Shown: positions 1 to 64,000 of the stretch, one piece after another | Position numbering within the stretch: the stretch's first letter is position 1 | Layout: each line of letters begins with the position of its first letter | DNA from: an uncultured Candidatus Cloacimonas sp. | GTDB taxonomy: Bacteria > Cloacimonadota > Cloacimonadia > Cloacimonadales > Cloacimonadaceae | DNA length: 64,000 bases | Direction: 5' to 3' | NCBI GenBank assembly: GCA_964572925.1 | Contig: CAZNGW010000001.1 | Location: forward strand, 11,250 to 75,249 | Program-made: the position numbers and the translations under genes | Notes under the pieces: model-generated | Databases searched by the model: none | Told to the model about the DNA's origin: nothing | What the model saw: the letters and a program-made list of their open reading frames with translations, nothing else

Positions 1-1617
1 TGTTTGATTGATGGTGTTCCCCAAGTAGTTCCGATGAAGGACATGCTTACTAATTTCATTGAATTCCGTCATGATGTGGTTTTACGTCGGACAATTTTTG
101 AACTGCGTAATGCGGAAGAACGGCTCCACATTCTGGAAGGTTACCGCATTGCCCTTGACCATTTGGATGAAGTGATTGCCACGATCCGGGCTTCGCAAAC
201 CCCTCAAGATGCCAGCCTGGCATTACAAGATAAATTCGGTCTCAGCGAGATTCAGGCCAAAGCCATACTGGAGATGAGATTACAGCGTTTAACCGGTCTG
301 GAAAGAGACAAGATAGAGGCAGAATATCGTGAATTGTTACTCACCATAGCCCGCTTGCAAGAACTGGTAAACAGCCGCGAAAAGCGCATGGCGCTGATCA
401 AGGAAGAAACTGCTGAAATCAGAGAAAAATACTCCGATAAACGTAGAACCGTGATAATTCCTACTCCCGCAGGCAGTTTTAATATGGAAGACCTGATTGC
501 GGACGAACTCGTAGTGGTTACCATCACTCACGATGGCTACGTAAAGCGCTTGCCCGTTGATACATATAAAGTTCAGGGTAGGGGTGGAAAAGGCCTCAGT
601 GCTTCGAACCTGAAAGAGGATGATTTCATTCAATACCTCTTTGTGGCCAGCACTCATTCCTATATTCTGCTCTTCACCGATCACGGCATGTGCCATTGGA
701 TCAAGGTGTTCGAGATACCGGAAGCCAGCAGAACTGCCAGAGGCAAAGCTATCGTGAACCTGGTAAAGTTTTCCGAAGGTGAAAAGATTAAGGCTTTCGT
801 TACCCTGAAGAACTTCCATCCTGAGCAAACCATTATCATGTGTACCCGCAACGGTTTGGTTAAAAAATCTCCCTTAACGGCATTTTCACGTCCTCGAGCA
901 GCCGGCATCAAAGCCATCAAGTTGCTTGAAAATGACGAACTCATCGATGCCAGGATATCCGAGGAAGGCGACGACATCCTTCTGGCCACCCGCAATGGCT
1001 ATAGCAACCGTTTCAGCGAGTCAGATATTCGGGCGATGGGACGCTTTACCAAAGGAGTGCGCGGCATCAGACTGCGTGAAGGGGATTTTGTGATCTCCAT
1101 GACTTTGGCCAGTGCCACAGATCAATTGGAAAATGGCGAACCAAATTCTGCCAGCATTCTGGCAATCTCCGAAAACGGCTTTGGCAAGCGCAGCCCCATT
1201 TCGCAGTATCCTGTGTCCAAACGAGGTTCCAAAGGCGTGATCACGATCAAAACCTCCAAGCGCAACGGTCATCTGGCTTCCCTGATGCTCGTAAACGACG
1301 AAGACGACCTGATGATCATCACGAAAGAAGGCATGATCATCCGTCAGAAAGTTGCCGATATCAGTCAGATCAGCCGTAATACCCAGGGCGTGAAGCTGAT
1401 CAATCTGGCTGCCGATGATGAAGTTCGCGATATTTCAATGGTTCCATCCGAACCTGATGACGATGCTCTCGACAAGGAAGTGGAATCCCTTAAGTCCACT
1501 CCCCGTATAAATCTGACCGATCTTGAGGATAAAGATCTGCCTGAAGTGGATGAGACCGAAACCGATCTTGAAGAAGATGTTACCGTTGATGACAGCGGTG
1601 ATGCAGATAACGAATAA
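1..1617 (+). CDS. gyrA: DNA gyrase subunit A, 5'-truncated by the window edge
   Basis: Contains LRLQRLTGLER-type coiled region (LEMRLQRLTGLERDKI), GyrA-box QGRGGKG, repeated beta-pinwheel blades and an acidic C-terminal tail. Confidence 0.97.
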   Translation, partial: CLIDGVPQVVPMKDMLTNFIEFRHDVVLRRTIFELRNAEERLHILEGYRIALDHLDEVIATIRASQTPQDASLALQDKFGLSEIQAKAILEMRLQRLTGLERDKIEAEYRELLLTIARLQELVNSREKRMALIKEETAEIREKYSDKRRTVIIPTPAGSFNMEDLIADELVVVTITHDGYVKRLPVDTYKVQGRGGKGLSASNLKEDDFIQYLFVASTHSYILLFTDHGMCHWIKVFEIPEASRTARGKAIVNLVKFSEGEKIKAFVTLKNFHPEQTIIMCTRNGLVKKSPLTAFSRPRAAGIKAIKLLENDELIDARISEEGDDILLATRNGYSNRFSESDIRAMGRFTKGVRGIRLREGDFVISMTLASATDQLENGEPNSASILAISENGFGKRSPISQYPVSKRGSKGVITIKTSKRNGHLASLMLVNDEDDLMIITKEGMIIRQKVADISQISRNTQGVKLINLAADDEVRDISMVPSEPDDDALDKEVESLKSTPRINLTDLEDKDLPEVDETETDLEEDVTVDDSGDADNE

Positions 1618-1630
1618 ACTTAATAAACTT

Positions 1631-2179
1631 ATGCTCCCGATAGTTGTTTTGCTTCTATCGGGAGCTTGTTCTATCCGTTACTTTATGCCGGTGGAAGGAA
1701 CCTTAACTGAAGAGCGGTTTGCAGTTGTGCGGACTGATTCTTTACAGATCGCCATCAGGCCACAGAGTTATCTTGGAAACTACCAGGACATCAATAGCCG
1801 ATTTTTTCCGGTGTTTGTCAGGATAAAAAACATCTCGGGAAACAAAATAAAGATCAGCGAAGGTTCTTTCGGCATTCTGGCTAAAGAGAAGCAATTTGAT
1901 CCGGTTCCTTTGCAATACATACTGGCAAACCTCAGGCAGAACTTTCTTTTAAATGATTTTAATGACCCATTCAATCCTTCCGACCCAGTGCAGGAAACCC
2001 TCGACCGGAACCGGGAGCAGGACATGTATTTCGAGTTGGTAAACGCTGCTTTCAGTTATGGAGAGATCTTACCCGGAGGGATAAAAGAAGGATATCTTTT
2101 CTATAACCGGGCTCTGAGCTCGGCAGGCAGTTTCAGTATTGACGCAGTGGGGCATCGCCTTAGCTTCATAAAGCGTTGA
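1631..2179 (+). CDS. Hypothetical lipoprotein
   Basis: Start reassigned to ATG 1631 to avoid overlapping gyrA; hydrophobic N-terminus with lipobox LSGAC; no family recognised. Confidence 0.65.
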   Translation: MLPIVVLLLSGACSIRYFMPVEGTLTEERFAVVRTDSLQIAIRPQSYLGNYQDINSRFFPVFVRIKNISGNKIKISEGSFGILAKEKQFDPVPLQYILANLRQNFLLNDFNDPFNPSDPVQETLDRNREQDMYFELVNAAFSYGEILPGGIKEGYLFYNRALSSAGSFSIDAVGHRLSFIKR

Positions 2180-2252
2180 TTCTCCACCCCAGATCAATAA
2201 TTTAAAAAACTGACACATCCCACAATCACCATCCTCTGACCCCACCCCTATA

Positions 2253-2318
2253 CCACTGTATATCCACCCGTATCCCTCCCGAATGGAATTAAGGAGGGTA
2301 GTGCGAGGATAACGGGGG
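2253..2318. repeat. Intergenic palindromic element, copy 1 (degenerate)
   Basis: atccacccgtatccctccc (2262-2280) matches 59505-59523 at 18/19 nt; loop gaatggaattaa, then G-rich arm ggagggtagtgcgaggat. Confidence 0.7.
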
Positions 2319-2354
2319 GAGTATGGCTGGCAAGCCAGGAAAGAGAGAGCAAAG

Positions 2355-2379
2355 CTAGAAAGCTGTATTATCTTTCTAG
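2355..2379. terminator. Possible terminator hairpin between convergent genes
   Basis: ctagaaag (2355-2362) and ctttctag (2372-2379) form an 8-bp inverted repeat; U-tract is weak. Confidence 0.35.
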
Positions 2380-2416
2380 ACTCTTCCTGATCCCGATAAT
2401 CCGGGTTCGAAATCCT

Positions 2417-3349
2417 TTATCTATATTCAAAGATAGTCCAGCCCTCTTTGCCCAAGGCCAGGAAGATATAATCATTGGCCAGAGCCAGATCATATACCGG
2501 AACAGTAAGATAGATATTGTTTATGTCTTCGGCTTTAACGGGATTGCTGATGTCCATGATCTTTACCCCGCCCATGCCTAAGGCTATGAACAATCGATTG
2601 TCTTTCACACGGATTTTTTGAATTTCATTGGTCATGCGGATCTGAGTGATAAGAACGGGATTGTTGGGGTTGAAGACATTGAAGGCCAAAAGGTTTTTAC
2701 CTGCTCCTACCCAGACTGTATTGCCATTCTTGGCCAGGCAGGTTGCATCCACGATCTGATAGTTTGTCCCCAGGGATCGAGGATTGTTTTGGTCGGTGAT
2801 GTCCACCGCAACGAGGCCAAAATCATTAAGAGCGAAGATATAGGGATAACTGGCTAAAAAATCTTTAATACCCCATTTTTCGGAAAAGGTGGAAAGTATT
2901 TCCCGCATGGTTCCACCCCCGATGTTGATGATGTCTATGCCCTTAAAGCGATCTGCCACATACATAGTGGAGCCCTCGCGGGTTGTTTTGTCTCCGATGA
3001 TTGTTTGGGGAAAAAAGATACGGGTTCCCACATTCAGTGAATCCACCTGAATAAGCTGATTGGTAGGCTCTCTTGAGGCAACGAACAGGTAGTTTCCGGC
3101 ATGGGTTTCCATATCTTCTATGGTAAAAGGTGAAAAGAAACCGGTTTCCAGCTTTGGCTGCCAGGCATTGAAAATAGAATAAACCCAGATGTAGTTCTGA
3201 TTTCGGACATAAACCAGATCGTTGTCGTATTTGATTGAGAAGGCCTGAGCATTCTTCAGGTGGGCAAGCTGATGGATAAATTTGGTGTCTATGGCAAAGC
3301 CCGAAACGGCAATCGACAAAGCTATAAGGCAGAGGATGAAGTGTTTCAT
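2417..3349 (-). CDS. Secreted LVIVD-repeat beta-propeller protein
   Basis: Signal peptide; repeats such as YVADRFKGIDIINI, LVAVDITDQNNP, LFIALGMGGVKIMDISNP. Confidence 0.75.
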   Translation of the reverse strand: MKHFILCLIALSIAVSGFAIDTKFIHQLAHLKNAQAFSIKYDNDLVYVRNQNYIWVYSIFNAWQPKLETGFFSPFTIEDMETHAGNYLFVASREPTNQLIQVDSLNVGTRIFFPQTIIGDKTTREGSTMYVADRFKGIDIINIGGGTMREILSTFSEKWGIKDFLASYPYIFALNDFGLVAVDITDQNNPRSLGTNYQIVDATCLAKNGNTVWVGAGKNLLAFNVFNPNNPVLITQIRMTNEIQKIRVKDNRLFIALGMGGVKIMDISNPVKAEDINNIYLTVPVYDLALANDYIFLALGKEGWTIFEYR

Positions 3350-4332
3350 TTTCCCTCCAGTAACCTCTGGATAATGTTTTTGCTGGTGATACCTTCGGCC
3401 TGGGCAGCAAACGAAGGTAGGATTCGATGTTGCAGAACGTTTGTGGCGGAAGCTTTAACGTCCTCTTCTGCAGGAGTAAGGCGTCCATCCAGGGCTGCTC
3501 TGGCTTTGGCGGACAGAATGAGGTATTGAGACGCTCTGGGGCCTGCACCCCAAGCTACCCATTGCTTTATCTCCCTGGAAGCGTCTTCGCTATTGGGACG
3601 TGAACTGCGAACCAGATCAACGGCATATTTCAAAACATGCTCGCTGACCGGTAAAGATCGAATGGCCTGCTGCAATGAAATAATCTGATTACCGCTAAGC
3701 TGGGGTTTGATATGGGGAATGACAGTTCCAGTAGTACTTTCCGCGATCTTGAGTTCTTCTTCCAAAGATGGATAATCAATGTTAATATAAAACATAAAGC
3801 GGTCAAGTTGAGCTTCAGGAAGGGGATAGGTGCCTTCCTGTTCGATGGGGTTCTGAGTTGCCATCACTATAAAAGGTTTGTCCAACTGACGGGTTAGATT
3901 TCCACTGGTTACAGCATATTCCTGCATGGCCTGCAGCAAGGCAGCCTGAGTTTTTGGTGGAGTACGGTTGATCTCATCAGCCAGGATAATATTAGCAAAG
4001 ATGGGGCCTTTGATATATTCAAAGCGTTTATGGTCTGTTCCCGGTTCGTTCATTAGAATGTCAGTTCCGGTAATGTCGGAAGGCATTAAATCGGGAGTAA
4101 ACTGAATCCGGCTGAAAGATAACGAAAGTGCCTGAGCCAGAGAAGAAATCAAAAGGGTTTTTGCCAGGCCCGGAACCCCTTCCAGAAGGATATGCCCATT
4201 ACAGAAAAGGGCGATCAGCACATCATTCAGCACCCTGTCCTGGCCGATTATGGCATTGTGTATCTCGTTTAGCAAGTTTTGTTTCAAGTTTTTAAGTTCA
4301 TTTATTTCCGAGATCAGGTTGTGGTTAGTCAT
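3346..4332 (-). CDS. moxR: MoxR-family AAA+ ATPase
   Basis: HILLEGVPGLAKT Walker A, RIQFTPDLMPSDITG, LADEINR Walker B, ATQNPIEQEGTYPLPEAQLDRF. Confidence 0.95.
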   Translation of the reverse strand: MTNHNLISEINELKNLKQNLLNEIHNAIIGQDRVLNDVLIALFCNGHILLEGVPGLAKTLLISSLAQALSLSFSRIQFTPDLMPSDITGTDILMNEPGTDHKRFEYIKGPIFANIILADEINRTPPKTQAALLQAMQEYAVTSGNLTRQLDKPFIVMATQNPIEQEGTYPLPEAQLDRFMFYINIDYPSLEEELKIAESTTGTVIPHIKPQLSGNQIISLQQAIRSLPVSEHVLKYAVDLVRSSRPNSEDASREIKQWVAWGAGPRASQYLILSAKARAALDGRLTPAEEDVKASATNVLQHRILPSFAAQAEGITSKNIIQRLLEGK

Positions 4333-5329
4333 CTATTTTTTCTCCCTTGAAAATCTTAAGTAAAATCTCAGGTCCCAACCTGAGAAATGCAACGGCACCC
4401 CAAAAGCTCATCAGAATAGCCGTTAACACATGAGCAAAAGCCATAATTGCTGAGGCGGTGGACTTTGTCAACCCAAATCCCACACTGAAAATGATGATCA
4501 TCATCCATTCGTTGCTGCCAAGCTGAGCAGGCGGTTGCGGTAAGGCATAGGAAAGATTGATCAGAGTGTATCCAAACAGAGCCAGAGCATAGGGATATGC
4601 TATTCCAAACGCTTTAAAAAGCAGAAAAAAATACAAGCCGTCGAGCATGATTCCTATAGCAGTAAATACGGTAGCCAGCAGTAATCGAAGCGGATGATGC
4701 TCAAAAAGGTTCAGCTCGTTTACAAAGGTAAAGATAGCCTGATTGAGCTTTTCACGGTGTTTTGCAGGAAAAAGCTTCGACGGTATAAGCAGGATTGAAA
4801 TAACTGCTTCTTTCTTCCAGGCGGCAAACAACAGTAGAATGAGGGTTAAAAGAAACACAGCGATCAGCAACCCAAGCAAAATCATCATCGGTGAGCTGAT
4901 TTCTATGGCCGTAAATGGCAGAACGATTATGATAAATAGAATTCCAAGCGTATCAAATGCTTTATCGATGAAAACCGAAGGCAAAGCCCGGGCCATTGGA
5001 ATGCCATGATTTCGTTTGATGAACCAGGCTCTGGCCAGGTCGCCAGCCCGGATGGGGATCAGATAATTTATCATATTTCCGCCCATGGCGTAAAGCCAGA
5101 TCCTTCCTACCCCTGGTTTGGCAGGTTCTGGGACTAAAAGCTGCCAGCGACAGGCACGCAGAAAATATGCAGAAAGATAAACCAAGGCAGCCAGCAATAC
5201 CCAACGCGGTTCGAGTCTGGCAAAATAAACCCGCATCTCACTAATCGGATTGAAGACAAGCCAAATGGCCAATAACAAGATACCGATCGCCAATCCGATG
5301 ATCAGGCTGAGGGTATTTCTCCGGGTCAT
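4325..5329 (-). CDS. Lysylphosphatidylglycerol-synthase TM / UPF0104 flippase-like membrane protein
   Basis: Multi-pass membrane protein with LRACRWQLL, NYLIPIRAGDLARA and PPAQLGSNE (P.P.glG..E) motifs. Confidence 0.8.
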   Translation of the reverse strand: MTRRNTLSLIIGLAIGILLLAIWLVFNPISEMRVYFARLEPRWVLLAALVYLSAYFLRACRWQLLVPEPAKPGVGRIWLYAMGGNMINYLIPIRAGDLARAWFIKRNHGIPMARALPSVFIDKAFDTLGILFIIIVLPFTAIEISSPMMILLGLLIAVFLLTLILLLFAAWKKEAVISILLIPSKLFPAKHREKLNQAIFTFVNELNLFEHHPLRLLLATVFTAIGIMLDGLYFFLLFKAFGIAYPYALALFGYTLINLSYALPQPPAQLGSNEWMMIIIFSVGFGLTKSTASAIMAFAHVLTAILMSFWGAVAFLRLGPEILLKIFKGEKIDD

Positions 5330-6168
5330 TGAGGTCTGTCCGGAAGAAATAGCATAAAGTAATGATGAGCCCAGATTTGTTTGAATATATCTGGCGCAAA
5401 ACTTTCAATAAAACTCAAGCTCAGCATGCGTCTTTCAAAGTCCGGATCAGATCCTTGATAATATGGCAGGATCGAGACAGGTTTTGTAGGTGTGGCAGAC
5501 TCTGGAGTCTTCTTACCCAAAACTTTATTCAGCCAGAGCTCTTTGTTCATACCGATATCAGGCCAGGGTGGGCAATCTATAAAGCCTTTTTCTTTCAGGT
5601 ACCAACCATTCTTTTTCATCAGAAATCGGACTAAAGCTGGATCGATGTTCTCCGGATGCAGATCTGGAAATTTATCTGCGGTGTAGTCCTGTATCTGCAT
5701 TTTGTAGCCTAAACCGCTACGATTGGGAACGCATAACAGGATCGCTTTTTTGCAGCAGCGGCTGAGTTCGGATAAAAAAGCCCTCAAATCAGCCACAAAC
5801 CATAGAGCCGAAAAATTGAAGCCCAGATCAAAACTGTTGGTAGGATAATCCAGCTTGGAATAGTCCTTATTAACGCAAATTTGCAGGTTTTGAGCCAGAT
5901 TTTGCCAAAGAGCTTTGATTTTTTCCAGCCTGGCCTCATCATGGTCTTCAAGACTGATAGAGATGCCTTGCTTTGCCAAGCCCAGCAGATTGATCCCGCT
6001 TAATCCAGTAAATCCAAATGCCGGAGTTTCCAAGGCAGACAGAATGCCATATTCATCCGCAATGCGGAATAGGAGTTTATTTAAAATAATCCGCTCATAA
6101 GAAGAGCCCAATCCTTCATGGGGGTTAGAAAAGTACTTATCCCAGTCCTTGATAATTGGTATTGCCAT
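5326..6168 (-). CDS. Class I SAM-methyltransferase-like protein
   Basis: LDYPTNSFDLGFNFSALWF resembles the post-motif-II/III region of class I MTases; the Gly-rich motif I is atypical. Confidence 0.45.
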   Translation of the reverse strand: MAIPIIKDWDKYFSNPHEGLGSSYERIILNKLLFRIADEYGILSALETPAFGFTGLSGINLLGLAKQGISISLEDHDEARLEKIKALWQNLAQNLQICVNKDYSKLDYPTNSFDLGFNFSALWFVADLRAFLSELSRCCKKAILLCVPNRSGLGYKMQIQDYTADKFPDLHPENIDPALVRFLMKKNGWYLKEKGFIDCPPWPDIGMNKELWLNKVLGKKTPESATPTKPVSILPYYQGSDPDFERRMLSLSFIESFAPDIFKQIWAHHYFMLFLPDRPQ

Positions 6169-7151
6169 CAGTTTTTCAGATAGTCCTCAATGCAGAGCTT
6201 GAATTCAGGGATGGTGTAATGAGGATTTATTCCCTCGGCTTCCATGATCCCATAAAAAGCGCTTACATCGTAGAACCAGCTTTTAGAGATAAGTTCAAAG
6301 CGGCTGATCCAGAGTTCGTTTTTTATCAGTCTGGCCAGATGTTCGCCCCAAGTAAAAATGAGGCGGTCAAATTGTAAACTATGGGGGTAATTACGATTAT
6401 GTAGCTGCCGTGAGACAAAATCTACCAGAGCTTGCAGTTGGACTGGTTCACGATCTGCAACTGTGAGGGTAAGCCCGCTTTTCCAATCATTTTCGACTAA
6501 CCACTTGAAAGCTGTAACAACTGCATCGATATGCGCCAGATGAATCCACACGCGTTTGTTGATGAGGGGGAAGCGATAATGATGAACCATTTTTACAAGT
6601 TGGTAAGGAAAGCCTTTGTCGCCGGGTCCGTAGGTTATACTTGGACGCACAATGGCCGCTTTCAAACCAGTCAGAATGGCTTTATTGATGATCTTTTCCG
6701 ATTCTATCTTAGTGAAGTGATAATAGTTATCGGGATTTTTCTCTGTATCACGACCCGCTGGTAGTTCAACAGGGATTGCTCCAAAAACTCCCACTGAAGA
6801 GCAAAAGATCAACCTGGCATTTTTAGCCTGGCAGTATTCCACCATTTGCTCTGTGCTGTAGACGTTGCTTCGCAGGTATTCTTGTCTGGAGAATTTTCGA
6901 CCTCCTCTGAGAGCTGCAATATGTACTATTGTGTTGAATTCATTGGTAAACAGGAATTCTTTCAGAGCAGGTATATCCGCCAAATCTATCTCTACGATGC
7001 GAATCCTATCTTGGTTCGATCCCAAGCGACGAGAATCACTCTGAGGACGAACAAGAGCGCAAAATTCTACTTCAGGATGAGCTGAGACAAGCGAGGAGAG
7101 AACATTACGGCCGATCAACCCGGTTATACCGGTAATTAAAATTTTAGGCAA
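6168..7151 (-). CDS. NAD-dependent epimerase/dehydratase (extended SDR)
   Basis: ILITGITGLIG Rossmann motif, CSSVGVFG, YHFTK (YxxxK); TTG start at 7151 preferred over 7211 because it gives a short overlap with the upstream gene. Confidence 0.85.
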   Translation of the reverse strand: MPKILITGITGLIGRNVLSSLVSAHPEVEFCALVRPQSDSRRLGSNQDRIRIVEIDLADIPALKEFLFTNEFNTIVHIAALRGGRKFSRQEYLRSNVYSTEQMVEYCQAKNARLIFCSSVGVFGAIPVELPAGRDTEKNPDNYYHFTKIESEKIINKAILTGLKAAIVRPSITYGPGDKGFPYQLVKMVHHYRFPLINKRVWIHLAHIDAVVTAFKWLVENDWKSGLTLTVADREPVQLQALVDFVSRQLHNRNYPHSLQFDRLIFTWGEHLARLIKNELWISRFELISKSWFYDVSAFYGIMEAEGINPHYTIPEFKLCIEDYLKN

Positions 7152-7929
7152 AAAGCCTCTTGAGCCAACTGCGTCTCTTGTGTCTGTGTTGAGGTCTGTA
7201 AATGTGAACATATTGATAAGGGATGGATTTATGATTTGCTATTGAGGCAGGATATTCGTAAAAAAGAAGATGAGCTGTATGATTGTCGATCTGGGACTCC
7301 ACTTCGTCTCTGGCTTCAAAGTAGGAATAATATGCTCCACGTACATGATCGTCCGAGGCAATAAAATGTGTCCAACCGTTGTTAACCAACTCCCAGGCAG
7401 TGTTTTTAACCTTTTCGCCATATAAACCCAGAAGGCTGCCAGAATTGGTTTGTATATATACGTTTCTTTGCCCCAGGAAGCCAGCCCGGGCAGGTTTGCG
7501 CATTATGCTTACGTAACGTTCCGCATGTGCCAGAATCGGTTTATAGCCAGCTCTTAATAGAGGGAAGATGTTATTGTAAAAATCGTTGGGAAGCCCGTTC
7601 AATTCACTTTCTATGAGGACGTAAGGGCTATCACCCAGAGTTAAATTGTGTTTTTTAATATCTATCAGGATATCCGATTGCAGGAAGATTTCGAATCCTG
7701 GTATCAAGGTTATGGGGATTCCGGCTTCCTTCGCTTTGTCCGCTACAAAAGTGAATTTTCGATCATACTCAGCCCGGTCGTATTGATAATGTCCACGAAA
7801 ATAGTGCGATGTAAGATAAGCGCTTTTAATTCCTCCTTCAGCCATTTTAGTAAGCTGTTTCAGGGAATCCGCGATATCTTTGGAACCATCATCAATATTT
7901 GGCAAGAGATGAGTATGAATATCAATCAT
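7144..7929 (-). CDS. CpsB/CapC-like PHP-family protein-tyrosine phosphatase
   Basis: MIDIHTHLLPNIDDGS, TSHY, PILAHAERY, FIASDDH. Confidence 0.9.
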   Translation of the reverse strand: MIDIHTHLLPNIDDGSKDIADSLKQLTKMAEGGIKSAYLTSHYFRGHYQYDRAEYDRKFTFVADKAKEAGIPITLIPGFEIFLQSDILIDIKKHNLTLGDSPYVLIESELNGLPNDFYNNIFPLLRAGYKPILAHAERYVSIMRKPARAGFLGQRNVYIQTNSGSLLGLYGEKVKNTAWELVNNGWTHFIASDDHVRGAYYSYFEARDEVESQIDNHTAHLLFYEYPASIANHKSIPYQYVHIYRPQHRHKRRSWLKRLFA

Positions 7930-7932
7930 CTT

Positions 7933-8814
7933 TTAAGGCAGTTTCTCCTTTATCATTGTAACGAACTCAGCCAGAACGGCATTGTTTGGGAATGGTTTGA
8001 TCATGCGGGTAGATTCTTCCAAGAGGTTTTCGGCGGTTTTACGGGCTTTGTCGAAACCCAGAAGACCTGTGTAACTGGCTTTGGATACGGGAGTATAATC
8101 GTCATCGAGGCCATCGCTTCCTCTGGCATAATCTGCTTCAATATCTTCGATCATCTGATAGGCCAGGCCAAGATTGAGAGCATAGGCATTCATAATCTGC
8201 CGGGTGTTGTCATCCGCGCCGGCAAGCATGCAAGCAATATCAGCAGAAGCTTGCAAGAGTGAGCCTACCTTTTTCATGTCGATATAGCGAAGAGTATTAA
8301 TTTTCATTACTTTGCGGCGATTTGCCAGATCTACTGCCTGCCCACCCACCATTCCATAACTCTTGGCATAAACAGAAAGGATGCGGGTCGCTTCCAGAGC
8401 CATAGTTGAATCGCTGATCTCTCCCATAATCTCGAAAGATAGCGTATATAAAGAATCGCCGGCCAAAATGGCCACCGCGTTGTCATGTTCCAAATGCAAC
8501 GCAGGATGACCGCGGCGGCTTGTCTGGTTCATCAAGCTGGGCAGATCATCATGGACCAAAGCAGCATTATGAAGCAGTTCCACAGCAACTGCAGCCTTAA
8601 CAGCATCATTTAAACGGCGGTTTTTTTTGAATCCAGTCAGCATTTCAAAAATGGATAAAAGCAGTAATGGCCTCCATCTTTTCCCACCTGGAAACACTGC
8701 GCTATCTATGGCTTTTTTCAGTTCCTTAGCATGTTTGTTATCGTGCGACAATGCCTGAACCAGACCTGCTTCGATCAACTCTAACCTTGTCTCGAAATAC
8801 TTCTGTAGCAGCAA
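7933..8814 (-). CDS. Polyprenyl-diphosphate synthase family protein (IspA-like) with degenerate Asp-rich motifs
   Basis: GGKRWRP, ELLHNAALVHDDLP, RRG, AILAGDSL, GMVGGQAVDL. Confidence 0.85.
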   Translation of the reverse strand: MLLQKYFETRLELIEAGLVQALSHDNKHAKELKKAIDSAVFPGGKRWRPLLLLSIFEMLTGFKKNRRLNDAVKAAVAVELLHNAALVHDDLPSLMNQTSRRGHPALHLEHDNAVAILAGDSLYTLSFEIMGEISDSTMALEATRILSVYAKSYGMVGGQAVDLANRRKVMKINTLRYIDMKKVGSLLQASADIACMLAGADDNTRQIMNAYALNLGLAYQMIEDIEADYARGSDGLDDDYTPVSKASYTGLLGFDKARKTAENLLEESTRMIKPFPNNAVLAEFVTMIKEKLP

Positions 8815-8932
8815 AGCTTTCTCCCTATTTTGGCATGAGATTATTCTATATATCCATTTCTTTATCTACTAATGAAGATACCCCTGATTTGTCAAGTTAT
8901 TTCCGTGAAAAAATCAGTTTTCCGGATAGTTT

Positions 8933-10816
8933 TTACAGAGATAGTTTCAGGCTGAGATAAAAATCCCTGCCAGGCTCTGGATAGCCATACTCACCTTGGT
9001 AGTCTGCATCGAGGATATTCTCCAGACCCATTTCAAATCCGAGCGACCGATATGGAATTTGCAGGCTTACATCGTGTTTCCAGTAGGAATCGAGACTGTG
9101 ATACAAACCATTGTCATCCTGGGAGAGTCTCTGGTGACGGTAGGCAGAGTTCAGATTGATAACTGCCTTCAAGGGAAGTTTCAGGCTCTGGCTGAGATCA
9201 ATGGTATGGGGTGGGGTTTCGGTAAGCCGGTAATCACTTTGCTTCAGATAATCCATCCAACAATAGCCAAGGGCAACCTGATAGGCTTTTGCCGGAGTAA
9301 TCACCAATTCAGTTTCAAGGCCGAAGGAATCAACTTTGTATACGTTGGCGTAGTGTCCAGCAAAAAGGTCAATCAGATTACGGGTGCGATTATAGAATAC
9401 ACTTGATGAAATGCTTGCAGTTTTACCAAACAGTGGCTGAAAGTGGCTTATTTCTGCTTTCAAAGCATTTTGCGGTTTTAGTTCAGGATTGCCCTTACTT
9501 GCCGAGAACAGCTGTCTCATAGTAGGTTGAGCACTGGCCAGGCCCAAAGCGAACTTGCTGGTTACACCGGATTTTCCAAGATATTCCAAGCCGCAAGCTG
9601 GTTCCGGCAGCAAATGCGTTTTACCGGTTTCACTATTGGTGCTAAAAACAGTGCCCAAAGCAGCATTAAACTTCAACCCGTCAAGCAGGGGAAGAGCATA
9701 CTGGGCAAAGGCAGAATGTATCGACACCCTGTTATCTGTCCATTCCAGATAGTAATCATTATCCTTACGGGTAGTGAGTAGCAGTTCACCCCGATAACCC
9801 AAATCAAGGGTTTGGCCTTCCCCAAACTGCATTTTCAGCTTGGGAACGAAGCTATAACTATCGGTGCGCATACTGGAATCGAGACTAAGAACTTCACTCC
9901 CATTCAGATAGTTAAATTCCAGCAAGCGATCCTCTGCGCGGTCTTGTGCCAGAAGAATCGTGAACAGCATGCGTTCACTAAACTGGAATTTTCCGCTGAG
10001 GCCAGCACTTTCTCTCAGCCAATTGTCGTAGCGTCGTCTCTTGCGTTCATAAATGGAGGAGGGAAGATTCTTGTCGTCCATCCTGCTGAGATTGAAATCA
10101 AATGCCAGTTCGTGAAAGTCCAGTAGATCATAACGGACTCCTCCATTCAAGTTGTATCTTGATCCATCGCTATTATCCCGAACCCCACCACTTTCAAAGG
10201 AAGTTGGTAGAAAATCACTGGAAAGCATAAAACCGTCAGTTTTTTGCCAAGCCCCTGAAAGACTGTAACTGAGATTATCGAAACTGTGCGAAGTGCTCAA
10301 CCGGTAGTCCTGGGCATTGTTCCTTCTGAAAACGGTCTCAAAGCTGAGCCAGTTGTCCCGGGAAGGACTATTGGTGATTATGTTAACCACTCCGCCCATG
10401 CTGTTTGAGCCAAATTGGGGAGATACCGGACCTTTGATGATCTGGATTTCCCTGATATCCAGCACTGATAGCTTGCTTAGATCAACATTTCCAAAATAAC
10501 CGTTATTGAGAGGTCTGCCATCAACCATTACCTTCACTTCGTTTTTGCGAAAACCACGGAGTCTCAGGTTGCTTTCGTCTTTACTGCCCAAAGTTGCGCT
10601 GATCCCGGGTAAGTTTTGCAGAGCATCCTTCAAGCTGGAGGCCTGGGAGGAAGGGCTTTCCACTCGCAAGAGCTGGCCAATCGCTTCAGAAGGGCTATTG
10701 ATAATAACCCTGACAGTTGGTAAAGTCCAGGTTTTCAGGCTGTCAGGACTTTGCCTGGCTGTCAGGCTAAATACCAGGAGACTGCAAAACAGAGCCGGGA
10801 TCAGCTTTCGGAACAT
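8933..10816 (-). CDS. TonB-dependent outer-membrane receptor
   Basis: Signal peptide, TonB-box-like TLPTVRV, plug motifs LRLRGF...VMVDGRP and IQIIKGPVSPQFGSNSMGGVVNIIT, C-terminal ENILD...PGRDFYLSL beta-strand. Confidence 0.93.
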   Translation of the reverse strand: MFRKLIPALFCSLLVFSLTARQSPDSLKTWTLPTVRVIINSPSEAIGQLLRVESPSSQASSLKDALQNLPGISATLGSKDESNLRLRGFRKNEVKVMVDGRPLNNGYFGNVDLSKLSVLDIREIQIIKGPVSPQFGSNSMGGVVNIITNSPSRDNWLSFETVFRRNNAQDYRLSTSHSFDNLSYSLSGAWQKTDGFMLSSDFLPTSFESGGVRDNSDGSRYNLNGGVRYDLLDFHELAFDFNLSRMDDKNLPSSIYERKRRRYDNWLRESAGLSGKFQFSERMLFTILLAQDRAEDRLLEFNYLNGSEVLSLDSSMRTDSYSFVPKLKMQFGEGQTLDLGYRGELLLTTRKDNDYYLEWTDNRVSIHSAFAQYALPLLDGLKFNAALGTVFSTNSETGKTHLLPEPACGLEYLGKSGVTSKFALGLASAQPTMRQLFSASKGNPELKPQNALKAEISHFQPLFGKTASISSSVFYNRTRNLIDLFAGHYANVYKVDSFGLETELVITPAKAYQVALGYCWMDYLKQSDYRLTETPPHTIDLSQSLKLPLKAVINLNSAYRHQRLSQDDNGLYHSLDSYWKHDVSLQIPYRSLGFEMGLENILDADYQGEYGYPEPGRDFYLSLKLSL

Positions 10817-10820
10817 TTGA

Positions 10821-11630
10821 TCAATAATCGGTAAGAACCGTTGACTGATATCCCGTCATACTTTCCGGAATGGTCACATTGAGGCTGGAAAGCGTATTGG
10901 GAGCCAGCGGGAAGTTAAAAACCTGGGCATCACCACCCAGTACAATCATTCTGGCAAGTTTTTTGAACTTCTTGTGCGAACCATCCATACTATCGTTAAA
11001 AGCGGGGAAGGTAGTTTTTTCTGAATTTAGGAGATAATAACCATCGTTGATCTGATCAAGGGTATAGTCCATCGTATAACCATCAACGGCGATCAAACGA
11101 ATCGTATCGGCGGTAGAAATGCCCTGCATCAGGTCGCTGAGCTTGATTGCGTCTTCCATCGTGCTTGACCAGTTTTCCACCGAGTGGATGGTAAGTCCTT
11201 TAAGTTCCACGGTTTTTTCGCTTCTACCGCTTTGCACTTCCACTTTTCGATACAGACGCACTGTGCCGGTGTTTTTCACCTTGAAAGCGCTGGGCAGGCT
11301 GAGAGAAGCCGGGAACCAGGTTTTACGGTTGTCAGAAGGAACCAGGAAGCCTTCTTTGAAAAGCTCCCAGTTCAGATCATAACCTGCATTAACGGATAAA
11401 CGAGGGCTCCAGGCATCGCTATCGGCAGTCACTATTTCGTAGGCAAAAAGGCCTCGAAAATCGGTAGTATCGGCTGCGGTGGGATCTACTATGTCCCGTA
11501 CAGCGGTTTTGAGGATAAATTGATCAAGTTTGTAACCATAAATATTGGTGTCGGTGGGGTTGTCTTTTTCACTGCATGCGGTGATCAGCAGTAAGACAAG
11601 CATGGTCAATAAAAGCAGGGTTCTTTTCAT
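10821..11630 (-). CDS. Lipoprotein with internal duplication resembling a Cys-less molybdopterin-oxidoreductase (sulfite oxidase/MsrP) catalytic fold
   Basis: Start at 11630 with GGAGG SD; lipobox LITAC; IKLSDLM...IRLIAVDGY...KKFKKLARMIV pattern and a related first repeat. Fold call is by eye. Confidence 0.6.
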   Translation of the reverse strand: MKRTLLLLTMLVLLLITACSEKDNPTDTNIYGYKLDQFILKTAVRDIVDPTAADTTDFRGLFAYEIVTADSDAWSPRLSVNAGYDLNWELFKEGFLVPSDNRKTWFPASLSLPSAFKVKNTGTVRLYRKVEVQSGRSEKTVELKGLTIHSVENWSSTMEDAIKLSDLMQGISTADTIRLIAVDGYTMDYTLDQINDGYYLLNSEKTTFPAFNDSMDGSHKKFKKLARMIVLGGDAQVFNFPLAPNTLSSLNVTIPESMTGYQSTVLTDY

Positions 11631-11638
11631 TCTTTTTT

Positions 11639-11658
11639 CCTCCATGAAAAGCAGGAGG
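11639..11658 (-). promoter_or_regulatory. SD-sequestering hairpin (riboswitch expression platform)
   Basis: Transcript CCUCC-UGCUUUUCAU-GGAGG: anti-SD at 11654-11658 can pair with the SD at 11639-11643. Confidence 0.6.
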
Positions 11659-11685
11659 CATGCAGGCGGTTTAGTCATTATTTCC

Positions 11686-11787
11686 TGCAGCCTTTCCAAA
11701 ATGGGAGGCTTGACTGTTTCCGGTCAAACCCTATCGGTGCAGTTCCCTGCCGGAAATCCAGTTTAGGATGCTACACTCGGCTATGCA
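11686..11787 (-). ncRNA. Moco/Tuco RNA motif (molybdenum/tungsten cofactor riboswitch candidate)
   Basis: Transcript has P1 UGCAUAGCC/GGCUGCA, CCGAG, P2 GUGUAG/CUGCAC containing CCUAA, hairpin UUGAC-CGGAAACA-GUCAA and GCCUCCC-AUUUU-GGAAAGG, like the E. coli moaA leader end GCCUCCCGUAUCUGGAAAGG (recalled). Confidence 0.8.
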
Positions 11788-11789
11788 GA

Positions 11790-11817
11790 CAGATTTAAAA
11801 AATAGCCTTTTTGTCAA
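11790..11817 (-). promoter_or_regulatory. Putative sigma70 promoter for the riboswitch-lipoprotein-TBDR transcript
   Basis: Perfect TTGACA at 11817-11812 on the minus strand, with an AT-rich -10 region just upstream of the RNA motif; exact -10 is unclear. Confidence 0.45.
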
Positions 11818-11876
11818 GTTTGATCTTTGTTTCGCTTTGCTTGTTCCACTCTCCCCACCGCTATCTAATCCGTGTG

Positions 11877-11922
11877 CCACCCTCTATCCACCCTTATTAT
11901 AATGAGGGTGGATAGAGCGTGG
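11877..11922. repeat. Intergenic palindromic element, copy 2
   Basis: Perfect 13-bp IR ctctatccaccct (11882-11894) / agggtggatagag (11905-11917), extended by ccac/gtgg; loop tattataatg. Confidence 0.8.
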
Positions 11923-12063
11923 GTAGCGCGTGGAATGAGCGGAGTAAGGAAGGGTTCAAAAGGGGTGTTGAACTGGTTTGATGCAATGGATGGGGCGGAG
12001 AAGTTCGTTGACAGAAACAATGGCTGAAGTTCGTTGGCAATTAGCATAAATAATGGAGAAGCC

Positions 12064-12951
12064 ATGTATAGATATCTTTTTTTAGCCTTTCTGATCGCAG
12101 TTTCGTCAAGCCTGGCAGCCTTGGAGCTCATTTTTCCCGGAGGTGAAAGGCTTGGTTTCACCCCGGACAAACTGCGCAATGAAACTTTGCAAAGCTTTCA
12201 AACTAAGCGGGATAAGGACGGAGCCATGCTCACTGAAAAATGGAGTGGCATCCCACTTTTACCCTGGCTGGAACGGATATATCAAGGATCATGGCAGAGC
12301 TTGAGAGTGCAAAGCCGGGACAATTACATTGTCCATCTTTCCCGCCTGGAGCTTGGTTCTGAAAACTGCTTTCTGGCGCTCAAAAATGGTGATCTGGAGC
12401 TATCAGAATATGACATCAGGGTCATTCACACAGCTAAGCGGGAAAGTGCCTGGGTAAGGAACCTCGCTTCGATCACCCTGGAGGATTTTCAACCCTTACC
12501 CCAGCCCCGGCAATTGCTGCTCTGGGAGAACTGGACTAAAGATAACAAGGCTTTGTTTAACACGGGATCCCTCAGATTGGATGAATTTATGTTGAAGGCT
12601 TTCGGCTTAACAGAAGGTGAACTGCTGCTTTTGGATAGCAAAATGAATCGAATTCGTCTGGAGGTTTCCGGAGAAATGGCCAATGGAACCCTTGAACTTA
12701 ATGGTGAAGGATTTCCCAAACTGGGAGGAAAGGCAGAACAATTGGGGCTCTCGGATTTGGTTTATCTCCAGGCAGGCCACTGCGCTCTGATCAGTAAAAC
12801 CGGCTTGGCTAACCTGACAAAGATTGGCCAGGAATTACGTTGGAATTGGGACGGGAAATACCTTAATAAGGTTAAAACACATAGGCAAAAGATTGAGACT
12901 AATGAATTGCCGTTTTCGCTACCGCAAGGAACCTGGTTGGAACTAAACTGA
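12064..12951 (+). CDS. Exported protein with an N-terminal Cys-less molybdopterin-oxidoreductase-like domain
   Basis: ATG 12064 with GGAG SD; signal peptide; WSGIPLLPWLE...VQSRDNY...LALKNGD...IRVI...WVRNLASITL parallels W.GV.L..ll...DgY...LA...nG...lRlv...vKwl..I. Confidence 0.65.
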   Translation: MYRYLFLAFLIAVSSSLAALELIFPGGERLGFTPDKLRNETLQSFQTKRDKDGAMLTEKWSGIPLLPWLERIYQGSWQSLRVQSRDNYIVHLSRLELGSENCFLALKNGDLELSEYDIRVIHTAKRESAWVRNLASITLEDFQPLPQPRQLLLWENWTKDNKALFNTGSLRLDEFMLKAFGLTEGELLLLDSKMNRIRLEVSGEMANGTLELNGEGFPKLGGKAEQLGLSDLVYLQAGHCALISKTGLANLTKIGQELRWNWDGKYLNKVKTHRQKIETNELPFSLPQGTWLELN

Positions 12952-14319
12952 TCAATACATTATGTGCTGCTCTACCAGCATAAACAGCAACTGATCGCAG
13001 ATCTCAGCCACGGCATTAAGTTCGCTCATCTGCAGTGCTAAGGCAGAATCTGCCCCAGTGCTTTTAAGGTTGGTAAGATTGGTGTTATAGATGCTTTTAA
13101 AACCTTTGGACTGCAATAATTCAACGTAGGCATCAGCTGAGGCTGAAAAAAGCTTCAGACGAGAAACATATTCACCTTCCCGGCTCATGACCATTATGCG
13201 GAAAATGTAGTCGCTGCTTGCGCTGTCAGCCACCACTTCCAGATCAAGGTCTTGCAGTTTCTTTACCAACAAATCACTATATCCATTTCCTTTGCCGTTA
13301 TTGAAGCTATAGTCCAGATAAGCCTTGGGTCTGGATACCGATAACTGAAGGCTGACCGGAGAAAATTGTAAAATATTCAACATTCTTTTAACCAAAGGAT
13401 TTTCTACCCGGGACAACCAATAATCCTTATCAGGAGTCATTTCGATGAATTGGGGATTGCTGAAGTCCGTAATCCTGCGAATGATCAGTTCAGCCTGGCC
13501 GGTGTTGTCGGATAAAGCCTGCCTGACAATGTCACCCTTACCGTTTCGGAAGGAGAACACAATCGGAAAAGACCTTGCAGAATAGGTTTGATTGTCTTTG
13601 ACATAGGCTGTTTGAACACCAATAATTTGCTTTTCCCGCTGCTTTGCAACCACCTTGATCTGGTTCTGGCTGTAACTCAGGCTGATCATCTCGGGTAAGC
13701 GATTGAAACGGAATAGCAATTCATTGTAGATATTTACTGATTTACCTGAATAAGAAGTCCTCAGGTCAAGGTCGGCAAAATCCACAATTAGTTCCATAGC
13801 CTTCAACAGGGATGTGATCCCAGGCGCAATGTCAGTGGTGGCCTGGTCGAACTCCTGCAAAAAGACTTTTGCCTGTTCAATAGCCAGATCACGCTGTTTG
13901 AACCGCCATGTCATATACTCGCTTTTAGATAGCCGGTAATATGCCCAGTAATCGGTTTTATTCTGATAGCTGCCTGCCAATTGGATATTGGACAGTTTGC
14001 TTCGGCTCGAGCTGCGAATCTGATTTATGATCTCAGCGCTGGGGATACCGTTTGCCTCCATCTCTTTCAGGGATACCTCAGAATCAAGGGTTACGTTTAT
14101 TTGAGTGGATATCTCTTTCAAAGCATTGTCTCTGGCCAGATCAAGATAATCCGGTGCTTTGCGTGATATGCGCACCACTGCACTGTAATAGCCAGGGTCA
14201 AGGGGATTCTGATTGATCCACTGAGGTTCTTTTTTACCTATACTACAAGCGGAAATCCAGATTAAAACCAGGAAATATGGCAAAGAACGGACGGCTAATC
14301 TCAGACTGGGATGGCTCAA
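12952..14319 (-). CDS. LPP20-like lipoprotein
   Basis: Lipobox ISAC; PQWI...ARDNALKEISTQINVTLDS...YWAYYRLSK pattern typical of LPP20 domains. Confidence 0.6.
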   Translation of the reverse strand: MSHPSLRLAVRSLPYFLVLIWISACSIGKKEPQWINQNPLDPGYYSAVVRISRKAPDYLDLARDNALKEISTQINVTLDSEVSLKEMEANGIPSAEIINQIRSSSRSKLSNIQLAGSYQNKTDYWAYYRLSKSEYMTWRFKQRDLAIEQAKVFLQEFDQATTDIAPGITSLLKAMELIVDFADLDLRTSYSGKSVNIYNELLFRFNRLPEMISLSYSQNQIKVVAKQREKQIIGVQTAYVKDNQTYSARSFPIVFSFRNGKGDIVRQALSDNTGQAELIIRRITDFSNPQFIEMTPDKDYWLSRVENPLVKRMLNILQFSPVSLQLSVSRPKAYLDYSFNNGKGNGYSDLLVKKLQDLDLEVVADSASSDYIFRIMVMSREGEYVSRLKLFSASADAYVELLQSKGFKSIYNTNLTNLKSTGADSALALQMSELNAVAEICDQLLFMLVEQHIMY

Positions 14320-15584
14320 TTCAAATAGCTCCTGGCTATACTTACGATGGCAGAGGCCATTTCTCGCAGAGCTGTAGCAGCCATCTCACTTTCATTAGGA
14401 GGGAAAGGTTCCGCCTTGTTCATCAAGGTTTTCAGGCTTTGGTTCAGGGCTCGGTCATCTCCTGAAATCTTACGGCACCAGCTCTCAGACCAGGGATTTT
14501 TGGCCTCGATTGTCTCTTGCAACATGATTTTACCGGTTTCAACATCCAGAATACTAAACGAACCGGATACATTCACGCCGGCAGTTTTGGTGAACTTGCG
14601 ATATTGGCAGCTTACTTCACCCCAGACGTCTCGCTCTTTAAGGTTACCCATTTCATCTGTATATTTCTCTTTGCCGGTAACCACTTTGGCTTTAACTTCC
14701 TGGTTTACGCTTACGGTGCGTTCCTGAGCCTGGTTGATTTGCAGGATGCGCCCAGTGAGGATCTCATGTGCCCCGAGGATTTGCCCCAGTTTTACAGTGC
14801 TTGCTTCACTTACCAATCCTGAGGCGTTAAGCTGTTGTTCTGCGATCACGGCATCCATCTGGTTACGGGAAATAATCTCGATGAACTCGCTGCCTGCGGT
14901 TACATTGAGGATTTGGCTGATAATCTGGTCGGTTAGCAGTTCAGAGAGCGCCCCATAATGATTACGGGTTGCGCTTTTATCTTCAAAAGGCTGAACAGCG
15001 AGTCTTTTCACAGCCAGTTTGCGGCTTTGCTCGTATTTTAACGAGGCATCTTTGTAATCCGGGATCAGGCTCATGGCAGCCTTGAATTCCAAGGCAGCCT
15101 TCTTTTGTGTATCTAGATCGTTATTCATTCTGGCAAAGCGGATTCCGGACTGATAATGCGTTTCTGCGGCGTTTTCCTTGCTGCTGGAGATCTTTTCGCT
15201 AAAATCTGGGATATTCAGAACCACTCTATAACCAGAATTGGGGTTCACCAGAACCGGCAAAGATCTGATTTGCGAAGCCAGGTTATCCAGATTTTTATAT
15301 TCCCGGTAGATAGAGTCCCATTTACCGTTATCCTGGCTTTGCATATACTGGGCTACCCTCGCTTCGCCATTTTCCACAGTTCTATTCCAAGCCTGAACGA
15401 GCAGATCCTGAGCCTTCATGTTGTCGGGTCGAAGCCGAAGTGAATTTACACTCTCCAAAACTGCATTTTCATATAAGCCCTTCTGATAGTTCTTGGTTGC
15501 ACGGCGATACATTCTGCCGTATTGCGAGCAGGAAAACATTGCAAGCGATGCAATTAGCACTGAAGTCAGCAAGCTGGCTCTCAT
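14316..15584 (-). CDS. Lipoprotein with TPR-like N-terminus and CsgG/HfaB-like domain
   Basis: Start 15584 with AGAGGAG SD; lipobox MFSC; RLAVQPFEDK...IEIISRNQMDAVIAEQQL...KLGQILGAHEILTG. Confidence 0.65.
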   Translation of the reverse strand: MRASLLTSVLIASLAMFSCSQYGRMYRRATKNYQKGLYENAVLESVNSLRLRPDNMKAQDLLVQAWNRTVENGEARVAQYMQSQDNGKWDSIYREYKNLDNLASQIRSLPVLVNPNSGYRVVLNIPDFSEKISSSKENAAETHYQSGIRFARMNNDLDTQKKAALEFKAAMSLIPDYKDASLKYEQSRKLAVKRLAVQPFEDKSATRNHYGALSELLTDQIISQILNVTAGSEFIEIISRNQMDAVIAEQQLNASGLVSEASTVKLGQILGAHEILTGRILQINQAQERTVSVNQEVKAKVVTGKEKYTDEMGNLKERDVWGEVSCQYRKFTKTAGVNVSGSFSILDVETGKIMLQETIEAKNPWSESWCRKISGDDRALNQSLKTLMNKAEPFPPNESEMAATALREMASAIVSIARSYLN

Positions 15585-15715
15585 GTATGGACTCCTCTGA
15601 AAGGATAGATGTTTCATTTCTGAAAGACTATTCTGGATATCAGGCAGTTTGTGTCAAGCCCCACTTTCAGGATTAGAAATACTGCTATGGATGGATTAGC
15701 ACAAGGAGGCTCAAG

Positions 15716-16129
15716 TTACATCTTGCGGAATTGAACTTTGAAGCTATAGATTACTTTTTTACGGACAATGAAACGCCAGGTAAGGACTTCTTGTTTCACC
15801 TTATCTATAAAGTCCTGACTTAGATTACCTGTGTCCTGGTTTATTTCGGCCTGTTGGATTATACCTTCCTCGGTGATATACAGCTTGATGTTCAGTTCTC
15901 CCTGCATTGCCTGAACATTGGTTTGCTTTTTATAGAGGTTTTGAAGCTGCACCTGCCGCAGATTCACCACGTTTCTGACATGTTCCACATTACTGTCTTC
16001 GGCAGCTTGTCCAGCTTCCAATTGAGTGGTGGCGCCTGGTTGATAGCTTGGCCTGGGTTGAGTGGCACAAGAAGTTAGAAATAAAAGGACGAATGAGGAA
16101 ATGGCAGTTATGCGCATTGCTATAGACAT
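15716..16129 (-). CDS. Small lipoprotein with TonB-C/AgmX-PglI-like C-terminal domain
   Basis: Lipobox LTSC; LQNLYKK...GELNIKLYITEEGIIQQAEI...TWRF. Confidence 0.5.
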   Translation of the reverse strand: MSIAMRITAISSFVLLFLTSCATQPRPSYQPGATTQLEAGQAAEDSNVEHVRNVVNLRQVQLQNLYKKQTNVQAMQGELNIKLYITEEGIIQQAEINQDTGNLSQDFIDKVKQEVLTWRFIVRKKVIYSFKVQFRKM

Positions 16130-16255
16130 ATATAAAGCTCCCTGAGTATATTTTATACATAATTTAATGCTATCAGTCCAAGAACCAAATTGTTCTTGAC
16201 GAAAGGACTTGCCTTAAAAACTGGCACTAATATCATGACCAAACGAGAAATTACA

Positions 16256-17647
16256 ATGAATAAAGAATTTATCCGTCCCCTTATCCTGGTGGCTCTGGCA
16301 GCCGGGCTTCTGGGAGTTTTGGCAACACTGATCCCTGCATGGGACAACAGCTTCATGCCCATCAAAAAATTATCTATTTTGCCAGGTAAAACAGCTAAGG
16401 GATTAGCCACAACCCAAGATAGCACTGTGATAAAAGAAGCTCCTTTGATCGTTAGCGACTTGGAACCAATCAAACCTTTTATCAACAAACTCAAAAAACC
16501 CGGTAATGATCTCAGAATTGCCTACTTTGGTGATTCGATAATCGAGGGAGATCTGCTTACCGCAAAATTGAGGAGTGAATTGCAAAATACTCATGGTGGC
16601 AGTGGGGTTGGCATGGTTGGAATAACGTCGATAGTAGCTGGTTTCCGGCAGACGATCAAACACAGCTTTGCTAAAAACTGGGAGAGTATTTCCTTTATGA
16701 CCTCAGGCAAATCCTCCGTTCCGCTTGGCATTACTGGTCATGTGTATATCCCCCGTAATTACTACATAGCAGAAAAAACCATCGAACCCTTGCAACTGGA
16801 TAGCCTGGCTGTGATGGACACTACAAAGGTGGCAAACACGCCGGCACCAAAGAAAAGCACCAGGTTTTATGTGAACACAAGTCCCTGGGTTGAATACACT
16901 GCAGTCGGAGTAAGTGGAGGAGCACCATCATTCAATAGGATCAGGCTTTTTTATTCCCAGGCAAGAGATTCAAGCTTCGTCAGGGTAGCTTATGATGGGG
17001 GAACCAAGCAAAAGATCTTTCTTAAGAGTGGGGGAGGGGTACAAAGCCTTGACCTCAGCCTGGGCAGACCTGTTACCAAGCTTAGGCTGGAATTCAGTGC
17101 TTATGATCCGATATATGTATATGGTGTAAGTTTTGATGAAGATAAAGGCGCATTTGTGGACAATTACCCAATCAGAGGGTATTCAGGAATGTATTTCCAA
17201 AGGATAAATGCCGCTCTGTGGCAGGGTTTTCAACAGCACTTGGAATATGACCTGATCGTTTTGCAGTATGGTGAAAATGTCTCCAACCCCAAACTACGTG
17301 ACTACAGCTATTATGAAAAAGGCATGAAAAACACCATACGCCACATCCAGAGCGCTATTCCCGGAGTCCCAATTCTGTTGGTCAGCGCTCACGATCGAAG
17401 TATAAAACAGAACGGCAGCTATGTTACCTCGCCTGATATTCCCTATCTGGTAACTACCCAAAGCCGAATCGCCAAAGAGACTGGATGTGGTTTCTGGAAT
17501 CTATTTGCGGCGATGGGGGGGTATGGCTCAATGCCGAATTTCGTGAACCACAAGCCTGCCTGGGCAGGAAAAGACTTCACCCACTTCACCCGCAGCGGAG
17601 CGGATCATATAGCGTCTATGCTGCTTTTATATCTCAAAGGGAATTGA
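16256..17647 (+). CDS. SGNH/GDSL-family O-acetyltransferase or esterase 1
   Basis: Block I FGDS, block III QYGEN, block V DFTH; N-terminal membrane anchor. Confidence 0.8.
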   Translation: MNKEFIRPLILVALAAGLLGVLATLIPAWDNSFMPIKKLSILPGKTAKGLATTQDSTVIKEAPLIVSDLEPIKPFINKLKKPGNDLRIAYFGDSIIEGDLLTAKLRSELQNTHGGSGVGMVGITSIVAGFRQTIKHSFAKNWESISFMTSGKSSVPLGITGHVYIPRNYYIAEKTIEPLQLDSLAVMDTTKVANTPAPKKSTRFYVNTSPWVEYTAVGVSGGAPSFNRIRLFYSQARDSSFVRVAYDGGTKQKIFLKSGGGVQSLDLSLGRPVTKLRLEFSAYDPIYVYGVSFDEDKGAFVDNYPIRGYSGMYFQRINAALWQGFQQHLEYDLIVLQYGENVSNPKLRDYSYYEKGMKNTIRHIQSAIPGVPILLVSAHDRSIKQNGSYVTSPDIPYLVTTQSRIAKETGCGFWNLFAAMGGYGSMPNFVNHKPAWAGKDFTHFTRSGADHIASMLLLYLKGN

Positions 17648-18939
17648 TGAATTATCGGGAGATACTGTCCGTTTTTATCCTGGCTTTGGCTTTTGCCCTG
17701 ATGCTAAGTTACAGCAATGCTGAGGATACTGATGAATATCTGGACGATCTTTTTAGTGAGGAGGAATATCCCTCGGACATGGATACTCTGGAGGAATTTA
17801 TCCAGAGCTATTACCTTTTACTGGATAGCGATGAATATCTGAATAAATTCAAATTTATCAATACGGACAAGAACCAATTCAATAATGATATGAAAGCGTT
17901 GAAGCCATTTTATGAAAAACTTTTGGAACTTCGCAGCGGACTCCGAAATAGAGTAAGCATTTACCAAATTGGAGATTCCCATATCCAGTCTGGGTATTTC
18001 CCAGGGACGGCACGTTCAGCATTACAAAAATACTATGGTAATGCCGGACGGGGATTGCTATTCCCTTTGAAACTCGCCGGAACAAATCAACCGGATGATT
18101 ATCGCATAAGCTCTTCTGGTGGTTTTAGCCGGTTAAATGGCGAGAAGGGAATTTGTGGATATGTTTTGAGTGCCAATGAGGGAGCCGGACTGGAAATCAC
18201 AACCAATAATTTCTATGGAAACGACAACAGCTTTAATAAAATAAGCCTGATCAGTTCCTTGCCAGGGCTCAAGGCTGCGGTCAAGACCACTGAAGGTGAA
18301 GCGAAAAATATAGACTTAACCTTGGGTGAGTACTATTATAGCAGCGCCAGTTGGACCAAACCGACCCGCTCGGTGGCTTTTTCCCTTAAAGGAGATAGTT
18401 CCAGACTCTATGCTCTGATGCTGGAAAATGAGCAACCGGGCTTACTCCTGCATTCCACTGGGATAAATGGGGCCGGATTCTATAATCTGTGCGATCAAGA
18501 GCTGCTTTTCCAACAAGTCGGAATGCTAAATCCCGACTTGATTCTAATATCATTGGGAACCAACGATGCCCAAGGAAATTATCGTAATGAAGTATTTATC
18601 TCCAATTTGCACAAGTTCATGGCGAACCTGAGAAAAACCAATCCCCAGACACCAGTTCTTTTTACCCTTCCCCCAGATTCGCATAAGCGAGGAAGGCATA
18701 ACTCTGATCTTGCCAAAGTCGAGAAAAGCATCAGAGAATTTGCCAAGGAAAATAACTGCGCATGGTGGAACCTGAGTGAAGTAATGGGAGGTAATAACTG
18801 TGTAGTAAAATGGCGGAACGAGCAAATGGCTTCCAAGGATCTTTTACATTACACTCCCAAAGGTTACATGCTGCAGGGATACCTGTTCTACCAAGCGTTT
18901 ATTAAAAGTTATAAAAGCTTCAGCGAGAAGTCACGCTAA
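17647..18939 (+). CDS. SGNH/GDSL-family O-acetyltransferase or esterase 2
   Basis: Start reassigned to ATG 17647, overlapping the upstream TGA; IGDSH, GINGA, SLGTND, DLLHY. Confidence 0.8.
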   Translation: MNYREILSVFILALAFALMLSYSNAEDTDEYLDDLFSEEEYPSDMDTLEEFIQSYYLLLDSDEYLNKFKFINTDKNQFNNDMKALKPFYEKLLELRSGLRNRVSIYQIGDSHIQSGYFPGTARSALQKYYGNAGRGLLFPLKLAGTNQPDDYRISSSGGFSRLNGEKGICGYVLSANEGAGLEITTNNFYGNDNSFNKISLISSLPGLKAAVKTTEGEAKNIDLTLGEYYYSSASWTKPTRSVAFSLKGDSSRLYALMLENEQPGLLLHSTGINGAGFYNLCDQELLFQQVGMLNPDLILISLGTNDAQGNYRNEVFISNLHKFMANLRKTNPQTPVLFTLPPDSHKRGRHNSDLAKVEKSIREFAKENNCAWWNLSEVMGGNNCVVKWRNEQMASKDLLHYTPKGYMLQGYLFYQAFIKSYKSFSEKSR

Positions 18940-18952
18940 AGGCAATAGGTTT

Positions 18953-20413
18953 ATGGAACTAATACGGAACTTGATAAACTCACTTACTTACAACCCCAAA
19001 ATGCCTCTGCTTTTCAACAGCAGCTTCTTCCTTTTTTTCTTTATAGTTATCCTGCTTTTTTATCCACTAGTGGCACCCCGGATCAAGGTGCGAACCTGGT
19101 ATTTGATGCTGATTTCACTGTATTTTTATTATAAAACCAGCGGCAGTTTTGTATTACTTCTACTACTTACCTCGGTGATTAATTTTTACCTGGGAGCCTT
19201 AATCCATAAAGCCAATACCAAGGCGAAAAAACGAAGTCTGTTACTGCTCAGTCTGGTTTGGAATCTGGGATCCCTGGGATACTATAAATATACCAATTTC
19301 CTGATTACTACAATTAATCAGATCTTTGGCGGACAGCTCCCCCTCTACGATATCTTTTTGCCGGTGGGAATATCTTTCTTTACTTTCCAAACCTGGAGCT
19401 ACACCCTGGATGTTTATTTCGGAAAACTGAAACCAATCAGCAGTTTTAGCGATTTCACATTCTTCGTTTCCTTTTTTCCCCAGTTGGTTGCCGGACCGAT
19501 CGTTCGAGCCAGCTATTTTATCCCTCAGATCCACAAAGAAGTGCATCTGGACAAGGATACAATTGCCAAAGCCCTGGTTTTGATTTTTGCTGGGTTGCTA
19601 AAAAAAGGAGTAATCGCCGATTATCTTTCCATAAACTTCGTGGATAGGGTGTTTGAGAATCCGGCTTTATTCTCTGGTCTGGAGAACCTCTTGGGAGTAT
19701 ATGCATACGCTCTTCAGATTTATTGCGATTTCAGCGGGTATTCCGATATAGCCATTGGTTTGGCAGCACTGCTGGGATTCCAGTTGCCTGTGAACTTTCT
19801 AACCCCTTATAGAGCTACTTCGGTTACAGATTTCTGGCGACGCTGGCACATCTCCCTTTCAACTTGGCTTAGGGATTACCTGTATATTCCCCTGGGAGGA
19901 AACCGTAAGGGTAAATTCCGTCAGAACTTAAATCTGATGCTGACCATGCTCTTAGGTGGTTTGTGGCATGGAGCATCCTGGAATTTCGTGGTTTGGGGAG
20001 GTATGCATGGTCTGGCACTTGCTTTTGATAAACTTCTGCTGGACTTCAAATTCATGCAAACCAAGCTAATGAAGGCTATTGGTGTAGTATTTACGTTTCA
20101 TTTCGTGAGCTTTTGCTGGATTTTTTTTCGCAGTCCGGATTTTGGCAGTGCCGGCGTGATGCTTGGCCGCATTTTCACTGCTTTCCATAGTGGGCTTTTC
20201 TGGCAGTGGCTGGTGGAATATAGACTGGTCGCCATTCTGATCGGAGCCGGATTTCTGTTTCATTGGATGCCTGACAGCTTCGAACTCCGATTTGAAAAAA
20301 TGTTACGTAGAACTCCCTTGGTGTTCCAATCACTGATCCTGGCTGTGGTAATCTGGGTGCTTTTCCAGGCTCGATCTGCCGACATCCAACCTTTCATCTA
20401 TTTCCAATTCTGA
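18953..20413 (+). CDS. MBOAT O-acyltransferase (AlgI/PatA/DltB family)
   Basis: LPVGISFFTFQ, FFPQLVAGPI, QIYCDFSGYSD, FWRRWHISLS, GLWHGA (catalytic His). Confidence 0.93.
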   Translation: MELIRNLINSLTYNPKMPLLFNSSFFLFFFIVILLFYPLVAPRIKVRTWYLMLISLYFYYKTSGSFVLLLLLTSVINFYLGALIHKANTKAKKRSLLLLSLVWNLGSLGYYKYTNFLITTINQIFGGQLPLYDIFLPVGISFFTFQTWSYTLDVYFGKLKPISSFSDFTFFVSFFPQLVAGPIVRASYFIPQIHKEVHLDKDTIAKALVLIFAGLLKKGVIADYLSINFVDRVFENPALFSGLENLLGVYAYALQIYCDFSGYSDIAIGLAALLGFQLPVNFLTPYRATSVTDFWRRWHISLSTWLRDYLYIPLGGNRKGKFRQNLNLMLTMLLGGLWHGASWNFVVWGGMHGLALAFDKLLLDFKFMQTKLMKAIGVVFTFHFVSFCWIFFRSPDFGSAGVMLGRIFTAFHSGLFWQWLVEYRLVAILIGAGFLFHWMPDSFELRFEKMLRRTPLVFQSLILAVVIWVLFQARSADIQPFIYFQF

Positions 20414-20423
20414 GGTTTGGGGG

Positions 20424-21599
20424 ATGCCATACCTGTTGAAACCAAGCTTTCAATCCTATTCCTGGGGTGATAAATCATATATCCAAAAACTATGTGGATT
20501 GGATGGTAGTTTTGGCCAACCCCTGGCTGAAATGTGGCTGGGAGCCCATCCCTCTGCGCCTGGGATAATTGTAACCTCAATGGGGGAGATCCCCTTGGAT
20601 GAGTTTATCGCTCTTTCACCAGAAAAGCATTTGGGAAGGGCAGTTCAGGTATATACTGGTAAACTACCTTTCCTGATGAAAGTTCTGGCTGCCGCTAAAC
20701 CGCTTTCTATTCAAGTACATCCAGATAAACTAACAGCTGAACAAGGGTTCGCAATTGAAAACCTGGCTGGAATTGCTCCTGAAGCCCCAAACCGTAGTTT
20801 CAAAGATGATAACCATAAACCGGAATTGGTCTTGGCCATTACGCCATATTCTCTGATGCTGGGCTTTAGAGATTATGAACAAATTGTCTCGCTTATTAAA
20901 TTCTATGGATTGGAAGAAATCTGGGAAGAATTCCAATCCTTCGTTCAATGGCCTTCTAAAACCACTTTAGGTAATCTGTTTCGACAGGTTTTAGATTCTA
21001 CCAAAACTCAGCTGGAGTTTGTGTTACATAGGATGACCTCTCGTATTATGGAACACGAAACTGATTTTATCAGTAAGACTGTTTTAGAGCTTAATACGGC
21101 TTATCCATTGGACACAGGAATCGTGGGTCCCTTGCTATTGAATACCTTTATCTTGCATCCCGGCCAGGCCGTTTATCTGAATGCTGGCGTACCCCATGCA
21201 TATATAAAGGGTGCTGGGATAGAGTTGATGGCAAATTCAGACAATGTTATCAGGGCTGGTTTAACAAATAAATTCGTAGACATAGAGCAGCTTTTGAAAG
21301 TCGCGGATTTCAACCCGTCATTACCGCTTATTCTCAACAAAAAGAAAAATGATAAGCTGAATCGCTATAGGACTCCCTTTATTGAATTTGAGCTGATCTC
21401 TTTAGAGTTGGATGGCAAGGAATGGTTCAATCCTGCAAATTCTCCCGCAATCTTACTCTGTCTCGAGGGCAAGGTAGCTTTTGGCAATGATTTGGAAATC
21501 GGCCAGGGACAGGCAGCTTTCATCTCTGCATCCGAATCTGAACTCACTTTATCTGGAAAGGCAAACTTAGCTATCGCGATTGTCCCATTGATTCCTTGA
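20424..21599 (+). CDS. manA: Mannose-6-phosphate isomerase, class I
   Basis: YSWG, AEMWLGAHP, LPFLMKVL, LSIQVHP, DDNHKPE, HAY, ELMANSDNVIRAGLT. Confidence 0.93.
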   Translation: MPYLLKPSFQSYSWGDKSYIQKLCGLDGSFGQPLAEMWLGAHPSAPGIIVTSMGEIPLDEFIALSPEKHLGRAVQVYTGKLPFLMKVLAAAKPLSIQVHPDKLTAEQGFAIENLAGIAPEAPNRSFKDDNHKPELVLAITPYSLMLGFRDYEQIVSLIKFYGLEEIWEEFQSFVQWPSKTTLGNLFRQVLDSTKTQLEFVLHRMTSRIMEHETDFISKTVLELNTAYPLDTGIVGPLLLNTFILHPGQAVYLNAGVPHAYIKGAGIELMANSDNVIRAGLTNKFVDIEQLLKVADFNPSLPLILNKKKNDKLNRYRTPFIEFELISLELDGKEWFNPANSPAILLCLEGKVAFGNDLEIGQGQAAFISASESELTLSGKANLAIAIVPLIP

Positions 21600-21944
21600 T
21601 CCAATCAACTACGCAACTCACTGCATAACATATCCTTTATTGCGCATACTTTCCCATAATTATCATTTAGTAACTGACTACGAAGGATACGAATAACGAA
21701 AGATTGATATACGGAATATTCCAAGGGATATGTGAAAGTTCTAATGTAGGTTTGCAACGTCATAAAAAAATGACTTGACGCAAATGAACATGTCCGTAAA
21801 TGTGTGCATAGATAATATCATAATAGAACCTATGAACAGAGGTTAAAGTTTGTCTATATATAGCATAGTTCTTAAGCAATATTCGGCGTTTGCACTTGTG
21901 GCAAATTGCATTAATATTTATTTATCACTGTCCCGGGAGGTTTA

Positions 21945-22439
21945 ATGCGCACTATCAAAGCGTTCATTTTAAGCTGCCTGATCTTGCTTATCCTTTGGCT
22001 CGCCTTAACCGGCTGGAAGGGGGATGAATTGATCATAGGCAGCATTTCCGCCGTATTGTTGGCCTTGTTATTTTCATCCCGACTGGCATTTTTGGGCGAC
22101 CTCAAGTTAAATCCGAAAGCAATTTTGTTTGCCATACTATTCATTTTCGTATTTCTGATTGAGCTTATCAAGAGTGCCATAGATGTTGCCCGTCGTGTTA
22201 TATCTCCATCGCTGCCCATCAATCCCGGGATCGTCAAAGTTCGTACCAAACTGCAAAGCCGGCTCGGTAGGATTATCCTGGCCAACTCTATCACCCTGAC
22301 ACCCGGCACTATGACGGTGGAAAGCCGGGGTGAGTTCTTCTATATCCATTGGATAGACATAAAAGGGGAAGATATCGACACGGCTACCAGGAACATTGTA
22401 AATACTTTTGAAAGATACTTGGAGGTGATTTATGGGTGA
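21945..22439 (+). CDS. mnhE: MnhE/MbhA-type antiporter-module subunit
   Basis: PINPGIV, LANSITLTPGT, YIHWI. Confidence 0.9.
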   Translation: MRTIKAFILSCLILLILWLALTGWKGDELIIGSISAVLLALLFSSRLAFLGDLKLNPKAILFAILFIFVFLIELIKSAIDVARRVISPSLPINPGIVKVRTKLQSRLGRIILANSITLTPGTMTVESRGEFFYIHWIDIKGEDIDTATRNIVNTFERYLEVIYG

Positions 22440-22701
22440 TATTGCCCATCTGATCTTCTGCATCTCTTATTATACTTCACTGGTGGCAATGGTTCTGGCT
22501 TTCATGCGTTTTTTAGCAGGTCCGACCTCAGCTGACCGGGTGGTGGCCTTAGATACTATGACGATCGTAGGAATAGTCCTGATCGTATTTGTTTCGTATA
22601 GGGCACAAAGAATTATATATCTTGACGTAGCAATGGTGTATGGCTTGCTTAGCTTTCTGGGCGTGATTGCCGTTGCCCGATATCTTGAGGGGGGAATATG
22701 A
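22432..22701 (+). CDS. mnhF: MnhF/MbhB-type subunit
   Basis: GPTSADRVVALD, YLDVAMVYGLLSFLGVIAVARYL. Confidence 0.9.
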   Translation: MGDIAHLIFCISYYTSLVAMVLAFMRFLAGPTSADRVVALDTMTIVGIVLIVFVSYRAQRIIYLDVAMVYGLLSFLGVIAVARYLEGGI

Positions 22702-23033
22702 TGATTGTAGCTGCCATTATCAGCCTGATCGGATCCATCTTTCTATTCCTGGGAGCTTTAGGGGTAGTTCGCATGCCTGACGTGTACAATAGGATGCAAG
22801 CCGGTACCAAAGCTACAACTCTGGGCTCAATGCTCACCCTAATAGGGATTGGACTGGCTCATCCTGACTGGTTACCAAAGCTTATTCTGTTGATCCTCTT
22901 CGTTTTATTTACCAATCCTGTGAGCACACATGCCCTGGCCAGAGCTGCTCATTTTGCGGGAGTTAAGCTAACATATAAAACAAAAAAAGACACCTTGGTT
23001 GAAGATAGAGTTGAGGAGGATGAAAATGCCTGA
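22698..23033 (+). CDS. mnhG: MnhG/MbhC-type subunit
   Basis: RMPDVYNRMQAGTKATTLG, FTNPVSTHALARAA. Confidence 0.9.
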   Translation: MMIVAAIISLIGSIFLFLGALGVVRMPDVYNRMQAGTKATTLGSMLTLIGIGLAHPDWLPKLILLILFVLFTNPVSTHALARAAHFAGVKLTYKTKKDTLVEDRVEEDENA

Positions 23034-23274
23034 TATCATGGCTCTAATTCTCCTAATCGCGCTTTCACTGGTTGCTGCTATATATGCAACTTTAACCAAA
23101 AAAGCTCTTAATGCTGTGATAGCTTCAGGGATTATCAGTCTTTCTGCATCTATCATCTTTCTTATCTATGGCGCACCAGATGTGGCAATGACAGAGGCCA
23201 CCATTGGAGCCGGTCTGACCACCATAGTTTTTTTGTATGCGTTGAAGCAAACCAAAGGAGGCGAAGATGATTAA
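23026..23274 (+). CDS. MbhD-like (DUF4040-type) subunit
   Basis: GAPDVAMTEATIGAGL; start 23026 follows the SD GAGGAGG. Confidence 0.8.
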   Translation: MPDIMALILLIALSLVAAIYATLTKKALNAVIASGIISLSASIIFLIYGAPDVAMTEATIGAGLTTIVFLYALKQTKGGEDD

Positions 23275-23962
23275 ATACCTCCTGGTGTTTGTTGCAGTTA
23301 TTGGAATCGCCTTGCTTTTCTACCCCCTGGTGGACGATTTGGGTGATCAAACCCAACTTAATCCCTTGGCAGAGCAATATGTGATAGGTAGTGTAACCGA
23401 CCTAAACATACCGAATTCAGTTACAGCCATAGTGGTTACCTATCGTGGTTTGGACACCTTGGGTGAAGTAACCGTCCTGTTTTTGGCTACTGCTGGAGTA
23501 GGATTCCTGCTGGCTTATAAACGCAAAAAGCTGGAAAAGAAACGCCAGGGATCGGAATTCCTGCAGACCGGGGCTGCTTTCCTAAGTCCTCTGATCATCC
23601 TCTTTGGGATATATATCTTCACTCATGGGCACTTGAGTCCTGGGGGAGGATTTCAAGGGGGGGTTGTGATAGCTTCGGCAATATTGCTTATGGTGCTGGC
23701 AGATGTTTCCTTTAATTTCTCCCATGCTCTGCTACATATCAGCGAATCGCTTTCAGGGGTTGGTTATGTCCTGTTGGGACTGCTTGGCTTGCTGCTGATC
23801 GGGGTCACTTCTTTCCTCGATCCCCGCTATCTTCCTGCGGGAGTGTATTTATCCCTGTTCTCAGCTGGAGCGGTTCCTCTGATCTATAGTTTTATCGGAA
23901 TCAAAGTCGGTGCGGAGTTATCAAGTGTGATAGATTCTCTGCACGATGAAGGGGAGGAGTGA
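23267..23962 (+). CDS. mnhB: MnhB / MbhE+MbhF-type subunit
   Basis: NSVTAIVVTYRGLDTLGE and HGHLSPGGGFQGG. Confidence 0.88.
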   Translation: MIKYLLVFVAVIGIALLFYPLVDDLGDQTQLNPLAEQYVIGSVTDLNIPNSVTAIVVTYRGLDTLGEVTVLFLATAGVGFLLAYKRKKLEKKRQGSEFLQTGAAFLSPLIILFGIYIFTHGHLSPGGGFQGGVVIASAILLMVLADVSFNFSHALLHISESLSGVGYVLLGLLGLLLIGVTSFLDPRYLPAGVYLSLFSAGAVPLIYSFIGIKVGAELSSVIDSLHDEGEE

Positions 23963-24333
23963 TGTTGGTATTAATTGGCGGAATCCTCTTGTTAATAGTG
24001 GGAATCTGGGCTATGTTGACAAAAAAGAACATCATCCGGATTGTCATCGGTTTTTCCATTGTGGACACTGGAAGCCATTTGATTATCGTAGCTCTGGGGT
24101 ATATAAAGAATGCCACCGCTCCTATCATAGATACTGCAGTAAAGTATGATCATTCTACCGGGACGGGTATCAAGCTACTCACCAAAGTTGTGGATCCAGT
24201 TCCTTCTGCCCTGGTGCTTACGGCCATTGTGATTGGTCTTGCGGTAACAGCCTTGCTGCTCAGCTTCGCCATTAGGCTGTTCAAGGTTTCCGGAAGCCTG
24301 AATATTGATGAATTTGAGGAGCTGAAATGGTAA
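23959..24333 (+). CDS. mnhC: MnhC/MbhG-type subunit
   Basis: KNIIRIVIG, DPVPSALVLTAIVIG. Confidence 0.9.
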   Translation: MMLVLIGGILLLIVGIWAMLTKKNIIRIVIGFSIVDTGSHLIIVALGYIKNATAPIIDTAVKYDHSTGTGIKLLTKVVDPVPSALVLTAIVIGLAVTALLLSFAIRLFKVSGSLNIDEFEELKW

Positions 24334-27300
24334 ATCCCATGTATCTAATCGCCATGTTTCTGGCGGCAGCTTTCCTGATCGCTCTTGTGGACAAGCTGCA
24401 TAGAGGCATTTCAATAACTGTTTTGTATCTCGTTCTGGCCACAGCCGGAGCATTATCAGCCTGGCAATTATGGTTGTTAAACAGTGGAGTAAAGGTAGAT
24501 ACCACCTTCCTCAGTGCTGGGTTTCCAGCTCCTCTATCGATTGTTCTTCGTTTTGGGATGATCGAAGCCACATTGGTTATGGCTATCAATCTGTTCGGGC
24601 TACTGGGTGCTGTGTACTTAAGCAAGGAACTCTGTGAACAAGGCGCCAGACCTATTGCCTTGTATCTTACGATGATCCTGGGTGCTTCTGGATTGGTGCT
24701 TACCCGCGACATCTTTAATACCTTTGTGTTCTTGGAAATACTATCCATCTCGACCTATGCGCTGATTGCGATCAAACAGGATAAAAACTCTCTGGTAGCT
24801 GGGATTAAATACATGCTTGCGGGAGGTATATCCAGCACCTTGTTTCTCATTGGCATCGTTTTTACCTATCGCTGGACTGGAACCTTGAATCTGGATACCT
24901 GGCTTTCCCTGCCACCAATCAACCGAATTGGCTATGAAGTAGCAATGTTCCTTCTGGCCATGGGTCTTTTCGTGGAGTTGAAGCCATTCCCTGCCAATGG
25001 ATGGGCACTTGACCTCTATCAAAGTGTTCATAGTGGCTTGGGAGCAATCATCTCGACTGTAAATACCGGTGCCTTGCTGTATGTATTCTACAAAGTGATG
25101 CCATTGTTCAGCCCCACGCTTCTTGCCGTGCTTTGCGGTGCAGGTTTAGCAAGTTTTATCCTGGCTAATCTGGTAGCCATACGTCAGAAAGATCCCCAAA
25201 GGCTTCTGGGCTATTCTTCAACTGCTCAAACCGGCTTGATTCTCTTTGCCATGACTTCCCTACAGCAACTTGGGGTAGGTAACGAATTACTTTTAGCAGT
25301 GGTCTTTGGCTTGTTTATCACAAATTACTTAGCCAAATCGGGTTTATTCTGGCTGGCGGGAATGGTAAAAGGAAACACATTGAAAGATTGGAGTTCATTA
25401 AAAGGGACAGGTTCTCCAGGGATTTTCTTTGCCATCTTTGTGATTGCTCTGGCAGCGATGCCACCCTTTCCATCATTCTTTGCAAAGTGGCAATTAGTCC
25501 AGTTGTTCGGTGCTGCAAAAGCCTGGCTTTGGCTGGGGGGATTGTTACTCGGTTCATTATTTGAAGTGGTTTATCTATTTCGATGGCTGGGAACTGCCTT
25601 GGGTTTTGGGGATGTTTATCCCCGCAGACAGGACACTGTTTTCCAGTTAATCCCCATACTTTCTGTCGCAGTGCTACTAATCGGTTTGTCACTATTTGTA
25701 ACGAGATTCCATCCGGAACTTGGTTTACAGGCTATCTTTCCTGTTATTGCCTTCATCCTTTTCGGCGTTTTTGATTTTCTCCCTGCCAAGATGAAGGGAC
25801 TTTTTTTGATATTACTTTTAGGATATTGGGGCTGGTTCTATCTGCTTCCGGGATTGCCACTTCTGGGACAGATATTTGTGCTTATTCTGGTTGGGGGGAG
25901 CATAGCTCAGATATTTGGATTCATGCGCTATCAGGGATCTGCGGAAGGGATGTTCCCTGCACTGGCCCTACTCGTTTTCTCACTGGGAAATCTGGTTGTG
26001 GCGGGGACTAAACTCGAACTTTTCCTGGCATGGGAATTGATGACTATTGGCTCCTATTTTCTGGTTTTACGGGGAAGAAAAGGGCAAAGTCCTGCCTTGA
26101 GCTATATTGTGTTTTCTACTTTCGGAGCTTATTTGTTGCTGGCAGCTCTGGCACTTATACCCGATACCTACAAAGGTTATCCGCTGCTAATCCAAGCTGG
26201 TTTTATCCCAATGGGCGAAATAGCAGGTTTAATGGCACTGCTGGCTTTCCTGATAAAAATCGGTGCTGCTGGTCTCCATTATTGGTTGCCTGGAGCATAC
26301 AGCGAAGCTGATGACGAAAGCAGCAGTATTCTGTCCTCGGTGCTATCCAAAGCCGGAGTGTTTGGATTGTTATTGGTTCTGCTCATTTTTCTTGGGAAAA
26401 TCAGTGGTAATAGTATTAGCATGGTCACACTTGGCTGGATTGGAGTAGCCACTGCTTTCTTTGGTGCATTAATGGCAGTGTTTCAGGAAGATGCAAAAAG
26501 ACTTTTAGCCTATTCCAGTATGAGCCAAATGGGATATATTATTGCCGGTTTCTCGCTGATGAGCCACCTGGGCTGGGTTTCGGCTATGTATCTTGCCGTA
26601 AACCATCTGCTATTCAAGGGATTAATCTTCATGGCTATGGCAGGTGTTTTCTTAAGAACGGGAACCCGCAATATGTATGAGATGGGTGGTTTGATCAAAA
26701 AAATGCCGATTGCCTTCATCAGCGTTTTAATGGGCATAATTGCGGTAAGCGGAGTTCCGCCTTTGAGTGGTTTTGGATCAAAATGGTTCATCTACACCTC
26801 GATGATTGAACAGGGAAGAGTTCTACAGGCAGCGCTGGCTTTCTTCTCCAGTGCAATTTCCTTCCTGTATCTTTATAAACTGATCCATACGGTGTTTTTG
26901 GGTCAGGCGAAACCCCAACAGAGCTCTGTGAAAGAAGCTCCCATCTGGTTGGTAATACCCCAGGGAATCTTTATTATGGCGATCATGGCTATCTCTATGT
27001 TCCCCAATCTGATCACCAAGCCTTTATCAATGGCAATAGGAAACTTCATTCCAAAGCCCGATTGGCTTTCCTGGAACGGTTACGACCTGGTGATGAATTC
27101 ACCCTGGCTGCATGGAAACTGGAATGGCAATCTGGTAATGTTCGTAACGATGGGCGTGTTTATGACCCCGCTGATTTGGTTGCTACTGGTAAATGCCAAG
27201 GTTCAGAAAGTAAAACAATTCAATATCGTTTTTGCTGCAGAAAGACCCTACAAACCCTGGACAACTCATGTAGCATATAATATGTTTGCTCCATACAACA

Positions 27301-27476
27301 AAGCGCTGGGATTTCTGGTTCGCCCCAGGGTAACAGCATTTTACGATGGAGTGGCAGAGTGGTCGCATTCACTGGCTGCTACAATCTCCAGGTTATATAC
27401 AGGGAACGGGCAAACCTATATGTTGCACATCTTTCTCTATATGATTTTCCTATACTCTCTATTGGGGGTGAAATAA
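24327..27476 (+). CDS. mnhD: Tandem MnhD/NuoL-M-N-type ion-translocating subunit (two antiporter-like units fused)
   Basis: Two copies of the antiporter core: FLEILSISTYALI...RLLGYSS and AWELMTIGSYFLV...HYWLPGAY...KRLLAYSS. Confidence 0.88.
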   Translation: MVNPMYLIAMFLAAAFLIALVDKLHRGISITVLYLVLATAGALSAWQLWLLNSGVKVDTTFLSAGFPAPLSIVLRFGMIEATLVMAINLFGLLGAVYLSKELCEQGARPIALYLTMILGASGLVLTRDIFNTFVFLEILSISTYALIAIKQDKNSLVAGIKYMLAGGISSTLFLIGIVFTYRWTGTLNLDTWLSLPPINRIGYEVAMFLLAMGLFVELKPFPANGWALDLYQSVHSGLGAIISTVNTGALLYVFYKVMPLFSPTLLAVLCGAGLASFILANLVAIRQKDPQRLLGYSSTAQTGLILFAMTSLQQLGVGNELLLAVVFGLFITNYLAKSGLFWLAGMVKGNTLKDWSSLKGTGSPGIFFAIFVIALAAMPPFPSFFAKWQLVQLFGAAKAWLWLGGLLLGSLFEVVYLFRWLGTALGFGDVYPRRQDTVFQLIPILSVAVLLIGLSLFVTRFHPELGLQAIFPVIAFILFGVFDFLPAKMKGLFLILLLGYWGWFYLLPGLPLLGQIFVLILVGGSIAQIFGFMRYQGSAEGMFPALALLVFSLGNLVVAGTKLELFLAWELMTIGSYFLVLRGRKGQSPALSYIVFSTFGAYLLLAALALIPDTYKGYPLLIQAGFIPMGEIAGLMALLAFLIKIGAAGLHYWLPGAYSEADDESSSILSSVLSKAGVFGLLLVLLIFLGKISGNSISMVTLGWIGVATAFFGALMAVFQEDAKRLLAYSSMSQMGYIIAGFSLMSHLGWVSAMYLAVNHLLFKGLIFMAMAGVFLRTGTRNMYEMGGLIKKMPIAFISVLMGIIAVSGVPPLSGFGSKWFIYTSMIEQGRVLQAALAFFSSAISFLYLYKLIHTVFLGQAKPQQSSVKEAPIWLVIPQGIFIMAIMAISMFPNLITKPLSMAIGNFIPKPDWLSWNGYDLVMNSPWLHGNWNGNLVMFVTMGVFMTPLIWLLLVNAKVQKVKQFNIVFAAERPYKPWTTHVAYNMFAPYNKALGFLVRPRVTAFYDGVAEWSHSLAATISRLYTGNGQTYMLHIFLYMIFLYSLLGVK

Positions 27477-28384
27477 TGACTCTGGCAATCAAAATCATCT
27501 GGGCTTTCATTTCCTTGGGGGTAGTAACCGTTTGGGGGCTTACCCTCAATGGCATAGTGCACAAAATCTTTGCCAGGGTTCAAGGCCGGCTTGGTCCTCC
27601 TGTCTGGCAACCGTTTTTGGATATTATAAAAAACAACTCCATACGTACAGGCATAACTCATGGCATAATGTTTTATCTTGGTCCGGTCTTCCGCATTGCA
27701 GGAGGAATTGGAACTTATATGTTCATTCCTGTTCTATTTGGCTCGGTCCACTTTGCCAATTTTTCCATGAGTGGTGATGTCTTACTGGTAATGTATTTCA
27801 TTTTCTTTGGACAGCTTGGAATGGCTTTGGGAGCTGGAGAGGGAGGACATCCCTATTCTGCAATAGCGGTAAGCCGCGGATTAGCTCAAATGACTGCTTT
27901 TGAGGTTCCTTTTGCTTTGTCGGTTATCAGTCTGGCCATGCAATACCGAACCCTATCCATCACAGAGATTGTGGCAGCCCAACAGGGCAGCTTCCTGAAC
28001 TGGACGTTCTTTACCAATCCCTTGGCAGTGATTGCAGCCATGATTGCCATGCTGGGGATGAATATGTATAATCCATTCTCTCTGGTAATTGCTCCTCAGG
28101 AAATTCCGATCGGGCCCCCTACTGAGTATCAGGCTTCGTTTCTGGGTCTGCTGGCCACCAATCGCGGTATCTTCAACGGTGCCAAGTTAGTGCTGTTCAT
28201 GAACTTATATTTTGGAGGAGCGACGAATCTGGTGGAACTTATCATTAAAACTTTCTGGATTTACATGTTCAGCGTGTTCATCGGAGCTGCCTATCCTAGA
28301 TTCCGCACTGAGAATTCCATCCGCTTTTTCTTGAAATACCCCACTATCCTGGGGATAATCGCGGTTTTGCTTTTTAGCATGTGA
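27476..28384 (+). CDS. NuoH/MbxM-like membrane anchor subunit
   Basis: Start reassigned to ATG 27476 (TAATG coupling); ARVQGRLGPP, QPFLDIIK, PTEY, YPRFR. Confidence 0.88.
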   Translation: MTLAIKIIWAFISLGVVTVWGLTLNGIVHKIFARVQGRLGPPVWQPFLDIIKNNSIRTGITHGIMFYLGPVFRIAGGIGTYMFIPVLFGSVHFANFSMSGDVLLVMYFIFFGQLGMALGAGEGGHPYSAIAVSRGLAQMTAFEVPFALSVISLAMQYRTLSITEIVAAQQGSFLNWTFFTNPLAVIAAMIAMLGMNMYNPFSLVIAPQEIPIGPPTEYQASFLGLLATNRGIFNGAKLVLFMNLYFGGATNLVELIIKTFWIYMFSVFIGAAYPRFRTENSIRFFLKYPTILGIIAVLLFSM

Positions 28385-28391
28385 GGAGATT

Positions 28392-29096
28392 ATGATCGAT
28401 AAAGATATAAATAAAAACGAAATGCTTGAAACTGATAATGGAGTATCACAGCTAACGACACCAGATTACACCGAATGGCGAAAAGACGATAAAACCCTCC
28501 TTAATGAGGGACTGCCAGAGGAGGAACGGGATTGGTTTTGCGATGCTCGTCCTCAAAAAGCCCGCAAGAGCGTTCAGGTAATTGAAAACTTCCTGAATTG
28601 GGCCCGATCTCAAAGCCTCTGGATTCTAGCATTTGGAACCGGTTGCGGAGCAATCGAGCTACGCCCTTTGGTCACTTCCCGTTATGACATCAGCCGTTTG
28701 GGAATGCAGCCGCGACCCACTCCCCGTCAGGCAAATCTCATCATGATAGGTGGCTATGTGTCCATTAAAACCCTGAAGCGAATTGTTCGCAGTTATGAGC
28801 AGATGCAAGGTCCAAAGTTCGTAGTGGCGGTTTGTTCCTGCGCAATAAATGGCGGGATGTATTGGGATAGCTACAACACCGTGAAAAGAATAGACGATTA
28901 TATTCCTGTAGATGTTTATGTTACTGGTTGTATGCCTCGTCCGGAAGCCGTACTCGCTGGTTTCAACAAGTTAAAAGAACTGATTAAAGCCGGAAAGGCC
29001 GAAGGTCAAAACCTCTATGCGGAAAAATTCGACTGGTATAAAGAAAACCAAAAGAAAGTCATCAAAGACTGGAATATGCCGGATTACAATTGGTAG
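28392..29096 (+). CDS. NuoB/MbxJ-like [4Fe-4S] subunit
   Basis: GTGCGAIE, VCSCAINGG, VDVYVTGCMPRPEA. Confidence 0.9.
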   Translation: MIDKDINKNEMLETDNGVSQLTTPDYTEWRKDDKTLLNEGLPEEERDWFCDARPQKARKSVQVIENFLNWARSQSLWILAFGTGCGAIELRPLVTSRYDISRLGMQPRPTPRQANLIMIGGYVSIKTLKRIVRSYEQMQGPKFVVAVCSCAINGGMYWDSYNTVKRIDDYIPVDVYVTGCMPRPEAVLAGFNKLKELIKAGKAEGQNLYAEKFDWYKENQKKVIKDWNMPDYNW

Positions 29097-29102
29097 GTTG
29101 GT

Positions 29103-29627
29103 ATGGAACAATTATTCAAAGAACTACAACTACAATTCCCTGTATCAGATTTCAGCGCAAAACGTAATGATCTGGCGTTTTGTAGAATTCACAAAGAGCA
29201 TTTGATCAGTTTGCTTACACACTTGAGGGATATAAAAGGCTACTCCCATTTGGTGATGGTTACTTGCATAGATTATCTGGAAGACGAGTTCTTCCTGCTA
29301 ACCTATCTATTACATAACTATATTGAGAAAACCGACTTCGGTATCCAGGTTCCCATTTCCAGAGATGAGACTCTAATGTATAGCATCCACCATCTTTGGG
29401 AACAAGGAAGGGTTTACCAGCGGGAACTACATGAAATGTTCGGGATTGATTTTCCAGGAAGTCCTGGAGTGCATGAACCCATGATCCTGGAAGGGTGGCA
29501 GGGACCCCCTCCCATGCGCAGGGATTTTGATACCAAGGCTTTCAGCGAAGCCACATACAGCCACCGACCCAGGGATCATAAAGAGCCCGAAGAATATATG
29601 AAGCAGCAGCTTTACCCAGAGGATTGA
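29103..29627 (+). CDS. NuoC/MbxK-like subunit
   Basis: YQRELHEMFGIDFPG, PPMRRDF. Confidence 0.88.
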   Translation: MEQLFKELQLQFPVSDFSAKRNDLAFCRIHKEHLISLLTHLRDIKGYSHLVMVTCIDYLEDEFFLLTYLLHNYIEKTDFGIQVPISRDETLMYSIHHLWEQGRVYQRELHEMFGIDFPGSPGVHEPMILEGWQGPPPMRRDFDTKAFSEATYSHRPRDHKEPEEYMKQQLYPED

Positions 29628-29628
29628 T

Positions 29629-30786
29629 ATGGAAAGCTTATATCCGCCTATTGTTAATGGAAAGTCAGTTTACGACCTGAACAGCCAGAAATATCTAAGG
29701 GTATGGCAGGGTCCGCAACACCCGGGTGTTACGGGTAACATGAGTTTGGAATTGGATATCTGCGGAGACCAGGTAATAAAATGCAACACTCATGTTGGTT
29801 ATCTGCACCGGGGATTTGAAAAGCTAATGGAGCGACGCAGATATATAAACTGTTTTCCCATAGTATGCCGTATCTGTGTTCCAGAACCAGACACCAATGA
29901 ATATCTTTTTGCTGCTGCTATGGAAGACCTGATGGGTTTGGAAATCCCCGAGCGGGCAATATGGCTTCGCACCCTGAATCTTGAGCTGTCACGCTTGGCC
30001 AGTTTCCTGATGCATCTTGGTGGACAGAGTGGAGCTTTTGGCATGGGAACCGTGGCACAGTGGACGATTGCTTACCGGGATTATGTGCTCGACCTGTTTG
30101 AAGAGCTGACCGGAGCGCGTATTTATCATATGTATATGACTCCGGGTGGAGTTAGGGGTGACATTCCTGAGGGTTGGATAGCACACGTCCATAAAGTGCT
30201 TGATGGTGCTTCCAGGTTACTCGAAGAAATCCGCCACGTAATGTTGAATAATGCTCTGTTCAAGCAAAGGGCAGTGGGCTTGGGGATAATAACAACTGAC
30301 ATGGTTGACCGTTATGGTATTGTAGGCCCCAATGCACGTTGCACAGGACTTAAACGCGATGTCCGCAAAGACCAGCCCTATCTGGCGTATGACCAGCTGT
30401 CATTCAATGTTGAAACCGAGACAGCCGGGGACGCCTATTCCCGCACACTGATTCGATGGCGAGAAACTCATCAATCAATAGACCTGTGCCGGCAAATATT
30501 GGATAAGATGCCCCAATCCGGTGCAGTCCATGTAACCCTGCCAAACGTTCTGCATCTTAAGATTCCCATCGGTCAAACTTATGTTCGGGCGGAATCAACT
30601 CGCGGAGAGTATGGTTATTTTATGGTTTCCGACGGCAGCGAGTTTCCCCGTAAGGTAACGGTGCGAGGCCCTTCCTACACCCATGCCATGGCTCTTTTGG
30701 AAGACCTGTTGGTGGGAGTAAACATTGCCGATGTTGCCGGATTGATGGTTTCTTTGCATACATACCCGCCAGAAATTGAGAGGTAG
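29629..30786 (+). CDS. NuoD/MbxL-like subunit lacking NiFe ligands
   Basis: GPQHPG, GYLHRGFEKL, RICVPEPD (no second Cys), C-terminus SLHTYPPEIER (no DPCxxC). Confidence 0.9.
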   Translation: MESLYPPIVNGKSVYDLNSQKYLRVWQGPQHPGVTGNMSLELDICGDQVIKCNTHVGYLHRGFEKLMERRRYINCFPIVCRICVPEPDTNEYLFAAAMEDLMGLEIPERAIWLRTLNLELSRLASFLMHLGGQSGAFGMGTVAQWTIAYRDYVLDLFEELTGARIYHMYMTPGGVRGDIPEGWIAHVHKVLDGASRLLEEIRHVMLNNALFKQRAVGLGIITTDMVDRYGIVGPNARCTGLKRDVRKDQPYLAYDQLSFNVETETAGDAYSRTLIRWRETHQSIDLCRQILDKMPQSGAVHVTLPNVLHLKIPIGQTYVRAESTRGEYGYFMVSDGSEFPRKVTVRGPSYTHAMALLEDLLVGVNIADVAGLMVSLHTYPPEIER

Positions 30787-30789
30787 AAA

Positions 30790-32574
30790 GTGAATCTGAA
30801 AGACATATTATCACCCTTATACGTATGGAAGCGTGCCTTTGAAAAGCCTTATTCAATCAATACGCTAAGTAAGGAACGACCGGGAGCACCGCGGTATCGT
30901 GGATTTCATAAAAATGATATTGAAAAATGCATCGGATGTGGAACTTGTGCTGAGATTTGCCAGAACCAATCCATAGAAATGGTTCCGGTAGAAGATACAA
31001 AAGACGGAGACAGCGGATTACGTCCCAAGATAGATTATGGCCGTTGTTGCTGGTGTGCCCTCTGCGTGGATATTTGTCCCAGTGGCTCACTAACTATGTC
31101 CAACAGCTACATATGGGTGGAGGAAGGTCTCGACCGGGATGTGCGTGAAACCTATTGCTTCATTCCTGGATCCGAAGGCAAACCCTGGGATAATGAAGAA
31201 CTTGGTTATCAACGCCCCGAAGGCTATGAATTGCTTCATTTGGAGCGGGTTCCCATGCCTCATCTGAAAGCAGGTGAACGCTTGGAGTCATTTGTAGAGA
31301 TGGTGAAAGGCTATTCACGCGAATTAGCAATTAAGGAAGCAGACCGTTGTATTCAATGTGGGATTTGCACTGCCACATGCCCAGCTCACATGAATATCCC
31401 TGCCTACATAAAAGCCATCCGGGAAGATCGTATTGCAGAAGGATTGAAAATTCTTTATGAAACCAATCCATTCCCAGGAGTATGCGGAAGAGTATGTACA
31501 AGACGTTGTGAAGATGTGTGTGCTTTGTCCCACAGGGGTGAGGCAATTTCCATACGCTGGCTGAAACGCTATCTTACCGATTATGTGGAGGCGAAGGATT
31601 ATCAGGAAGTGCTAAATAGTGAAATTGCACCCAATAATAAGAAAATTGCCATCATCGGTTCCGGCCCGGGGGGGCTAAGTGCAGCTTACTATTTGGCTAA
31701 GCTGGGATACCAGGTGGAGATCTTCGAAAAGAACTCCGCAGCCGGAGGCATGTTGCGTTATGGCATACCTGAATACCGTTTGCCCTACGAAAGCCTGGAC
31801 AAAGACATTAACTACATCCTTTCCCTTGGCGTCCAGATCCATTACAATACGGCAGTTGGCAAGCAGGTCAGCTTCGACGATATCTATCAAAATCACGATG
31901 CCATCTTCATCAGTACTGGACTTTTCGAGCCCTACATTATTGGCATCAAAGGCGAGGAAAACGAAGGTGTGATCAGCGGACTGAAACTTTTGGAAGATAT
32001 TACAAACGGCAAAGAAGTCCAGCTTGGCAAGCATGTAATTGTCGTCGGTGGGGGAAATGTTGCCATGGATGCGGCCAGAACCGCCAAACGCCTGGGTTCG
32101 GAAGTAACCGTGCTGTATCGTCGTCGTCTGGAAGACATGCCTGCCGACCGGGAAGAGATAGAGGAAGCCTTGGAAGAAAATGTGATCTTCACCTGCCAGG
32201 CAATTCCTTTGGAGATTGAAAAAACTCCTGACGGCAGACTTGCCGTGATCTGGGGTAAAGCTGAAATGAAACTGGAGGAAGGTGCCAAACGTCCTTCTCC
32301 AGTCTTGATAGAAGGAAGCAGGGAAGTTCTGGAAGCAGACACGATAATTGCTGCAATTGGACAAGGGATGAATTTCTCCTGGATGGATGGCGAAGCCTTT
32401 GCCAACATCAAATTCGGGAAGTGGAATATCGAAGCTGATCGCTGGGGCAGAAGCAGCGACCAAAAGGTGTTTATCGGCGGTGATATGTTCAATCGTACTG
32501 CAGATGCAATTACTGCAGTAGCTGACGGACATCGAAGTGCCAGAGCGATTGACAGGCTGTTCAATCCAGAATAG
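30790..32574 (+). CDS. Fusion of NuoI/MbxN-like 2x[4Fe-4S] ferredoxin with a GltD/SudA/NfnB-like FAD-NAD(P)H oxidoreductase
   Basis: CIGCGTCAEIC and CCWCALCVDICP, then CIQCGICTATCP...CGRVC...CE..C, IIGSGPGG, VVGGGNVAMD, LYRRR. Confidence 0.9.
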   Translation: MNLKDILSPLYVWKRAFEKPYSINTLSKERPGAPRYRGFHKNDIEKCIGCGTCAEICQNQSIEMVPVEDTKDGDSGLRPKIDYGRCCWCALCVDICPSGSLTMSNSYIWVEEGLDRDVRETYCFIPGSEGKPWDNEELGYQRPEGYELLHLERVPMPHLKAGERLESFVEMVKGYSRELAIKEADRCIQCGICTATCPAHMNIPAYIKAIREDRIAEGLKILYETNPFPGVCGRVCTRRCEDVCALSHRGEAISIRWLKRYLTDYVEAKDYQEVLNSEIAPNNKKIAIIGSGPGGLSAAYYLAKLGYQVEIFEKNSAAGGMLRYGIPEYRLPYESLDKDINYILSLGVQIHYNTAVGKQVSFDDIYQNHDAIFISTGLFEPYIIGIKGEENEGVISGLKLLEDITNGKEVQLGKHVIVVGGGNVAMDAARTAKRLGSEVTVLYRRRLEDMPADREEIEEALEENVIFTCQAIPLEIEKTPDGRLAVIWGKAEMKLEEGAKRPSPVLIEGSREVLEADTIIAAIGQGMNFSWMDGEAFANIKFGKWNIEADRWGRSSDQKVFIGGDMFNRTADAITAVADGHRSARAIDRLFNPE

Positions 32575-32606
32575 ACTATGGCTGTTTAGATAGCTGATGT
32601 AAAATA

Positions 32607-32631
32607 AAAGACCACCCATTGGGTGGTCTTT
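32607..32631. terminator. Bidirectional intrinsic terminator
   Basis: aaagaccaccc-att-gggtggtcttt, flanked by A- and T-rich tracts, between the convergent Mbx-like operon and secF. Confidence 0.85.
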
Positions 32632-32652
32632 CTTTATCGGCCAATATTTGGA

Positions 32653-33633
32653 TTACTTTTTCTTGGTTAGGTTCTGGATTACTTTCTTTTCTTTGTGGGT
32701 GATAGAATCAAGATCGATAACCATGTTACTGGCTACGAAGATTGAGGAATAGGTTCCAAAGAGGATACCCAAAGTCATAGCAAACGCAAAGTCATGAATA
32801 ACGCTGCCACCAAAGATATACAGTGCCAAAGCAGAGAGCAGGGTAGTTCCGGCTGTAATTGTGGTTCTGGAAAGCGTGGTATTCATAGCCCGGTTAAAAA
32901 CTTCGGGCACGGGATCTTTACGATAAATCTTCAGATCTTCGCGGATTCGATCGAATATAACGATTGTATCATTGATGCTATAACCTACAATGGTAAGTAA
33001 GGCTGCTATGATCTGAACGGTAATCTCTTTACCGGTTAATGCAAAGATACCTACGATGATGAATACATCATGGAACAAGGCAAAGATAGCCATCAAGCCA
33101 AATGTGAGTTCAAACCGGAACCAAATGTAAACAATCATGGCCAGCAAAGAGATCAGCACTGCCAGGAAAGCGGCAGTCCGAAGTTCACCACCGACCTTGG
33201 GGCCAACTTCGTAAATCTCTTCCACCACATCCTTGCCAAGATCCTTGCCTTTTACGTATTCTGGAAGGTTAGTCTGGATGATCTCCAGGATTTTTGTTTT
33301 GGTATCGGCTGAAACATTGGCGGAATTTGAAACGCTTTTGATCTTGATCTGGAAAACGGCATTTTCCGGGGCACCTACAAACAGGATTTCAGCTTCCGGA
33401 AAACCGTTGCTTTTTAACAGAGAGCGTAGTTTATCAATTTTAAGGGGTTGCACTGAAGCATCCATGGCTTTCAGATTTACTGTGGCGGCTACACCGCTGG
33501 TGAAATCTATACTCCAATTCAGTCCATTCATAACCAGTCCGACCACCCCGGCCAGGATAAAGAGCGCTGAAATAGCATAGGCTATATAGCGGCTCTTTAC
33601 GAAGGGGAAATTTGCATTTTTAAAGATTCTCAT
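32653..33633 (-). CDS. secF: Protein translocase subunit SecF
   Basis: IDFTSG, VGPKVGGEL, GYSINDTIVIFDRIRE, GTYSSIFVA. Confidence 0.96.
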   Translation of the reverse strand: MRIFKNANFPFVKSRYIAYAISALFILAGVVGLVMNGLNWSIDFTSGVAATVNLKAMDASVQPLKIDKLRSLLKSNGFPEAEILFVGAPENAVFQIKIKSVSNSANVSADTKTKILEIIQTNLPEYVKGKDLGKDVVEEIYEVGPKVGGELRTAAFLAVLISLLAMIVYIWFRFELTFGLMAIFALFHDVFIIVGIFALTGKEITVQIIAALLTIVGYSINDTIVIFDRIREDLKIYRKDPVPEVFNRAMNTTLSRTTITAGTTLLSALALYIFGGSVIHDFAFAMTLGILFGTYSSIFVASNMVIDLDSITHKEKKVIQNLTKKK

Positions 33634-33646
33634 GGGTGATCTCCTC

Positions 33647-35227
33647 TTAGATACTCAGTTTCTTGCTGGTGCCAGTGAGAACGAAGGTGTCCAGAATGGA
33701 ACGGACAAACACGATGGCTGTGAACATCGAACCGATGATACCAATGGACAGGGTTACCGCAAAACCGCGGATCGGACCTGTTCCAAAGTTGTAAAGCACA
33801 GCTGCGGCGATCAGAGTGGTAAGGTTTGAATCCCACACGGTGACAACTGCGCGTTTGTAACCTGCATCTACGGCACTGCGTGGAGTTTTTCCCTGATCGA
33901 GTTCTTCACGGACGCGTTCATATATAAGCACGTTGGCATCAACTGCCATACCAATGGTAAGGATTATACCAGCGATACCGGGCATGGTAAGGGTGGCACC
34001 AAAAGCGGTAAGCATGGCCAGGATGAATCCGACATTGAAGATAAGAGCAAAATCGGCAATGAAGCCTGAAAGTTTGTAATAGAATAGCATGAAAAGCACT
34101 ACGGAGATCAAACCGATGAGTCCTGCCATGCTGCCACTGCGGATGCTGTCGCTGCCAAGCGTAGCACCGATGATGGAGGTGGAAATTGGTTTGATGGGAG
34201 CGATCAGGTTTCCGGTATTGAGCACGATGGAAAGTTCATTGGCTTCTGCAGAGGTAAATTTACCGGTTATTTGAGCCCTGCCGCCAGAAATGCGTTCCTG
34301 AATATTGGGAGCGGAATAAACCACTCCGTCCAGAACGATTGCCAAACGCTTGCCGGTATTATCGGCGGTAACGCGTTCAAACTTACGGCTGCCTTCACGC
34401 TTCATTTCAATGGAAACATAGGGTTTATTGGCGATCCGGGGATCGGTGGATGTGGAAGATCCATATTCCACTTTGGCTTTGGCCAGGTCGGCACCTGAAA
34501 GCTCAACTGCCGAGGATAATACATGCAGAACCCGATCAGCCCGGGCAGTTTCGGTGTCGGCTTTTTCAAGGGCAAGCTGGTAGCCCAGGGGAACGGCTTG
34601 CTGGAAAAGAGTATCGGCAAGCAGGTCCTGAACTAAACGGACATCACTGAACTGAACTTCGTAGTCAGCTTCCCCGGGACGAACCAGGGAACTGAACACT
34701 CCGGTTCCGGCTTTCACGCTATCTGCTTTGTCAGCCATGATGCTTTTGTCTTTCTTATCCAATTCAGCCAGTTTGGGGAAGAGGCCAAGGTTGTTGCTGA
34801 TGTTCAGGTCGATAGTATCCATCACTTTTTTGGCTTCTTCACCGGAAACGACCAGCTTGAATTCCAGCATAGCGGTCTGTTTGATCAGGTTTTCGGCAGC
34901 TTCATAATTTGAAACGCCGGGTAACTGAACCATAATCCGGTTTTCACCGAGTTTCTGGATTGAAGGTTCAGCCACACCAAATTGGTCGATACGTTCACGA
35001 ATAATCTTGATGTTTTGATCAACAGCGCCACGGGCATCGGTTTGCGACAGTTCGCTGGTGTCTACTTCCAGAAGGATCTGCATTCCACCACGCAGGTCAA
35101 GTCCGAGTTTCAGCTTGTGCTTCGACCACCATTCAGGCAGGTTCGGAATTGCCAAAGGAGCCAAATAAAATGCGGTTACGCATATGAATATGACTATTGA
35201 AAGGCCACGCCAGGAAAACTTCTTCAT
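33647..35227 (-). CDS. secD: Protein translocase subunit SecD
   Basis: KLGLDLRGG, RIDQFGVAEP, AIVLDG, GMAVDANVLIYERVREE. Confidence 0.96.
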   Translation of the reverse strand: MKKFSWRGLSIVIFICVTAFYLAPLAIPNLPEWWSKHKLKLGLDLRGGMQILLEVDTSELSQTDARGAVDQNIKIIRERIDQFGVAEPSIQKLGENRIMVQLPGVSNYEAAENLIKQTAMLEFKLVVSGEEAKKVMDTIDLNISNNLGLFPKLAELDKKDKSIMADKADSVKAGTGVFSSLVRPGEADYEVQFSDVRLVQDLLADTLFQQAVPLGYQLALEKADTETARADRVLHVLSSAVELSGADLAKAKVEYGSSTSTDPRIANKPYVSIEMKREGSRKFERVTADNTGKRLAIVLDGVVYSAPNIQERISGGRAQITGKFTSAEANELSIVLNTGNLIAPIKPISTSIIGATLGSDSIRSGSMAGLIGLISVVLFMLFYYKLSGFIADFALIFNVGFILAMLTAFGATLTMPGIAGIILTIGMAVDANVLIYERVREELDQGKTPRSAVDAGYKRAVVTVWDSNLTTLIAAAVLYNFGTGPIRGFAVTLSIGIIGSMFTAIVFVRSILDTFVLTGTSKKLSI

Positions 35228-35250
35228 TGGCTTATGCTCCCTTTTTACTT

Positions 35251-35259
35251 TATTATAGC
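35251..35259 (-). promoter_or_regulatory. Extended -10 promoter element for secDF
   Basis: TGcTATAAT on the minus strand, followed by a GGAG SD and the secD ATG. Confidence 0.45.
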
Positions 35260-35407
35260 ATGTTTTTTAGTCGTTTCGTTCCAAAACTCTGATATGCCGT
35301 CATTCGTCAAGGGAAATGTTCGTTTGCAGGTATTTCCGAAAACTGTCGGCATTCACGCAATACACTTTTATCATCCCCACATCGTCCTTCCTTTCTCGCC
35401 TCGGGTA

Positions 35408-35481
35408 CCCCATTCCCAACCCTCCCTTGTCCCTCCCTCATTCCATACGGGTGGGTTATGGGTGGCTCAAGAGTGGCTTTC
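35408..35481 (-). repeat. Intergenic palindromic element, copy 3 (opposite orientation, degenerate)
   Basis: Minus strand reads gaaagccac...cccacccgtatggaatgagggaggg, sharing gaaagccac, ccacccgta and atgagggaggg with the 59.5-kb copy. Confidence 0.7.
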
Positions 35482-35564
35482 GGGATTCGAGACAGCAAGG
35501 TAAAGGCTGGTAGTCAGGAATAAACCAACACTTGGAGGTTTGATTGGCTTTCCAGGAAAGATGG

Positions 35565-36314
35565 CTATTCGATTCTTGAATGCCTGAATGAGGTGCAATA
35601 AGCTTCCGGAACCGTCTCCCGGAAGACGTCAAAATGCTCCAGGTAGTGAGCATCGCTACCGATCGAGAAAAGGGTGCCGCCTTGCTCAAGGTAAAGTGCG
35701 ATAAGGTGCTCTTCCGGTAAAAAACTCGGATAACCATTGCGCAAAGCGCTGAGATTCAGTTCCAAAGCGATTCTTCGTTCAACCATAACCCGGAAGATAT
35801 CCCGAATCATCGGATATACCTTTCGCTCATCAGGAATTGCAGGATAGTGGCGTTTATAAACTCCCAAATGAGCCAGAACATCAAGGTCGCAGTTGGTTAC
35901 AAGCATCAGATTTTGCCGATAATAGTCCTCAACCTGCCGGTCAGTCAACGGATGGGGAAGAGGTAGTGCGATATTGGTGTGATCGCTGAGAAAATGGACT
36001 GACCCGAGCACAAGTTCAAACTCAAGTTCTGAGATCAGATTTGCGGCAAAATCCCGGACCTGATGATAGTCCCCAATCTCAATGCCGGTCAGGATGCGGA
36101 TTTCAGGATAATTACGTTTGAGGGTGGCAATCCGTTGGGTATATTTTTTTAGCGATGGAAGCCCGAAAAGAGATAGCTCCTGAGGAAGTAAATCGAGATG
36201 TTCGGTAATGGCTATTTCATCATAATTCAATTCAATAGCCTTCCTGATAAGAGAATCAGCTTTTATTCTGCTGTCGTAACTGTCTTCTGTATGAAGGTGA
36301 TAATCGTATTTCAT
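35565..36314 (-). CDS. PHP-domain histidinol-phosphatase (HisJ/HisK family)
   Basis: Start reassigned to MKYDYHLHT (36314); ITEH, GIE, GSVH, LAH, IGSDAH. Confidence 0.85.
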   Translation of the reverse strand: MKYDYHLHTEDSYDSRIKADSLIRKAIELNYDEIAITEHLDLLPQELSLFGLPSLKKYTQRIATLKRNYPEIRILTGIEIGDYHQVRDFAANLISELEFELVLGSVHFLSDHTNIALPLPHPLTDRQVEDYYRQNLMLVTNCDLDVLAHLGVYKRHYPAIPDERKVYPMIRDIFRVMVERRIALELNLSALRNGYPSFLPEEHLIALYLEQGGTLFSIGSDAHYLEHFDVFRETVPEAYCTSFRHSRIE

Positions 36315-36319
36315 AAGTC

Positions 36320-37087
36320 CTATTTCGCCAATATTGCCGCACCCAAAGCACCAGTGATTTCTGGATCGGGTGGGATGGATAAACGATATCCAAGTTCGTT
36401 TCCCAGACAGGTTGCCAGATCTGGGTTTTGCGCCACTCCCCCGGTAAAAACAATTGGTTCTCTCCAAGCCAATCCAGCCATTTGTGAACTGATCCTTCTG
36501 GCGATGCTGAGATGCACGGCATGGGCTATATCTTCTGCAGAGAAGGCCTGCGACATCATTCCGATGATCTCGGATTCTGCAAAAACCACGCAGGTGGAAT
36601 TCAATTTCAGAGTTCGAGAAGCCTGATGAGCCAGGCTTGATAGCGAACCAACTTCACAGCCAAGACGGAGGGCAGTCATTTCCAGAAATCTGCCGGTTCC
36701 AGCAGCACATTTGTCGTTCATGGCAAAATCCAAAACCTTTCCCTCCTGATCGAGGGTTATGATTTTGGAGTCCTGTCCGCCAATGTCTATAATGGTGCGA
36801 ACCTCAGGAAAGATAAATTTGCATCCCGCTGCATGGCAGGTGATTTCAGAAAGAACTGAAGCCGGCCCAGGATATAGCTTGCGCCCATATCCGGTTACCC
36901 CGCAAAATTGATAGTCTTCTCTGGAGATACTCAAAGCTCTGAGGGATGCTGCTATTAGGGTGTTAACACTGTTCAGCACGGAGATTTCAGTTTCCTTCCA
37001 AGCTGAATGGACAATACTCCCCCGTTCCGAATCAAATACCACCAGTTTTGTGTTGCGGGAACCGATGTCAAGGCCTAATCTGAACAT
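36320..37087 (-). CDS. 2-hydroxyacyl-CoA dehydratase activator-type ATPase (HgdC/HadI/BadF-G family)
   Basis: GLDIGS, VTGYGR, EITCHA, DIGGQDSK, MNDKCAAGTGRF, STCVVFAESE, GALGAA. Confidence 0.92.
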   Translation of the reverse strand: MFRLGLDIGSRNTKLVVFDSERGSIVHSAWKETEISVLNSVNTLIAASLRALSISREDYQFCGVTGYGRKLYPGPASVLSEITCHAAGCKFIFPEVRTIIDIGGQDSKIITLDQEGKVLDFAMNDKCAAGTGRFLEMTALRLGCEVGSLSSLAHQASRTLKLNSTCVVFAESEIIGMMSQAFSAEDIAHAVHLSIARRISSQMAGLAWREPIVFTGGVAQNPDLATCLGNELGYRLSIPPDPEITGALGAAILAK

Positions 37088-37089
37088 AG

Positions 37090-39720
37090 TTATACCAAAA
37101 CATGTATATAGCGATTTTCTGGGTTAAGGTATTTTCGGGCAAGGGATTTCAGAATCCGAGTATCCACTGCCTTTATTCGCGATTCGCGGTTAAGATAGTA
37201 TTCAGGTTCGTAACCCAAGGCACTGAGATTGGACATGGAAGCGGCACTGTAAGAAGCGCTTTCCAGATCAAAACGGTTCATCCCAATCAAGTAGTTTTGG
37301 GCTGCATGCAGCTCTTCCTGACTAATCTCGTTGTTCCTCAATTCATCCAGGATTTCCTGCATCAGATCGAGGCAGCGATTGTGATTTGTTTTGTCGCAAA
37401 AGGCATAGGCGTTCCAAAAACCCAATTGGTTAATCGAACTGAAGTCAAATCCCGTTTGATAGGCCAAACCGTGTTTTTCCCTCAGGATATCGTAAAAGCG
37501 GGATGATATGTCTCCTCCCAGGATTTGGGACAGGATATAAAAAGCAGCGTTTTCATCTCTATTAATAGCCGGACAGGCAAAACCGCCTAAGTGGATGATG
37601 GCCTGATCGGTTCTTCTGTGCTGAGTCACCAACGTGGATGGCAAAGCTTCCAAGAAGGGTTCCGGTGTCAGGACTGCTGAATTAGTTCCGAAGTTAAACA
37701 AGCTTTCACACCAAGCTGCGATCTCTTGAGGATTCTGTGAACTAACGATAGCAAGGCTGAAATTCCTTCCCAGATTCCACTTCTCATACCATGTTTCCAG
37801 CTTTCTCGCACTGATTCTACGAATCTCCCTGGGATCGCCAGTGCTTCGGTAAAGATTGGTATTCTTGCCCACCAGCATGCGAAACCACTGCTGATATGCA
37901 TAGCTGACTGGATAGGCATTGTCACGGCGAATACTGTCCAAGGCTGATTCTTTTAGCAATTTCAGATGCTCATTGTCAAATCTGGGTTGCCCAAGGATCT
38001 CAGCCAGCAAAGCCAGAGCTTTGTCCAGGCTTCCAGCCAGACACTTTCCCCGAAATGCTGTAGAATCCAAATGATGCACCACCCTGATGTTAAAGCCATG
38101 TTCTCGCCCCATTTTCATAAGGTCTTTATGGCTATGCAATCCAGTGGCATACAGCATCAGGGAACTGGCAAAATAATTCGAACCTGCTTGGAGCTTGTCC
38201 TCACAGATTTGACTGATATCCGTGGAAAGTGAGAATCCAGAGACAGAACTCTCTGGCAGCCAACGATAGAGCACTTTCATTCCATTGGCAAGAACCAAAT
38301 GATAATAGTTTTCGGCATATTCACGGATATCACTACTCACACAAGCTGGCTTTGCCGGCCAGGCCTTATCTTCGTTTTGTGATTGGGGGCTTACCTCAAT
38401 CTCTACTGCTGGCCATTTTTTGAGTTCTATTTGTTTTACTGATTCCCATAAGGGCCGGATCTCTCTAATTGCTGTTTCACCCTCACAAAATAACTCCAGA
38501 TATTCAGCTTTCCAATAGGTCTCAATAGCTTGCCTGATCAAGGAATAGCTCAGAGACTGGATTTCATCTCCATATTGGTGCAGCCTGTCCAGGTTCCCAA
38601 GTGATTCCTCCACTGCCACCAAATTAGCCAGATTCTCCATTCCTTCAAAACTGAATCGCCAACTGTGGATAATGTCTTTTTTCACCAGGTTAGTTTCAGT
38701 TTGGGGAATTCCGTAGGAAAGCAAGGCATTGAATTCCTCGGCAAAACCTTTGATTATCGCAGGTAGATGCTTTTTATGCAGTGGGGTGCACATTACAACT
38801 GAAACACCCGAAAGAAGACCTGTAAGAGAGCTTACTTTTACTGAAGAACAAAGTCTGGATTCTTCCACCAAGCGCTTATAGAGGCGGGAAGATTTGCCAA
38901 TCGCAAAGTAGCGCATGGCTACAAGCAGGGCATCAGCTAATGGATGACCTTCGCATAGCTCAGGAAGGATGAAACTTAGGAGATACTCACTTTCCTGTCT
39001 TTTCCGAAACCAGTATTTCCCAAGGGGAAGTTCCGGCTCTCTATCCTCGATAATATTTCTGGGCATCGAAGTGGCTGACCAATTGCCAAAGAATTGATCT
39101 GCAGCCTGGGTAAGCTCTGCATGCTGAAAATCACCACATACAACCAGATAGGAATTTTGCGGGCAGTAAGCATCAGCCATAAAACGTTTAAGTTTGGTTT
39201 CCGAAGCTGCCATGACAGCGGATTCAGATCCTAAAACAGGATATTTCAAAGGGCTTTGCTTGAAGTGACTCCGCTGGATCCACTCAATGTGGTCTGTTTC
39301 CGGATCATTTCGATATTGCTTGATCTCTTCCAGAATGATCCCTTTTTCGATCTCTACATCGGTTTCATTGAAAGAGGCATTAATGGCTAATTCGCTGAGG
39401 ATATGCAGCCCGGAAAGAAGATTCTCGGAGGGTAGAAGCAAATAAAAACAGGTGGTGTCATAATCGGTGTAAGCATTTAACATGCCTCCAAGTGCGGTTA
39501 CCTGTCGGGAAATACTATTGTCGGGAAAATCTGTAGTGGATTTGAAAACAAGGTGTTCGAGAAAATGTGAGTATCCACGTTGAGACCGGTTTTCGTAGAT
39601 AGAGCCGGTTTTTACGTATAACTGCAGACAGAGAACCGGATTGGAGTGCTCTTCCACAAATACAAGTCGGAAACCGTTGGGCAAAGTTCTGGACAGTGCG
39701 TTCGGCAAAAGGCTGGCCAT
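37090..39720 (-). CDS. M16-family zinc peptidase (two-lobed)
   Basis: GYSHFLEH (HxxEH), NAYTDYDTT, second lobe with SSRFYDILREKHGLAY. Confidence 0.92.
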   Translation of the reverse strand: MASLLPNALSRTLPNGFRLVFVEEHSNPVLCLQLYVKTGSIYENRSQRGYSHFLEHLVFKSTTDFPDNSISRQVTALGGMLNAYTDYDTTCFYLLLPSENLLSGLHILSELAINASFNETDVEIEKGIILEEIKQYRNDPETDHIEWIQRSHFKQSPLKYPVLGSESAVMAASETKLKRFMADAYCPQNSYLVVCGDFQHAELTQAADQFFGNWSATSMPRNIIEDREPELPLGKYWFRKRQESEYLLSFILPELCEGHPLADALLVAMRYFAIGKSSRLYKRLVEESRLCSSVKVSSLTGLLSGVSVVMCTPLHKKHLPAIIKGFAEEFNALLSYGIPQTETNLVKKDIIHSWRFSFEGMENLANLVAVEESLGNLDRLHQYGDEIQSLSYSLIRQAIETYWKAEYLELFCEGETAIREIRPLWESVKQIELKKWPAVEIEVSPQSQNEDKAWPAKPACVSSDIREYAENYYHLVLANGMKVLYRWLPESSVSGFSLSTDISQICEDKLQAGSNYFASSLMLYATGLHSHKDLMKMGREHGFNIRVVHHLDSTAFRGKCLAGSLDKALALLAEILGQPRFDNEHLKLLKESALDSIRRDNAYPVSYAYQQWFRMLVGKNTNLYRSTGDPREIRRISARKLETWYEKWNLGRNFSLAIVSSQNPQEIAAWCESLFNFGTNSAVLTPEPFLEALPSTLVTQHRRTDQAIIHLGGFACPAINRDENAAFYILSQILGGDISSRFYDILREKHGLAYQTGFDFSSINQLGFWNAYAFCDKTNHNRCLDLMQEILDELRNNEISQEELHAAQNYLIGMNRFDLESASYSAASMSNLSALGYEPEYYLNRESRIKAVDTRILKSLARKYLNPENRYIHVLV

Positions 39721-39726
39721 AGGGAA

Positions 39727-40497
39727 TCAGAACCTGCTGATCATTGCATAAGCGCTGTGATTGTGAATGGATTCGAAGTTTTCTGATTCTACTTCAAAAC
39801 TGATTATACGATTGTCTTTTTGCAGTTCAAGGGTTACTTCCCGGACTATATCTTCCACAAATTTTGGATTCTGATAGGCTTTTTCTGTTACGTATTTTTC
39901 GTCAGGACGTTTTAGCAGAGGATAGATTTCACAACTGGAATTCACTTCAGCCAGCCTGATAATATCTTCCAACCAAATAAAGTCCCGGTATTTCACCTTG
40001 ATAGTAATCAATGAACGCTGGTTATGCGCGCCAAAATCGCTGATCTCCTTTGAACAAGGGCAAAGTGTGGTAACTGGAACCGCCACACCTATCCAAAGGC
40101 TGTAGGCATCTGTATATGCGGCATTGAAAAAACAGTCATAACCCATGAGCGAACTGATATTGGTAACAGGTGCTTTCTTGCTGACAAAATAGGGAAAGCT
40201 GATATCCACATAGGCAGCTTCGGCTTTCATCGTGGTTTTCAATTCCAATAAAAAAGCATCCAGTTTTCCAATGAAGGCTTCTGTATGATAATGATTCAGG
40301 ACTTCGATGAAGCGGCTCATGTGGGTTCCGCGACGGTAGTGGGGAAGTTCCACAAAAATATTCAGTTCGGCAATGCTGTGCTGAATCCCCTTGCTTTTAT
40401 CTTCCACTACAATAGGATAACGGACTCCCTTAACACCAACTTTGTCGATTTTTATCTTGCGTTTATCGGTTTGGCTCTGGATATCAGGGATGTTCAT
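39727..40497 (-). CDS. folE2: GTP cyclohydrolase FolE2 (type IB)
   Basis: RGTHMSRF, VTTLCPCSKEIS, GAHNQRS, PLLKRPDEKYVTE, ESIHNHSA. Confidence 0.95.
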   Translation of the reverse strand: MNIPDIQSQTDKRKIKIDKVGVKGVRYPIVVEDKSKGIQHSIAELNIFVELPHYRRGTHMSRFIEVLNHYHTEAFIGKLDAFLLELKTTMKAEAAYVDISFPYFVSKKAPVTNISSLMGYDCFFNAAYTDAYSLWIGVAVPVTTLCPCSKEISDFGAHNQRSLITIKVKYRDFIWLEDIIRLAEVNSSCEIYPLLKRPDEKYVTEKAYQNPKFVEDIVREVTLELQKDNRIISFEVESENFESIHNHSAYAMISRF

Positions 40498-41498
40498 AGT
40501 TTTTCGCTGAATGAAAGATCCTTCATCCCATTGCTTTTCAGAGAAACCAACCCACTGTCATTAGTATAATAAATCACCACATTGGTATCAGGCATATTTT
40601 TCACAAGTTCCAGTCCTTTTTCGGGAGGGAGCAAAAACAAAGCTGTGGACAAGCCATCAGCCCAGGCTGCAGAACCGCAAAGCACGGTTACCGAATGCAT
40701 ATTAGGAACAGGATATCCTGTAACGGGATCAATAATATGATGATAGCGGACTCCTTCCACTTCATAAAACTGCTGATAATCTCCAGATGTTCCGACGCTC
40801 TGATTCATAATCTTGAAACTGGCAATGTAGTCGTCAGTTTTACGAGGGTGTTGGATATAGACAACTTGAGGATGTTTACTGCCAAAGAAGGTCATGGAAC
40901 TACGGCAATTGATGTATCCGCTTTCCAGATGCAGCGAATTCATGTATTTTCTGGCTTTGTCCAGTATGTATCCTTTGGCAAGCGCACCAAAGCTGATCTG
41001 CATACCCAGGGGCTTAATCAATTTATCCTTGGTGAAGCTTATCCGGTTGAACCCCACTTTGGTGAGTTCTTTCTTGATCTCCAGAGAATCCGGAGGGGTA
41101 GGACTTTCATCATTGAACCCCCAAAGATCCCAGACCGGTTTGATAGTTGGGTCGAAAGAGCCGTTGGTTAGCCGGTATAGGCTGTCAGCCATGACAAAAA
41201 GCTCATAAGCATCCTGATCCATGGGAAATTCAGTTTTCAAAGTATCCGCATTTACTTTACCCAGCCAGCTATCATCCCGATATTCATTTAGCTTGTTTTC
41301 CAGAGTGGCGATATAGGCAAAAACAGAATCTATCTGGCGTCCAATGTGTTTTGATCTGGATGTGGCAGATATTTCCACCACCGTATCAAGCAGATACTGG
41401 CTTTTCACTTCAGTGAATGCTCTTGTGAAGTATTTATAAGCACCGAATCCGATCACCAGAATCAGGATCAGCAGGGAAATCATTTCTTTACGGGGCAT
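40494..41498 (-). CDS. apbE: FAD:protein FMN transferase
   Basis: GSFDPTIKP, GALAKGY, TSGDYQ, YHHIIDPVTGYP, ADGLSTALF. Confidence 0.93.
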   Translation of the reverse strand: MPRKEMISLLILILVIGFGAYKYFTRAFTEVKSQYLLDTVVEISATSRSKHIGRQIDSVFAYIATLENKLNEYRDDSWLGKVNADTLKTEFPMDQDAYELFVMADSLYRLTNGSFDPTIKPVWDLWGFNDESPTPPDSLEIKKELTKVGFNRISFTKDKLIKPLGMQISFGALAKGYILDKARKYMNSLHLESGYINCRSSMTFFGSKHPQVVYIQHPRKTDDYIASFKIMNQSVGTSGDYQQFYEVEGVRYHHIIDPVTGYPVPNMHSVTVLCGSAAWADGLSTALFLLPPEKGLELVKNMPDTNVVIYYTNDSGLVSLKSNGMKDLSFSEKL

Positions 41499-41509
41499 CC
41501 TCAGATCTC

Positions 41510-42307
41510 CTATCTTCTGTAATCCAGGAGTTCAAAGGAGATCAGCTTGCGAACATAATCCCGAACTGCATAAAGGACAAGTGCCAGACAAAGAACCAAG
41601 GGAATTAGCAAGAGGAAAAAGAGCAGGATTGAAATTGCCAAAAGGATTCCCAAAACTATACAAAGCAGATAGATGTTCCAACGGACATCATGAAAATGAC
41701 GGTAACTAAGCTTGATTGCCTTCCAAGGATTCACATTTAACTCGGGAATTAAAGCAGCTGCAGGCAAACTGATGGCGATCCAGTAATTCACCAAAACTAT
41801 CCAAACTAAACGCAGGATGGGATGTGAACTAAAATTGGGCAATCCAAAGCAAACGATATATACAAGATCGAAAAACAAGGCGTTGATCAGTGCGAAACCC
41901 AAATATTGGGGATAGCTTTTCAATGCCGAGCTCATCTCTTTGAGGCTAAGCCTGTAATCTCTGTGAGCGCAGACAGGTTGAAAGGCAATGAGAATAAAGG
42001 GAACAAAAATGCTGATGGATAGTGATTTTGTCAGAAGATTGAGTAGGGTTCCGCTCACTGTGCCGTTGTCCAGACCGATAATTCCATTGAACAGGTAGAG
42101 CAATACTGCAATTGGAAGGAAACCAAAAATCACGGCAAATGCCGCACCAGGAACCGAAGCAGAGGCTACGGAACGAAAAGACCGATATGTTTCCTTCAAG
42201 CTCGCCAAAGCCGAAAGATCGCTATTGACAACATTGGTTTGCCTGCCACATTCCACACACCAAAGATCGTGTGAAGCCAGACGGGCATTACAGTATTTAC
42301 AGCGCAT
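41510..42307 (-). CDS. Hypothetical membrane protein with an N-terminal zinc ribbon
   Basis: CKYC...CVECG followed by several hydrophobic segments. Confidence 0.7.
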   Translation of the reverse strand: MRCKYCNARLASHDLWCVECGRQTNVVNSDLSALASLKETYRSFRSVASASVPGAAFAVIFGFLPIAVLLYLFNGIIGLDNGTVSGTLLNLLTKSLSISIFVPFILIAFQPVCAHRDYRLSLKEMSSALKSYPQYLGFALINALFFDLVYIVCFGLPNFSSHPILRLVWIVLVNYWIAISLPAAALIPELNVNPWKAIKLSYRHFHDVRWNIYLLCIVLGILLAISILLFFLLLIPLVLCLALVLYAVRDYVRKLISFELLDYRR

Positions 42308-42370
42308 TTATTCTCCTATTGCTTTGCTGTTGGCCACAAATCCCAAACAAGGACATTTGTCAAGCCCGGT

Positions 42371-44626
42371 CTAACATTTACTCCATCCGCAACTGGGGCA
42401 TTTAAGGCAGCCTTCGAGATGTTCAATGGTGGAACCGCAATCAGGACAAAGGGCAGCAGTTCTGCGAGGATTATATTCTCCTGTTTCGAAACTTCCATCA
42501 AGCTGAAAACTCAGGTCTTTCACGTCTCCATTCTGATGTAGTGCCAAAAACTGTTCCAAAGCCTGACCGACTGCGTCACCACAGGAAGTTATCATCTTGC
42601 CTTTGTGCCACATTGGGCTTTGGCATCGAATGCCTTTTAACTGACGGATGATAGATTCGATTTTTATGTTAGAGCGTAAAGCCAACGATGATAATCTTGC
42701 AATTGCTTCGAGTTGCGCAGATGCACAACCACCGACTTTGCCCATTTGCACAAATGCTTCACAGGCACCTTGCTCATCGGTATTGATGGTTACATACATG
42801 TGACCGCAACCTGTTTCGAGCCTTTGGGTAACGCCATGGGTGATCTCAGGCCGGTTGCGTGGGGCAACCTTTTTTTCCAGAACGGCATTTTGGCCGGAAC
42901 TTGTTCCCACAGAAAGAACCTGATTTTCTCGGCTTCCATCGCGGTAAACGGTAACTCCCTTGCAGCCAAGCTGGTAAGCCAGTTCGTATGCGATGCGAAT
43001 GTCTTCCACACCTGCATCGTGAGGGAAATTGATGGTTTTGCTGACTGCATTATCGGTATATTGCTGAAAGGCTGCCTGCATGCGGATATGCCATTCGGGA
43101 CTGATTTCATGGGCGGTTTGAAAAACCTCTTTCAGTTCAGCCGGAATCTGCTCCAGATGTGCAATTCCACCAACAGCGGTGATTTGTTCCAGAAGTTCCT
43201 TGCTCAGTAAGCCGTATTCATCCAAAGCCTTCTCAAAGTACTTATTCACATAGATCAGTTTTTCTCCATCCATAACATTTTTGACGTAAGCCAGAGAAAA
43301 CTGTGGTTCAATTCCGCTTGAGGTATCGACGATCATGCTGATGGTTCCTGTGGGAGCAATGGTGGTCAAAGTGGCATTTCGGATACCAAAAGACTTCAAA
43401 TCAGCATTCAGACTGTCCCAATCTTCATTGAGTTTATTGCGTAACAAGCTGCCATGAGAGTAAATACTCTCTTGAAAATTGGGGAAACTGCCTTTTATCC
43501 TGGCCAACTCCAGTGAGCGTTTTTTTGCTTCAAAATCAATACACTCCATCACTTGCGCAGCCAGCTCAACAGCTCTGTCGCTGGCATAGGGAATTTTGAG
43601 CTGGTAGAGCAGATCAGCCCAACCCATCACACCCAGGCCTATCTTGCGGTTTGCTTTGGCCATAGCATCGATTTGGGGTAATGGAAACTTTGAAGCATCA
43701 ATCACGGCATCCAGGAAATCCACGCTGTCTTTCACGATATCACGTAACCTATCCCAATCCACAGTTCCGTCCTTGGCCAAAGCGGCCAGATTCAACGAAC
43801 CGAGATTACAGGCCTCATTAGCCAAAAGAGGTTGCTCACCACAGGGATTGGTGGATTCAATCTTTCCAACAGCCGGAGTGGGATTGGCCTGATTTATCCG
43901 GTCCAAAAATACTATTCCCGGTTCTCCGTTTTTGTGAGCCATATCCACAATCAAGCTGAACACTTCCCGGGCTTTCAACTTTCCTGCCACTTTTCCAGTA
44001 TGTGGAGAAATCAAGTTATAATCATCATCCTGCATTACAGCCTGCATAAAGGCTTCGGTTATTCCCACACTGATGTTAAAATTGGTAAGTTCCTTTGTAT
44101 CTTCTTTGCAAACAATGAAGTCCAGAATTTGGGGATGATCCACATTCAGGATGGCCATATTGGCTCCACGTCGGGTACCACCCTGTTTTACAGCATCTGT
44201 AGCTGCATTGAATACCTTCAGAAAAGATAGTGGACCGCTGGAAACACCATTGGTGGAACGGACTCTGGCATTGGCTTCTCTCAGCCGGCTGAAGGAAAAA
44301 CCGGTTCCGCCACCGCTTTTATGGATCAATGCAGCGTTTTTTACCGTTTCGAAGATACTGTCCATGCTGTCCTCTATTGGGAGAACAAAACAAGCTGAAA
44401 GCTGTTGCAGGTCACCGCCAGCATTCATCAGAGTGGGGGAATTCGGTAGAAAATATCCTGAATCCATTAAATCATAATATCTTTTTGCTGCATCTTTATC
44501 GCTTCCGGCAATGTTTTCGGCTACCCGGGTGAGCATACTTTCCCAATTCTCAATGGTCCGACCTTGGTCGTCTTTGCGGAAATATCTTTTTTCCAATACC
44601 TTAAGGGCATTATCAGTTAGGTTCAT
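42371..44626 (-). CDS. nrdJ: Class II (adenosylcobalamin-dependent) ribonucleotide reductase
   Basis: PNSPTL, SACFV, TNPCGEQPL, ACNLGS, IAPTGTIS, GVTVYRDGSR; C-terminal TSCPD-like domain and Zn ribbon. Confidence 0.95.
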   Translation of the reverse strand: MNLTDNALKVLEKRYFRKDDQGRTIENWESMLTRVAENIAGSDKDAAKRYYDLMDSGYFLPNSPTLMNAGGDLQQLSACFVLPIEDSMDSIFETVKNAALIHKSGGGTGFSFSRLREANARVRSTNGVSSGPLSFLKVFNAATDAVKQGGTRRGANMAILNVDHPQILDFIVCKEDTKELTNFNISVGITEAFMQAVMQDDDYNLISPHTGKVAGKLKAREVFSLIVDMAHKNGEPGIVFLDRINQANPTPAVGKIESTNPCGEQPLLANEACNLGSLNLAALAKDGTVDWDRLRDIVKDSVDFLDAVIDASKFPLPQIDAMAKANRKIGLGVMGWADLLYQLKIPYASDRAVELAAQVMECIDFEAKKRSLELARIKGSFPNFQESIYSHGSLLRNKLNEDWDSLNADLKSFGIRNATLTTIAPTGTISMIVDTSSGIEPQFSLAYVKNVMDGEKLIYVNKYFEKALDEYGLLSKELLEQITAVGGIAHLEQIPAELKEVFQTAHEISPEWHIRMQAAFQQYTDNAVSKTINFPHDAGVEDIRIAYELAYQLGCKGVTVYRDGSRENQVLSVGTSSGQNAVLEKKVAPRNRPEITHGVTQRLETGCGHMYVTINTDEQGACEAFVQMGKVGGCASAQLEAIARLSSLALRSNIKIESIIRQLKGIRCQSPMWHKGKMITSCGDAVGQALEQFLALHQNGDVKDLSFQLDGSFETGEYNPRRTAALCPDCGSTIEHLEGCLKCPSCGWSKC

Positions 44627-44628
44627 CG

Positions 44629-45480
<852 letters not shown>

Positions 45481-45545
45481 TTATTTCATTTATTAAATTT
45501 AATAATCATGTTGCTCCAGATTCTCGTTCCAATGAATTAAGAGAG

Positions 45546-45590
45546 CATTAAGCGTGCAATAAGGGTCTGACTCTTAGTGCACGCTTAATG
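45546..45590. repeat. Long intergenic palindrome upstream of kce
   Basis: Perfect 13-bp IR cattaagcgtgca / tgcacgcttaatg with additional inner pairing; no U-tract. Confidence 0.7.
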
Positions 45591-45636
45591 ATCCCTTATT
45601 TATAATGAGTAGATATTCTTCGATCCAACTCAATCT

Positions 45637-46440
45637 TCAGTCTTGAAACCAGCTCTCGTAAAGCCGGACTCTGGCCAGATTCCCAAAGTTATCGGCCAGG
45701 ATACGCTTGGCAATTTGAGCAAATTTATTCTCGTTATCGCTCACAAAAAAACTGTCTTTACCTTCCAGACCATCATTATCTTCCGGGAGCAATCTGGACA
45801 AATATGAGGCAATAGCCTCTGCACTATCAACCAGTTGCACATCGTTGCCCATAACTTTCTGGATGGTTGTATGTAACAAAGGATAGTGTGTGCAGCCCAG
45901 GACAAGAGTGTCGATCTCCTTGTCTTTCAAGGGTTCCAGGTATTCTTCGGCTATCTTCTGAGCCACAAGGTGATCCTGCCAGCCTTCTTCCACGAGGGGC
46001 ACAAAAAGCGGGCAGGCCACACTGAAAACCTCAGCTTCAGGAATCAACTTTTCCAAAGCAATTGTATATGCACCGCTGCGCACCGTGCCTTCGGTTCCGA
46101 TTACGCCAATGCGCTTATTTGCAGTTCGCCTGGCTGCCTGTTCTGCCCCCGGATCAATCACTCCAATGATCGGAATGCCAGTAAGCTGTTTCAGGGCTGG
46201 GATCGCTACTGCCGAAGATGTATTGCAGGCCACCACCAGGATTTTGATGCCCTGTTGCAGTAGGAAACGGGAATTCTGGATGGAATATTCGATTACCGTA
46301 TTGGGCGATTTGGGACCATAAGGAACCCTTGCCGTATCGCCAAAATAGATCAGGTCTTCTTCCGGAAAAGCTTTACGGATTGCCCTGTAAACGGTTAATC
46401 CACCGACTCCCGAATCAAATATCCCTATGGCTTTCTTCAT
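45637..46440 (-). CDS. murI: Glutamate racemase
   Basis: FDSGVGGL, PYGPK, ACNT, LGCTHYP. Confidence 0.96.
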   Translation of the reverse strand: MKKAIGIFDSGVGGLTVYRAIRKAFPEEDLIYFGDTARVPYGPKSPNTVIEYSIQNSRFLLQQGIKILVVACNTSSAVAIPALKQLTGIPIIGVIDPGAEQAARRTANKRIGVIGTEGTVRSGAYTIALEKLIPEAEVFSVACPLFVPLVEEGWQDHLVAQKIAEEYLEPLKDKEIDTLVLGCTHYPLLHTTIQKVMGNDVQLVDSAEAIASYLSRLLPEDNDGLEGKDSFFVSDNENKFAQIAKRILADNFGNLARVRLYESWFQD

Positions 46441-48782
46441 CTTCTTTTTCCTCGTCTTACAGCCTTTTGAGCAGGTTTGGGAGCATACTTTTTTTGACGG
46501 GGTGTGAAGTCAACCCCTTTGTGTTTTGGTTTTGCCACCTGGTTAAGCTGGGGTTGGTAAACATGCTGATGAGCTTGTTTATCTCCACTCGGAACGAGGT
46601 ATATATCATCCTCGATGGAAGATATCTCCACCTTAAGGGTATCCATCAATTGGTAGAAATAACCATTTCGTTTATTTACATAACGCATTTCACGATCAAA
46701 ATGATACCATTGGCCTTCCCCCAGGTTTACAGTTTTTATCACTCCAGTAACCGGAATTTCCTTAAGACGAACGATAACTCCAGATCCTGAAGTGGAGATC
46801 ACCATGCCCGAGAATACCTCACCGATTTTTTCCCGCATATAGGCACGACTGTAAACCCGATCTATATCCCTTTCAGCCTGATCGGCTTGCAATTCCTGTT
46901 CTGAAGCAACTTCTGCATATAGTTTTATCTGGCTTTGAGATAACTTTTGATGGCTGCTCTTGATCAAATAGATCTTACAGAGATGATGGATCACCAGATC
47001 GCAAAGCCGACGGATCGGACTGGTAAAATGAGTATAGTCCTTTAATGCCAAACCGAAATGACTGATGTGTTCGGTGCTATAGCGCGCTTTCTTCATGCTG
47101 CGTAGTGTGATCCGATCAAAAACTTCATGATATTCAGGTTTGGGAAATGAAGCCAGAAGATACTGCAAGGATTTATTCAGGTTTTCATGCATCACCCAAG
47201 GCACTCCATAATGAGATAACAAATCTATCAGCTTTTGGAGTTTATTAAAATCAGGATCTTCATGGATTCGATAGATGGTGGTGGGGGAGAGCTGACTAAG
47301 CCTTTGTGCTACATATTCATTGGCAACCAACATGAAATTTTCGATCAGTTTGTGGCTTTCAGTTTCTTCTGCCAGATTTAGCCTTTTTACGAATCCGTTT
47401 TCATCATATTGGTATTCGATCTCCGGTAAATCAAAATATATGTATCCCGCGGCATTGCGTTTCTCGGTGAGCAGTCTGGAAAGCTGACGCGCTTCCATCA
47501 AAACCTCTGCCAGTTTGGAATCAAAATCTTTGTTCTGGCCTTCAAAAAGATCGTCCACTTCTTCATAGGCCAGGCGGAAATCACTCTTTATCACACTTTC
47601 ACAGATATGTTGGGACAGGATTTTGCCCTTGAAATTGAATTCTGTTTCCACGGTAAGGCAGAGTTTCTCTTCACCCGGACGCAAACTGCAGATCAAGTTG
47701 GATAATCTCTCAGGAATCATAGGGATTACTTTCTTGGGGAAATAAAAGCTGTTACCGCGCTTGGCTGCTTCCTGAAAAATGATTCCCTCCACTGGGAGAT
47801 AACTTGCCACATCAGCAATATGCACATAGAGTTTCCATCCGTTTTCCCGCTTCTCCAAAGAAATGGCATCGTCAAAATCCTTGGCTGACACTGGATCGAT
47901 GGTGAAGGTGAAAATGCCTCGCAGATCACGACGTGAAAGATAGTTATCCTGAGTTAACTCTGCTTTGAGGGCATTGGCGGCTTGCATAACATCCTCGGGA
48001 AACTCCAAAGGAAGACCATATTGCCGGATAACCGCTAAAAGCTCGACTTGCGGATCACCTGATTTTCCCAGCACTTCAGTAACTTTCCCTACAGGTAGCT
48101 TGCCTTGGAGCGGACTGCCCCAATTAGTGACAGTAAGGATTACTTTCTCTCCTTCTTTGGCTTCTCCGATTTCGGAAACCTCGAACCAATTATGGATTTT
48201 TGGATTGCTGCACACGAAAGTCCAACGTTTACCGACTTTAATCACATCTCCAGCCAACTGCTCTGAAGCACGCTTGACTATTTTGCGAATAATGCCATAA
48301 TCTTGCCTGCCCTTCTGGAACTTTGGCTCAAGAGCGACTACATCATTATGATAAGCATTGAGGGTGTCTTCAGCTCCGATGTAGTAATCCCGGTCTGGTG
48401 TCCTGACAAAAGCATAAGAGAAATTGCGTGAAAGTGGTGTGGCATCGAAGATTCCCTCAATCAAACGGGGATTTTTTATATCCTGATTCTCTGGCTGTTC
48501 TATCCTGACCTGTTTTCTTCCCGGCTGTGGCTGGGCTAAATCTCTGAAAGTCGTTCTTGGCTTTTTTTCAGGTGTGGGGGAGAGCAGGGCATATTTTCGC
48601 TTGTCCTTTTTCAGAACTCCTCTTCCCACCAAAACGGTTAGTAGCTCACCCAAGGCTTTTTTCTGGAGCTTGTTTAGTTGAAGTGCAGATACTATTTCAT
48701 TGTAACTCAGTGCAATATGAGGCTTATCTGATAAATAACTTAAAAGAGCTTCTTCCAAGGCTTTGATAACAGAGTGTTTCAT
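46437..48782 (-). CDS. rnr: Ribonuclease R
   Basis: TIDPVSAKDFDDA, HIADV, IENFMLVAN, HFTSPIRRLCDL, S1 domain and basic tail. Confidence 0.93.
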   Translation of the reverse strand: MKHSVIKALEEALLSYLSDKPHIALSYNEIVSALQLNKLQKKALGELLTVLVGRGVLKKDKRKYALLSPTPEKKPRTTFRDLAQPQPGRKQVRIEQPENQDIKNPRLIEGIFDATPLSRNFSYAFVRTPDRDYYIGAEDTLNAYHNDVVALEPKFQKGRQDYGIIRKIVKRASEQLAGDVIKVGKRWTFVCSNPKIHNWFEVSEIGEAKEGEKVILTVTNWGSPLQGKLPVGKVTEVLGKSGDPQVELLAVIRQYGLPLEFPEDVMQAANALKAELTQDNYLSRRDLRGIFTFTIDPVSAKDFDDAISLEKRENGWKLYVHIADVASYLPVEGIIFQEAAKRGNSFYFPKKVIPMIPERLSNLICSLRPGEEKLCLTVETEFNFKGKILSQHICESVIKSDFRLAYEEVDDLFEGQNKDFDSKLAEVLMEARQLSRLLTEKRNAAGYIYFDLPEIEYQYDENGFVKRLNLAEETESHKLIENFMLVANEYVAQRLSQLSPTTIYRIHEDPDFNKLQKLIDLLSHYGVPWVMHENLNKSLQYLLASFPKPEYHEVFDRITLRSMKKARYSTEHISHFGLALKDYTHFTSPIRRLCDLVIHHLCKIYLIKSSHQKLSQSQIKLYAEVASEQELQADQAERDIDRVYSRAYMREKIGEVFSGMVISTSGSGVIVRLKEIPVTGVIKTVNLGEGQWYHFDREMRYVNKRNGYFYQLMDTLKVEISSIEDDIYLVPSGDKQAHQHVYQPQLNQVAKPKHKGVDFTPRQKKYAPKPAQKAVRRGKRR

Positions 48783-49219
48783 CAGTATTTCTTACCTATC
48801 TTTACGCTGAGAATCCGATTCAGCTCTTCCTTCTCCTCAGCTTTGGCGGAAAAGCGTAATGATTGACCGCGAAATGCGTCCAATCGTCTGGGAAGTTTGA
48901 AGGTCGAAAGCATTATGCCACGTTTATCTTGATAATAACAACCAAAATCTCCGTAGGGGCGACTTACCTTGAAAAACAAATAACGAATGAGGATTTTGTC
49001 CTCATACAGTTCATATTCAGTAAGCACAAAATATGGAAGAAGATTGAGCAGCACCAAACCCATACCCAGATAATAATAGAGCGGTTGTTGCCAGTTAACC
49101 ACGGTCAGCCAGTTCAGAAACCAGGCAAGACCACTGAGAAACAAAACCAGGATAACCGAACTAAGAGGTCTTTCCATAAACGGCCAGGATTTCCATTTCA
49201 ACAATGGTTCAGGCGACAT
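48782..49219 (-). CDS. Hypothetical membrane protein (two TM segments plus PH-like soluble part)
   Basis: Coupled between yicC and rnr; two hydrophobic segments. Confidence 0.6.
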   Translation of the reverse strand: MSPEPLLKWKSWPFMERPLSSVILVLFLSGLAWFLNWLTVVNWQQPLYYYLGMGLVLLNLLPYFVLTEYELYEDKILIRYLFFKVSRPYGDFGCYYQDKRGIMLSTFKLPRRLDAFRGQSLRFSAKAEEKEELNRILSVKIGKKY

Positions 49220-50084
49220 TTTGCACAATCTCCCTGCATTTTTCAACCTCTTCCTTGATAGTGAGGATCAGCTTGAAACTATTAGACGTGGAGAATTTAG
49301 AACCAAGGGTGTTTGCCTCTCTCTGCATCTCTTGAATTATAAAATTGAGGGTCTTGCCGTTGTCATTAACCAGTCCCAAGGTTTCCCGAAATGTATTGAT
49401 GTGCGTTTTAAGCCGACTGATCTCTTCTCCAATATCATATTTATCCACATAAATTGCCACTTCCTGCACCAAACGTTGTTCCAGGTTGTCCAACTTATAG
49501 GTACCGACTAATTCTTCAATGCGCCGAAGCATCTTTTGAAAGAGTTCTTCCTTGTAGGGCAAACATTGCAATGAGACCGCATTCACCGCATCTTCAATAG
49601 TTTGCATGGAGTCTGATAGTGTTTTCTTCATTTCTTCAGCCTCTCTGATCAAAGAGAGTTCAAGCTTTTCTAAGGCATTCTGCATGCCATCGTTCAGCAC
49701 TCCCAATAGGTTGGCATCTTCGGCAAGGTTGTTACTGCTTTCAATCACTCCAGGTTCCTGGAGCAAGAATTCCAAAGAGATCTGGTTACTCTGTCCGGTA
49801 AGAACTGCCGCGTTTAAAGCCATCTCATGGTATTTCAAAAGCTTGTTTTTATCCAGAATGAGTTTTGGCTCACGGTGATCTGTGTAGGAGATTCTTATTT
49901 CTATGGTTCCTCTGCTAACAAACTGGGGGAGAGTTCTGCGAATGCTTTCCTCATAGAACATCAGTTCACGTGGAAGGTATAAACGCTGATCGAGGTAGCG
50001 GGCGTTTATCGATTTTATTTCTATTTCCAAGTCAATTCCGTGTTTACTTATTTTGGAATTCCCAAAACCAGTCATACTTTTCAT
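49209..50084 (-). CDS. yicC: YicC/YloC-family endoribonuclease
   Basis: MKSMTGFG, DIGEEISRL, LNFIIQEMQREANTLGSK, EKCREIVQNV. Confidence 0.93.
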   Translation of the reverse strand: MKSMTGFGNSKISKHGIDLEIEIKSINARYLDQRLYLPRELMFYEESIRRTLPQFVSRGTIEIRISYTDHREPKLILDKNKLLKYHEMALNAAVLTGQSNQISLEFLLQEPGVIESSNNLAEDANLLGVLNDGMQNALEKLELSLIREAEEMKKTLSDSMQTIEDAVNAVSLQCLPYKEELFQKMLRRIEELVGTYKLDNLEQRLVQEVAIYVDKYDIGEEISRLKTHINTFRETLGLVNDNGKTLNFIIQEMQREANTLGSKFSTSNSFKLILTIKEEVEKCREIVQNVA

Positions 50085-50204
50085 TTATACTCCTTTTAAA
50101 AAAACGCCAAAGCAGAGAGGGGATAGAAGTTTACCGGACAGCGGTTTATCAAACAGGTATGCAAGTTTACATAACATGCCTTATGGCAACATTGCTGCAG
50201 GAAG

Positions 50205-51482
50205 CTAATCACAGATCAGTGTCCCCGCGGTTGCATCTTTCACGTTGGCTTTTTTAAGCTTTCCTATGTCAGATTCCATCCCATTTAAAACTGCAATCTT
50301 GAAGTCTCTGGTTTTCCCGGAAACTTGTTCCCTGCTTTTTCTGCTGAAATCTTCCACGTATACTTCAATTGTTTTTCCGATCTGTGCCCGGAAACGCTCC
50401 AGTGTGATCTTGCGTTGTAATTCTATCATTTTCTGGAGTCTGGCTATGCGAATATCCTCAGAAAGCTGATCTGCAAAATTGGCTGCCAAAGTGCCTTCCC
50501 GAGGGCTGAATTTAAAACAGAAGGCATAATCAAATCTTATTTCTTGCATGATAGCCAAGGTATCGGAAAATTCACTGTCGGTTTCTCCAGGGAATCCAGC
50601 GATAATATCAGTTGTTAACGCTATGTCAGGGATAGCCTTACGTAATTTTGTCACGATATCGAAATAATGCTCTGCACTATAACCTCTATTCATGGAGGAC
50701 AAGATACGTGTATTACCGCTTTGCATTGGTAAATGTATATGTTCGCATACCTTAGAACAACTGGCCATGCTTTCGATCAATGCATCCGAGAGATCTTTGG
50801 GATGTGATGTAATAAACCTAATACGTTCAATCGTATCAATTCTGTTCAGCTTCATTAGCAAGCTTGGGAAATCAATATTGCCATCATGATATGAGTTTAC
50901 GTTTTGTCCCAGTAGAGTGATATCTTTCAATCCCCCATATCCAGCGTTTTGAACCTCATTATAGATGTCCTGCCAGTTACGACTGCGCTCCCTGCCTCGG
51001 ACAAAAGGCACTATGCAATAGCTGCAAAAATTATTACAACCTCTCATGATTGTCACGAATGCACAAGTATTGTTTTTATGAACAGGCAGATAGTCCAGAT
51101 AAACCTGATTTTGATCGAAATCAGCCAGATAGGGATGTTCACCATCTTTGGAAAGAAGCTCCGGCAAGCGGTGATACTGGTCTACCCCAATCACAAGATC
51201 TATACCTTTCTCAAACAGACTCTTCCCCATTCTTTGAGCCATACAGCCCAGAAGTCCAATTTTTAGATTTGGTTTCGCCTTCTTACGCTTAAGTTCATTG
51301 GACACTCTGCCCAGCACTCGATCTTCAGCATGGGCTCGTACCGAGCAAGTATTGAAAAGAATTAGGTCTGCCTCTTCGATTATGCTGGTCTCCAAGTGAC
51401 CAGCCTGCCTTAGGATACTGGTGATTAACTCGCTGTCAGCCACGTTCATCTGACAGCCATAGGTTTCTATGTAAAACTTCAT
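50205..51482 (-). CDS. miaB: tRNA-2-methylthio-N6-dimethylallyladenosine synthase
   Basis: TYGCQMN, NTCSVR, GCMAQ, RGCNNFCSYC radical SAM motif, TRAM domain; start 51482 by TAATG coupling. Confidence 0.95.
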   Translation of the reverse strand: MKFYIETYGCQMNVADSELITSILRQAGHLETSIIEEADLILFNTCSVRAHAEDRVLGRVSNELKRKKAKPNLKIGLLGCMAQRMGKSLFEKGIDLVIGVDQYHRLPELLSKDGEHPYLADFDQNQVYLDYLPVHKNNTCAFVTIMRGCNNFCSYCIVPFVRGRERSRNWQDIYNEVQNAGYGGLKDITLLGQNVNSYHDGNIDFPSLLMKLNRIDTIERIRFITSHPKDLSDALIESMASCSKVCEHIHLPMQSGNTRILSSMNRGYSAEHYFDIVTKLRKAIPDIALTTDIIAGFPGETDSEFSDTLAIMQEIRFDYAFCFKFSPREGTLAANFADQLSEDIRIARLQKMIELQRKITLERFRAQIGKTIEVYVEDFSRKSREQVSGKTRDFKIAVLNGMESDIGKLKKANVKDATAGTLICD

Positions 51483-53461
51483 TAGTTTCGCCTTGCTTTT
51501 ATTGCTTTCCAATTGGCATAGCCAACTGAAATTCCATCACTGCACACAATTATTTCCGAGGCGGCAAATCTGTCCAGCAGATTGATGGAAAAGGTAAGAC
51601 TCAGTTTCAGAATCGGAAGATACTTTTTATCTGCCAGATAATCAATGTAGTTAGTGCTATTACCGTTTATAAGATCGTTCAGGATGGTCTCTAGCCTGTT
51701 TTTACCCAATCTAATCCCATCGAAGCGGTCTGGATCGGCATGAGCTTGCTTTGAATAAACTGCCGCAAGATAGGTATAGGTGAGTCCAATTCCGATGAGA
51801 CGGCAGTTCGTTTGATATGGGATCTTGGCCAATTCACTTCTAATTCGTTCAGCAGCCAAAGCGAGATCATCGTGGTAAGAATTATACAAGGTTAAAAGCC
51901 CGATATTCAGGCTTATTCCATGCTTGCAGTGAGGTTGAGACAAATCTATAAACTCTGTTGAAGCCCCTCCAATGTCTATTGCCAGGTTTACCTCTTCCCC
52001 ACTTTTTTTAGCGAGAGCAGCATGGTAGGCAAACCTTGTTTCTTCTTTGGCTTCCAGTAATTTGCAATTAATATTGTATTTATTGCTTATCCAATTGCTT
52101 AGCTGCTTATAGTTTACAGCAATTCGCGAGATACCAGTGCAAAGCATAACTTTCTCTGTAGGCAAGTATGAATCCAGTTCAAGAATCAGTTTGATAGCCT
52201 GCTTTACTTTGGCAATTCGATAATCTGAGATCACCGATCCTTTGAAGTTCTTACCAAGTGCGGTAGTGTAATAAGCCTTGTGGATGGTTCTTCCATTCTT
52301 GAGATCATACAATAGATAGTTCAGATTGTTCGTTCCGAGATCGAATACGCTAATAAGTTTTCCATCCTTACCGGCAAGCTTTAGATAACTCGATACCAGC
52401 ATTGCTGCTACTTCCTGATTTCGATTTTGGTAGCTTGATGGCAGCTTATGAGAAGGTTCAGTTTTCGCAAAAACTCTTTTCCATTGGTTAACCGTGAGCT
52501 TCAAACTATCAAGTTTAAGGCAATTTGGGTAGTCCTTCAAACCTTCTAACAAAGCAATTTCCTCAGGATAATTATAACGAGGGCAATAGACAATGAACTT
52601 TCCGAACTGGACTGCTTCCGCCAAAGTGCTGTAGCCGGGTTTGCAAATAACTATATCAGCGTTATAAATCAGATCCAGGAAATCATCCTCTTTATTTACC
52701 TGATGATGATTTGTCGCCTTAACTTCTGTCTCAATGGAGATCACTTTTCCCGAAAAGGCAGCACAAAGAACCTCATAGTCTAAGTCCATAGAGCCTTCTC
52801 CTCCAAACATCACGAGTAGAATCTGGGTTTCCTGAGGCCAGTTAAGCTTTTGCCGGATATTCACATAGCTTTTCTTGGCTCTGGCCAGCAGACCACATTC
52901 CGTTGTGTTTGCAAGGGCAGCCACACTATCCTGGGTGCTGAAAGGCAGGCAAAATGAAGCGTCAAATCTACGATACAAAGACCAGATCAGATTCAGCACT
53001 GGAAGCATGGATACATCATCAGCAAACAGCCTGGAATAAATGTAGTGCCAATCAAAATTCGTAATGCAGATTGCAGGGATGGATGTATGTGCAGCAAAAT
53101 CTATTACCAGAAAAGGGGCATCTGCAATGATCAAATCAATTTGGTTTCTGCGAAGAAATTCTATTTCGGTTGCCGCCAGGTTGTTTCGTTGGGAAAGTAA
53201 ATCCAGAATAGCTTGCTTGGTACTGCCCAGATCACTTTTCAAACCAGGAAAGTGCTTAACGCCAGAATCAATTGCCCTTGCATGTATAGTGTGGTAATGG
53301 GGATCCAGATATGAAAACAGAAATGCTGGCCTGCGAGTAACCAGATGGCAGTATATGCCAAAGTTAATGAATTCTTCACATAAAGCAGCAATTCTGGCAG
53401 CATGGCCATAACCATGATCTGAGATGTAAATGGCGAATTGTAACACAGGCATCGTCCTCAC
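51482..53461 (-). CDS. Fusion: GT-B glycosyltransferase-like domain plus Ppx/GppA (ASKHA) domain
   Basis: HGYGHAAR...KPGYSTLAEAV...RYNYPEE, then FDLGTNN...EETRFAY...IDIGGASTE. Confidence 0.75.
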   Translation of the reverse strand: MRTMPVLQFAIYISDHGYGHAARIAALCEEFINFGIYCHLVTRRPAFLFSYLDPHYHTIHARAIDSGVKHFPGLKSDLGSTKQAILDLLSQRNNLAATEIEFLRRNQIDLIIADAPFLVIDFAAHTSIPAICITNFDWHYIYSRLFADDVSMLPVLNLIWSLYRRFDASFCLPFSTQDSVAALANTTECGLLARAKKSYVNIRQKLNWPQETQILLVMFGGEGSMDLDYEVLCAAFSGKVISIETEVKATNHHQVNKEDDFLDLIYNADIVICKPGYSTLAEAVQFGKFIVYCPRYNYPEEIALLEGLKDYPNCLKLDSLKLTVNQWKRVFAKTEPSHKLPSSYQNRNQEVAAMLVSSYLKLAGKDGKLISVFDLGTNNLNYLLYDLKNGRTIHKAYYTTALGKNFKGSVISDYRIAKVKQAIKLILELDSYLPTEKVMLCTGISRIAVNYKQLSNWISNKYNINCKLLEAKEETRFAYHAALAKKSGEEVNLAIDIGGASTEFIDLSQPHCKHGISLNIGLLTLYNSYHDDLALAAERIRSELAKIPYQTNCRLIGIGLTYTYLAAVYSKQAHADPDRFDGIRLGKNRLETILNDLINGNSTNYIDYLADKKYLPILKLSLTFSINLLDRFAASEIIVCSDGISVGYANWKAIKARRN

Positions 53462-53826
53462 TGAAGTATCAGTTTCTTATCATTTTCGTTGCTCTTGATC
53501 TCAATAACAAGGTGATTGGGTAGGCAGATGATTGGCATCCCACTGCTCCAGCCTTGTTTTATACAACGTTTATCGCGGCAATCGGCTTTAACCATGCGAA
53601 CCCTGTTATGCGCAATTTCGATCGTATTATGTTCATCAATGTCCAAGATCATCTTTCCTGAGAGAGGATAAATCCCTGCAAGTTCATTATTCTTGTAAAC
53701 GTAAACCTGTTTGGGTACATCCGTCTTTGAGAAATGTCTGTATGAAGCCACTATTAAGACCAGCACGATCACGACAAGAAGGAGATCTGCTGGACGGATT
53801 TGATTCTTTATATGAGCCAACCACAT
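53458..53826 (-). CDS. NusG domain II (DUF1312-type) protein
   Basis: N-terminal TM; NTIEI...VRMVKADCRDKRCIKQGW...IICLPNHLVIEI. Confidence 0.85.
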   Translation of the reverse strand: MWLAHIKNQIRPADLLLVVIVLVLIVASYRHFSKTDVPKQVYVYKNNELAGIYPLSGKMILDIDEHNTIEIAHNRVRMVKADCRDKRCIKQGWSSGMPIICLPNHLVIEIKSNENDKKLILQ

Positions 53827-53828
53827 TT

Positions 53829-54695
53829 TTACGCTTTGTTGCCGAATTTCGCAGAATAAACGTTCCCTGCATACACATAATTCAAATATGAGGAAGCAAT
53901 AGTGCAGGCAAGCTCAATTTCTTCGCTGGTTGTGGCTCGTTGAGACAGTTTATAATCGGGGTGGTAGGCTGAAATATGCAGGGGTATTCTTTCATCGACT
54001 GAAGCAATGAACTCAGCCAATCTGCGAATCTCATCCTCAGAATCGTTGTAACCTGGAATCAAGAGATTGGTTATCTCAAGATGAATACCTGCCCGATAGG
54101 CTGATTTGATATTATTCTTTACCACTTCCACTCCCGCATTACACAACTCGCGGTAGAAATTGTCATTAATGGATTTCAGATCGATGTTCATGGCTTTTAC
54201 CATAGGAAGAAGCTCAGCAAAAGGAGTTGCATTCAGATAAGCATTGGTAACCAAGACTATCTCTATCTCAGGCGCAGCAAGTGAAAAATCATGAATGTAT
54301 TCAAACCACATCAGTGGTTCTGAGTAGGTAAAGGCAACCTGATGGGGTTCATGACTAAGACATAGTTCTTTCAGATCATGAATGGCAATGGTCTTCGTAA
54401 GGGATTGGGTTTGGCTTATCTGCCAGTTCTGGCAAAAGGAACAGGAAAGATTGCAGGAGTTGGGACCCAGAGAAATAATTCGGGATCCAGGATGATAATG
54501 ATACAATGGCTTCTTTTCAATTGGATCAAGAGCTATTGTGACAGTCCTGGCATAGTTGGTGGCAATTAGCTTTCCTACCTGAGCCATTCTACCCCGGCAA
54601 ATTCCGCTTTGGCCTTCTTTCAGTTTGCAGAAATGGGGGCAAAGCTCGCATACAACGTATTCCCCATCCAAACGATAGTGCATGGCTTCTCTCAT
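53829..54695 (-). CDS. amrS: AmmeMemoRadiSam-system radical SAM enzyme
   Basis: CELCPHFC, DPIEKKPLYHY, CNLSCSFCQNWQISQ, FTYSEP. Confidence 0.88.
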   Translation of the reverse strand: MREAMHYRLDGEYVVCELCPHFCKLKEGQSGICRGRMAQVGKLIATNYARTVTIALDPIEKKPLYHYHPGSRIISLGPNSCNLSCSFCQNWQISQTQSLTKTIAIHDLKELCLSHEPHQVAFTYSEPLMWFEYIHDFSLAAPEIEIVLVTNAYLNATPFAELLPMVKAMNIDLKSINDNFYRELCNAGVEVVKNNIKSAYRAGIHLEITNLLIPGYNDSEDEIRRLAEFIASVDERIPLHISAYHPDYKLSQRATTSEEIELACTIASSYLNYVYAGNVYSAKFGNKA

Positions 54696-55936
54696 TTTTC
54701 CTCCCGGAAGGCTTTTATCACTTCCCGGTAGTGAGTTTCAAGTGCTGTGGCATTTTTCGTCAATACCTTTTTAGCATTTCCACCAATTTGTTTACAATAG
54801 ACCGGATCATCGCAAAGTGTCTGCAAGTCCTGCAGCAGTTTGTCTTTGTCGCTGATTATAATACCGTTGTCCAAGCTGAGTTTCTTTACCGAATCCCGGC
54901 AAGAATGGTGATATGGTCCGATCAGAATAGGTTTGGCATAATAAGCCGGTTCCAAGGGATTGTGTCCACCGAAATCGAAAAAGGAGCCTCCGACTATTGC
55001 TATGTCACAGATAGCGTAAGCTTTATCCAATACACCCAGGCTATCTATGAATAATATCGGGGATAAGTTTGGACCATCTGTTTTGAGGGAAGAATAGTAT
55101 TTAACTGGGTAAGTACCAAGCAAGCCCTGTAATTCATCTATCCTTTTAGGATGCCTGATCGCTATGATGAGCTTCAAGGGAGGGATGGTTCCCCATAGTG
55201 CTTTCCATGCGCTGAGCATCATTTCTTCCTCTCCAGGGCGTGAAGAGCCAAAACAGATTATCAAATCAGTTTCGCTGAACCCCCAGGCCATCCTTATCTC
55301 TTGCGATGAATAATCAGGTAACGCAAGGCAGAACTTCAGGTTACCGGCATTGATCGTCTCTTTTCCAAAGATCTGGGAAAATTTGGTGGAATCTTCTTCA
55401 CTTTGTGCCAATATCTTTCGGACCGGCTTTTCAATTTTTCTGATCAATGCTGATATTGATTTATAACGGGACATGCTTATATCCGAAATCCTGGCATTCA
55501 GGAACAAGACTTTCATTCCCTGTTTAGCTGCCTGTAAGAGCATATTTGGCCAGATCTCAGTTTCAACTATGCAGATTAATCCAGGGTTGATTTTAGCCAG
55601 TTGCCTTTCTCTTAGATGCTTTACATCCAGGACGGATAACCAGGCTTGCACCTTGGGAGAGATTGAAGATGCTTGCTGAAGTCCGCTCAGCGTTACGGTA
55701 GTGATCCCAAGTTTGATTTCGGGATTTTGTTCGGCAATTTTGAGAATCAGAGGTTTAATTGCTGCCACCTCACCCATCGATGCTGCGTGGAACAAAATGC
55801 CTTTACCCAGATTATCCCCATTGCATTTGATAGCCTGGGTATAGCCTTTACTAAGCATAAGTAAATACCAGAATGGAAAAAAAAGGTAGTAAACGAATTC
55901 CAGCAACAGGTTGAAAATCAATAGCAGTATCTTCAT
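54692..55936 (-). CDS. waaA: 3-deoxy-D-manno-octulosonic-acid transferase
   Basis: HAASMGEV, VETEIWPN, GNLKF, RHPKR, GGHNPLEPA. Confidence 0.93.
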   Translation of the reverse strand: MKILLLIFNLLLEFVYYLFFPFWYLLMLSKGYTQAIKCNGDNLGKGILFHAASMGEVAAIKPLILKIAEQNPEIKLGITTVTLSGLQQASSISPKVQAWLSVLDVKHLRERQLAKINPGLICIVETEIWPNMLLQAAKQGMKVLFLNARISDISMSRYKSISALIRKIEKPVRKILAQSEEDSTKFSQIFGKETINAGNLKFCLALPDYSSQEIRMAWGFSETDLIICFGSSRPGEEEMMLSAWKALWGTIPPLKLIIAIRHPKRIDELQGLLGTYPVKYYSSLKTDGPNLSPILFIDSLGVLDKAYAICDIAIVGGSFFDFGGHNPLEPAYYAKPILIGPYHHSCRDSVKKLSLDNGIIISDKDKLLQDLQTLCDDPVYCKQIGGNAKKVLTKNATALETHYREVIKAFREEK

Positions 55937-55950
55937 AACTCTCTACCAAA

Positions 55951-55979
55951 AATAAAAAAGAGACGCACTATGGCGTCTC
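55951..55979 (-). terminator. Intrinsic terminator downstream of tRNA-Asp
   Basis: gagacgc/gcgtctc stem followed on the minus strand by a TTTTTTATTT tract. Confidence 0.75.
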
Positions 55980-55985
55980 AATTTA

Positions 55986-56062
55986 TGGCGGGAGCGACGA
56001 GACTCGAACTCGCGGCCTTCTGCGTGACAGGCAGACGTTCTAACCAACTGAACTACGCCCCC
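55986..56062 (-). tRNA. tRNA-Asp (GTC)
   Basis: GGGGGCGTAGTTCAGTTGGTTAGAACGTCTGCCTGTCACGCAGAAGGCCGCGAGTTCGAGTCTCGTCGCTCCCGCCA: full cloverleaf, GTC anticodon, G73, encoded CCA. Confidence 0.97.
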
Positions 56063-56192
56063 AGCGCGTTCAAATAAGCATTATTGATAGCCATAAGTTT
56101 TACCCGGCTTTTCCTGTCAAGACAAAACTGCAAGTCTGATTCTGGGAATATAGCTAAGCTGTTTAGTTTCATAATTTTTACCAGTTCCATTT

Positions 56193-57728
56193 TTATTCCC
56201 ATTCTATGGTGGCGGGTGGTTTGGAGCTAATGTCGAATACCACTCTGCTAATCCCTTTTACTTCGTTACTGATCCTGCCAGAGACTTTCTTGAGAAAACC
56301 AAAGGGTAGTTCTGTCCAATCTGCGGTCATGCCATCCAGACTGTTTACCGCCCGCAAGGCACAAACCTGGTCGTAGCTTCGTTCATCCCCCATAACGCCT
56401 ACTGTCCTGATTGGGAGCAGGACTGCGAATGCCTGCCAGGTGCTGTTATATAATCCCGCTTGATGCAATTCGCTGATGAAGATCTCATCAGCTTGTTGCA
56501 GCAGTTCAATCTTAAACTCATCTATTTCACCCAGGATTCTTACTGCCAGTCCGGGTCCGGGAAAGGGATGACGATGTACCAGACTGTCTGGAAGTCCAAG
56601 GTGTTTGCCAACTTCACGCACCTCATCTTTAAAAAGTTCTCTAAGTGGCTCCACAAGTTTAAGATTCATTTTTTCAGGTAATCCGCCCACATTATGATGG
56701 CTTTTTATGGTTACCGAAGGGCCGGTAAATGAAACGCTTTCAATCACATCTGGATAAAGAGTTCCTTGTGCCAAAAATTCTGCATCGGGGAATTCGGAAG
56801 CTACCTCTTCAAATACTTCGATAAAGGTGTTGCCAATAATTTTGCGTTTCTGCTCGGGATCGGCAACTCCTTTCAAGGCGGTTAGAAAGGCTTGTGATGC
56901 GTCAACATAGCGAACATTGAGATCGGGAAAAGGGGCAAAAAGCTTTTTTACTCTTTCAGCTTCACGGTAACGCATCAATCCCGTATCTACAAAAATGGGT
57001 AGCAGATTTCTGCCAATGGCTTTATAAATAAGCATGGCGGCCACTGATGAATCCACTCCGCCACTCAAACCCAGGATCACTTTCCTGTCCCCCACTTCAT
57101 GCTTGATTTTTTCAAGACTTTCTTCTATAAATGATCCGGGAGTCCAATCCGCTACAAGGCCGGATATCTTGCAGAGAAAATTGGCTATCATCTGTTTTCC
57201 ACAGGTGGTATGAACAACTTCGGGGTGAAACTGCAGGGCATAAACGGGTAGTGTTTTATGCCTGAAGGCTGCCAGGGGAGAATTCGATGTGCAAGCCAGA
57301 ACCTGGAAACAATCGGGTAAAGTCTGAATGGCATCCCCATGACTCATCCATACCTGCTGCAAGTTTGCAACTCCTTCCCACACAGGGTCAGCCATTTTCA
57401 ACGAAAGCTCTGTAAACCCATATTCACGCTTTGCAGAGGGCACCACAGTTCCTCCAAAACGTTGGGCGACCAGTTGCATTCCGTAGCAGATACCCAGAAT
57501 TGGGATTCCCAGATTCCAGATTACTTCAACAGGCTGGGGAGCGTTTTCCTGAGTAACGCTGAAAGGGCTACCCGAGAGGATTATCGCTTTAGCTGCAAAC
57601 TCGATAATCTTATCCGTAGGATAGTTGTAGGGATGAATTTCACAATATATGTGCAAGCCTCTGATGGTTCTGGCGATCAATTGGGTGTATTGCGAACCAA
57701 AATCAAGAATCAGAACTTTACTATGCAT
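56193..57728 (-). CDS. guaA: GMP synthase (glutamine-hydrolysing)
   Basis: LDFGSQYTQLI, GICYGMQ, QFHPEV, LSGGVDSS, KSHHNVGG, SKPPATIEWE. Confidence 0.98.
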   Translation of the reverse strand: MHSKVLILDFGSQYTQLIARTIRGLHIYCEIHPYNYPTDKIIEFAAKAIILSGSPFSVTQENAPQPVEVIWNLGIPILGICYGMQLVAQRFGGTVVPSAKREYGFTELSLKMADPVWEGVANLQQVWMSHGDAIQTLPDCFQVLACTSNSPLAAFRHKTLPVYALQFHPEVVHTTCGKQMIANFLCKISGLVADWTPGSFIEESLEKIKHEVGDRKVILGLSGGVDSSVAAMLIYKAIGRNLLPIFVDTGLMRYREAERVKKLFAPFPDLNVRYVDASQAFLTALKGVADPEQKRKIIGNTFIEVFEEVASEFPDAEFLAQGTLYPDVIESVSFTGPSVTIKSHHNVGGLPEKMNLKLVEPLRELFKDEVREVGKHLGLPDSLVHRHPFPGPGLAVRILGEIDEFKIELLQQADEIFISELHQAGLYNSTWQAFAVLLPIRTVGVMGDERSYDQVCALRAVNSLDGMTADWTELPFGFLKKVSGRISNEVKGISRVVFDISSKPPATIEWE

Positions 57729-57730
57729 TA

Positions 57731-58360
57731 CTATCCTCTCACAAAGGGATTGGTTGCTTTTTCCAGACCAATGCTCGTGGCTGGTCCATGCCCTGGATAC
57801 ACTAAAACATCATCGGGTAACAAGTAAAGCTTATTTTTTATTGAGTTTACGATCGAGGCATGATCTCCACTGGGAAGATCGGTTCTGCCAATACTCTGTT
57901 CAAAAAGAGTATCGCCACTGATCAGAAATTTATCTACCCACAGACAGATTGAACCACGTGTATGCCCAGGAGTATGGATCACCTTTACAGCATGTTTTCC
58001 CAGGTTTAAGCTCGAATTCTCATCCAAAAGAATATCAGGGGTTTGCAGCCTAAGCTCTTTTCCCATGTATAAACTAAGGTTCTTTTTGCCATCCATTAAC
58101 ATTCTGGCATCGTCGGGATGACAAGCTACCGGGCAACCAAAGTTTTTTGCATAATAGTCGGTTCCCCCAAGGTGATCACCGTGTCCGTGGGTAATGATCA
58201 CCATTTTCAGATGCAAGCTCCGGTTATTGATGTCCTCTGCAAGCTTGGGATCGGGAGCGGCAGGATCAATTATAAAGCAATCTTTAGTTTCAGAGTCGAT
58301 TAGCAGATATGTATTTGTCTGAAATTCCTTTAGAAGTATATAGCTTTCAATATGGATCAT
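57731..58360 (-). CDS. Metallo-beta-lactamase-fold hydrolase (glyoxalase II-like)
   Basis: THGHGDH, HTPGHT, SGDTLF, YPGHG. Confidence 0.9.
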   Translation of the reverse strand: MIHIESYILLKEFQTNTYLLIDSETKDCFIIDPAAPDPKLAEDINNRSLHLKMVIITHGHGDHLGGTDYYAKNFGCPVACHPDDARMLMDGKKNLSLYMGKELRLQTPDILLDENSSLNLGKHAVKVIHTPGHTRGSICLWVDKFLISGDTLFEQSIGRTDLPSGDHASIVNSIKNKLYLLPDDVLVYPGHGPATSIGLEKATNPFVRG

Positions 58361-58370
58361 CTTACTTATC

Positions 58371-59372
58371 CTAATTATATGATAAATGATATCTTTTTAA
58401 CGTATCGACCGAGCATTTACGGCTTGTCATTGTAAAAGGCTCAGAAACAGGAACACCCTCAGAAAAACGCTGAAGGACTATCGGTTCCAGGTCTGAAGCC
58501 TTGGGATGGAAATACATGAAAATCTCCAAGGCAAGGTTCAGGACTGTTGGCTCGGGATCTGCAGAGGTGATCAGCCCCAAGGGACCCATGATGTTTTTTG
58601 CCTGAAGTCTAATCCCTTGCTGGATCAAGTTTTCGATTGATAGATTATCAGCTTCATCCCTTCCCACGATCAGTTTTATCCCATCCTGTAACCGGAAATG
58701 TCTTCCGTGACTGAGAAGTTCGAGGGAATTGCGATTAACCTCATTCATATCCAGCAGGTCTTGCAATCTTAAGCAGTAATTCCGGTCTGTGAGCAAACAT
58801 CCCCCGGCTGGTGAAGGAAATTCTTTCACTCCTAATTGTCTTGCCAGTTCGTGTTGGACTTGTCTTCCCCTACCTTGTATGGCAAGCAGGTCGTCTTTTG
58901 AGACCCAGCCTTCCCTGATTGGCTTGGTGTCTGGTAAAAGAAGCTGCGATAAAGGACGCACTATCAGATCTTTAACTCCACTGAGCCGGCTGACGCTATC
59001 CAGGGCATCCCTTCTCTGGCTTTTCGGACGCTGCCCCAAGACTTCTCCGCTGATCAGGAAATGCGCTGCTTTTTCATTAAGTAGCTCTGCGGCGTGCCTG
59101 AACATAAGCCCATGGCAGTCAATGCAGGGATTCAGCCTTTTACCAAAACCATATTTTGGATTATAAAGCAATTGCACATGCTCGGAATAAATGTCTCTGA
59201 CTTCAAGCTCCAAACCGTTTTGCCTGGCTGAAAGCAAAGCCCTGTCAGCCTTCAAATATGGAGCATGGAAAAATATCGGGTGAACTTCGTATCCACGGCT
59301 CAGCATCCATTTTACTGCCAGGATGCTGTCCAGTCCACCAGAAAAAAGTGCAATCGCTTTATATTGTTTCAT
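58371..59372 (-). CDS. ThiI/MnmA-like PP-loop protein (putative tRNA sulfurtransferase)
   Basis: SGGLDS PP-loop, NPCIDC, GEVLGQRP, PAGGCLLT. Confidence 0.7.
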   Translation of the reverse strand: MKQYKAIALFSGGLDSILAVKWMLSRGYEVHPIFFHAPYLKADRALLSARQNGLELEVRDIYSEHVQLLYNPKYGFGKRLNPCIDCHGLMFRHAAELLNEKAAHFLISGEVLGQRPKSQRRDALDSVSRLSGVKDLIVRPLSQLLLPDTKPIREGWVSKDDLLAIQGRGRQVQHELARQLGVKEFPSPAGGCLLTDRNYCLRLQDLLDMNEVNRNSLELLSHGRHFRLQDGIKLIVGRDEADNLSIENLIQQGIRLQAKNIMGPLGLITSADPEPTVLNLALEIFMYFHPKASDLEPIVLQRFSEGVPVSEPFTMTSRKCSVDTLKRYHLSYN

Positions 59373-59495
59373 ATATCCCAAGGCTTTCATAAAGGGGTTT
59401 TTGTCAAGCCTGATTATTCTGCTTTGACACCCTTGGGGCAGGCATTACATTCTGGCTGCTTGCCGGATAGTTCTTCGTCCCTCACCTCCTGAAAG

Positions 59496-59562
59496 CCACG
59501 CACCATCCACCCGTAACCCTCCCCTATCGCATGAGGGAGGGTTACGGGTGGATGGTGCGTGG
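59496..59562. repeat. Intergenic palindromic element, copy 4 (perfect)
   Basis: Perfect 28-bp IR 59496-59523 / 59535-59562 with 11-nt loop ctatcgcatga. Confidence 0.92.
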
Positions 59563-59642
59563 ATAATGAGGCGCAAGAAAGGTAGAAGGATGAAGGTAAT
59601 AGCTTTAGTGACCCATTCTGAAACCTGCTTCAAAGATTTCCG

Positions 59643-59670
59643 TTGACTAATCTTTCAACGTGCGGATAAT
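59643..59670 (+). promoter_or_regulatory. Putative sigma70 promoter for the hybrid kinase
   Basis: TTGACT-16 nt-GATAAT. Confidence 0.4.
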
Positions 59671-59718
59671 CGCAAAAAAGGCGTAACAGATTTTAATTGT
59701 AAAAGCTTAGACACAAGG

Positions 59719-62700
59719 ATGAGGATCATGATGGATACCTTTTATGATGATGCACAGAATAAAAACCGGACAGAGCAATTGCCCGGATTGCCGGAATTGT
59801 TCGATAAATGTCTGGATAAATTCTGCCAGATGACCAGCGATTATCACCACAATCTGTATCTGCTAACTGAGCTTGCCGGAGAGTTATTGCATGCGGATTA
59901 CTCCCTGTATAAAAAAGTTAAGGGAGATTCCATCATCAATATCTGTGTATGGAATTCCCCGCCTGACTTCGCCTTTGCCGAAAGCCCGAATAGCACGATA
60001 AGCAACGATGTGATCAAAAATTATCCGGATGAACTATGCTTAATCCGTGATTTGAAACACTCCAAATATGCCCATTCAGTTAGCATTGTCCAACGGTTGG
60101 GGCTGGAAACTTATCTTGGGTACAAAGTCTTTTTTGAGGATGAATGCCGTGGGGTTCTGTGCAATATGTATAAAGGAGATTATCTTCCCACTGAGGCGGA
60201 AAAACAGATTATGAAACTGATCGCTTCCTATATCGGATTGGAAGAGTCCCGAGCCCAATATGCAGAGTCATACACAACCAGCCAGGAAATGTTCCGTAAA
60301 ATTGTGGAAACCTCCAATGAGGGAATTCTGCGGATTGACGACAGCTGCAAGATTACCTATGTTAACAATAAGATGACTGAAATCCTCGGTTGTGAAGTGG
60401 ATGACCTGATTGGGCATGAAATAGAAGAATGGCTCTTCCCTGAAGATATTGATGACCATCAAGGCAAGGTGGAAGACAGAGTGAGAGGCACTCAGGACGT
60501 TTATGAACGCAGGTTTCGGAAAAAAGACGGTTCTGAGGTTTGGACAATTATCTCCGCAGCAGCCACCTTCGACGAAAATGGACGCTATACAAGTTCTTTT
60601 GGAATGTGCACCGATATTACGGAAAGAAAGCTGCAGGAAAAAGAACTGAAAGAAAGTGAGGAAAGATATCGGCTGCTGTTTTCCAACGCCCCGGTGGGAA
60701 TTGTTTTGCACTCAGAAAAAAAAGTAATAGACCTTAATCCCGCAGCTTTAAGGATATTTGGAGCCAAGCACGAAAAAGATCTGATCGGAATCCCCATTCT
60801 TGACTATGTCCACCCAGACCATGTGGGCAAGGCAGTATCCAATATCCAGCGTATGATTAATGGCGAACAAGGAATTTATCCTTATGAGTACCTGTTCAAG
60901 AAGCTCGATGGCAGTTATTTCCCAGTGGAAGTTTATGCAAATGCACTCACCTACCAGAATAAACCTTCCATCCAGATAATTATCTCAGATATCTCCGACC
61001 GCAAAAAAACCGATGCCATCAAACAGCGCAATGAAGAAGGCCTGAAAAGTATTATCAAGATTCTCCAACATCGCTCCGAAAGCGTTAGAGATTTCATGCA
61101 CTACACACTTGATGAAGCAATCCGGCTTACCGATAGTGTTTACGGCTTTGTATTCAGGTTCCATGCCGATAAGCAGGAATTCGAGATGTTTGCGTGTTCC
61201 CGCAATGCGTTTGAGGATAGCAATATGGAGCAAAATCCCAGCGTTTTTAAGCTTAGCGATTCAGGTGCCTGGGGTGAGGTAATTCGACAAAGGAAGCCGA
61301 TTATCATCAATGACTACCAAGCTTACAATCCCTTGAAAAGAGGTTATCCTGCCGGACACATCGAAATCCTTAGATTCCTGTCAATACCAGTTATTTTTGA
61401 TGAAAAAATCGTGGCAATTCTGGCAGTGGCAAACAAACAAAGCGAATATGACGATACAGATGTCCTCCTGCTCACCCTTTTGATGGATGCGGTCTGGAAG
61501 ATAGTTGACCGTAAAGACAAAGAAATCGAACTGCGCAAACTGAGCAGGGCAGTTGAACAGAGCCCGGTTTCCATTGTGATTACCAATACCGAAGGCAGAA
61601 TAGAGTATGTGAATGAATTCCTCAACAGTCTTACCGGCTGGAAAGCTGATGAAGTGATTGGAAGAAAACCAAGCCTGTTCAAATCTGGAGAAACCTCGCA
61701 AGAGACCTATCAGGCATTATGGAAAACCATCTCTGAGGGTAAAACCTGGAAAGGGGAATTCCATAACCGGAAAAAGAACGGAGAACTATATTGGGAAGAA
61801 GCTACCATCTCTCCTGTGATTGATGATCAGGCCCGGATTACTCATTATATTGCTGTGAAGGAGGATATCACCAAACGCAAACAGATCACCTCGGAACTAA
61901 TCAGAGCCAAGGAAAGCGCTGAACAGATGAACCGACTGAAATCGGTGTTTCTTGCCAATATGAGCCACGAGCTTAGAACTCCCATGGTTGGCATACTGGG
62001 TTTTTCTGAATTGCTTCCGTCTCTGATCGATAATCCCAAAGCAATTGAAATGGCCAATACAATCCACAATTCAGGGCATAGATTATTGAATACACTGAAT
62101 CATATTCTGGATCTTTCCCGGATCGAAGCTGATAAGATAGAGATTAACTGGAGCAAGGTGAACCTCTTTGCTGTATTGAAAAATGCGGTTCGTTTGTTCA
62201 AGGCTTCAGCAGCACGTCGGAAAATATCCCTGGAACTGGCATCAGGAACAAATTCGCTTTGCATTCTTTCAGATAGTGGCCTGTTGGAACATGTGGTGAA
62301 TGAGCTTATCCACAATGCGATAAAATACACCGAAAAAGGCAGTGTTATTGTCAGTCTGGATTTCAATCCTGTTGATCAGAACAGGGCGGTTATGGTCAGG
62401 TTCAAAGACACCGGCATAGGGATTCCGCAAAACAAACAAGAGTTGATCTTCGACGCTTTCCGACAGGGCAGTGAAGGCTATGAACGCAGCTATGAAGGAA
62501 GCGGTCTGGGATTAACTATTTCCAAAAAATACATAGAACTGCTGCAAGGCAAAATAACTCTGAACAGTGAACCTGGAAAAGGCAGTGAATTTTGCCTTTG
62601 CTTCCCAGCCAGACTGTTAATTGAAGATAATGAACAGAAACCTATTGAAGGTGCTGCCCGACGGGATATTACAGCCGATAAAACACCCCTTAAAATGAAG

Positions 62701-63063
62701 TTGCCTCAAATCCTGCTAATAGATGATGATCTGGTAATTAAGGAACTTTGCGAACATATGCTGGCAGGAATGGCTGAATTGAAACATGTCCGCTCAGGAG
62801 AAGAAGTTTTTGACCTGCTTGGCCAGTTTAACTTTGATGTGATTCTTTTGGACATCAATTTAAAAGGCCAGATGAGCGGATTGGAAGTTTTAGCCAAGCT
62901 CGACAGATCAAATGCCGAAGCGAAAATCCCGATCGTCGCAATCACTGCCTATTCCATGCTGGGTGACAAAGAAAGGTTCCTGGCCGGAGGTTGCTCCCAC
63001 TATCTATCCAAACCCTTTACCAAAGATGAATTGCAAGCAGTTATCAGGCAAATAATCCAATAA
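59719..63063 (+). CDS. Cytoplasmic hybrid sensor histidine kinase (GAF-PAS-PAS-GAF-PAS-HisKA-HATPase-REC)
   Basis: PAS/PAC ends DITERK, DISDRKK, EDITKRK; H-box ANMSHELRTP; N-box NAIKYT; DTGIGI; GSGLGL; receiver LLDINL; no TM segment. Confidence 0.93.
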   Translation: MRIMMDTFYDDAQNKNRTEQLPGLPELFDKCLDKFCQMTSDYHHNLYLLTELAGELLHADYSLYKKVKGDSIINICVWNSPPDFAFAESPNSTISNDVIKNYPDELCLIRDLKHSKYAHSVSIVQRLGLETYLGYKVFFEDECRGVLCNMYKGDYLPTEAEKQIMKLIASYIGLEESRAQYAESYTTSQEMFRKIVETSNEGILRIDDSCKITYVNNKMTEILGCEVDDLIGHEIEEWLFPEDIDDHQGKVEDRVRGTQDVYERRFRKKDGSEVWTIISAAATFDENGRYTSSFGMCTDITERKLQEKELKESEERYRLLFSNAPVGIVLHSEKKVIDLNPAALRIFGAKHEKDLIGIPILDYVHPDHVGKAVSNIQRMINGEQGIYPYEYLFKKLDGSYFPVEVYANALTYQNKPSIQIIISDISDRKKTDAIKQRNEEGLKSIIKILQHRSESVRDFMHYTLDEAIRLTDSVYGFVFRFHADKQEFEMFACSRNAFEDSNMEQNPSVFKLSDSGAWGEVIRQRKPIIINDYQAYNPLKRGYPAGHIEILRFLSIPVIFDEKIVAILAVANKQSEYDDTDVLLLTLLMDAVWKIVDRKDKEIELRKLSRAVEQSPVSIVITNTEGRIEYVNEFLNSLTGWKADEVIGRKPSLFKSGETSQETYQALWKTISEGKTWKGEFHNRKKNGELYWEEATISPVIDDQARITHYIAVKEDITKRKQITSELIRAKESAEQMNRLKSVFLANMSHELRTPMVGILGFSELLPSLIDNPKAIEMANTIHNSGHRLLNTLNHILDLSRIEADKIEINWSKVNLFAVLKNAVRLFKASAARRKISLELASGTNSLCILSDSGLLEHVVNELIHNAIKYTEKGSVIVSLDFNPVDQNRAVMVRFKDTGIGIPQNKQELIFDAFRQGSEGYERSYEGSGLGLTISKKYIELLQGKITLNSEPGKGSEFCLCFPARLLIEDNEQKPIEGAARRDITADKTPLKMKLPQILLIDDDLVIKELCEHMLAGMAELKHVRSGEEVFDLLGQFNFDVILLDINLKGQMSGLEVLAKLDRSNAEAKIPIVAITAYSMLGDKERFLAGGCSHYLSKPFTKDELQAVIRQIIQ

Positions 63064-63164
63064 CTGCCATATCCCTGCACTATCTGCTTGACACCAGTCC
63101 TGCTTTGGAAATACAGGCTATACATGTGTTGATAAAGCACTAAAATACCTTTCAGGAGCATAAA

Positions 63165-63770
63165 ATGAAATACTTCCGCAAACTGGTGGGAGAAAAATGC
63201 TATCTTTCACCTATATCTCTGGACGACGTAGAACGTTACACAGAATGGGTGAACGACATGGAGATAGGGCAATTCATGCTTTTTACCTCCAAAGTGATAG
63301 ACTTGGAAAGCGAAAAGCAAACTCTGCAGGAGTTAATGCGAAGTAATCATGTATTCGCCATCATCGAAAAAGATACCAATAAAGTGATCGGTAATTGCGG
63401 TTTTCACAATTTGGACAGCGTTCACCGCCATGCCGAATTGGGAATCTTCATCGGAGAAAAGACCTTCTGGAATCAGGGTATTGGTGCTGAAGCCTGTTCC
63501 CTGCTCCTGGATTATGGCTTCAATATACTGAATCTGCACTGCGTTTGCCTGTTTACTTATCGCTTTAATAAACGCGCGATAAGTTGCTATGAAAAGATCG
63601 GCTTCAAGCAGACCGGAATGCACCGAGACTTTATCTTCATGGCAGGTAAGTACCATGACGTGATTATGTTCGATATCCTTTCCTCAGAATTCACAAGCCC
63701 CTATGTGAAAAAGGTTTTTGAATACAGCACCAGCGAGGAAGCAGGACGTAGCAAGATAACCATAGTCTGA
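63165..63770 (+). CDS. RimJ/RimL-family GNAT N-acetyltransferase
   Basis: IGNCGF, AELGIFIG, WNQGIG, YEKIGF. Confidence 0.88.
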   Translation: MKYFRKLVGEKCYLSPISLDDVERYTEWVNDMEIGQFMLFTSKVIDLESEKQTLQELMRSNHVFAIIEKDTNKVIGNCGFHNLDSVHRHAELGIFIGEKTFWNQGIGAEACSLLLDYGFNILNLHCVCLFTYRFNKRAISCYEKIGFKQTGMHRDFIFMAGKYHDVIMFDILSSEFTSPYVKKVFEYSTSEEAGRSKITIV

Positions 63771-63772
63771 AG

Positions 63773-64000
63773 ATGTTTCGCAGAATCAAAGGTCAAACAC
63801 AAGCTATTGAATTGCTGCAAAAAGCCATCGAAAACGATCGGATTGCCCAGGCTTACCTGTTTCATGGTGGAGATGGAGTGGGCAAATTGATGAGCGCACT
63901 GTATTTCGGTATGGCTTTGAATTGCGCTGCCATAAATGATCTAAAACCATGCGGAATTTGCTCTTCCTGCCATAAGTTCCTTGCCTTGGAGCATCCTGAT
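63773..64000 (+). CDS. holB: DNA polymerase III delta' subunit, 3'-truncated by the window edge
   Basis: Manual translation MFRRIKGQTQAIELLQKAIENDRIAQAYLFHGGDGVGK...PCGICSSC...EHPD. Confidence 0.85.
   Translation, partial: MFRRIKGQTQAIELLQKAIENDRIAQAYLFHGGDGVGKLMSALYFGMALNCAAINDLKPCGICSSCHKFLALEHPD

Follow-up and report, generated by a model that had tools for sequence, protein, structure and literature searches.

The gene on the minus strand at 10,821–11,630 of the window, i.e., the whole 64,000-nucleotide stretch of Candidatus Cloacimonas sp. DNA analysed here, encodes a 269-residue lipoprotein that we judge to be real. Its riboswitch, its neighbours and the missing cofactor biosynthesis genes of its host suggest that it helps an adjacent TonB-dependent receptor to import ready-made Mo/W pyranopterin cofactor (Moco/Tuco). 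Our preferred reading, to which we give a probability of roughly 0.6, is that the lipoprotein is the ligand-capture partner of this receptor and salvages a pyranopterin cofactor. Support comes from three lines of evidence that the original prediction had not used and that point the same way, namely the fold of the protein, its regulation and partners, and the physiology of the organisms that carry it.

Sequence features and internal duplication of the lipoprotein

Translation begins at an ATG at position 11,630, with a GGAGG sequence 8 nt upstream, and ends at a stop codon at 10,821–10,823. The signal peptide (residues 1–19; 11,574–11,630, minus strand) closes with a lipobox, LITAC (MKRTLLLLTMLVLLLITAC), that matches the L-x-[AGS]-C signature of bacterial lipoproteins. 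As originally predicted, the lipobox Cys (C19) is the sole Cys of the protein (P0001); it is also the only Cys that is invariant among 42 homologues, with no further Cys conserved in the family. C19 is followed by an acidic linker, SEKDNPTDT (residues 20–28; 11,547–11,573, minus strand), that is modelled with low pLDDT. The linker resembles the lipoprotein export signal K-(D/E)2, a consensus defined for Bacteroidota and not for Cloacimonadota (PMC5080379). S20 and D23 are invariant across the 42 homologues and E21 is conserved in at least 90% of them. At least two acidic residues fall within eight residues of the Cys in 110 of 114 homologues, and a strict K[DE][DE] motif follows the Cys in 35 of the 114.

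Two repeats make up the bulk of the mature protein. Repeat 1 (residues 29–136; 11,223–11,546, minus strand) aligns with repeat 2 by hhalign and was also modelled on its own; it is a degenerate domain resembling those of SUOX and PruR proteins. It bears most of the residues conserved family-wide, i.e., R59, D70, S75-P76-R77, D85, W88, G94, and R128. On the basis of this conservation (D70, W88, G94, and R128), the ligand pocket is predicted to lie in repeat 1. Repeat 2 (residues 137–236; 10,923–11,222, minus strand) is the more canonical PruR/SUOX-like domain and follows the pattern VELKG..NW..AIKLSDL..VDGY..GYYLL..TTFP..KKFKKL..I.V. A D-G-aromatic motif is kept in both repeats, as DGY at residues 183–185 in repeat 2 and as the consensus DG[FWY]SPR in repeat 1, and both also keep invariant Trp residues (W88 and W154). 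These residues were considered with regard to the pterin-stacking Tyr/Trp and the N-x-Y Asn of PruR-type proteins. The C-terminal tail (residues 237–269, with the stop codon; 10,821–10,922, minus strand) forms two short strands and contains an invariant P255. Many distant relatives are without this tail, and their matches stop near residue 232.

The original prediction described an internal duplication as visible by eye. The duplication is real, but neither the single sequence nor close homologues reveal it: the N- and C-terminal halves gave no alignment with BLASTP, and hhalign of the halves using a profile of 42 close homologues reached a probability of 9% (P = 0.0036). Using a deep family profile of 203 sequences that included distant relatives, residues 29–130 aligned with residues 158–234 over 73 columns with a probability of 98.1% (E = 1.3e-13). 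Column-shuffled controls (n = 20) gave P values of at least 0.026, and the highest of their scores was 15, compared to the observed 71. All five of the motif pairs named at the outset (GYKLDQF/AIKLSDL, EIVTAD/RLIAVD, GFLV/GYYL, KTWFP/KTTFP, and FKVKN/KKFKK) co-align in hhalign, and the order of secondary-structure elements in the AlphaFold model likewise repeats.

Scanned against Pfam and NCBIfam, the lipoprotein gave nothing but noise on the signal peptide. In a sequence-profile search of the PDB, a match to PatB1 (E = 0.004) was judged spurious, and the other matches were weak and unrelated. The protein belongs to a family of 145 representatives (E ≤ 1e-3) that is without a Pfam model and unannotated.

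Relationship to PruR and the sulfite oxidase fold

We compared an AlphaFold2 model of the full-length lipoprotein (pLDDT 94.1) with the PDB using Foldseek. The best matches, and the only consistent ones, were structures of PruR (7kom, 7rkb, 7kp2, and 7kos), with probabilities of 0.99–1.0, TM-scores per target of 0.50–0.55, and modest E-values of 3e-3 to 0.1. Matches to staphylococcal superantigen-like proteins (TM 0.15–0.2, probability ≤ 0.2) were dismissed as noise. When repeat 1 was modelled (pLDDT 93.7) and searched alone, no significant match was returned and those to PruR vanished; the highest query TM was to the sulfite oxidase of T. thermophilus (TMq 0.42), which was not significant (E = 7.4). 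Since the PruR matches are lost with repeat 1 alone, we assign them to repeat 2. No sequence similarity between the lipoprotein and PruR was detectable in the PDB sequence-profile search.

Repeat 2 had been proposed from the start to follow the sulfite oxidase fold. No match to PF00174 was found with Pfam (E ≤ 1) in the lipoprotein itself or among 78 members of its family, a genome-wide PF00174 search at E ≤ 10 did not pick up the gene, and neither repeat aligned significantly by direct hhalign with the one genuine PF00174 protein of the genome (P = 0.08 and 0.7). A transitive link was found through orf305 (12,034–12,951, plus strand), a divergently transcribed gene for an exported protein with an N-terminal SUOX-like domain, whose family was rebuilt from related loci after a word-indexed homologue search returned only three matches. 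Repeat 2 aligned with the N-terminal domain of the orf305 family (probability 91.9%, E = 6.9e-7), and this family aligned with the genuine PF00174 protein (probability 88.5%, E = 2.7e-6); orf305-like proteins also matched PF00174 directly, with E-values of 2e-4 (a member at locus L070) and 0.008. Structure, through PruR, and transitive profile homology support the proposal, without a direct match to PF00174.

PruR is a non-enzymatic, Cys-less periplasmic pterin binder with a SUOX fold, and its truncated cleft accommodates small pterins other than Moco (PMC11194511). Like PruR, the lipoprotein is exported and, judged by its Foldseek matches, has a truncated SUOX-type fold without the Mo-ligating Cys. 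In contrast, PruR is a single domain of ~130–150 residues, whereas the lipoprotein has two domains in tandem. Proteins of the PruR type are encoded with a partner of the DcpA (GGDEF-EAL) or TorS/BaeS type, and the lipoprotein is not: PruR works in signalling, where it binds pterins of the folate branch and has a c-di-GMP enzyme of the DcpA type as its partner, while the lipoprotein sits in a Moco riboswitch operon with a TonB-dependent receptor.

The PruR match, the TMq of 0.42 for repeat 1, and the transitive links to the PF00174 protein lead us to infer that the lipoprotein shares fold ancestry with the SUOX enzymes (PF00174; sulfite oxidase and MsrP/YedY). It differs from them in lacking the conserved Mo-ligating Cys, a PF00174 match, and a dimerisation or heme domain, and in the size of its repeats (~100 residues each, compared to ~250 for the Moco domain of the enzymes). 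Because the catalytic Cys that ligates Mo is missing, we take the lipoprotein to bind a ligand and not to catalyse a reaction. An enzymatic role, as an MsrP-like reductase with a non-Cys ligand, was considered and rejected given the lack of a conserved Cys, repeats that fall far short of the length of a catalytic Moco domain, and the occurrence of the gene in transport operons. The initial idea of an enzyme fold repurposed as a cofactor-capture lid for the receptor gains support from fold, regulation and partners, and physiology, but the nearest relative is the non-enzymatic PruR and not a SUOX enzyme. As part of the overall explanation, a domain from a Cys-less, PruR-type branch of the SUOX fold was probably duplicated in tandem to give the lipoprotein.

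Riboswitch, transport partners, and cofactor biosynthesis

A Moco/Tuco riboswitch aptamer (RF01055; 11,674–11,794, minus strand) precedes the gene, with a score of 58.3 bits against a gathering score of 36. The match spans the full model (positions 1–135) with positions 61–76 deleted, which makes it a variant without P3. The aptamer lies in the 5' leader of the lipoprotein-receptor operon on the same strand, and a riboswitch was found at the same position in 16 of 16 close and 12 of 12 distant loci (29 of 29 with the locus itself). The 43-nt spacer between aptamer and start codon (11,631–11,673, minus strand) holds the GGAGG ribosome-binding site and, as read from the sequence, is likely the expression platform. 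Given that lipoprotein and receptor share this leader, both are expected to be expressed under cofactor scarcity.

The receptor gene (8,933–10,816, minus strand; Pfam Plug, 76 bits) begins 4 nt past the lipoprotein stop codon, in the same orientation, and encodes a BtuB-sized protein of 627 residues. Its best NCBIfam match is TonB-B12 and its best solved relative is BtuB of E. coli (E = 3e-17). In almost all of 60 loci, a receptor gene follows the lipoprotein gene; such adjacency and co-orientation with a receptor gene is the arrangement of lipoproteins with a BtuG- or SusD-like role. In Bacteroides, BtuG and BtuB reportedly act together in the capture of vitamin B12. Both systems combine a riboswitch-controlled operon, a lipoprotein gene, a BtuB-like receptor, and a cofactor that the cell does not make. 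However, BtuG is a beta-propeller, in contrast to the tandem SUOX-like fold found here, and its cargo is cobalamin, whereas the riboswitch and presumed cargo here are Moco/Tuco and the surface exposure and receptor complex are putative.

In other Cloacimonadales families, the operons encode the lipoprotein, an ECF S-component, a SUOX-like exported protein, two ECF-type ATPases, and the receptor, and also carry a PF01663 nucleotide pyrophosphatase. The homologue of orf305 lies inside the riboswitch-controlled operon at loci L068–L074, L025, and L058 of these families. The S-component is a small vitamin-type protein (PF09819, 49 bits); the ECF module combines it with a second SUOX-like exported protein, two ATPase domains, and a CbiQ-type T-component. 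In the genome under study, the ECF operon is on a separate contig (C87), and in two other genomes (G012 and G004) a second Moco riboswitch is directly 5' of the ECF operon. Riboswitch-controlled ECF vitamin importers are known (Rodionov et al., 2009; PMC3766115). The module type is the same here, under the Moco/Tuco riboswitch class in relatives, but here it is tied to components of the outer membrane and comes with an additional exported protein of the SUOX-like kind. In the searchable literature, we came across no ECF transporter that has been assigned to Moco/Tuco.

We searched the host genome, which is 99.8% complete, for MoaA (MoaA_C), MoaC, and MoeA (MoeA_N) and found none of these three. 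The only PF00994 match, a candidate for MogA, is CinA. The genome nevertheless keeps two aldehyde:ferredoxin oxidoreductases (AFORs) and one PF00174 protein. Among 201 sampled Cloacimonadota genomes, MoaC is present in 14 and missing from 187, while tungsten-type oxidoreductases are kept in 146. Twelve of the 14 MoaC-positive genomes have no relative of the lipoprotein. The two that do (G108 and G166; riboswitch-linked in G108, with one locus examined) indicate that the system is not restricted to auxotrophs. Within the family of the host (87 genomes), 61 genomes carry both lipoprotein and AFOR, four the lipoprotein without AFOR, eight AFOR without the lipoprotein, and 14 neither (Fisher p = 1.2e-7, with shared ancestry ignored). 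We found no prior description of Moco auxotrophy in Cloacimonadota in the searchable literature.

Proposed cofactor salvage and alternative explanations

Under the salvage model, lipoprotein and receptor would be made when pyranopterin cofactor is scarce and turned off when it is replete, this being the presumed direction of switching. The lipoprotein, probably displayed at the surface by virtue of its acidic, export-like SEKD signal, would capture free or released W/Mo pyranopterin cofactor or a close derivative. It would then pass this ligand, through a presumed contact, to the receptor for TonB-energised passage through the outer membrane, and the dedicated ECF transporter would move it through the inner membrane. 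The cofactor would finally supply the AFORs and the SUOX-family protein in a bacterium unable to make it. Two points of cofactor chemistry count against import. AOR-type enzymes require a bis-pyranopterin W cofactor and the genome is without MoeA for maturation; Moco is also very oxygen-labile, although the habitats concerned are anaerobic.

Lipoprotein and receptor might instead import tungstate, molybdate, or a metallophore complex, with the riboswitch merely reporting cofactor shortage. Moco riboswitches reportedly control molybdate and tungstate transporters, classically modABC and tupABC. An example of such an oxyanion transporter under a Moco riboswitch has been described (PMC5317091). 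The invariant R59, R77, and R128 of repeat 1 could bind an oxyanion, and the system is present in the two MoaC-positive genomes noted above. Against this, with MoaA, MoaC, and MoeA missing, free metal could not be converted into cofactor; moreover, the lipoprotein has the fold of a pterin binder and is missing from most MoaC-positive genomes, the inner-membrane partner is an ECF system with a vitamin-type S-component rather than a ModABC- or TupABC-type transporter, and a nucleotide pyrophosphatase is present in the operons of other families. Oxyanion import is, in our view, very unlikely. Import of a metal-free or non-Moco pterin (molybdopterin, cPMP, or a neopterin/monapterin-type compound), as a precursor or a signal, sits poorly with a riboswitch class that senses Moco/Tuco and not folate-branch pterins. 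A precursor could not be finished without MoeA/MogA and possibly MPT synthase, and the lipoprotein co-occurs with AFOR enzymes, which need finished W/Mo cofactor. We find this alternative doubtful, even though the closest structural relatives bind small non-Moco pterins (PMC11194511), the ~100-residue repeats are PruR-like rather than like the ~250-residue enzyme domains, and metal-free precursors are chemically stabler than the finished cofactor.

A further alternative retains salvage but has the lipoprotein face the periplasm, where, instead of forming a surface lid, it would collect the labile cofactor at the receptor and escort it, in the manner of a shuttle or chaperone, to the ECF S-component. 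PruR itself is periplasmic (PMC11194511). ECF transporters are without a classical binding protein, the further exported SUOX-like proteins (orf305 and its paralogue) suggest a relay, and the strict K-(D/E)2 signal is confined to fewer than a third of homologues (35 of 114). These points are offset by the near-universal acidic motif after the Cys (110 of 114), by the invariance of S20 and D23, and by gene order: in the Fibrobacterota-Chlorobiota-Bacteroidota, lipoproteins encoded immediately upstream of a receptor are typically its surface partners, e.g., BtuG, SusD, and HmuY. A periplasmic location thus appears rather improbable, and we retain surface capture of the cofactor as the preferred reading.

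To our knowledge, Moco/Tuco is generally regarded as made by every user for itself and as too labile for exchange. A known exception is that nematodes take up dietary, protein-bound Moco. Neither a bacterial importer of Moco/Tuco nor a TonB receptor controlled by a Moco riboswitch is described in the searchable literature. The chances appear about even that the lipoprotein family provides substrate capture in the first bacterial route by which preformed Mo/W pyranopterin cofactor is imported, together with the TonB-dependent receptor, the ECF transporter, and accessory SUOX-like proteins, all controlled by a Moco/Tuco riboswitch. A sizeable unannotated family gains a testable function, with the SUOX fold reused for transport via tandem duplication. 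If the model is correct, a natural non-catalytic binding module may stabilise the cofactor and be useful for its handling and delivery. Most Cloacimonadota would be naturally auxotrophic for Moco/Tuco and subsist on cofactor that neighbouring organisms release, which would help explain the partner dependence of these uncultured syntrophs, and Moco would be a shared 'vitamin' of anaerobic communities, traded like B12 and thiamine.

Gene context of the lipoprotein and its riboswitch

The lipoprotein P0001 is encoded on the reverse strand (window 10821-11630), with an ATG at 11630, GGAGG 8 nt 5' of it and a stop codon at 10821-10823. The 269-aa product starts with a classical lipobox (MKRTLLLLTMLVLLLITAC) and, as originally predicted, the lipobox residue C19 is its one cysteine; it is also the only invariant cysteine in an alignment of 42 homologues. 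Starting 4 nt past the stop codon on the same strand is a TonB-dependent receptor gene (window 8933-10816; 627 aa; Plug domain, 76 bits), for which the top NCBIfam model is TonB-B12 and the closest solved relative E. coli BtuB (E = 3e-17). The lipoprotein gene is followed by a receptor gene in nearly all of 60 loci with sufficient downstream sequence. At one related locus (L021:6917-6960), an Acido-Lenti-1 small RNA match (38.6 bits; gathering score 37) lies just 3' of the receptor gene.

A Moco/Tuco riboswitch aptamer (RF01055) was detected upstream on the reverse strand (window 11674-11794; Rfam score 58.3 bits, gathering score 36), ending 43 nt before the lipoprotein start codon. It lacks the P3 stem, model positions 61-76 being deleted in the alignment; when Regulski et al. 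first described the motif in 2008, this P3-less variant was reportedly linked to tungsten-cofactor genes. Close Cloacimonadota loci all have a riboswitch at this position (16/16), and one is also present in 12/12 loci from other families in the order, whose lipoprotein relatives share only 26-39% identity. The family is thus tied to the Moco/Tuco riboswitch over its whole known range. A near-perfect inverted repeat (window 11866-11937; CCACCCTCATTATAATAAGGGTGG...) has the riboswitch promoter region on one side and, on the other, the divergent gene for orf305, an exported protein with an SUOX-like N-terminal domain. The repeat may serve as a bidirectional terminator or as a site for protein binding; Rfam microRNA matches here are its spurious products.

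A second Moco riboswitch of this genome lies outside the window (contig C14:4569-4689, reverse strand; 57.2 bits), followed 3' by about 680 nt without an ORF and then by the gene for a secreted repeat protein of 628 aa that is unrelated. In two other genomes (G003 and G028), a second riboswitch is directly 5' of a gene for an aldehyde dehydrogenase of the NAD type (540 aa; PF00171, 339 bits). By analogy with the isozymes that work without B12 and are controlled by B12 riboswitches, the dehydrogenase could be a cofactor-independent stand-in for tungsten aldehyde oxidoreductase, and its gene may have been lost downstream of the C14 riboswitch.

A duplicated, PruR-like fold in an unannotated family

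In a word-indexed search, 134 homologues were found at E ≤ 0.001, with 47-95% identity among the 120 matches listed; those with names are all "hypothetical protein" and all from Cloacimonadota, and none carries a Pfam domain. When 1.84 billion representatives were searched exhaustively with a profile, 145 proteins matched at E ≤ 1e-3, mostly of 250-300 aa, many of which align over residues ~30-233 only. Pfam scans of 78 members one by one yielded neither PF00174 nor any other meaningful match. On these grounds the family is unannotated, and no published description of it was found in the searchable literature.

Internal duplication had been predicted from motif pairs visible by eye. BLASTP of one half against the other gave no alignment, and hhalign with 42 close homologues gave a probability of 9% (P = 0.0036) over the stretch GFLVPSD..KTWFP / GYYLLNSEKTTFP. 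With a 203-sequence alignment that included distant relatives, residues 29-130 aligned with 158-234 over 73 columns (probability 98.1%, E = 1.3e-13), and all the predicted motif pairs were in register. Column-shuffled controls (n = 20) gave P ≥ 0.026 and a top score of 15, compared to 71 for the real pair. This is a genuine duplication, of ancient origin and with strong divergence between the copies. In two genomes, two family matches fall inside one 626-655-aa frame downstream of a riboswitch (G001:C8:14201-15769; G020:C1:1382456-1384129), which suggests an extra tandem duplication or fusion that would give four SUOX-like repeats per protein.

A confident AlphaFold2 model from the family alignment (mean pLDDT 94.1, pTM 0.85) shows the order of secondary-structure elements twice. 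Searched against the PDB with Foldseek, the full-length model matched consistently only the PruR "putative pterin-binding proteins" of four species (7kom, 7rkb, 7kp2, 7kos/7kou; probability 0.92-1.0, E = 3e-3 to 0.12, target-normalised TM 0.45-0.55) over about 136 columns, i.e., the entire PruR; other matches scored TM 0.15-0.2 at low probability. PruR binds pterins in the periplasm and is not an enzyme; its fold is that of a truncated SUOX Moco domain, with Trp in place of the Mo-ligating Cys (PMC11194511). When repeat 1 was modelled alone (residues 26-136; pLDDT 93.7), all PruR matches disappeared and no significant match was found, the top query TM-score being 0.42 to T. thermophilus sulfite oxidase (E = 7.4, not significant). 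By elimination, the PruR match is assigned to repeat 2, and on these models repeat 1 is the more degenerate copy.

Profile links from repeat 2 (residues 137-236) run via the orf305 family: the repeat aligned with the N-terminal domain of that family (hhalign probability 91.9%, E = 6.9e-7), and the family with the one genuine PF00174 protein of the genome (88.5%, E = 2.7e-6). Direct PF00174 matches of orf305-like proteins were below the gathering score (E = 2e-4 and 0.008). The expected SUOX likeness of the second repeat is supported indirectly, by the structural match to PruR and the profile links through orf305, but not by a direct PF00174 match in the 78 members.

Besides the lipobox Cys, the only positions near-invariant among distant relatives (D70, W88, G94 and R128) are all in repeat 1, as are most invariant polar residues of close homologues (R59, S75-P76-R77, D85 and R128). 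The more canonical fold of repeat 2 retains N153-W154, DGY 183-185 and Y199. This pattern would fit a repeat 2 that keeps the ancestral pterin cleft and a repeat 1 that has specialised, perhaps to bind a ligand at its phosphate or metal-dithiolene end.

Cloacimonadota belong to the same superphylum as Bacteroidota. Family members carry S-E-(K/N/D)-D immediately after the lipidated Cys; S20 and D23 do not vary in the 42-homologue alignment, where E21 is conserved in at least 90%. At least two acidic residues occur within eight positions of the Cys in 110 of 114 close homologues, and a strict K-[DE]-[DE] in 35. The motif is similar to the K-(D/E)2 signal by which Bacteroidota lipoproteins are exported to the surface of the cell (PMC5080379), but that consensus is from Bacteroidota and may not hold for Cloacimonadota. 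We infer that the lipoprotein is probably exposed on the cell surface.

Cofactor users without the core biosynthetic genes

In the genome (2.72 Mb, 99.8% complete), searches for the C-terminal domain of MoaA (PF06463), for MoaC (PF01967) and for the N-terminal domain of MoeA (PF03453) found nothing, whereas each of the three was found in 11/14 control genomes; the single PF00994 match of the genome is CinA. No DMSO-reductase-family enzyme was found in the genome, which encodes two aldehyde:ferredoxin oxidoreductase (AFOR)-family proteins, one with AFOR_C at 335 bits and the other divergent. These searches indicate that cofactor users and two riboswitch sensors are present, while the three core biosynthetic functions sought are absent. 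The PF00174 protein (contig C5:21029-21766; 245 aa, 109 bits) carries a signal or anchor sequence at its N terminus and, by eye, SVTRWS at the position of the MsrP-type Cys motif; it may be another non-catalytic SUOX-fold protein.

Across 201 Cloacimonadota genomes, MoaC was found in 14, lipoprotein relatives in 106 and AFOR_N in 146. Of the 14 MoaC-positive genomes, 12 have no lipoprotein relative at all, and a close orthologue is missing from all 14 (Fisher p = 0.003-0.004, kinship ignored). The system is not confined to auxotrophs, since two genomes (G108 and G166) have both MoaC and a distant relative. Within the 87 genomes of the same family, 61 have both lipoprotein and AFOR, four the lipoprotein alone, eight AFOR alone and 14 neither (odds ratio 27, p = 1.2e-7, a statistic that ignores kinship). 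Genomes with neither occur across three genera, a spread suggesting that both were lost together more than once.

ECF transporter genes and a putative import route

In other families, and also at L025 and L058, the riboswitch leads a larger operon. This encodes, in order, the lipoprotein, a 176-aa integral membrane protein (PF09819, 49 bits; an ECF S-component family), an orf305-like SUOX-fold exported protein, a 423-aa phosphodiesterase/nucleotide pyrophosphatase (PF01663, 30 bits), an exported protein of 132 aa, two ABC ATPases of the ECF type and the receptor. The pyrophosphatase, which with the 132-aa protein lies at L070:7763-9416 and L073:3454-5101, could trim dinucleotide cofactor forms (MGD/MCD) ahead of import; no homologue was found in the studied genome (tblastn, E ≤ 1e-3).

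The ECF genes of the genome are on contig C87. They encode an S-component with a 41.8-bit match to PF09819, an orf305-like paralogue, a double ATPase fused in one protein and a T-component of the CbiQ type (68 bits). A run of ~100 N (C87:~3255-3357), flanked by a dCMP-deaminase-like gene and the S-component gene, masks any leader. At the position of this run, two genomes of the same family (G012 and G004) have a second Moco riboswitch directly 5' of the ECF operon, and a third riboswitch of the studied genome may be hidden there.

The searchable literature yielded no account of a bacterial importer for Moco/Tuco. The original observation is confirmed, and the reading built on it, that a Cys-less SUOX-type fold has been reused as the putative cofactor-capture partner of the receptor, is supported by evidence beyond that on which it was made. 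The ligand may be the finished W/Mo cofactor, a precursor of it or the oxyanion; a bis-pterin cofactor of the AOR type would have to be matured in the absence of MoeA. Receptor, lipoprotein and ECF genes of the regulon would together make up a full vitamin-type route, leading from the outer membrane into the cytoplasm.

Follow-up and report, generated by a model that had tools for sequence, protein, structure and literature searches.

The 64,000-nucleotide stretch of the Candidatus Cloacimonas genome analysed here (the window) contains, on its minus strand, a riboswitch of the Moco/Tuco class directly ahead of genes for a lipoprotein and a TonB-dependent outer-membrane receptor, an association that is new for this class. 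The best reading of the locus, which we slightly favour, is a cofactor-repressed salvage importer for preformed molybdenum or tungsten cofactor (Moco or Tuco). The cofactor would switch off the receptor and the lipoprotein, and the pair is probably the first candidate bacterial import system for the ready-made cofactor.

Riboswitch structure and switching

Taken alone, the riboswitch is ordinary, a well-supported representative of a known class. It matches RF01055 across the full model (positions 1–135) at 58.3 bits, where the gathering score is 36 (Infernal cmscan, E = 2.1e-11), far over the threshold, and is almost certainly a genuine member of the family, as an earlier note made from the letters alone had proposed; the minus-strand transcript quoted there corresponds exactly to 11787–11686. 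Positions below are those of the window.

11674–11794, minus strand: Moco/Tuco riboswitch aptamer, P3-less type (Rfam RF01055)
11787–11779 with 11692–11686, minus strand: P1, UGCAUAGCC / GGCUGCA
11767–11763, minus strand: CCUAA receptor half on P2
P2 tip: CUGG-AUUU-CCGG
11735–11733, minus strand: P3 site, with GAU alone separating P2 from the AGGG junction
11720–11717, minus strand: GAAA tetraloop on P4
P5 and junction: GCCUCCC...GGAAAGG
11628–11692, minus strand: expression platform
11692–11684 with 11666–11657, minus strand: anti-sequestor hairpin, GGCUGCAGG (includes the P1 3' strand) with CCUGCAUGCC
11658–11654, minus strand: anti-SD CCUCC
11643–11639, minus strand: SD GGAGG
11630–11628, minus strand: AUG of P0001

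Most of the elements named in the earlier note (P1, CCGAG, CCUAA, GAAA and the GCCUCCC...GGAAAGG signature) are present; its GGCA tetraloop is wrong, as GGCA sits in the 3' strand and receptor bulge and the P2 tip is the one listed above. Its description of an aptamer with no separate P3 holds, with the P3 hairpin columns (model ~62–76) falling as gaps in the RF01055 alignment. P3 is likewise missing from all 40 aligned Cloacimonadales copies, which have ~3 nt at the site, and the CCGAG, AGGG, GCCUCCC and GGAAAGG segments are invariant or nearly so across these sequences. The 40 homologues also provide strong covariation evidence for the fold. First, compensatory changes occur at 21 of 27 pairs. 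Second, standard pairs fill 95% of pair cells, versus 74.6% in shuffles and 29–42% in slid registers. Third, the covariation score is 0.592 versus 0.192 for shuffled alignments, and 0 of 500 shuffles attained 0.592. Alignment support for the RF01055 fold far exceeds chance, and the earlier reading is supported overall. A second RF01055 copy (57.2 bits) in the same genome is an orphan without a recognisable regulated gene; no remnant of an aldehyde dehydrogenase (ALDH) lies behind it, and the genome is without any ALDH.

The Rfam match ends at 11674, 44 nt upstream of the AUG (11630), and the platform is likely to act as a translational OFF switch. Binding of the pyranopterin cofactor would allow P1 to form, which would free the downstream CCUGCAUGCCUCC so that its CCUCC could pair with the GGAGG SD of the first gene; when ligand is absent, the P1 3' strand would pair with CCUGCAUGCCUCC as the anti-sequestor hairpin and leave the SD open. 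With P1 enforced, the probability that the SD is unpaired drops from 0.86 to 0.08 in this leader, and it is <=0.08 in 22 of 22 homologous leaders under the same constraint. Each of 16 distinct leaders retains the anti-sequestor hairpin although the sequences differ (dG -10 to -15 kcal/mol), and the anti-SD:SD helix is retained in 21 of 21. No intrinsic terminator was found in 11400–12200, which argues against transcription termination and thus favours translational control. A scan of the minus strand revealed no sigma-70 promoter; a TTGACA at 11817–11812 lacks a properly spaced -10.

The regulated lipoprotein and receptor, and a divergent neighbour

The greater interest of the locus is in the genes under riboswitch control, which go beyond what the earlier note had found. 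These genes and their divergent neighbour are as follows:

10821–11630, minus strand: P0001, 269-aa lipoprotein, first gene under the riboswitch (lipobox LITAC, Cys19)
8933–10816, minus strand: P0002, 627-aa TonB-dependent outer-membrane receptor (Plug domain PF07715, 76 bits)
12064–12951, plus strand: P0003, 295 aa, divergently transcribed, with a signal peptide (AF2 pLDDT 87.1)

P0001 belongs to no Pfam or NCBIfam family, and its 134 homologues are all from Cloacimonadota and all 'hypothetical'. The top PDB fold matches of its AF2 model (pLDDT 94.2) are PruR pterin-binding proteins (probability 1.00, E = 2.8e-3), a borderline match with a TM of 0.52 on the target and ~137 of 269 residues covered; P0001 is predicted to hold a PruR/SUOX-like pterin-binding fold. 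An internal duplication was considered but gains no support from the sequence, the N half and C half giving an hhalign probability of 13%. P0002 starts 4 nt past the P0001 stop codon. Its best NCBIfam model is TonB-B12 (residues 56–624), at 111.6 bits under the cut-off of that model, and by profile it appears closest to BtuB-type models.

Neither Pfam nor NCBIfam gives a name to P0003. Its Foldseek matches include PruR (E = 2.3e-7, TM 0.71), sulfite dehydrogenase, YedY (including the W-cofactor form), SoxCD and the Mo domain of nitrate reductase. The predicted structure suggests a Cys-less SUOX-type molybdopterin-binding fold, and P0003 is a candidate periplasmic cofactor carrier. PruR is the best structural match for P0001 and P0003 alike. 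Sequence profiles of the two proteins found no match among PDB structures, and the only Cys conserved in either family is that of the lipobox. Homology between the two families was also considered and rejected (hhalign probability 12%). P0003 is present in most of the lipoprotein loci, and its homologue in one relative (G029) matches PF00174.

Comparisons among relatives show that the riboswitch and these genes travel together. In 9 of 9 related loci (47–74% identity) and 5 of 6 remote loci, the P0001 homologue has RF01055 immediately ahead of it, and the lipoprotein–receptor gene order is retained. A conserved relic, or an aptamer that regulates something else (for example as an antisense on the divergent gene), beside a pair unrelated to Mo/W cofactors is a very improbable explanation. 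The orphan second copy would suit such a history, but the succession of riboswitch, anti-sequestor, anti-SD, SD and AUG is kept with compensatory changes across the families of the order, and the association with the gene persists across 27–74% protein identity.

Cofactor demand, supply and the proposed cargo

The genome (completeness 99.77%) encodes five pyranopterin enzymes, comprising two AOR-family (AFOR) genes and three XDH-family Mo-binding subunits. Searches with phmmer and tblastn, for which the references came from E. coli and from G032 of the same order, found no true MoaA in this genome and no MoaB, MoaD, MoaE, MoeA, MobA, MOSC or ModA; MoaC, TupA and WtpA are also absent from it, and its ModB-like permeases are Pst and Pot components only. 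Several candidates proved to be other proteins, namely a generic radical-SAM/SPASM protein (C126, 78 bits where the MoaA cut-off is 284), CinA (C39), PstS (the SBP_bac_11 match of C41), a thiamine-type binding protein (C74) and PotA (C21). On the proposed reading, the organism needs cofactor import because its five pyranopterin enzymes are accompanied by no biosynthesis pathway, metal insertase or Mo/W oxyanion importer.

The same pattern extends across 41 Cloacimonadales genomes, of which 37 have RF01055, 37 AFOR, two MoaC and one MoeA. The three genomes G024, G035 and G036 are without AOR and without the riboswitch. Gene absence in MAGs is never absolute, although the pattern recurs in the single-contig genomes G019, G026 and G037. 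Oxyanion binding proteins occur in three genomes (TupA-like in one, WtpA in one, ModA in two), and the importers are essentially confined to genomes with biosynthesis genes (G032 and G033). The genes that follow the riboswitch class in relatives are varied. In G032, the P3-less class precedes WtpABC, with a true WtpA tungstate-binding protein (384 bits against a cut-off of 355) directly downstream. Other targets are AOR genes, SUOX-fold genes, ECF-type transporters, a secreted nucleotide pyrophosphatase and, in at least 10 relatives, NAD-dependent aldehyde dehydrogenases, whose control by the riboswitch fits a cofactor-independent substitute. In G029 and G037 (loci L079, L064 and L061), one riboswitch operon combines a P0001-like lipoprotein, a PF09819 ECF S-component, a PF00174-like secreted protein, ABC ATPase genes and a secreted PF01663 nucleotide pyrophosphatase/phosphodiesterase, with a TonB receptor at the end in L079. 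The riboswitch stands directly before an ECF S-component in G021 and G022. The genome under study has its own ECF set on contig C87, in an operon with no riboswitch.

Several features expected of TonB-dependent salvage are observed together at the locus, namely the plug, the BtuB-type profile, the lipobox, the 4-nt gap and the riboswitch upstream. P0001, presumably located at the outer membrane, and P0002 would capture a metal-loaded pyranopterin (Moco and/or Tuco, or a close derivative) and import it over the outer membrane. P0003 may act as the periplasmic carrier, and the ECF-type transporter encoded on C87 may handle the inner-membrane step. That the cargo is salvaged cofactor is, in our judgement, somewhat probable. 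Counted against salvage are the borderline P0001–PruR match, which is without sequence-level support, the binding of small non-Moco pterins by PruR (PMC11194511), a lipoprotein–receptor pair beside TupABC in L082/L083, the chemical instability of free Moco, the limits of gene absence in MAGs, and the C87 ECF operon without a riboswitch.

The main rival to cofactor salvage is uptake of tungstate or molybdate, free or metallophore-bound, by P0001 and P0002, with the SUOX-like domains binding the oxyanion or metal complex. Molybdate and tungstate transporters such as mod, tup and wtp are classic targets of Moco RNAs (PMC2408646), WtpABC follows the P3-less class in G032, and the SUOX fold touches both the pterin and the metal centre. 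In addition, at the remote locus L082/L083, the lipoprotein–receptor pair lies back-to-back with a porin-like gene and TupABC, with no riboswitch, and this adjacency ties the pair to tungstate there. Metal uptake is nonetheless unlikely. TupA, WtpA and ModA for an inner-membrane step are missing from 38 of 41 genomes, this one included; MoeA is missing from 40 and MoaC from 39, and therefore imported metal would not be convertible to cofactor by any known route. Moreover, the ECF S-components and nucleotide pyrophosphatase that share the operons are typical of vitamin or cofactor handling and not of oxyanions, the L082 cluster includes a porin-like gene of its own to serve Tup, and P0001 and P0003 offer no conserved Cys as a metal ligand.

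A further alternative is an operon for the uptake or sensing of some other pterin, or of a nutrient unrelated to it, with enzymes of an unknown kind supplying the missing steps. The cargo could then be a Moco breakdown product, cPMP, metal-free MPT or a neopterin/monapterin-type signal as with PruR. cPMP is the most stable intermediate of the pathway. The nearest match by fold, PruR, has a signalling role and small non-Moco pterins as its ligands (PMC11194511), and Peng et al. (2018) suggested unknown biosynthetic components in 'orphan molybdoprotein' organisms (PMC6147048). Use of cPMP or MPT, however, requires MoaD/E, MoeB, Mog and MoeA, all of which are absent, and no DcpA-type signalling partner was found at the locus. 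Control by a riboswitch class linked to the completed cofactor also points to that cofactor as the molecule both sensed and supplied, in parallel with the B12 and TPP riboswitches that precede their own transporters. We regard this alternative as rather improbable.

It is an evenly balanced question whether Cloacimonadales as natural auxotrophs for Moco/Tuco obtain the finished cofactor from their anaerobic community through a riboswitch-repressed scavenging pathway. Such a pathway would comprise the SUOX/PruR-fold lipoprotein and TonB receptor, Cys-less SUOX-fold periplasmic carriers and an ECF-type inner-membrane transporter, and in some lineages a secreted pyrophosphatase may trim dinucleotide forms. 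Free Moco is chemically unstable, and reviews hold that it is too labile for uptake and that each user cell makes its own, with C. elegans as the sole exception (PMC9026282). The 'orphan' molybdoenzymes of several hundred prokaryotes still lack an explanation (PMC6147048). The locus offers named candidate genes for bacterial Moco/Tuco import together with a regulatory RNA that links them to the cofactor. If borne out, the pathway would be the first by which bacteria are known to take up the molybdenum/tungsten cofactor, would supply a mechanism for the several hundred 'orphan molybdoprotein' prokaryotes, and would place Moco/Tuco beside B12 and thiamine as a shared 'public-good' cofactor of anaerobic communities. 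It would also help to account for the resistance of Cloacimonadota to cultivation, provide a source of proteins that stabilise and carry the cofactor, and indicate that P3-less Moco-class riboswitches can govern salvage and not just synthesis. Literature searches whose scope took in few subscription-journal papers found no earlier description of bacterial Moco uptake or salvage, of a Moco riboswitch with an ECF transporter, or of Cloacimonas with tungsten or molybdopterin.

Comparison with known systems

The aptamer shares with the E. coli moaA leader and RF01055 the P1-P2-P4-P5 architecture, the GAAA tetraloop and CCUAA receptor, the CCGAG, AGGG, GCCUCCC and GGAAAGG junctions, and OFF-type control in which the ribosome-binding site is tied to P1 formation (PMC2408646). 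Unlike the E. coli leader, it has no P3, and its SD lies outside P1, where a separate anti-SD would sequester it in concert with a co-varying anti-sequestor hairpin. The targets also differ, being a lipoprotein and a TonB-dependent receptor instead of moa, mod or enzyme genes; the 2008 Moco RNA paper makes no mention of TonB or outer-membrane genes (PMC2408646).

The closest RNA relatives are the P3-less 'Tuco' variants. The earlier note was correct that these had been linked to tungsten cofactor: Regulski et al. (2008) found 58 of 176 representatives without P3, a feature that correlates with Tuco use, and treated tupA or wtpA as indicator genes for that cofactor; their study was also without proof of direct binding because the ligand is unstable (PMC2408646). 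As in those variants, P3 is missing here and the host is an anaerobe with AOR-family enzymes, and relatives carry the same class on WtpA and AOR genes. Unlike the indicator-gene pattern of those variants, the host has neither tupA nor wtpA (TupA 0, WtpA 0, AOR-family 2) and has in addition three XDH-family enzymes. Enzymes of the XDH family normally use Mo. The missing tupA/wtpA, and the three XDH-family enzymes beside two of the AOR family, leave the evidence divided between Tuco and Moco; that the ligand is specifically Tuco falls just short of an even chance. All riboswitch copies in the 37 genomes are P3-less, and therefore the P3-less form in Cloacimonadales may report the whole pyranopterin pool and not Tuco alone.

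Among proteins, PruR (PDB 7kom, 7kos, 7kou, 7kp2 and 7rkb) shares with P0001 and P0003 a Cys-less sulfite-oxidase-type fold and export. PruR is ~150 aa, is encoded beside dcpA, binds tetrahydromonapterin-type pterins and functions in c-di-GMP signalling (PMC11194511), unlike P0001 and P0003, which are 269–295 aa with extra domains and are tied to transporters and a Moco riboswitch. The lack of PruR sequence similarity, the larger size and the lack of a DcpA-type neighbour therefore indicate a likeness of fold and not membership of the PruR family.

At the level of physiology, the locus resembles C. elegans, which takes up dietary Moco by no known transporter (PMC7849362, PMC9793310), and the 'orphan molybdoprotein' prokaryotes, an anomaly noted by Peng et al. 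(2018) without a mechanism (PMC6147048); in each, enzymes are present without the pathway and the cofactor would have to come from others. Unlike in those cases, specific regulated candidate genes are identified here.

The pairing of a riboswitch with a TonB receptor is itself known: a cobalamin riboswitch accompanies BtuB, and a TPP riboswitch accompanies a TonB receptor for thiamine (PMC5317091). The common arrangement is a cofactor riboswitch that represses a TonB receptor paired with a cofactor-binding lipoprotein in a salvaging host, and P0002 is BtuB-like by profile. In Bacteroides, the surface lipoprotein beside BtuB is BtuG, a beta-propeller. We know of no bacterial importer for a pyranopterin Mo/W cofactor. 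Unlike BtuG, the lipoprotein here has a predicted SUOX/PruR-like fold, and unlike that of BtuB/BtuG, the proposed cargo is the pyranopterin Mo/W cofactor.

A P3-less aptamer and its predicted expression platform

Across the window, two Rfam matches score above threshold:

11674-11794, minus strand: RF01055 (Moco RNA motif), 58.3 bits, full model covered
55989-56062, minus strand: tRNA gene, 71.3 bits

The Moco/Tuco riboswitch proposed in an earlier note, whose quoted transcript is the exact minus strand of positions 11787-11686, is borne out by the first match (gathering score 36, E = 2.1e-11) and by covariation among 40 distinct copies. RNAalifold assigns 27 pairs, 21 of which retain pairing through changes on both sides. 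Standard pairs occupy 95.0% of pair cells, versus 74.6% in column shuffles and 29-42% with slid partners, and the covariation score of 0.592, versus 0.192 in shuffles, is reached by 0 of 500 shuffles. On this evidence the aptamer is real and under structural selection. The proposed lack of a separate P3 also holds: the P3 columns are deleted in the Infernal alignment, GAU alone separates P2 from the AGGG junction in the window copy, and none of the 40 aligned copies from the order carries a P3 arm. The GGCA tetraloop assigned to P2 was a misreading, as the tip is CUGG-AUUU-CCGG and GGCA sits in the 3' strand and receptor bulge. Of 41 genomes from the window's order, 37 have RF01055 matches. 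The RNA itself is a new, well-supported addition to an established class and subclass.

No terminator-like site lies 3' of the aptamer. Leaders of the lipoprotein class share a conserved order of P1 3' strand, loop, segment complementary to the P1 3' strand, GCCUCC, variable loop, GGAGG and AUG, represented in the window leader as follows:

11692-11684, minus strand: P1 3' strand, GGCUGCAGG
11666-11657, minus strand: segment complementary to the P1 3' strand, CCUGCAUGCC
11658-11654, minus strand: anti-Shine-Dalgarno (anti-SD) CCUCC
11643-11639, minus strand: Shine-Dalgarno (SD) GGAGG
11630-11628, minus strand: start codon AUG

All 16 distinct leaders are predicted to form the upstream hairpin (dG -10.4 to -15.0 kcal/mol, z -2.3 to -5.2), with stems that vary by lineage, for example GGCUGCAGG/CCUGCAUGCC, GGCAACAGGG/CCCUGUUUGCC and GGCGGGACAG/CUGUCUUGCC; the CCUCC:GGAGG helix is retained in 21 of 21 leaders. 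This anti-sequestor hairpin and P1 would be rivals for one strand, and the GCC common to the hairpin and the anti-SD would make the two downstream helices mutually exclusive. When the bound state is approximated by enforcing the P1 core, the SD of the window leader drops from a mean unpaired probability of 0.86 to one of 0.08, and the value is at most 0.08 in 22 of 22 leaders. The predicted mechanism, well supported by these computations, is a translational OFF switch.

The lipoprotein-receptor pair and predicted pterin-binding folds

The riboswitch precedes a lipoprotein gene (P0001) and a TonB-dependent receptor gene (P0002), with a divergent neighbour (P0003) on the opposite strand:

10821-11630, minus strand: P0001, 269-aa lipoprotein, lipobox LITAC, first gene after the riboswitch
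8933-10816, minus strand: P0002, 627-aa TonB-dependent receptor with Plug domain, starting 4 nt after P0001
12064-12951, plus strand: P0003, signal peptide, homologue of a PF00174-matching secreted protein of relatives

P0001 has no match in Pfam or NCBIfam, and the best profile for P0002 is BtuB-type, at a score under that model's cut-off. A 118-nt gap follows P0002, then unrelated isoprenoid and sugar genes. RF01055 lies immediately upstream in all nine loci homologous by P0001 (47-74% identity), and the pair is what the best-scoring riboswitch precedes in most relatives. Loci related via the downstream protein come from Candidatus Cloacimonas or Cloacimonadota MAGs. An exhaustive HMMER search finds 96 P0001 relatives, and RF01055 is upstream in five of the six remote ones with readable contigs. 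In Candidatus Cloacimonas sp. AnMBR.bin134 (G020; loci L012/L028) the P0001 orthologue is split over two frames (residues 1-159 and 163-269), which reflects either a frameshift or a fault in the assembly; the riboswitch is intact there, as is the receptor.

Structure comparison suggests a pterin-binding fold for both P0001 and P0003. For the confident P0001 AlphaFold2 model (pLDDT 94.2, pTM 0.85), PruR pterin-binding proteins of four species give the top PDB matches, among them the neopterin complex 7rkb (probability 1.00, E 2.8e-3 to 5e-2, TM ~0.52 on target, ~137 columns). The P0003 model (pLDDT 87.1) matches PruR at E = 2.3e-7 and TM 0.71, and also sulfite dehydrogenase, YedY (including the W-cofactor form 1xdy), SoxCD, chicken sulfite oxidase and the nitrate reductase Mo domain. 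PruR proteins, which bind pterins in the periplasm, derive from the sulfite oxidase (SUOX) Moco-binding fold and are Cys-less (PMC11194511). Apart from the lipobox Cys, no Cys is conserved in the P0001 or the P0003 family. Most genus members keep a P0003-like gene in synteny with the riboswitch locus.

Cofactor enzymes without a cofactor pathway

The window's own assembly (G000; 2.72 Mb, 99.77% complete) encodes pyranopterin enzymes of two families, with no bis-PGD enzymes:

C91:5269-7491, plus strand: AOR-family gene, AFOR_N and AFOR_C
C37:15703-17634, minus strand: AOR-family gene, GAPOR-like
C49:4520-6883, minus strand: XDH-family molybdenum-binding subunit, full-length
C15:4125-6488, plus strand: XDH-family molybdenum-binding subunit, full-length
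C56:6088-8445, plus strand: XDH-family molybdenum-binding subunit, full-length

Searches by phmmer and tblastn with E. coli K-12 proteins and the moeA-moaA-moaC-MOSC-MOSC-moaB operon of the related genome G032 find no MoaB, MoaC, MoaD, MoaE, MoeA, MobA, MobB, MOSC or ModA in this genome; TupA and WtpA are likewise absent. No true MoaA is encoded either, the weak match being a generic radical-SAM/SPASM protein; the MoeB matches are ThiF-like only, and the other weak matches are CinA, PstSCAB, a thiamine-type binding protein and PotA. The genome clearly fits the "orphan molybdoprotein" condition, left without explanation in prokaryotes (PMC6147048).

Occurrence of cofactor-related genes among the 41 genomes
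AFOR_N (AOR family): 37
MoaC: 2 (G032, G033)
MoeA_N: 1 (G032)
TupA-like: 1 (G033)
WtpA: 1 (G032; 384 bits, itself riboswitch-controlled)
ModA: 2 (G032, G028)

The great majority of genomes thus have pyranopterin enzymes and the riboswitch, without oxyanion importers or biosynthetic genes; three lack both AOR and riboswitch. Three single-contig genomes (G019, G026, G037) share the pathway absences, which are therefore no binning artefact, and the counts indicate that oxyanion importers track biosynthetic genes.

The best explanation, which we hold with moderate confidence, is that the pterin-fold lipoprotein and TonB receptor import preformed Moco/Tuco. The main rival is uptake of metal as tungstate, molybdate or a metallophore complex, in keeping with the riboswitch's classical regulon (PMC2408646). 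One remote locus, L082/L083 (GCA_016926315.1 and a Logan contig), also speaks for it as the only context found tying the pair to tungstate transport: there the pair stands back-to-back with a porin-like 366-aa gene and TupA/TupB/TupC, and the 215-nt intergenic region holds no RF01055. Metal uptake is nevertheless disfavoured, because almost none of the 41 genomes has a known inner-membrane Mo/W importer, MoeA or MoaC. The second rival, in which the cargo is a different pterin or a precursor, would require the missing downstream enzymes.

Either Tuco or Moco, or both, could be the ligand. P3 was absent from 58 of 176 representatives, correlating with tungsten cofactor use (PMC2408646), and relatives carry this riboswitch class on WtpA and AOR genes, directly upstream of AOR in several genomes. 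On the Moco side, the window's genome lacks tupA/wtpA and has three XDH-family enzymes, which normally use molybdenum; no copy in the order has a P3.

Operon partners, wider regulon and relation to known systems

Other families of the order place under the riboswitch a single operon that combines a P0001-like lipoprotein with a PF09819 ECF-type S-component, a PF00174-like secreted protein and ABC ATPase genes (two in L079, which also has a TonB receptor). Two genomes (G021, G022) have the riboswitch directly 5' of an S-component and SUOX-like pair. Related features are:

L079:2833-4095, also L064 and L061: secreted PF01663 phosphodiesterase/nucleotide pyrophosphatase inside the riboswitch-controlled operon, G029-/G037-type genomes
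G000 C87:3162-6878, plus strand, locus L076: ECF-type operon with PF09819 S-component, 364-aa P0003 paralogue (SUOX-fold), fused double ABC ATPase and CbiQ/EcfT
G000 C14:4569-4689, minus strand, locus L003: second P3-less RF01055 copy, 57.2 bits

The pyrophosphatase, absent from the window's genome, could trim a dinucleotide cofactor (MGD, MCD) to the MPT form. The C87 operon, which has no riboswitch, is likely the inner-membrane partner of the window's locus. Companions such as ECF S-components and a nucleotide pyrophosphatase are to be expected in vitamin or cofactor salvage, not in oxyanion uptake. On one metagenomic contig (L078:1456-2349), a cysteine synthase (CysK/CysM-like, 375 bits) stands between the P0001-like lipoprotein and the ECF S-component under the riboswitch.

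At least ten relatives have a second riboswitch copy directly 5' of an NAD-dependent aldehyde dehydrogenase (ALDH; ~540 aa, PF00171), at L049-L055, L058, L060 and L065 (G019, G005, G007, G010, G012, G011, G022, G023, G037, G033). This arrangement suggests cofactor sparing, in which the pterin-independent enzyme would be repressed whenever AOR cofactor is present, a parallel to B12 riboswitches that control B12-independent isozymes. The C14 copy has the ALDH-class signature CCUUCC...GAAAAGG. Since it is followed by ~680 nt without an ORF, then a 628-aa repeat protein with a T9SS sorting domain, and no ALDH gene is present in the genome, it seems to be a riboswitch orphaned by gene loss. An unexpected target is a 597-aa [FeFe]-hydrogenase large-subunit gene, 221 nt 3' of an RF01055 copy in L063 (G029:C19).

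Reviews deny Moco uptake for organisms except C. elegans (PMC9026282), and no prior description of such a system was found in the literature searched, whose coverage is incomplete. The proposed system differs in cargo from B12 and thiamine salvage, no bacterial importer having been described for Moco/Tuco, but its design is the same: TonB-dependent salvage repressed by a riboswitch.

Follow-up and report, generated by a model that had tools for sequence, protein, structure and literature searches.

The Mo/W cofactor is held to be too unstable to share, so each user is expected to make its own. To our knowledge, Moco uptake has been documented only in a nematode, and no published description of a bacterial Moco transporter was found in the literature searched. 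In Caenorhabditis elegans, dietary Moco is taken from other organisms in finished, protein-protected form (PMC7849362), as we propose here for a bacterium; the nematode case differs in that the host is a eukaryote, for which neither a transporter nor homologues of the present parts have been described. A second parallel is the uptake of B12 by diderm bacteria through the TonB receptor BtuB, the surface lipoprotein BtuG and the periplasmic BtuF (bioRxiv 10.1101/2022.11.17.516869), which follows the same logic of a receptor, a lipoprotein, a soluble binder and an ATP-driven importer. In both B12 uptake and YkoEDC-type ECF importers, as in the system proposed here, a cofactor-sensing riboswitch shuts off the uptake genes, for the outer membrane those of the receptor and its partner lipoprotein, and the hosts need the cofactor without making it. 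Our system departs from that for B12 in having SUOX-fold binders rather than a beta-propeller or class III SBP and a riboswitch that senses Moco/Tuco, with a substrate that is only predicted. We know of no separate periplasmic binding protein for ECF importers.

The protein at issue, P0001, is encoded in the window, a 64,000-nt stretch of a Candidatus Cloacimonas genome (G000, 99.8% complete). Like P0001, PruR (A. tumefaciens Atu3496; 7kos, 7kou, 7kom, 7kp2, 7rkb; PMC11194511) has a Sec-type signal and a truncated SUOX fold of ~130 residues, with neither a Mo-ligand Cys nor catalytic partner domains. The pterin ring is contacted by N102, Y104 and W160 in the A. tumefaciens protein (PMC11194511), where Tyr and Trp stack on either side of it; the likely counterparts of these two in P0001 are the conserved Y88 and W130. 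Identity between the two is 13-17%; in P0001, D/K replaces P-W and an Asp replaces the hydrogen-bonding Asn. P0001 further carries the domain twice, the second time in degenerate form, and lacks a DcpA-type signalling partner. Where PruR is tied to c-di-GMP control, P0001 is linked to a Moco riboswitch, TonB receptor and ECF importer, and it occurs in Cloacimonadota rather than Proteobacteria. The SUOX molybdoenzymes (YedY/MsrP, 1xdq; SorA, 2blf; chicken sulfite oxidase, 1sox; PF00174) share the cofactor-binding fold with P0001, and MsrP and SorA are periplasmic, as we propose for P0001. In contrast to these enzymes, P0001 has no Mo-coordinating Cys, a short hairpin and no dimerisation or haem domain, and it scores under any Pfam threshold. 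SUOX enzymes acquire the cofactor in the cytoplasm, where they reside or from which the periplasmic members leave by Tat; the signal of P0001 is of the Sec and not the Tat type, implying that it would not be exported with the cofactor already bound.

A Cys-less cofactor fold in a predicted exported tandem protein

The P0001 gene (12064-12951, + strand) is an intact ORF encoding 295 aa, with a GGAG 6 nt 5´ of the ATG. Residues 1-19 (12064-12120, +) read as a Sec-type (SPI) signal peptide, with the N-terminus MYRYLFLAFLIAVSSSLAA|LE comprising a single basic residue and a hydrophobic core, together with a site resembling A-x-A. Neither RR nor a lipobox Cys is present in this region, which agrees with the first-pass annotation of a signal peptide without a lipobox or twin-Arg motif. 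We assembled 64 representative homologues, here termed the SUOX2 family, and scored conservation on 57 family members. Their N-termini carry RR in 1/57 members and a lipobox-like motif in 2/57.

Searched alone, P0001 had no match in Pfam, NCBIfam or PDB sequence searches, even at E=10, and no usable match in the ESM Atlas. The resemblance to molybdopterin oxidoreductases suggested in the first pass is thus undetectable from the P0001 sequence by itself, although it proved real for the family profile and the model. PF00174 (Oxidored_molyb) was matched by 42/57 SUOX2 members at E<=1 (best E 1.5e-11), and the family profile matched both SorA (E 1.4e-4; residues 123-225) and PruR 7kp2 (E 1.9e-4). 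The AlphaFold model of P0001 has a pLDDT of 93. In VIA comparisons, the best structural match of the N-terminal domain (residues ~20-145; 12121-12498, +) was PruR 7kom (Z 15.1, rmsd 2.4 over 120 of 134 residues), with PruR 7rkb, 7kos, 7kou and 7kp2 at Z 13.6-14.0. SoxC, plant SO, SorA, YedY and chicken SO gave Z 11-15, the chicken sulfite oxidase aligning with residues 14-143 at Z 15.0 (rmsd 3.0 over 129), and Foldseek matched the same domain at E 4.9e-7. The N-terminal domain has the SUOX fold. No dimerisation or haem domain was detected in P0001 by Pfam search.

The motif series read earlier in the N-terminal half, WSGIPL (residues 60-65), RDNY (85-88), LALKNG (104-109), IRVI (118-121) and WVRNL (130-134), is present in full, and the segment before the W, FQTKRDKDGAMLTEK (residues 45-59), is indeed without a Mo-ligand Cys, as alignment and family counts confirmed. 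The position of the Mo-Cys in YedY and PruR corresponds to D50/K51 of P0001, and a hairpin, T47-x-R49-x-K51, stands in place of the Mo-Cys hairpin. T47 is conserved in 54/57 members, R49 in 45/57 and K51 in 47/57; PruR TETPWTQG aligns with the family motif T-e-R-e-K-d-G. A Cys between positions 25 and 66 occurs in only 4/57 members and never in a conserved column, the mature protein is entirely devoid of Cys in 14/57, and no conserved Cys column was found across the 57 sequences. Neither a Tat signal nor an alternative conserved Cys ligand was seen, and either would have spoken against the first-pass reading. The predicted pterin-contact positions vary very little: D86 (56/57), Y88 (54/57), R119 (57/57) and W130 (57/57). 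In HMM alignments, the N..Y pterin contacts of PruR (PMC11194511) align with D86..Y88, and SorA LRLVVP and YWVKHL align with R119 and W130, respectively; the equivalence of W130 with the PruR Trp follows from position and the SorA alignment rather than from residue-level superposition.

The C-terminal half (residues ~146-295; 12499-12948, +) appears to be a degenerate second copy of the SUOX/PruR-like domain. The N and C halves matched each other by hhalign (probability 89%, E 2.2e-6), and the isolated C domain was modelled with a pLDDT of 91.7. Foldseek with the isolated domain gave no match at E<=1e-3. Among 48,161 chains compared by VIA, the top matches were PruR 7kp2 (Z 5.8) and 7rkb (Z 5.2), followed by SoxC, SorT and nitrate reductase. 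Given the Foldseek result and these weak Z scores of 5-6, we call the second domain SUOX-like on combined, moderate evidence. A P-x-G-M-W motif in this domain is present in 12/12 relatives from ECF operons (2 B, 2 F and 8 O) and absent from all 17 of 17 clade A proteins, the group to which P0001 belongs. The ancestral tandem domains may clamp both pterins of bis-pterin cofactors.

Riboswitch, transport genes and cofactor economy

P0001 lies beside a divergent operon headed by a Moco/Tuco riboswitch (RF01055; 11674-11794, - strand; 58.3 bits, gathering score 36). The operon encodes a lipoprotein with the lipobox LLITAC (10821-11630, -) and a TonB-dependent receptor of BtuB-like size with a Plug domain (8933-10816, -; PF07715, E 4e-21), for which the closest NCBIfam similarity was BtuB, far under the cut-off. 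The lipoprotein is a distant relative of the same fold family: its family matched the P0001-family N domain by hhalign (probability 83.5%, E 8.3e-6). A direct BLASTP comparison of P0001 and the lipoprotein gave no significant match, and the two are linked by profile-profile comparison only. P0001 itself is outside the riboswitch operon, in the opposite orientation and with its own promoter region, which counts against a carrier role. A TTGACA box (12008-12013, +), conserved upstream of clade A genes in an alignment of seven intergenic regions, is the likely -35 element of this promoter, and on the P0001 strand no riboswitch or other Rfam element 5´ of the gene reached the gathering threshold. 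In some relatives this intergenic region shrinks to about 100 nt.

The arrangement of receptor, lipoprotein and Moco riboswitch on one side and the P0001 gene on the other was found in 15/15 Cloacimonas loci with enough flank, bearing out the suspected co-occurrence with the receptor-lipoprotein pair. More broadly, 28/35 related genomes carrying the family have a Moco riboswitch no more than about 3 kb from a SUOX2 member, so homologues do sit near Moco-related elements, as the first-pass annotation required. A related-locus search with a 10-sequence alignment yielded 7 loci. In the host genome, a paralogue, SUOX2_B, is encoded in an EcfS-SUOX2_B-EcfAA'-EcfT operon on contig C87, and in 12 genomes of other genera SUOX2 genes are within riboswitch-led operons on the same strand, with a further genome (G030) in which the gene is divergent beside one. 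The gene order is riboswitch, EcfS, SUOX2, EcfA, EcfA', TonB receptor and EcfT in G021 and riboswitch, EcfS, SUOX2, A, A' and T in G022. Five genomes (G025, G029, G034, G037 and G039) have larger operons with the order riboswitch, lipoprotein, EcfS, SUOX2, NPP pyrophosphatase, small protein, EcfA, EcfA', TonB receptor and EcfT. The S component belongs to the YkoE Pfam family (PF09819). No homologues of the NPP pyrophosphatase, the small 134-aa protein or a riboswitch-linked aldehyde dehydrogenase were found in the host genome by tblastn. Judged from these gene orders and the family tree, the ancestral position of the family is inside ECF/TBDR operons.

Clade A is specific to Cloacimonas and fully supported in the family tree (SH-aLRT 100). 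Its members are 28-40% identical to the P0001 copy, whereas at the same loci the lipoprotein reaches 53-74% and the receptor 45-62%. By this comparison, clade A evolves much faster than the neighbouring genes, which also counts against a carrier role. The ORF is intact in 17 genomes and interrupted by stops in one (G020). In G015 the clade A gene lies away from the riboswitch/lipoprotein/TBDR locus, and in G004 and G018 none was found beside a riboswitch. Clade A may therefore be dispensable or may have drifted to another role.

We also compared cofactor synthesis with cofactor use. Searches of the host genome detected no MoaA C-terminal domain, MoaC, MoaE or MoeA_N, and the single PF00994 match was CinA. 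The same genome encodes two AOR-family and three xanthine-dehydrogenase (XDH)-family enzymes and retains XdhC, MobB and a MobA-like transferase. SBP_bac_11 matches, considered as candidates for a molybdate/tungstate binding protein, were too weak and generic to interpret. On this gene content, the host is predicted to need the cofactor and to be unable to make it. Across 121 genomes of the phylum, SUOX2 was detected in 79, MoaC in 10 and both in one. The 111 MoaC-negative genomes comprise 72 with SUOX2 and AOR, 27 with neither and 12 discordant, counts that ignore shared ancestry. Within Cloacimonadaceae, the window's own family, all 9 of the 9 genomes without SUOX2 also lacked AOR. Counting against a carrier role are the five or six AOR-positive genomes with neither MoaC nor SUOX2 (the AOR match in G083 is under the cut-off) and the single genome with both.

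A predicted periplasmic carrier and its alternatives

The Cys-less cofactor fold, the riboswitch-linked import operons and the presence of the family in cofactor users that are not makers together suggest that P0001 probably serves as a periplasmic carrier, part of a bacterial route not described before by which ready-made Mo/W cofactor would be taken up. We favour, with some confidence, the reading that it binds a molybdopterin-type cofactor (Mo- or W-pyranopterin) as a soluble protein of the periplasm; comparative genomics thus supports the carrier for imported cofactor that the first-pass annotation had proposed. More tentatively, and with slightly less than even expectation, SUOX2 proteins including P0001 could be the periplasmic chaperones of a bacterial pathway that takes up finished Mo/W cofactor across the whole envelope, the first of its kind, the Cloacimonadota lineages concerned being cofactor auxotrophs. 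Sec would export P0001 unfolded and cofactor-free. The N domain would retain the pterin-stacking and hydrogen-bonding residues D86, Y88, R119 and W130, and replacement of the metal-ligating Cys hairpin by the basic T-x-R-x-K is proposed to let the cofactor be held without catalysis. The neighbouring riboswitch-controlled lipoprotein/TonB-receptor pair would bring the cofactor over the outer membrane to P0001, which would shield the labile molecule in the periplasm and pass it to a dedicated ECF importer (EcfS, the paralogue SUOX2_B, EcfAA' and EcfT, contig C87). In the cytoplasm, the late-acting proteins still encoded (the MobA-like transferase, XdhC and MobB) would insert it into the AOR- and XDH-family enzymes. 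We infer the identity of the ligand, the periplasmic location, the order of hand-over and how paralogues A and B share the work. Against a carrier role, the authors of the PruR study consider its pocket not long enough to take full Moco (PMC11194511).

PruR also provides the model for one alternative, in which P0001 would be a periplasmic pterin sensor or regulator that binds a small excreted pterin (monapterin/neopterin type), modulates a membrane signalling protein and has no role in cofactor transport. PruR proteins are the best structural matches of P0001, which is Cys-less and Sec-exported as they are (PMC11194511), and the clade A gene is outside riboswitch control. We nonetheless consider a sensor unlikely. 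No DcpA-like GGDEF-EAL or sensor-kinase partner was found beside SUOX2 in about 30 loci, where the neighbours are transport parts; where PruR has its P-W signature at the Cys position, P0001 has D/K; and the family is ancestrally within ECF/TBDR operons. The system could instead import another species bound by P0001, be it a precursor or a product of breakdown (cPMP, metal-free MPT or oxidised pterin) or an oxyanion complex of Mo or W. Moco riboswitches elsewhere in bacteria also govern molybdate and tungstate transporters (PMC3766115), the basic R49/K51 hairpin could hold an oxyanion or phosphate, and the host genome has SBP_bac_11 matches. This reading, to which we give about as little credence as to the sensor, is opposed by the fold of P0001, which is a pterin fold and not an oxyanion-binding one. 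In addition, with MoeA and the MoaE of a MoaD/E-type MPT synthase not found, cPMP, metal-free MPT and molybdate would not be convertible to active cofactor, and the larger operons encode a nucleotide pyrophosphatase, which hints at dinucleotide forms of the cofactor.

The peculiarities of clade A could instead mean that it is a relaxed or neo-functionalised duplicate of the ECF-operon protein that works outside cofactor uptake, for example as a structural protein of the periplasm or with another anionic ligand. Its long branches and low identity inside one genus, the lost C-domain motif, the stop-ridden copy in G020 and the lack of an adjoining riboswitch in G004, G015 and G018 would all fit. 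Set against these are the intact ORFs of 17 genomes, retention of the T-x-R-x-K hairpin and of D86/Y88/R119/W130 throughout clade A, and a place beside the riboswitch operon that is kept in 15 loci, along with a conserved promoter-like box, and we regard such a duplicate as improbable, if marginally less so than the sensor. Ser or Asp ligands are used in other molybdoenzyme families, and T47 is nearly invariant (54/57), as might be expected of a true periplasmic enzyme that acquires its cofactor outside the cytoplasm and uses Thr47, Lys51 or Asp50 as ligand in place of Cys. We think an enzyme very improbable: the operon partners are transporters and not redox partners, a dimerisation or haem domain is absent, and no SUOX-fold enzyme is known to lack the Cys (PMC11194511 and reference 16 therein).

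If the carrier reading is correct, Cloacimonadota auxotrophs would live on Moco/Tuco released by their neighbours in anaerobic digesters, where these key syntrophs would rely on cofactor cross-feeding for aldehyde and purine oxidoreductases. It would also explain the persistence of Moco riboswitches in genomes without moa genes and would give the PruR-type pterin-binding fold, so far one of signalling, a part in nutrient capture. The P0001 family offers a concrete periplasmic component that is small, soluble and easily expressed, with a predicted pocket and a Trp suited to fluorescence binding assays.

Downstream of P0001, the window contains convergent LPP20 and LpoB-like genes. Among the sequencing runs listed as containing the 4-kb stretch at this locus, none was an RNA dataset; two sludge-metagenome runs, probably DNA, contain it whole.

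Gene, fold and cofactor-site residues of P0001

The P0001 ORF (window 12064-12951, + strand) is intact, with 295 codons and a GGAG six bases 5´ of the ATG, and all of the residue strings quoted from it in the first-pass annotation were found in place. Its signal, read from the sequence, is of the Sec/SPI type: a hydrophobic core is accompanied by a single basic residue and a small-x-small motif, with predicted cleavage between MYRYLFLAFLIAVSSSLAA and LE; as had been claimed, there is neither a twin-arginine motif nor a lipobox Cys. The gene is monocistronic and its stop codon abuts that of a convergent LPP20-like gene. A 270-nt spacer lies 5´ of P0001, and beyond it, on the opposite strand, a Moco/Tuco riboswitch (RF01055, window 11674-11794, 58 bits) leads the genes for a lipoprotein (10821-11630) and a TonB-dependent receptor (TBDR; 8933-10816). 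We also noted a ~45-nt perfect palindrome (CCACCCTCTATCCACCC...GGGTGGATAGAG, window 11874-11923) within a ~190-nt insertion separating the two divergent promoters, with at least eight further sites in the genome in a REP/MITE-like manner. Directly 3´ of P0001 (window 12952-15617, - strand) are two convergent lipoprotein-like genes, with an LPP20 domain (455 aa) and an LpoB-like domain (433 aa), which showed no connection with the cofactor system.

P0001 alone gave zero Pfam, NCBIfam or PDB sequence matches, even at E=10. Among its relatives (64 representatives from a library of 1.8 billion sequences), however, 42 of the 57 that were aligned matched PF00174 Oxidored_molyb when searched singly (best E 1.5e-11), and the profile of this family, termed SUOX2, had hits both to SorA, a sulfite dehydrogenase (E 1.4e-4), and to pterin-binding proteins of the PruR group (E 1.9e-4). 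In a confident AlphaFold2 model (pLDDT 93), predicted residues 14-143 superimposed on PruR 7kom (Z 15.1, rmsd 2.4, 120/134 residues), chicken sulfite oxidase (SUOX; Z 15.0), and SoxC, plant SO, SorA and YedY (Z 11-15). The P-W motif of V. cholerae PruR, the counterpart of the SUOX Cys according to the PruR authors (PMC11194511), aligned with D50-K51 in an HMM alignment, and the distance to the conserved W-x-G, taken from E. coli YedY, pointed to the same site. The Mo-ligating Cys is thus missing, as proposed earlier; no conserved Cys column exists among the 57 members, and the mature chain is Cys-free in 14. The family has a T47-x-R49-x-K51-x-G53 hairpin at this site (T47 in 54/57, R49 in 45, K51 in 47 and G53 in 38), and D86 (56/57), Y88 (54/57), R119 and W130 (both 57/57) are near-invariant, at positions predicted by alignment to match the pterin contacts of PruR and SUOX enzymes.

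Residues 146-295, the C-terminal half, appear with moderate confidence to be a diverged repeat of the N domain. The two halves matched at family level (hhalign probability 89%, E 2.2e-6), and a search of 48,161 chains with a separate C-half model (pLDDT 91.7), run without the Foldseek prefilter, ranked PruR 7kp2 (Z 5.8) and 7rkb (Z 5.2) first, then SoxC, SorT and nitrate reductase. We rate this reading as moderate because Foldseek alone gave nothing significant for the C-half model.

Clade A and the importer-linked relatives

A search of 40 relatives detected SUOX2 in 35 of 41 genomes in total, and almost all Cloacimonas genomes carry it twice. A maximum-likelihood tree separated a genus-specific, long-branched clade A, which includes P0001, from all other members (SH-aLRT 100 on each side). 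The suspected co-occurrence with the lipoprotein-TBDR pair was borne out: in 15/15 loci with enough flank, the clade A gene is oriented divergently to a Moco riboswitch followed by the lipoprotein and TBDR genes, and conserved TTGACA boxes lie back-to-back in the spacer. In G015 the clade A gene lies away from the riboswitch locus, and in G004 and G018 it was not detected next to a riboswitch. In G020 (75% complete), the copy adjoining the riboswitch has seven in-frame stops and is duplicated on two contigs (C2:30473-30973 and C120:1429-1929); this copy represents a pseudogene or else an artefact of assembly. By hhalign, the neighbouring lipoprotein family is itself a distant relative of the SUOX2 N domain (probability 83.5%, E 8.3e-6).

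The paralogue SUOX2_B, the second Cloacimonas copy, lies in a dedicated ECF importer operon of EcfS, SUOX2_B, fused EcfAA' and EcfT (source genome contig C87 and G019), where EcfS is of the YkoE family (PF09819). Outside Cloacimonas, SUOX2 is single-copy and in riboswitch-led operons: EcfS-SUOX2-EcfA-EcfA'-TBDR-EcfT in G021, the same minus TBDR in G022, and lipoprotein-EcfS-SUOX2-PF01663-~134-aa protein-EcfA-EcfA'-TBDR-EcfT in G025, G029, G034, G037 and G039. The PF01663 protein is a type I phosphodiesterase/nucleotide pyrophosphatase of ~425 aa (L038:9732-11024(-), L037:3986-5269(+), L039:9768-11036(-), L041:8455-9738(-) and L045:2937-4217(+), all in other Cloacimonadota); the ~134-aa protein was not assigned to a family. 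The source genome lacks homologues of both. Overall, 28 of the 35 SUOX2-bearing genomes have a Moco riboswitch no more than about 3 kb from a copy, in agreement with the expected proximity to Moco features. In G021, two cofactor-uptake loci may be clustered, since a cobalamin riboswitch (L026:3306-3483, -) lies 3 kb from the Moco-riboswitch operon.

Cofactor synthesis and use

In the source genome (Candidatus Cloacimonas, 2.72 Mb, 149 contigs, 99.8% complete), MoaC, MoeA_N, the MoaA C-terminal domain and MoaE were not found by searches that were positive in 11/14 control genomes, and the sole PF00994 match was CinA. Cofactor users are nevertheless encoded, namely two AOR-family genes and three xanthine-dehydrogenase-family genes with a [2Fe-2S] subunit; a DMSO-reductase-family enzyme was not found in this genome. 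XdhC, MobB and a MobA-like transferase, the last in the xdh cluster, are also present, and from gene content a late tailoring step appears to be retained though the early pathway is missing. That cluster (contig C15, L048:722-8357) comprises a MoCoBD subunit, a [2Fe-2S] subunit, a carbamoyltransferase-like gene, a PLP enzyme, the MobA-like NTP transferase (175 aa) and a nitroreductase.

The same held across 19 Cloacimonas genomes (MoaC 0/19, MoeA_N 0/19, AOR 19/19). In an evenly sampled set of 121 Cloacimonadota genomes (≥85% complete), raw counts that ignore kinship were 79 for SUOX2, 10 for MoaC and 86 for AOR, with MoaC and SUOX2 together in one; the 111 MoaC-negative genomes, again as raw counts ignoring kinship, had SUOX2 and AOR in 72, neither in 27, SUOX2 only in six and AOR only in six. 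All nine genomes without SUOX2 in the window's own family-level taxon also lack AOR, and the pattern was seen again in several genera and families.

A candidate periplasmic carrier

These results are most simply read as a pathway for scavenging cofactor, laid out like vitamin B12 uptake, in which P0001, functionally resembling the periplasmic leg, is probably a periplasmic cofactor carrier. The riboswitch, sensing cytoplasmic Moco/Tuco, would shut off the outer-membrane receptor and lipoprotein; a soluble pterin-fold protein would carry the labile cofactor across the periplasm, and a dedicated ECF importer would take it up into the cell. P0001 would be the free carrier tied to the outer-membrane module and SUOX2_B the carrier tied to the importer. 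The pyrophosphatase of the larger operons may trim cofactor dinucleotides (MGD, MCD) down to the MPT form, and the retained MobA-like, XdhC and MobB proteins may serve cytoplasmic tailoring and insertion.

Several points count against a carrier: P0001 itself is outside riboswitch control; clade A has evolved fast and lost one putative site; the clade A gene is disrupted in G020, displaced in G015 and not detected next to a riboswitch in G004 and G018; and PruR reportedly has a pocket too short to take Moco (PMC11194511). Import of a species other than the finished cofactor was considered, and we give it, like the following explanations, less weight than the carrier. P0001 might be a PruR-like sensor, PruR being structurally closest to it, but the P-W motif and DcpA partnership of PruR are both missing in P0001, and the tandem domains are P0001's own. 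It is, as judged from its sequence, not a SUOX enzyme, because it has neither the Cys nor a Tat signal; a non-Cys enzyme is likewise given less weight. Clade A might also be a drifting duplicate. It has evolved faster than its neighbours (identity 28-40%, where the lipoprotein reaches 53-74% and the TBDR 45-62%), and the C-domain P-x-G-M-W motif, which lines up with the N domain's W130 motif and is kept by every ECF-operon relative, is gone from 17/17 clade A proteins, a loss of one putative site; the N-domain hairpin and pocket residues are retained.

A literature search found no description of bacterial Moco import, nor of pterin-fold binders belonging to an ECF or TonB system that a Moco riboswitch controls; Moco uptake is documented in C. 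elegans (PMC7849362).

Further Moco riboswitches were also observed. The second of the source genome (contig C14:4569-4689, -, L034) has no clear ORF downstream, where a 680-nt gap precedes a T9SS-tailed Kre9-like protein. The second of G019 (L044:9581-9699) is directly 5´ of a PF00171 NAD-type aldehyde dehydrogenase (ORF 7876-9501, -), which may be a cofactor-independent AOR stand-in, on when cofactor is scarce. Finally, the only canonical PF00174 protein of the source genome (contig C5:21029-21766, L046:730-1467, +; 245 aa, YedY/MsrP-like, E 1e-31) begins with a hydrophobic, Sec-like stretch and, when aligned, has Ser at the Mo-ligand Cys of E. coli YedY (RLTSVTRWS vs RMRCVEAWS); these predicted features make it one more exported protein with a Cys-less SUOX fold, from a different subfamily.

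Follow-up and report, generated by a model that had tools for sequence, protein, structure and literature searches.

What does a respiratory complex do that joins an Mrp-type antiporter module to complex I-like subunits and carries a flavoprotein at its end? The question is raised by a locus in the window, i.e., the whole 64,000-nucleotide stretch of Cloacimonas DNA analyzed here, whose host is a Cloacimonadota bacterium from sludge. The original prediction had described a complete Mrp-Mbx/MBS-like complex encoded by twelve coupled genes. Our ORF list and Pfam search located all twelve on the plus strand between positions 21945 and 32574, tightly coupled, with adjacent genes either overlapping by 1–35 nt or lying 1–7 nt apart. 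Gene content and order bear out completeness: the genes follow the exact mbs/mbx order, mbsABCDEGHH'MJKLN, with two gene fusions, MbsH with MbsH' and MbsN with an NfnB-like flavoprotein. Each ORF matched the expected Pfam family, from MNHE, MrpF_PhaF, PhaG_MnhG_YufB, MbhD, MbhE with MnhB, Oxidored_q2 and two Proton_antipo_M stretches to NADHdh, Oxidored_q6, Complex1_30kDa, Complex1_49kDa and finally a Fer4 dicluster with Fer4_20 and Pyr_redox_2. The features are as follows.

21600..21944, plus strand: 345 nt of intergenic DNA ahead of the operon, presumed to hold the promoter (sequence read)
21945..22439, plus strand: MbsA, MnhE-like, 164 aa (PF01899 MNHE, 136.6 bits)
22432..22701, plus strand: MbsB, MrpF-like, 89 aa (PF04066, 66.6 bits)
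22698..23033, plus strand: MbsC, MnhG-like, 111 aa (PF03334, 97.2 bits)
22999..23274, plus strand: MbsD, MbhD-type, 91 aa, TTG start uncertain (PF13244 MbhD, 77 bits)
23267..23962, plus strand: MbsE, MbhE and MnhB domains, 231 aa (PF04039, 75.6 bits; PF20501, 28.7 bits)
23959..24333, plus strand: MbsG, MnhC/NuoK-like, 124 aa (PF00420, 74.1 bits)
24327..27476, plus strand: MbsH-MbsH' fusion, two antiporter-like subunits, 1049 aa (two PF00361 stretches)
27476..28384, plus strand: MbsM, NuoH-like membrane anchor, 302 aa (PF00146, 150.7 bits)
28392..29096, plus strand: MbsJ, NuoB-like, 234 aa, proximal [4Fe-4S] (6u8y_J, 221 bits)
29103..29627, plus strand: MbsK, NuoC-like, 174 aa (PF00329, 79.8 bits)
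29629..30786, plus strand: MbsL, NuoD-like large subunit, 385 aa (6u8y_L, 318.9 bits end to end)
30790..32574, plus strand: MbsN-NfnB-like fusion, 594 aa (Fer4 dicluster, Fer4_20, Pyr_redox_2)
32116..32127, plus strand: YRRR, NADPH-type motif, residues 443–446 of the fusion, after the second Rossmann beta-strand
32606..32632, no strand assigned: hairpin, 12-bp stem, in the gap between operon and convergent secF (terminator-like site scored on the minus strand)

The operon shares its subunit set and gene order with the archaeal, sulfur-reducing MBS of Pyrococcus furiosus (6U8Y), and L, J, M, H, H' and N all find their best PDB matches among the 6U8Y chains. MbsL scored 318.9 bits against 6u8y_L, compared with up to 219.7 for complex I, 136.2 for MBH and 112.6 for FHL. 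MbsM, which starts at ATG 27476 in a TAATG overlap with the preceding stop and not at GTG 27359, reached 145.5 bits with 6u8y_M (MBH 58, NDH 47). For MbsJ the match to 6u8y_J was gap-free over residues 63–226 at 221 bits (NDH 142, MBH 85), whereas MbsK matched 6u8y_K (42.8 bits) about as well as the complex I ND9 chain. In the antiporter module, the subunit that had been predicted as a last, single D is indeed antiporter-like, but it is a fusion of two: amino acids 6 to about 470 resemble MbsH (6u8y_H; residues 6–261 matched at 169 bits), and residues 482–1044 match residues 43–615 of MbsH' (6u8y_X) at 206 bits. Among the 80 best loci of relatives, the set used for locus comparison, one tblastn HSP spanned the H–H' junction in 43. 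In P. furiosus, by contrast, H and H' are not one polypeptide; the host here is, moreover, a mesophilic bacterium.

The active-site region is likewise of MBS type. [quoted passage not shown] Residue G82 takes the position of the non-ligating C25 of P. furiosus, and a tyrosine that of MbsL C385. In P. furiosus mutants these two cysteines and MbsL C85 were dispensable (PMC7684303), and the three positions vary freely among relatives. Cysteines that P. furiosus does not have, C148 in J and C80 in L, lie near the cluster and are lineage-specific in our family survey. The RICVPEPD motif of MbsL is retained. Neither complex has a NiFe site or a quinone-binding His or Tyr; in MbsL, T35 and V84 align to these two complex I residues. 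The subunits of the Q- and P-modules are homologous to those of complex I, and as with the N-module the far end of the cluster chain bears a pyridine-nucleotide flavoprotein. The operon, however, has no NuoEFG, its NuoB-like subunit has a single Cys in place of the tandem CC of complex I, and Mrp E, F and G are encoded as well.

The most conspicuous departure from P. furiosus MBS is the last subunit, in which N, the electron-entry subunit, is no stand-alone ferredoxin-docking protein but is fused to a 440-aa NfnB-like flavoprotein. Residues 1 to about 112 form the NuoI/MbsN-type domain for two [4Fe-4S] clusters (6u8y_N, 86 bits over residues 6–111), and residues from about 151 to 591 an NfnB/SudA-like module with predicted sites for two further [4Fe-4S] clusters, FAD and NADPH. 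This module matched the NfnI large subunit (5jca_L) at 301 bits, Thermotoga maritima NfnB (4ylf_B) at 299 and GltD at 201, so that Pfam and PDB matches agree with the original prediction that an NfnB/GltD-like NAD(P)H flavoprotein is attached covalently. An AF2 model of the fusion (pLDDT 85, pTM 0.78) superimposed on 5jca_L with a Foldseek TM of 0.88, and all 16 canonical cluster cysteines are invariant in 52 sequences. NCBIfam NF010590 ('putative oxidoreductase', 611 positions) aligns end to end with residues 3–591 at 689 bits; since this is below the equivalog cut-off of 946 bits, the fusion represents a diverged lineage. The YRRR motif, predicted earlier to indicate NADP(H), does directly follow the second Rossmann motif, GGGNVAMD. 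It is present in 46 of 52 family members, and the NADPH-dependent NfnI large subunit has YRRT there, i.e., YRR at the 2'-phosphate position in both. The sequence supports an NADPH-type site here, because in Proteobacteria and Bacteroidales the motif changes to acidic, NADH-type ALED, SLET or CLES.

Taken by its sequence, the operon thus encodes a bacterial member of the MBS/Mbx group, an Mrp-linked, complex I-like, non-hydrogenase respiratory complex with N fused to an NfnB/SudA-like flavoprotein. We are highly confident that it is an MBS-family complex with an NADPH module. Such an architecture is common and widespread in bacteria and was known already from genomes. In bacteria, mbx-like operons whose N subunit is gltD-related were described in 2015 from Thermotoga and proteobacteria, so that the similar Thermotoga cluster named in the original prediction is in print (PMC4758237). 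These operons, like ours, end in a GltD/NfnB-like flavoprotein (PMC4758237, PMC9431562). The data on T. maritima MBX are at transcript level only, with mbxA up 4.4-fold with S0 (PMC9431562).

The three-Cys cluster points to a substrate being reduced in the chamber of J, L and M rather than to simple exchange between ferredoxin and NADPH. We hence propose tentatively, at a probability of roughly 0.45, that the complex couples NADPH-fed reduction of a sulfane-sulfur-type acceptor at this cluster to ion pumping. NADPH would reduce the FAD of the NfnB-like module, and electrons might then travel over the two NfnB-type clusters and the pair in MbsN until they reach the proximal cluster of MbsJ, whose non-Cys-ligated iron would reduce a sulfane-sulfur or polysulfide-type acceptor in the chamber. 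This reduction could drive H+ or Na+ translocation via MbsH, MbsH' and the Mrp-type module. The overall reaction may be reversible, and ferredoxin may remain a second partner. Plain ferredoxin/NAD(P)H exchange would be covered elsewhere, since the host genome also has Rnf-type genes and a separate NfnA/NfnB-like pair. Against the sulfane-sulfur reading, no sulfur-handling gene recurs beside the operon in the 80 loci, and the family extends to aerobic Rhodobacterales, which are not expected to respire sulfur. From textbook potentials, moreover, electron transfer from NADPH to polysulfide yields an estimated ~10 kJ per 2 e− under standard conditions, a small return for a pump that has two antiporter-like subunits.

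The main competitor, although we consider it unlikely, is an ion-translocating, reversible, Rnf-like ferredoxin:NADP+ oxidoreductase. In the forward direction, reduced ferredoxin would reduce NADP+ via N and the NfnB-like clusters while ions are pumped; in reverse, an ion gradient and NADPH would yield reduced ferredoxin, which corresponds to the reverse electron transport suggested by the original prediction. Such a pump was proposed in 2015 for gltD-type mbx-like operons (PMC4758237), and an NfnB-type module naturally connects NADPH with clusters at ferredoxin level. The lack of nearby sulfur genes fits as well, as do the Rex-like and Crp/Fnr regulators beside some loci, which agree with redox balancing. 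The Mrp-Mbx complex of Endoriftia is co-expressed with the ferredoxin-dependent rTCA cycle (PMC11636981), an observation that fits ferredoxin production equally well. Electrons travelling between ferredoxin and FAD would, however, bypass the proximal cluster and the J/L/M chamber, even though the three-Cys cluster is invariant and every locus with sufficient DNA retains J, K, L and M. In all relatives studied, coupling originates from chemistry at the proximal-cluster site (PMC7684303, PMC8165549), and for P. furiosus Mbx itself the ferredoxin:NADP+ function first proposed (PMC4758237) has since been replaced by sulfane reduction (PMC7684303). The Rnf-type genes and the NfnAB-like pair of the genome weigh in the same direction. 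The link to syntrophy also finds no support: of 139 good Cloacimonadota genomes sampled, only 52 carry the operon, as do 6 of 14 further genomes from the host genus. With this patchy distribution it is therefore not syntrophy-specific, and it is equally intact in Rhodobacterales, sulfur-oxidising Gammaproteobacteria, Bacteroidales, Spirochaetota and Ignavibacteria.

Less probable again is that the architecture stays the same and the three-Cys cluster reduces a different acceptor: an organic per- or disulfide, for example, a substrate related to peroxide or some other small molecule. Besides CBS, Crp/Fnr and Rex-like genes, the recurrent neighbours in the 80 loci include two genes that come after the fusion: a rubrerythrin-like gene (17 loci, several phyla) and a gene for a DHO_dh-like flavoprotein (13 loci). 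The presence of the family in aerobes and the lineage-specific C148 and C80 would also fit. Yet around the active site the proteins resemble P. furiosus MBS about as closely as they do elsewhere, and neither accessory gene was found at the Cloacimonas locus, where no rubrerythrin gene follows the operon, a difference from the published mbx-like operons.

Electron bifurcation or confurcation appears improbable. The NfnB-like FAD would then split the electron pair of NADPH between the N–J chain to a membrane-side acceptor and ferredoxin, or act in reverse. The module is nearer to NfnB/NfnI-L, NfnABC and StnABC than to the non-bifurcating GltD and DPD (300 versus 200 versus 130 bits), and its Foldseek TM was 0.88 for the bifurcating type versus 0.84 for the non-bifurcating one. 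In contrast to the large subunit (NfnI, also SudA; 5JCA) of NADH-dependent ferredoxin:NADP+ oxidoreductase and its T. maritima counterpart NfnB (4YLF), with which it shares the fold, the FAD and NADPH motifs and two [4Fe-4S] sites, the module is joined to a domain of NuoI type and forms part of a membrane complex. No NfnA-like second branch, however, lies in or beside the operon in the host genome or recurs among the neighbours of the 80 loci. Both NfnB-type clusters align as four-Cys sites in classical motifs, the first a compact CxxCxxCxxxCP, unlike the NfnI-L spacing.

An Mrp-linked, H2-evolving group 4 [NiFe] hydrogenase, as HydDB annotation has it for other Cloacimonadota complexes ('Group 4g NiFe hydrogenase linked to Mrp' in MAGs; PMC8542988), is refuted at the sequence level and deserves hardly any credence, as had been predicted, because MbsL, although it keeps a CxxC (C80 and C83) at the former L1 motif, ends in TYPPEIER without the L2 Cys pair, and because the genome, at 99.8% completeness, contains neither HypD nor any PF00374 match; MbhL reaches only 136 bits versus 319 for MbsL, and the L1 cysteines are replaced by Ala or Ser in relatives.

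The organization of the operon is well conserved across many phyla, and at least 598 species genomes contain a relative. Among the 80 best loci, the fusion follows L almost wherever downstream DNA suffices, and gene order is colinear in those with enough contig, except that C and D have changed places in three gammaproteobacterial loci and that N is unfused in three loci. At the Cloacimonas operon, a sigma-70 consensus scan found no site in the 345-nt upstream region, and its yield across the region as a whole matched background (22 found versus 18.5 expected). At the other end, the stem of the hairpin at 32606–32632 is palindromic, and this element is likely a terminator shared by the operon and secF.

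The twelve plus-strand ORFs at window 21945-32574 overlap their neighbours by 1-35 nt or lie at most 7 nt apart. Their Pfam matches follow the order MNHE, MrpF, MnhG, MbhD, MbhE+MnhB, NuoK/MnhC, Proton_antipo_M, NuoH, NuoB, NuoC, NuoD and then the fusion gene, and the coupled Mrp-Mbx/MBS-like cluster of the original prediction hence holds in ORFs, spacing and domain order alike. In the nomenclature of the P. furiosus Mbs subunits, the operon covers all thirteen members of the MBS/Mbx set in the order A-B-C-D-E-G-H-H'-M-J-K-L-N, H and H' being a single protein. The genes of the antiporter module were thus all present as described, but its last "D" gene is not a single subunit. Proton_antipo_M matched twice within this 1049-aa protein, and alignments with the 6u8y_H and 6u8y_X chains of the P. 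furiosus MBS structure assigned aa 6-~470 to MbsH and aa 482-1044 to MbsH', the latter including the C-terminal region aligned as far as residue 615 of 6u8y_X. The last ORF, 594 aa long, starts with a 2x[4Fe-4S] ferredoxin domain that is followed by Fer4_20 and Pyr_redox_2. Flanking genes are unrelated to the complex, with MBOAT and phosphomannose isomerase genes upstream and convergent secF/secD downstream. A promoter scan stayed at background level, with no site in the intergenic region upstream of the operon. Two features help to delimit genes and unit:

27476, plus strand: ATG start of the NuoH-like gene, in a TAATG overlap with the stop of the gene before
32606-32632: hairpin with a 12-bp stem that ends the operon unit

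For every informative subunit, the best solved relative by PDB bit score was the P. furiosus MBS (6U8Y), and by a wide margin. The NuoD-like subunit L scored 318.9 bits with MbsL against up to 219.7 for complex I, 136.2 for MBH and 113 for FHL. Likewise, 6U8Y scored 221 bits for the NuoB-like J (142 for NDH, 85 for MBH), 146 for the NuoH-like M (58 for MBH, 47 for NDH), 206 for H' and 86 for the N domain. The NuoC-like K reached 43 bits, which equals its complex I chain score and gives no placement. L was placed relative to MbhL, NuoD and Ehr by bit-score ranking and motif checks; the lowest of its 150 best cluster representatives (179 bits) still scored higher than MbhL.

The proximal cluster of P. 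furiosus MBS has MbsJ C28, C93 and C123 as ligands, C25 being too distant; mutants showed MbsJ C25, MbsL C85 and MbsL C385 to be dispensable, and the non-Cys-ligated iron was proposed as polysulfide reductant (PMC7684303). J aligned gap-free with the MbsJ chain 6u8y_J, with C85, C150 and C180 at the positions of C28, C93 and C123. It has the short loop found in MBS, and the alignment predicts a three-Cys proximal [4Fe-4S] cluster. MbsJ C25 corresponds to G82 in J, and MbsL C385 to Y379 in L. From 80 related loci we collected the J and L sequences; the ligand Cys were scored in 72 loci, and all three were invariant (72/72). At the C25 position, all relatives except two have Gly, the position of MbsL C85 is C, A or S, and that of C385 is Y or C. 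Judged by this pattern, in which residues needed in MBS are fixed across relatives and those dispensable there drift, the site is of the MBS type. An extra Cys of the host J (VCSC) occurs in no loci other than three of Cloacimonadota and two of spirochaetes.

The operon departs from the P. furiosus complex in its terminal subunit: there, a stand-alone MbsN takes electrons from ferredoxin, whereas here N is joined to an NfnB-like flavoprotein. The covalent NAD(P)H flavin module proposed for the NuoI-like subunit was confirmed by Pfam, by matches to Nfn proteins and by a structural model. Residues 151-591 of the fusion (30790..32574, plus strand) are nearest to the NADPH-binding Nfn large subunit (301 bits to P. 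furiosus NfnI-L, 299 to T. maritima NfnB), with further matches to NfnABC and StnABC subunits and then to GltD (201 bits) and DPD (132 bits). An AF2 model of the fusion (52 sequences; pLDDT 85, pTM 0.78) superposed on the NfnI large subunit 5jca_L with TM 0.88, and the linker 111-119 was of low confidence. The module has the NfnB/SudA-type Fer4_20 domain with a pair of [4Fe-4S] sites, Rossmann motifs for FAD and NADPH, and an Arg-rich motif for the 2'-phosphate. None of the 52 family members deviates in the sixteen canonical cluster Cys, in an additional C87 or in the glycine motifs for FAD and NADPH. C87 (window 31045-31047) is part of CCWCALCVDICP, the N domain's second ferredoxin motif; given its invariance, this Cys may play a part in ligating or tuning a cluster. 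An NfnA/SudB partner is not encoded in the operon; the host has NfnA-like genes elsewhere (contigs C4 and C5), the one on C5 being adjacent to another Fer4_20 gene. NCBIfam NF010590 (PRK13984, a fused N-GltD "putative oxidoreductase") matched residues 3-591 over its positions 8-606 of 611 with 689 bits; going by this alignment the architecture is the same, with a score below the equivalog cut-off of 946.

The YRRR motif had been read as a sign of NADP(H) preference. It stands at residues 443-446 in 46/52 fusion sequences, and the same position reads ALED in Rhodobacterales, Lysobacterales and Gallionellaceae and SLET or CLES in Bacteroidales (alignment columns for fusion residues 442-451; loci L017, L021, L033, L035, L043 and L052 of other genomes). 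In these latter versions, the residue that classically selects for NADH is acidic. The exchange looks like an apparent natural NADPH-to-NADH specificity switch and as such supports YRRR as NADPH determinant, and with it the proposed preference. Taken together, the motifs show a fusion family with putative NADPH-type and NADH-type versions.

Covalent fusion, invariant clusters and the position of the N domain just before the NfnB-like Fe-S domain suggest a linear wire, in which electrons would pass from FAD over two clusters, then two clusters more, to the J cluster. The flavoprotein would take the role that the N-module has in complex I. As J, K, L and M are strictly conserved along with the three-Cys cluster, a substrate is most likely converted in the J/L/M chamber, as happens in MBS. 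By the same analogy, our best guess for the acceptor in this chamber is sulfane sulfur or polysulfide. This would fit the NADPH-polysulfide activity that SudA/NfnI itself displays in vitro. It would also fit the 4.4-fold increase of T. maritima mbxA with S0 (PMC9431562).

The main rival is an older reading of such complexes as reversible ion-coupled Fd:NADP+ oxidoreductases. Such a role would agree with the co-expression of complex and rTCA in Endoriftia (PMC11636981) and with the absence of nearby sulfur genes, but it leaves the conservation of the chamber and its cluster unexplained and would be redundant in a host that also has an NfnA/NfnB-like pair and two loci with RnfD/NqrB-type genes. 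Flavin-based electron bifurcation by the NfnB-like module is possible, although its second branch is not encoded. We regard it as rather improbable that the module makes this the first respiratory complex to bifurcate or confurcate at the flavin, with NADPH electrons split between the acceptor at the three-Cys cluster, which would drive pumping, and ferredoxin; if true, flavin-based bifurcation and chemiosmotic coupling would be merged in one enzyme. Acceptor and donor of the bacterial MBS/Mbx complexes (NADPH here, NADH-type motifs elsewhere) concern the gap between MBS and complex I, and hence the origin of a pyridine-nucleotide input module on a complex-I-like pump.

A quinone reductase of known type, as in complex I, was rejected. 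In an alignment with mouse NDUFS2, the quinone ligands (His38 and Tyr87, Thermus Nqo4 numbering) fall on T35 and V84 of L, J carries GTGCG in place of the tandem Cys-Cys of complex I, and a NuoE/F/G N-module was found neither in the operon nor in its flanks. A group 4 [NiFe] hydrogenase was ruled out as well: L keeps the L1 CxxC (C80, C83) and ends in TYPPEIER, and has therefore lost the L2 Cys pair, the MBH score is lower, and the 99.8%-complete host genome (2.72 Mb) yielded neither HypD (PF01924) nor any match to PF00374. In line with the original prediction, L thus does not group with bona fide NiFe hydrogenases.

With 387 bits against a cut-off of 360, L (window 29629-30786) passes the NuoD equivalog model of NCBIfam (NF004739), and automatic annotation would therefore name it "NADH-quinone oxidoreductase subunit D", its missing quinone ligands notwithstanding. 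Annotation pipelines label subunits of bacterial MBS/Mbx complexes as complex I, and an Mrp-linked membrane complex of other Cloacimonadota, not necessarily the same one, was annotated as group 4g hydrogenase (PMC8542988). Either name distorts metabolic models of anaerobic digesters. The value of the locus lies in correcting this annotation to neither complex I nor hydrogenase; it adds a clean and complete case of the NADPH type, from an organism abundant in sludge, and establishes no new principle.

Hundreds of species carry bacterial MBS/Mbx complexes with an integral NAD(P)H module, among them digester syntrophs, marine Rhodobacterales and sulfur-oxidising symbionts. Scanning one genome per species, we found relatives of L in at least 598 genomes. 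The best 80 of these loci (47-79% identity) belong to Cloacimonadota, Spirochaetota, Gamma-, Alpha- and Betaproteobacteria, Bacteroidales, Chlorobiota, Ignavibacteria, Calditrichaceae, Marinimicrobia, Fermentibacteria, Aminicenantes, WOR-3 and Sulfurovum; named carriers include cultured Aliiruegeria, Tropicimonas and Sinisalibacter among the proteobacteria as well as Melioribacter roseus (Ignavibacteria). As far as their contigs reach, gene order is colinear across the 80 loci except for a C/D swap in three gammaproteobacterial ones, and a single HSP covers the H-H' junction in 43. The full-length N-NfnB fusion directly follows L in nearly all of them with enough downstream DNA, and unfused N occurs only in three Sulfurovum/Sulfurovaceae loci and one Chromatiaceae locus.

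A comparison from 2015 already described mbx-like operons of Thermotoga and proteobacteria in which a gltD-like flavoprotein replaces NuoI, often followed by rubrerythrin (PMC4758237). We recovered this neighbour, a rubrerythrin-like 150-aa gene after the fusion, in 17 of the 80 loci (e.g., L007:3307-3759). In 13 loci, from Bacteroidales and Melioribacter, a DHO_dh-like 329-aa gene follows the fusion (L027:6967-7956 and 12 more), a DPD/PreTA-like combination; recurrent as well are CBS-domain genes in 7 loci, Crp/Fnr genes in 12 and Rex-like genes in 4. The window's own locus lacks all five of these neighbours. Literature searches on Mbx with NfnB, Mbx in Cloacimonas and MbxN returned nothing relevant, and papers in which both terms occur did not treat this architecture. 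As far as sequence can tell, the operon, well preserved and of the NADPH type, is a Cloacimonadota member of a widespread family known from its genes, and no new kind of system. A syntrophy-specific role, as first suggested, is unsupported by the distribution: the operon is patchy in Cloacimonadota (52/139 good genomes; 6/14 other genomes of the host genus) and intact in many other groups.

The host carries a second complex-I-like cluster of six genes on contig C26 (L100:1829-8877, minus strand). It encodes a NuoCD-like 483-aa protein without NiFe Cys pairs, a NuoB-like protein with an unmatched N-terminal extension of ~130 aa, two antiporter-like subunits, a NuoH-like subunit and one protein without Pfam match. 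The cluster resembles an Ehr-type (hydrogenase-related) complex for which no partner is encoded next to it.

The only runs that contain the stretch, labelled 'METAGENOMIC RNA-Seq', were rejected as expression evidence, as they are DNA-like, with 25-30 kb contigs over both strands at flat depth. Two sludge runs of a single study contain the host in abundance (contig depth ~115-131 over window 18000-37000); their contigs almost match the window, differing in 17 letters over 17 kb. Public sludge contigs break at window 35034-35637, and an unrelated 5.5-kb contig matches 35421-35465 only, which would fit a short dispersed repeat.
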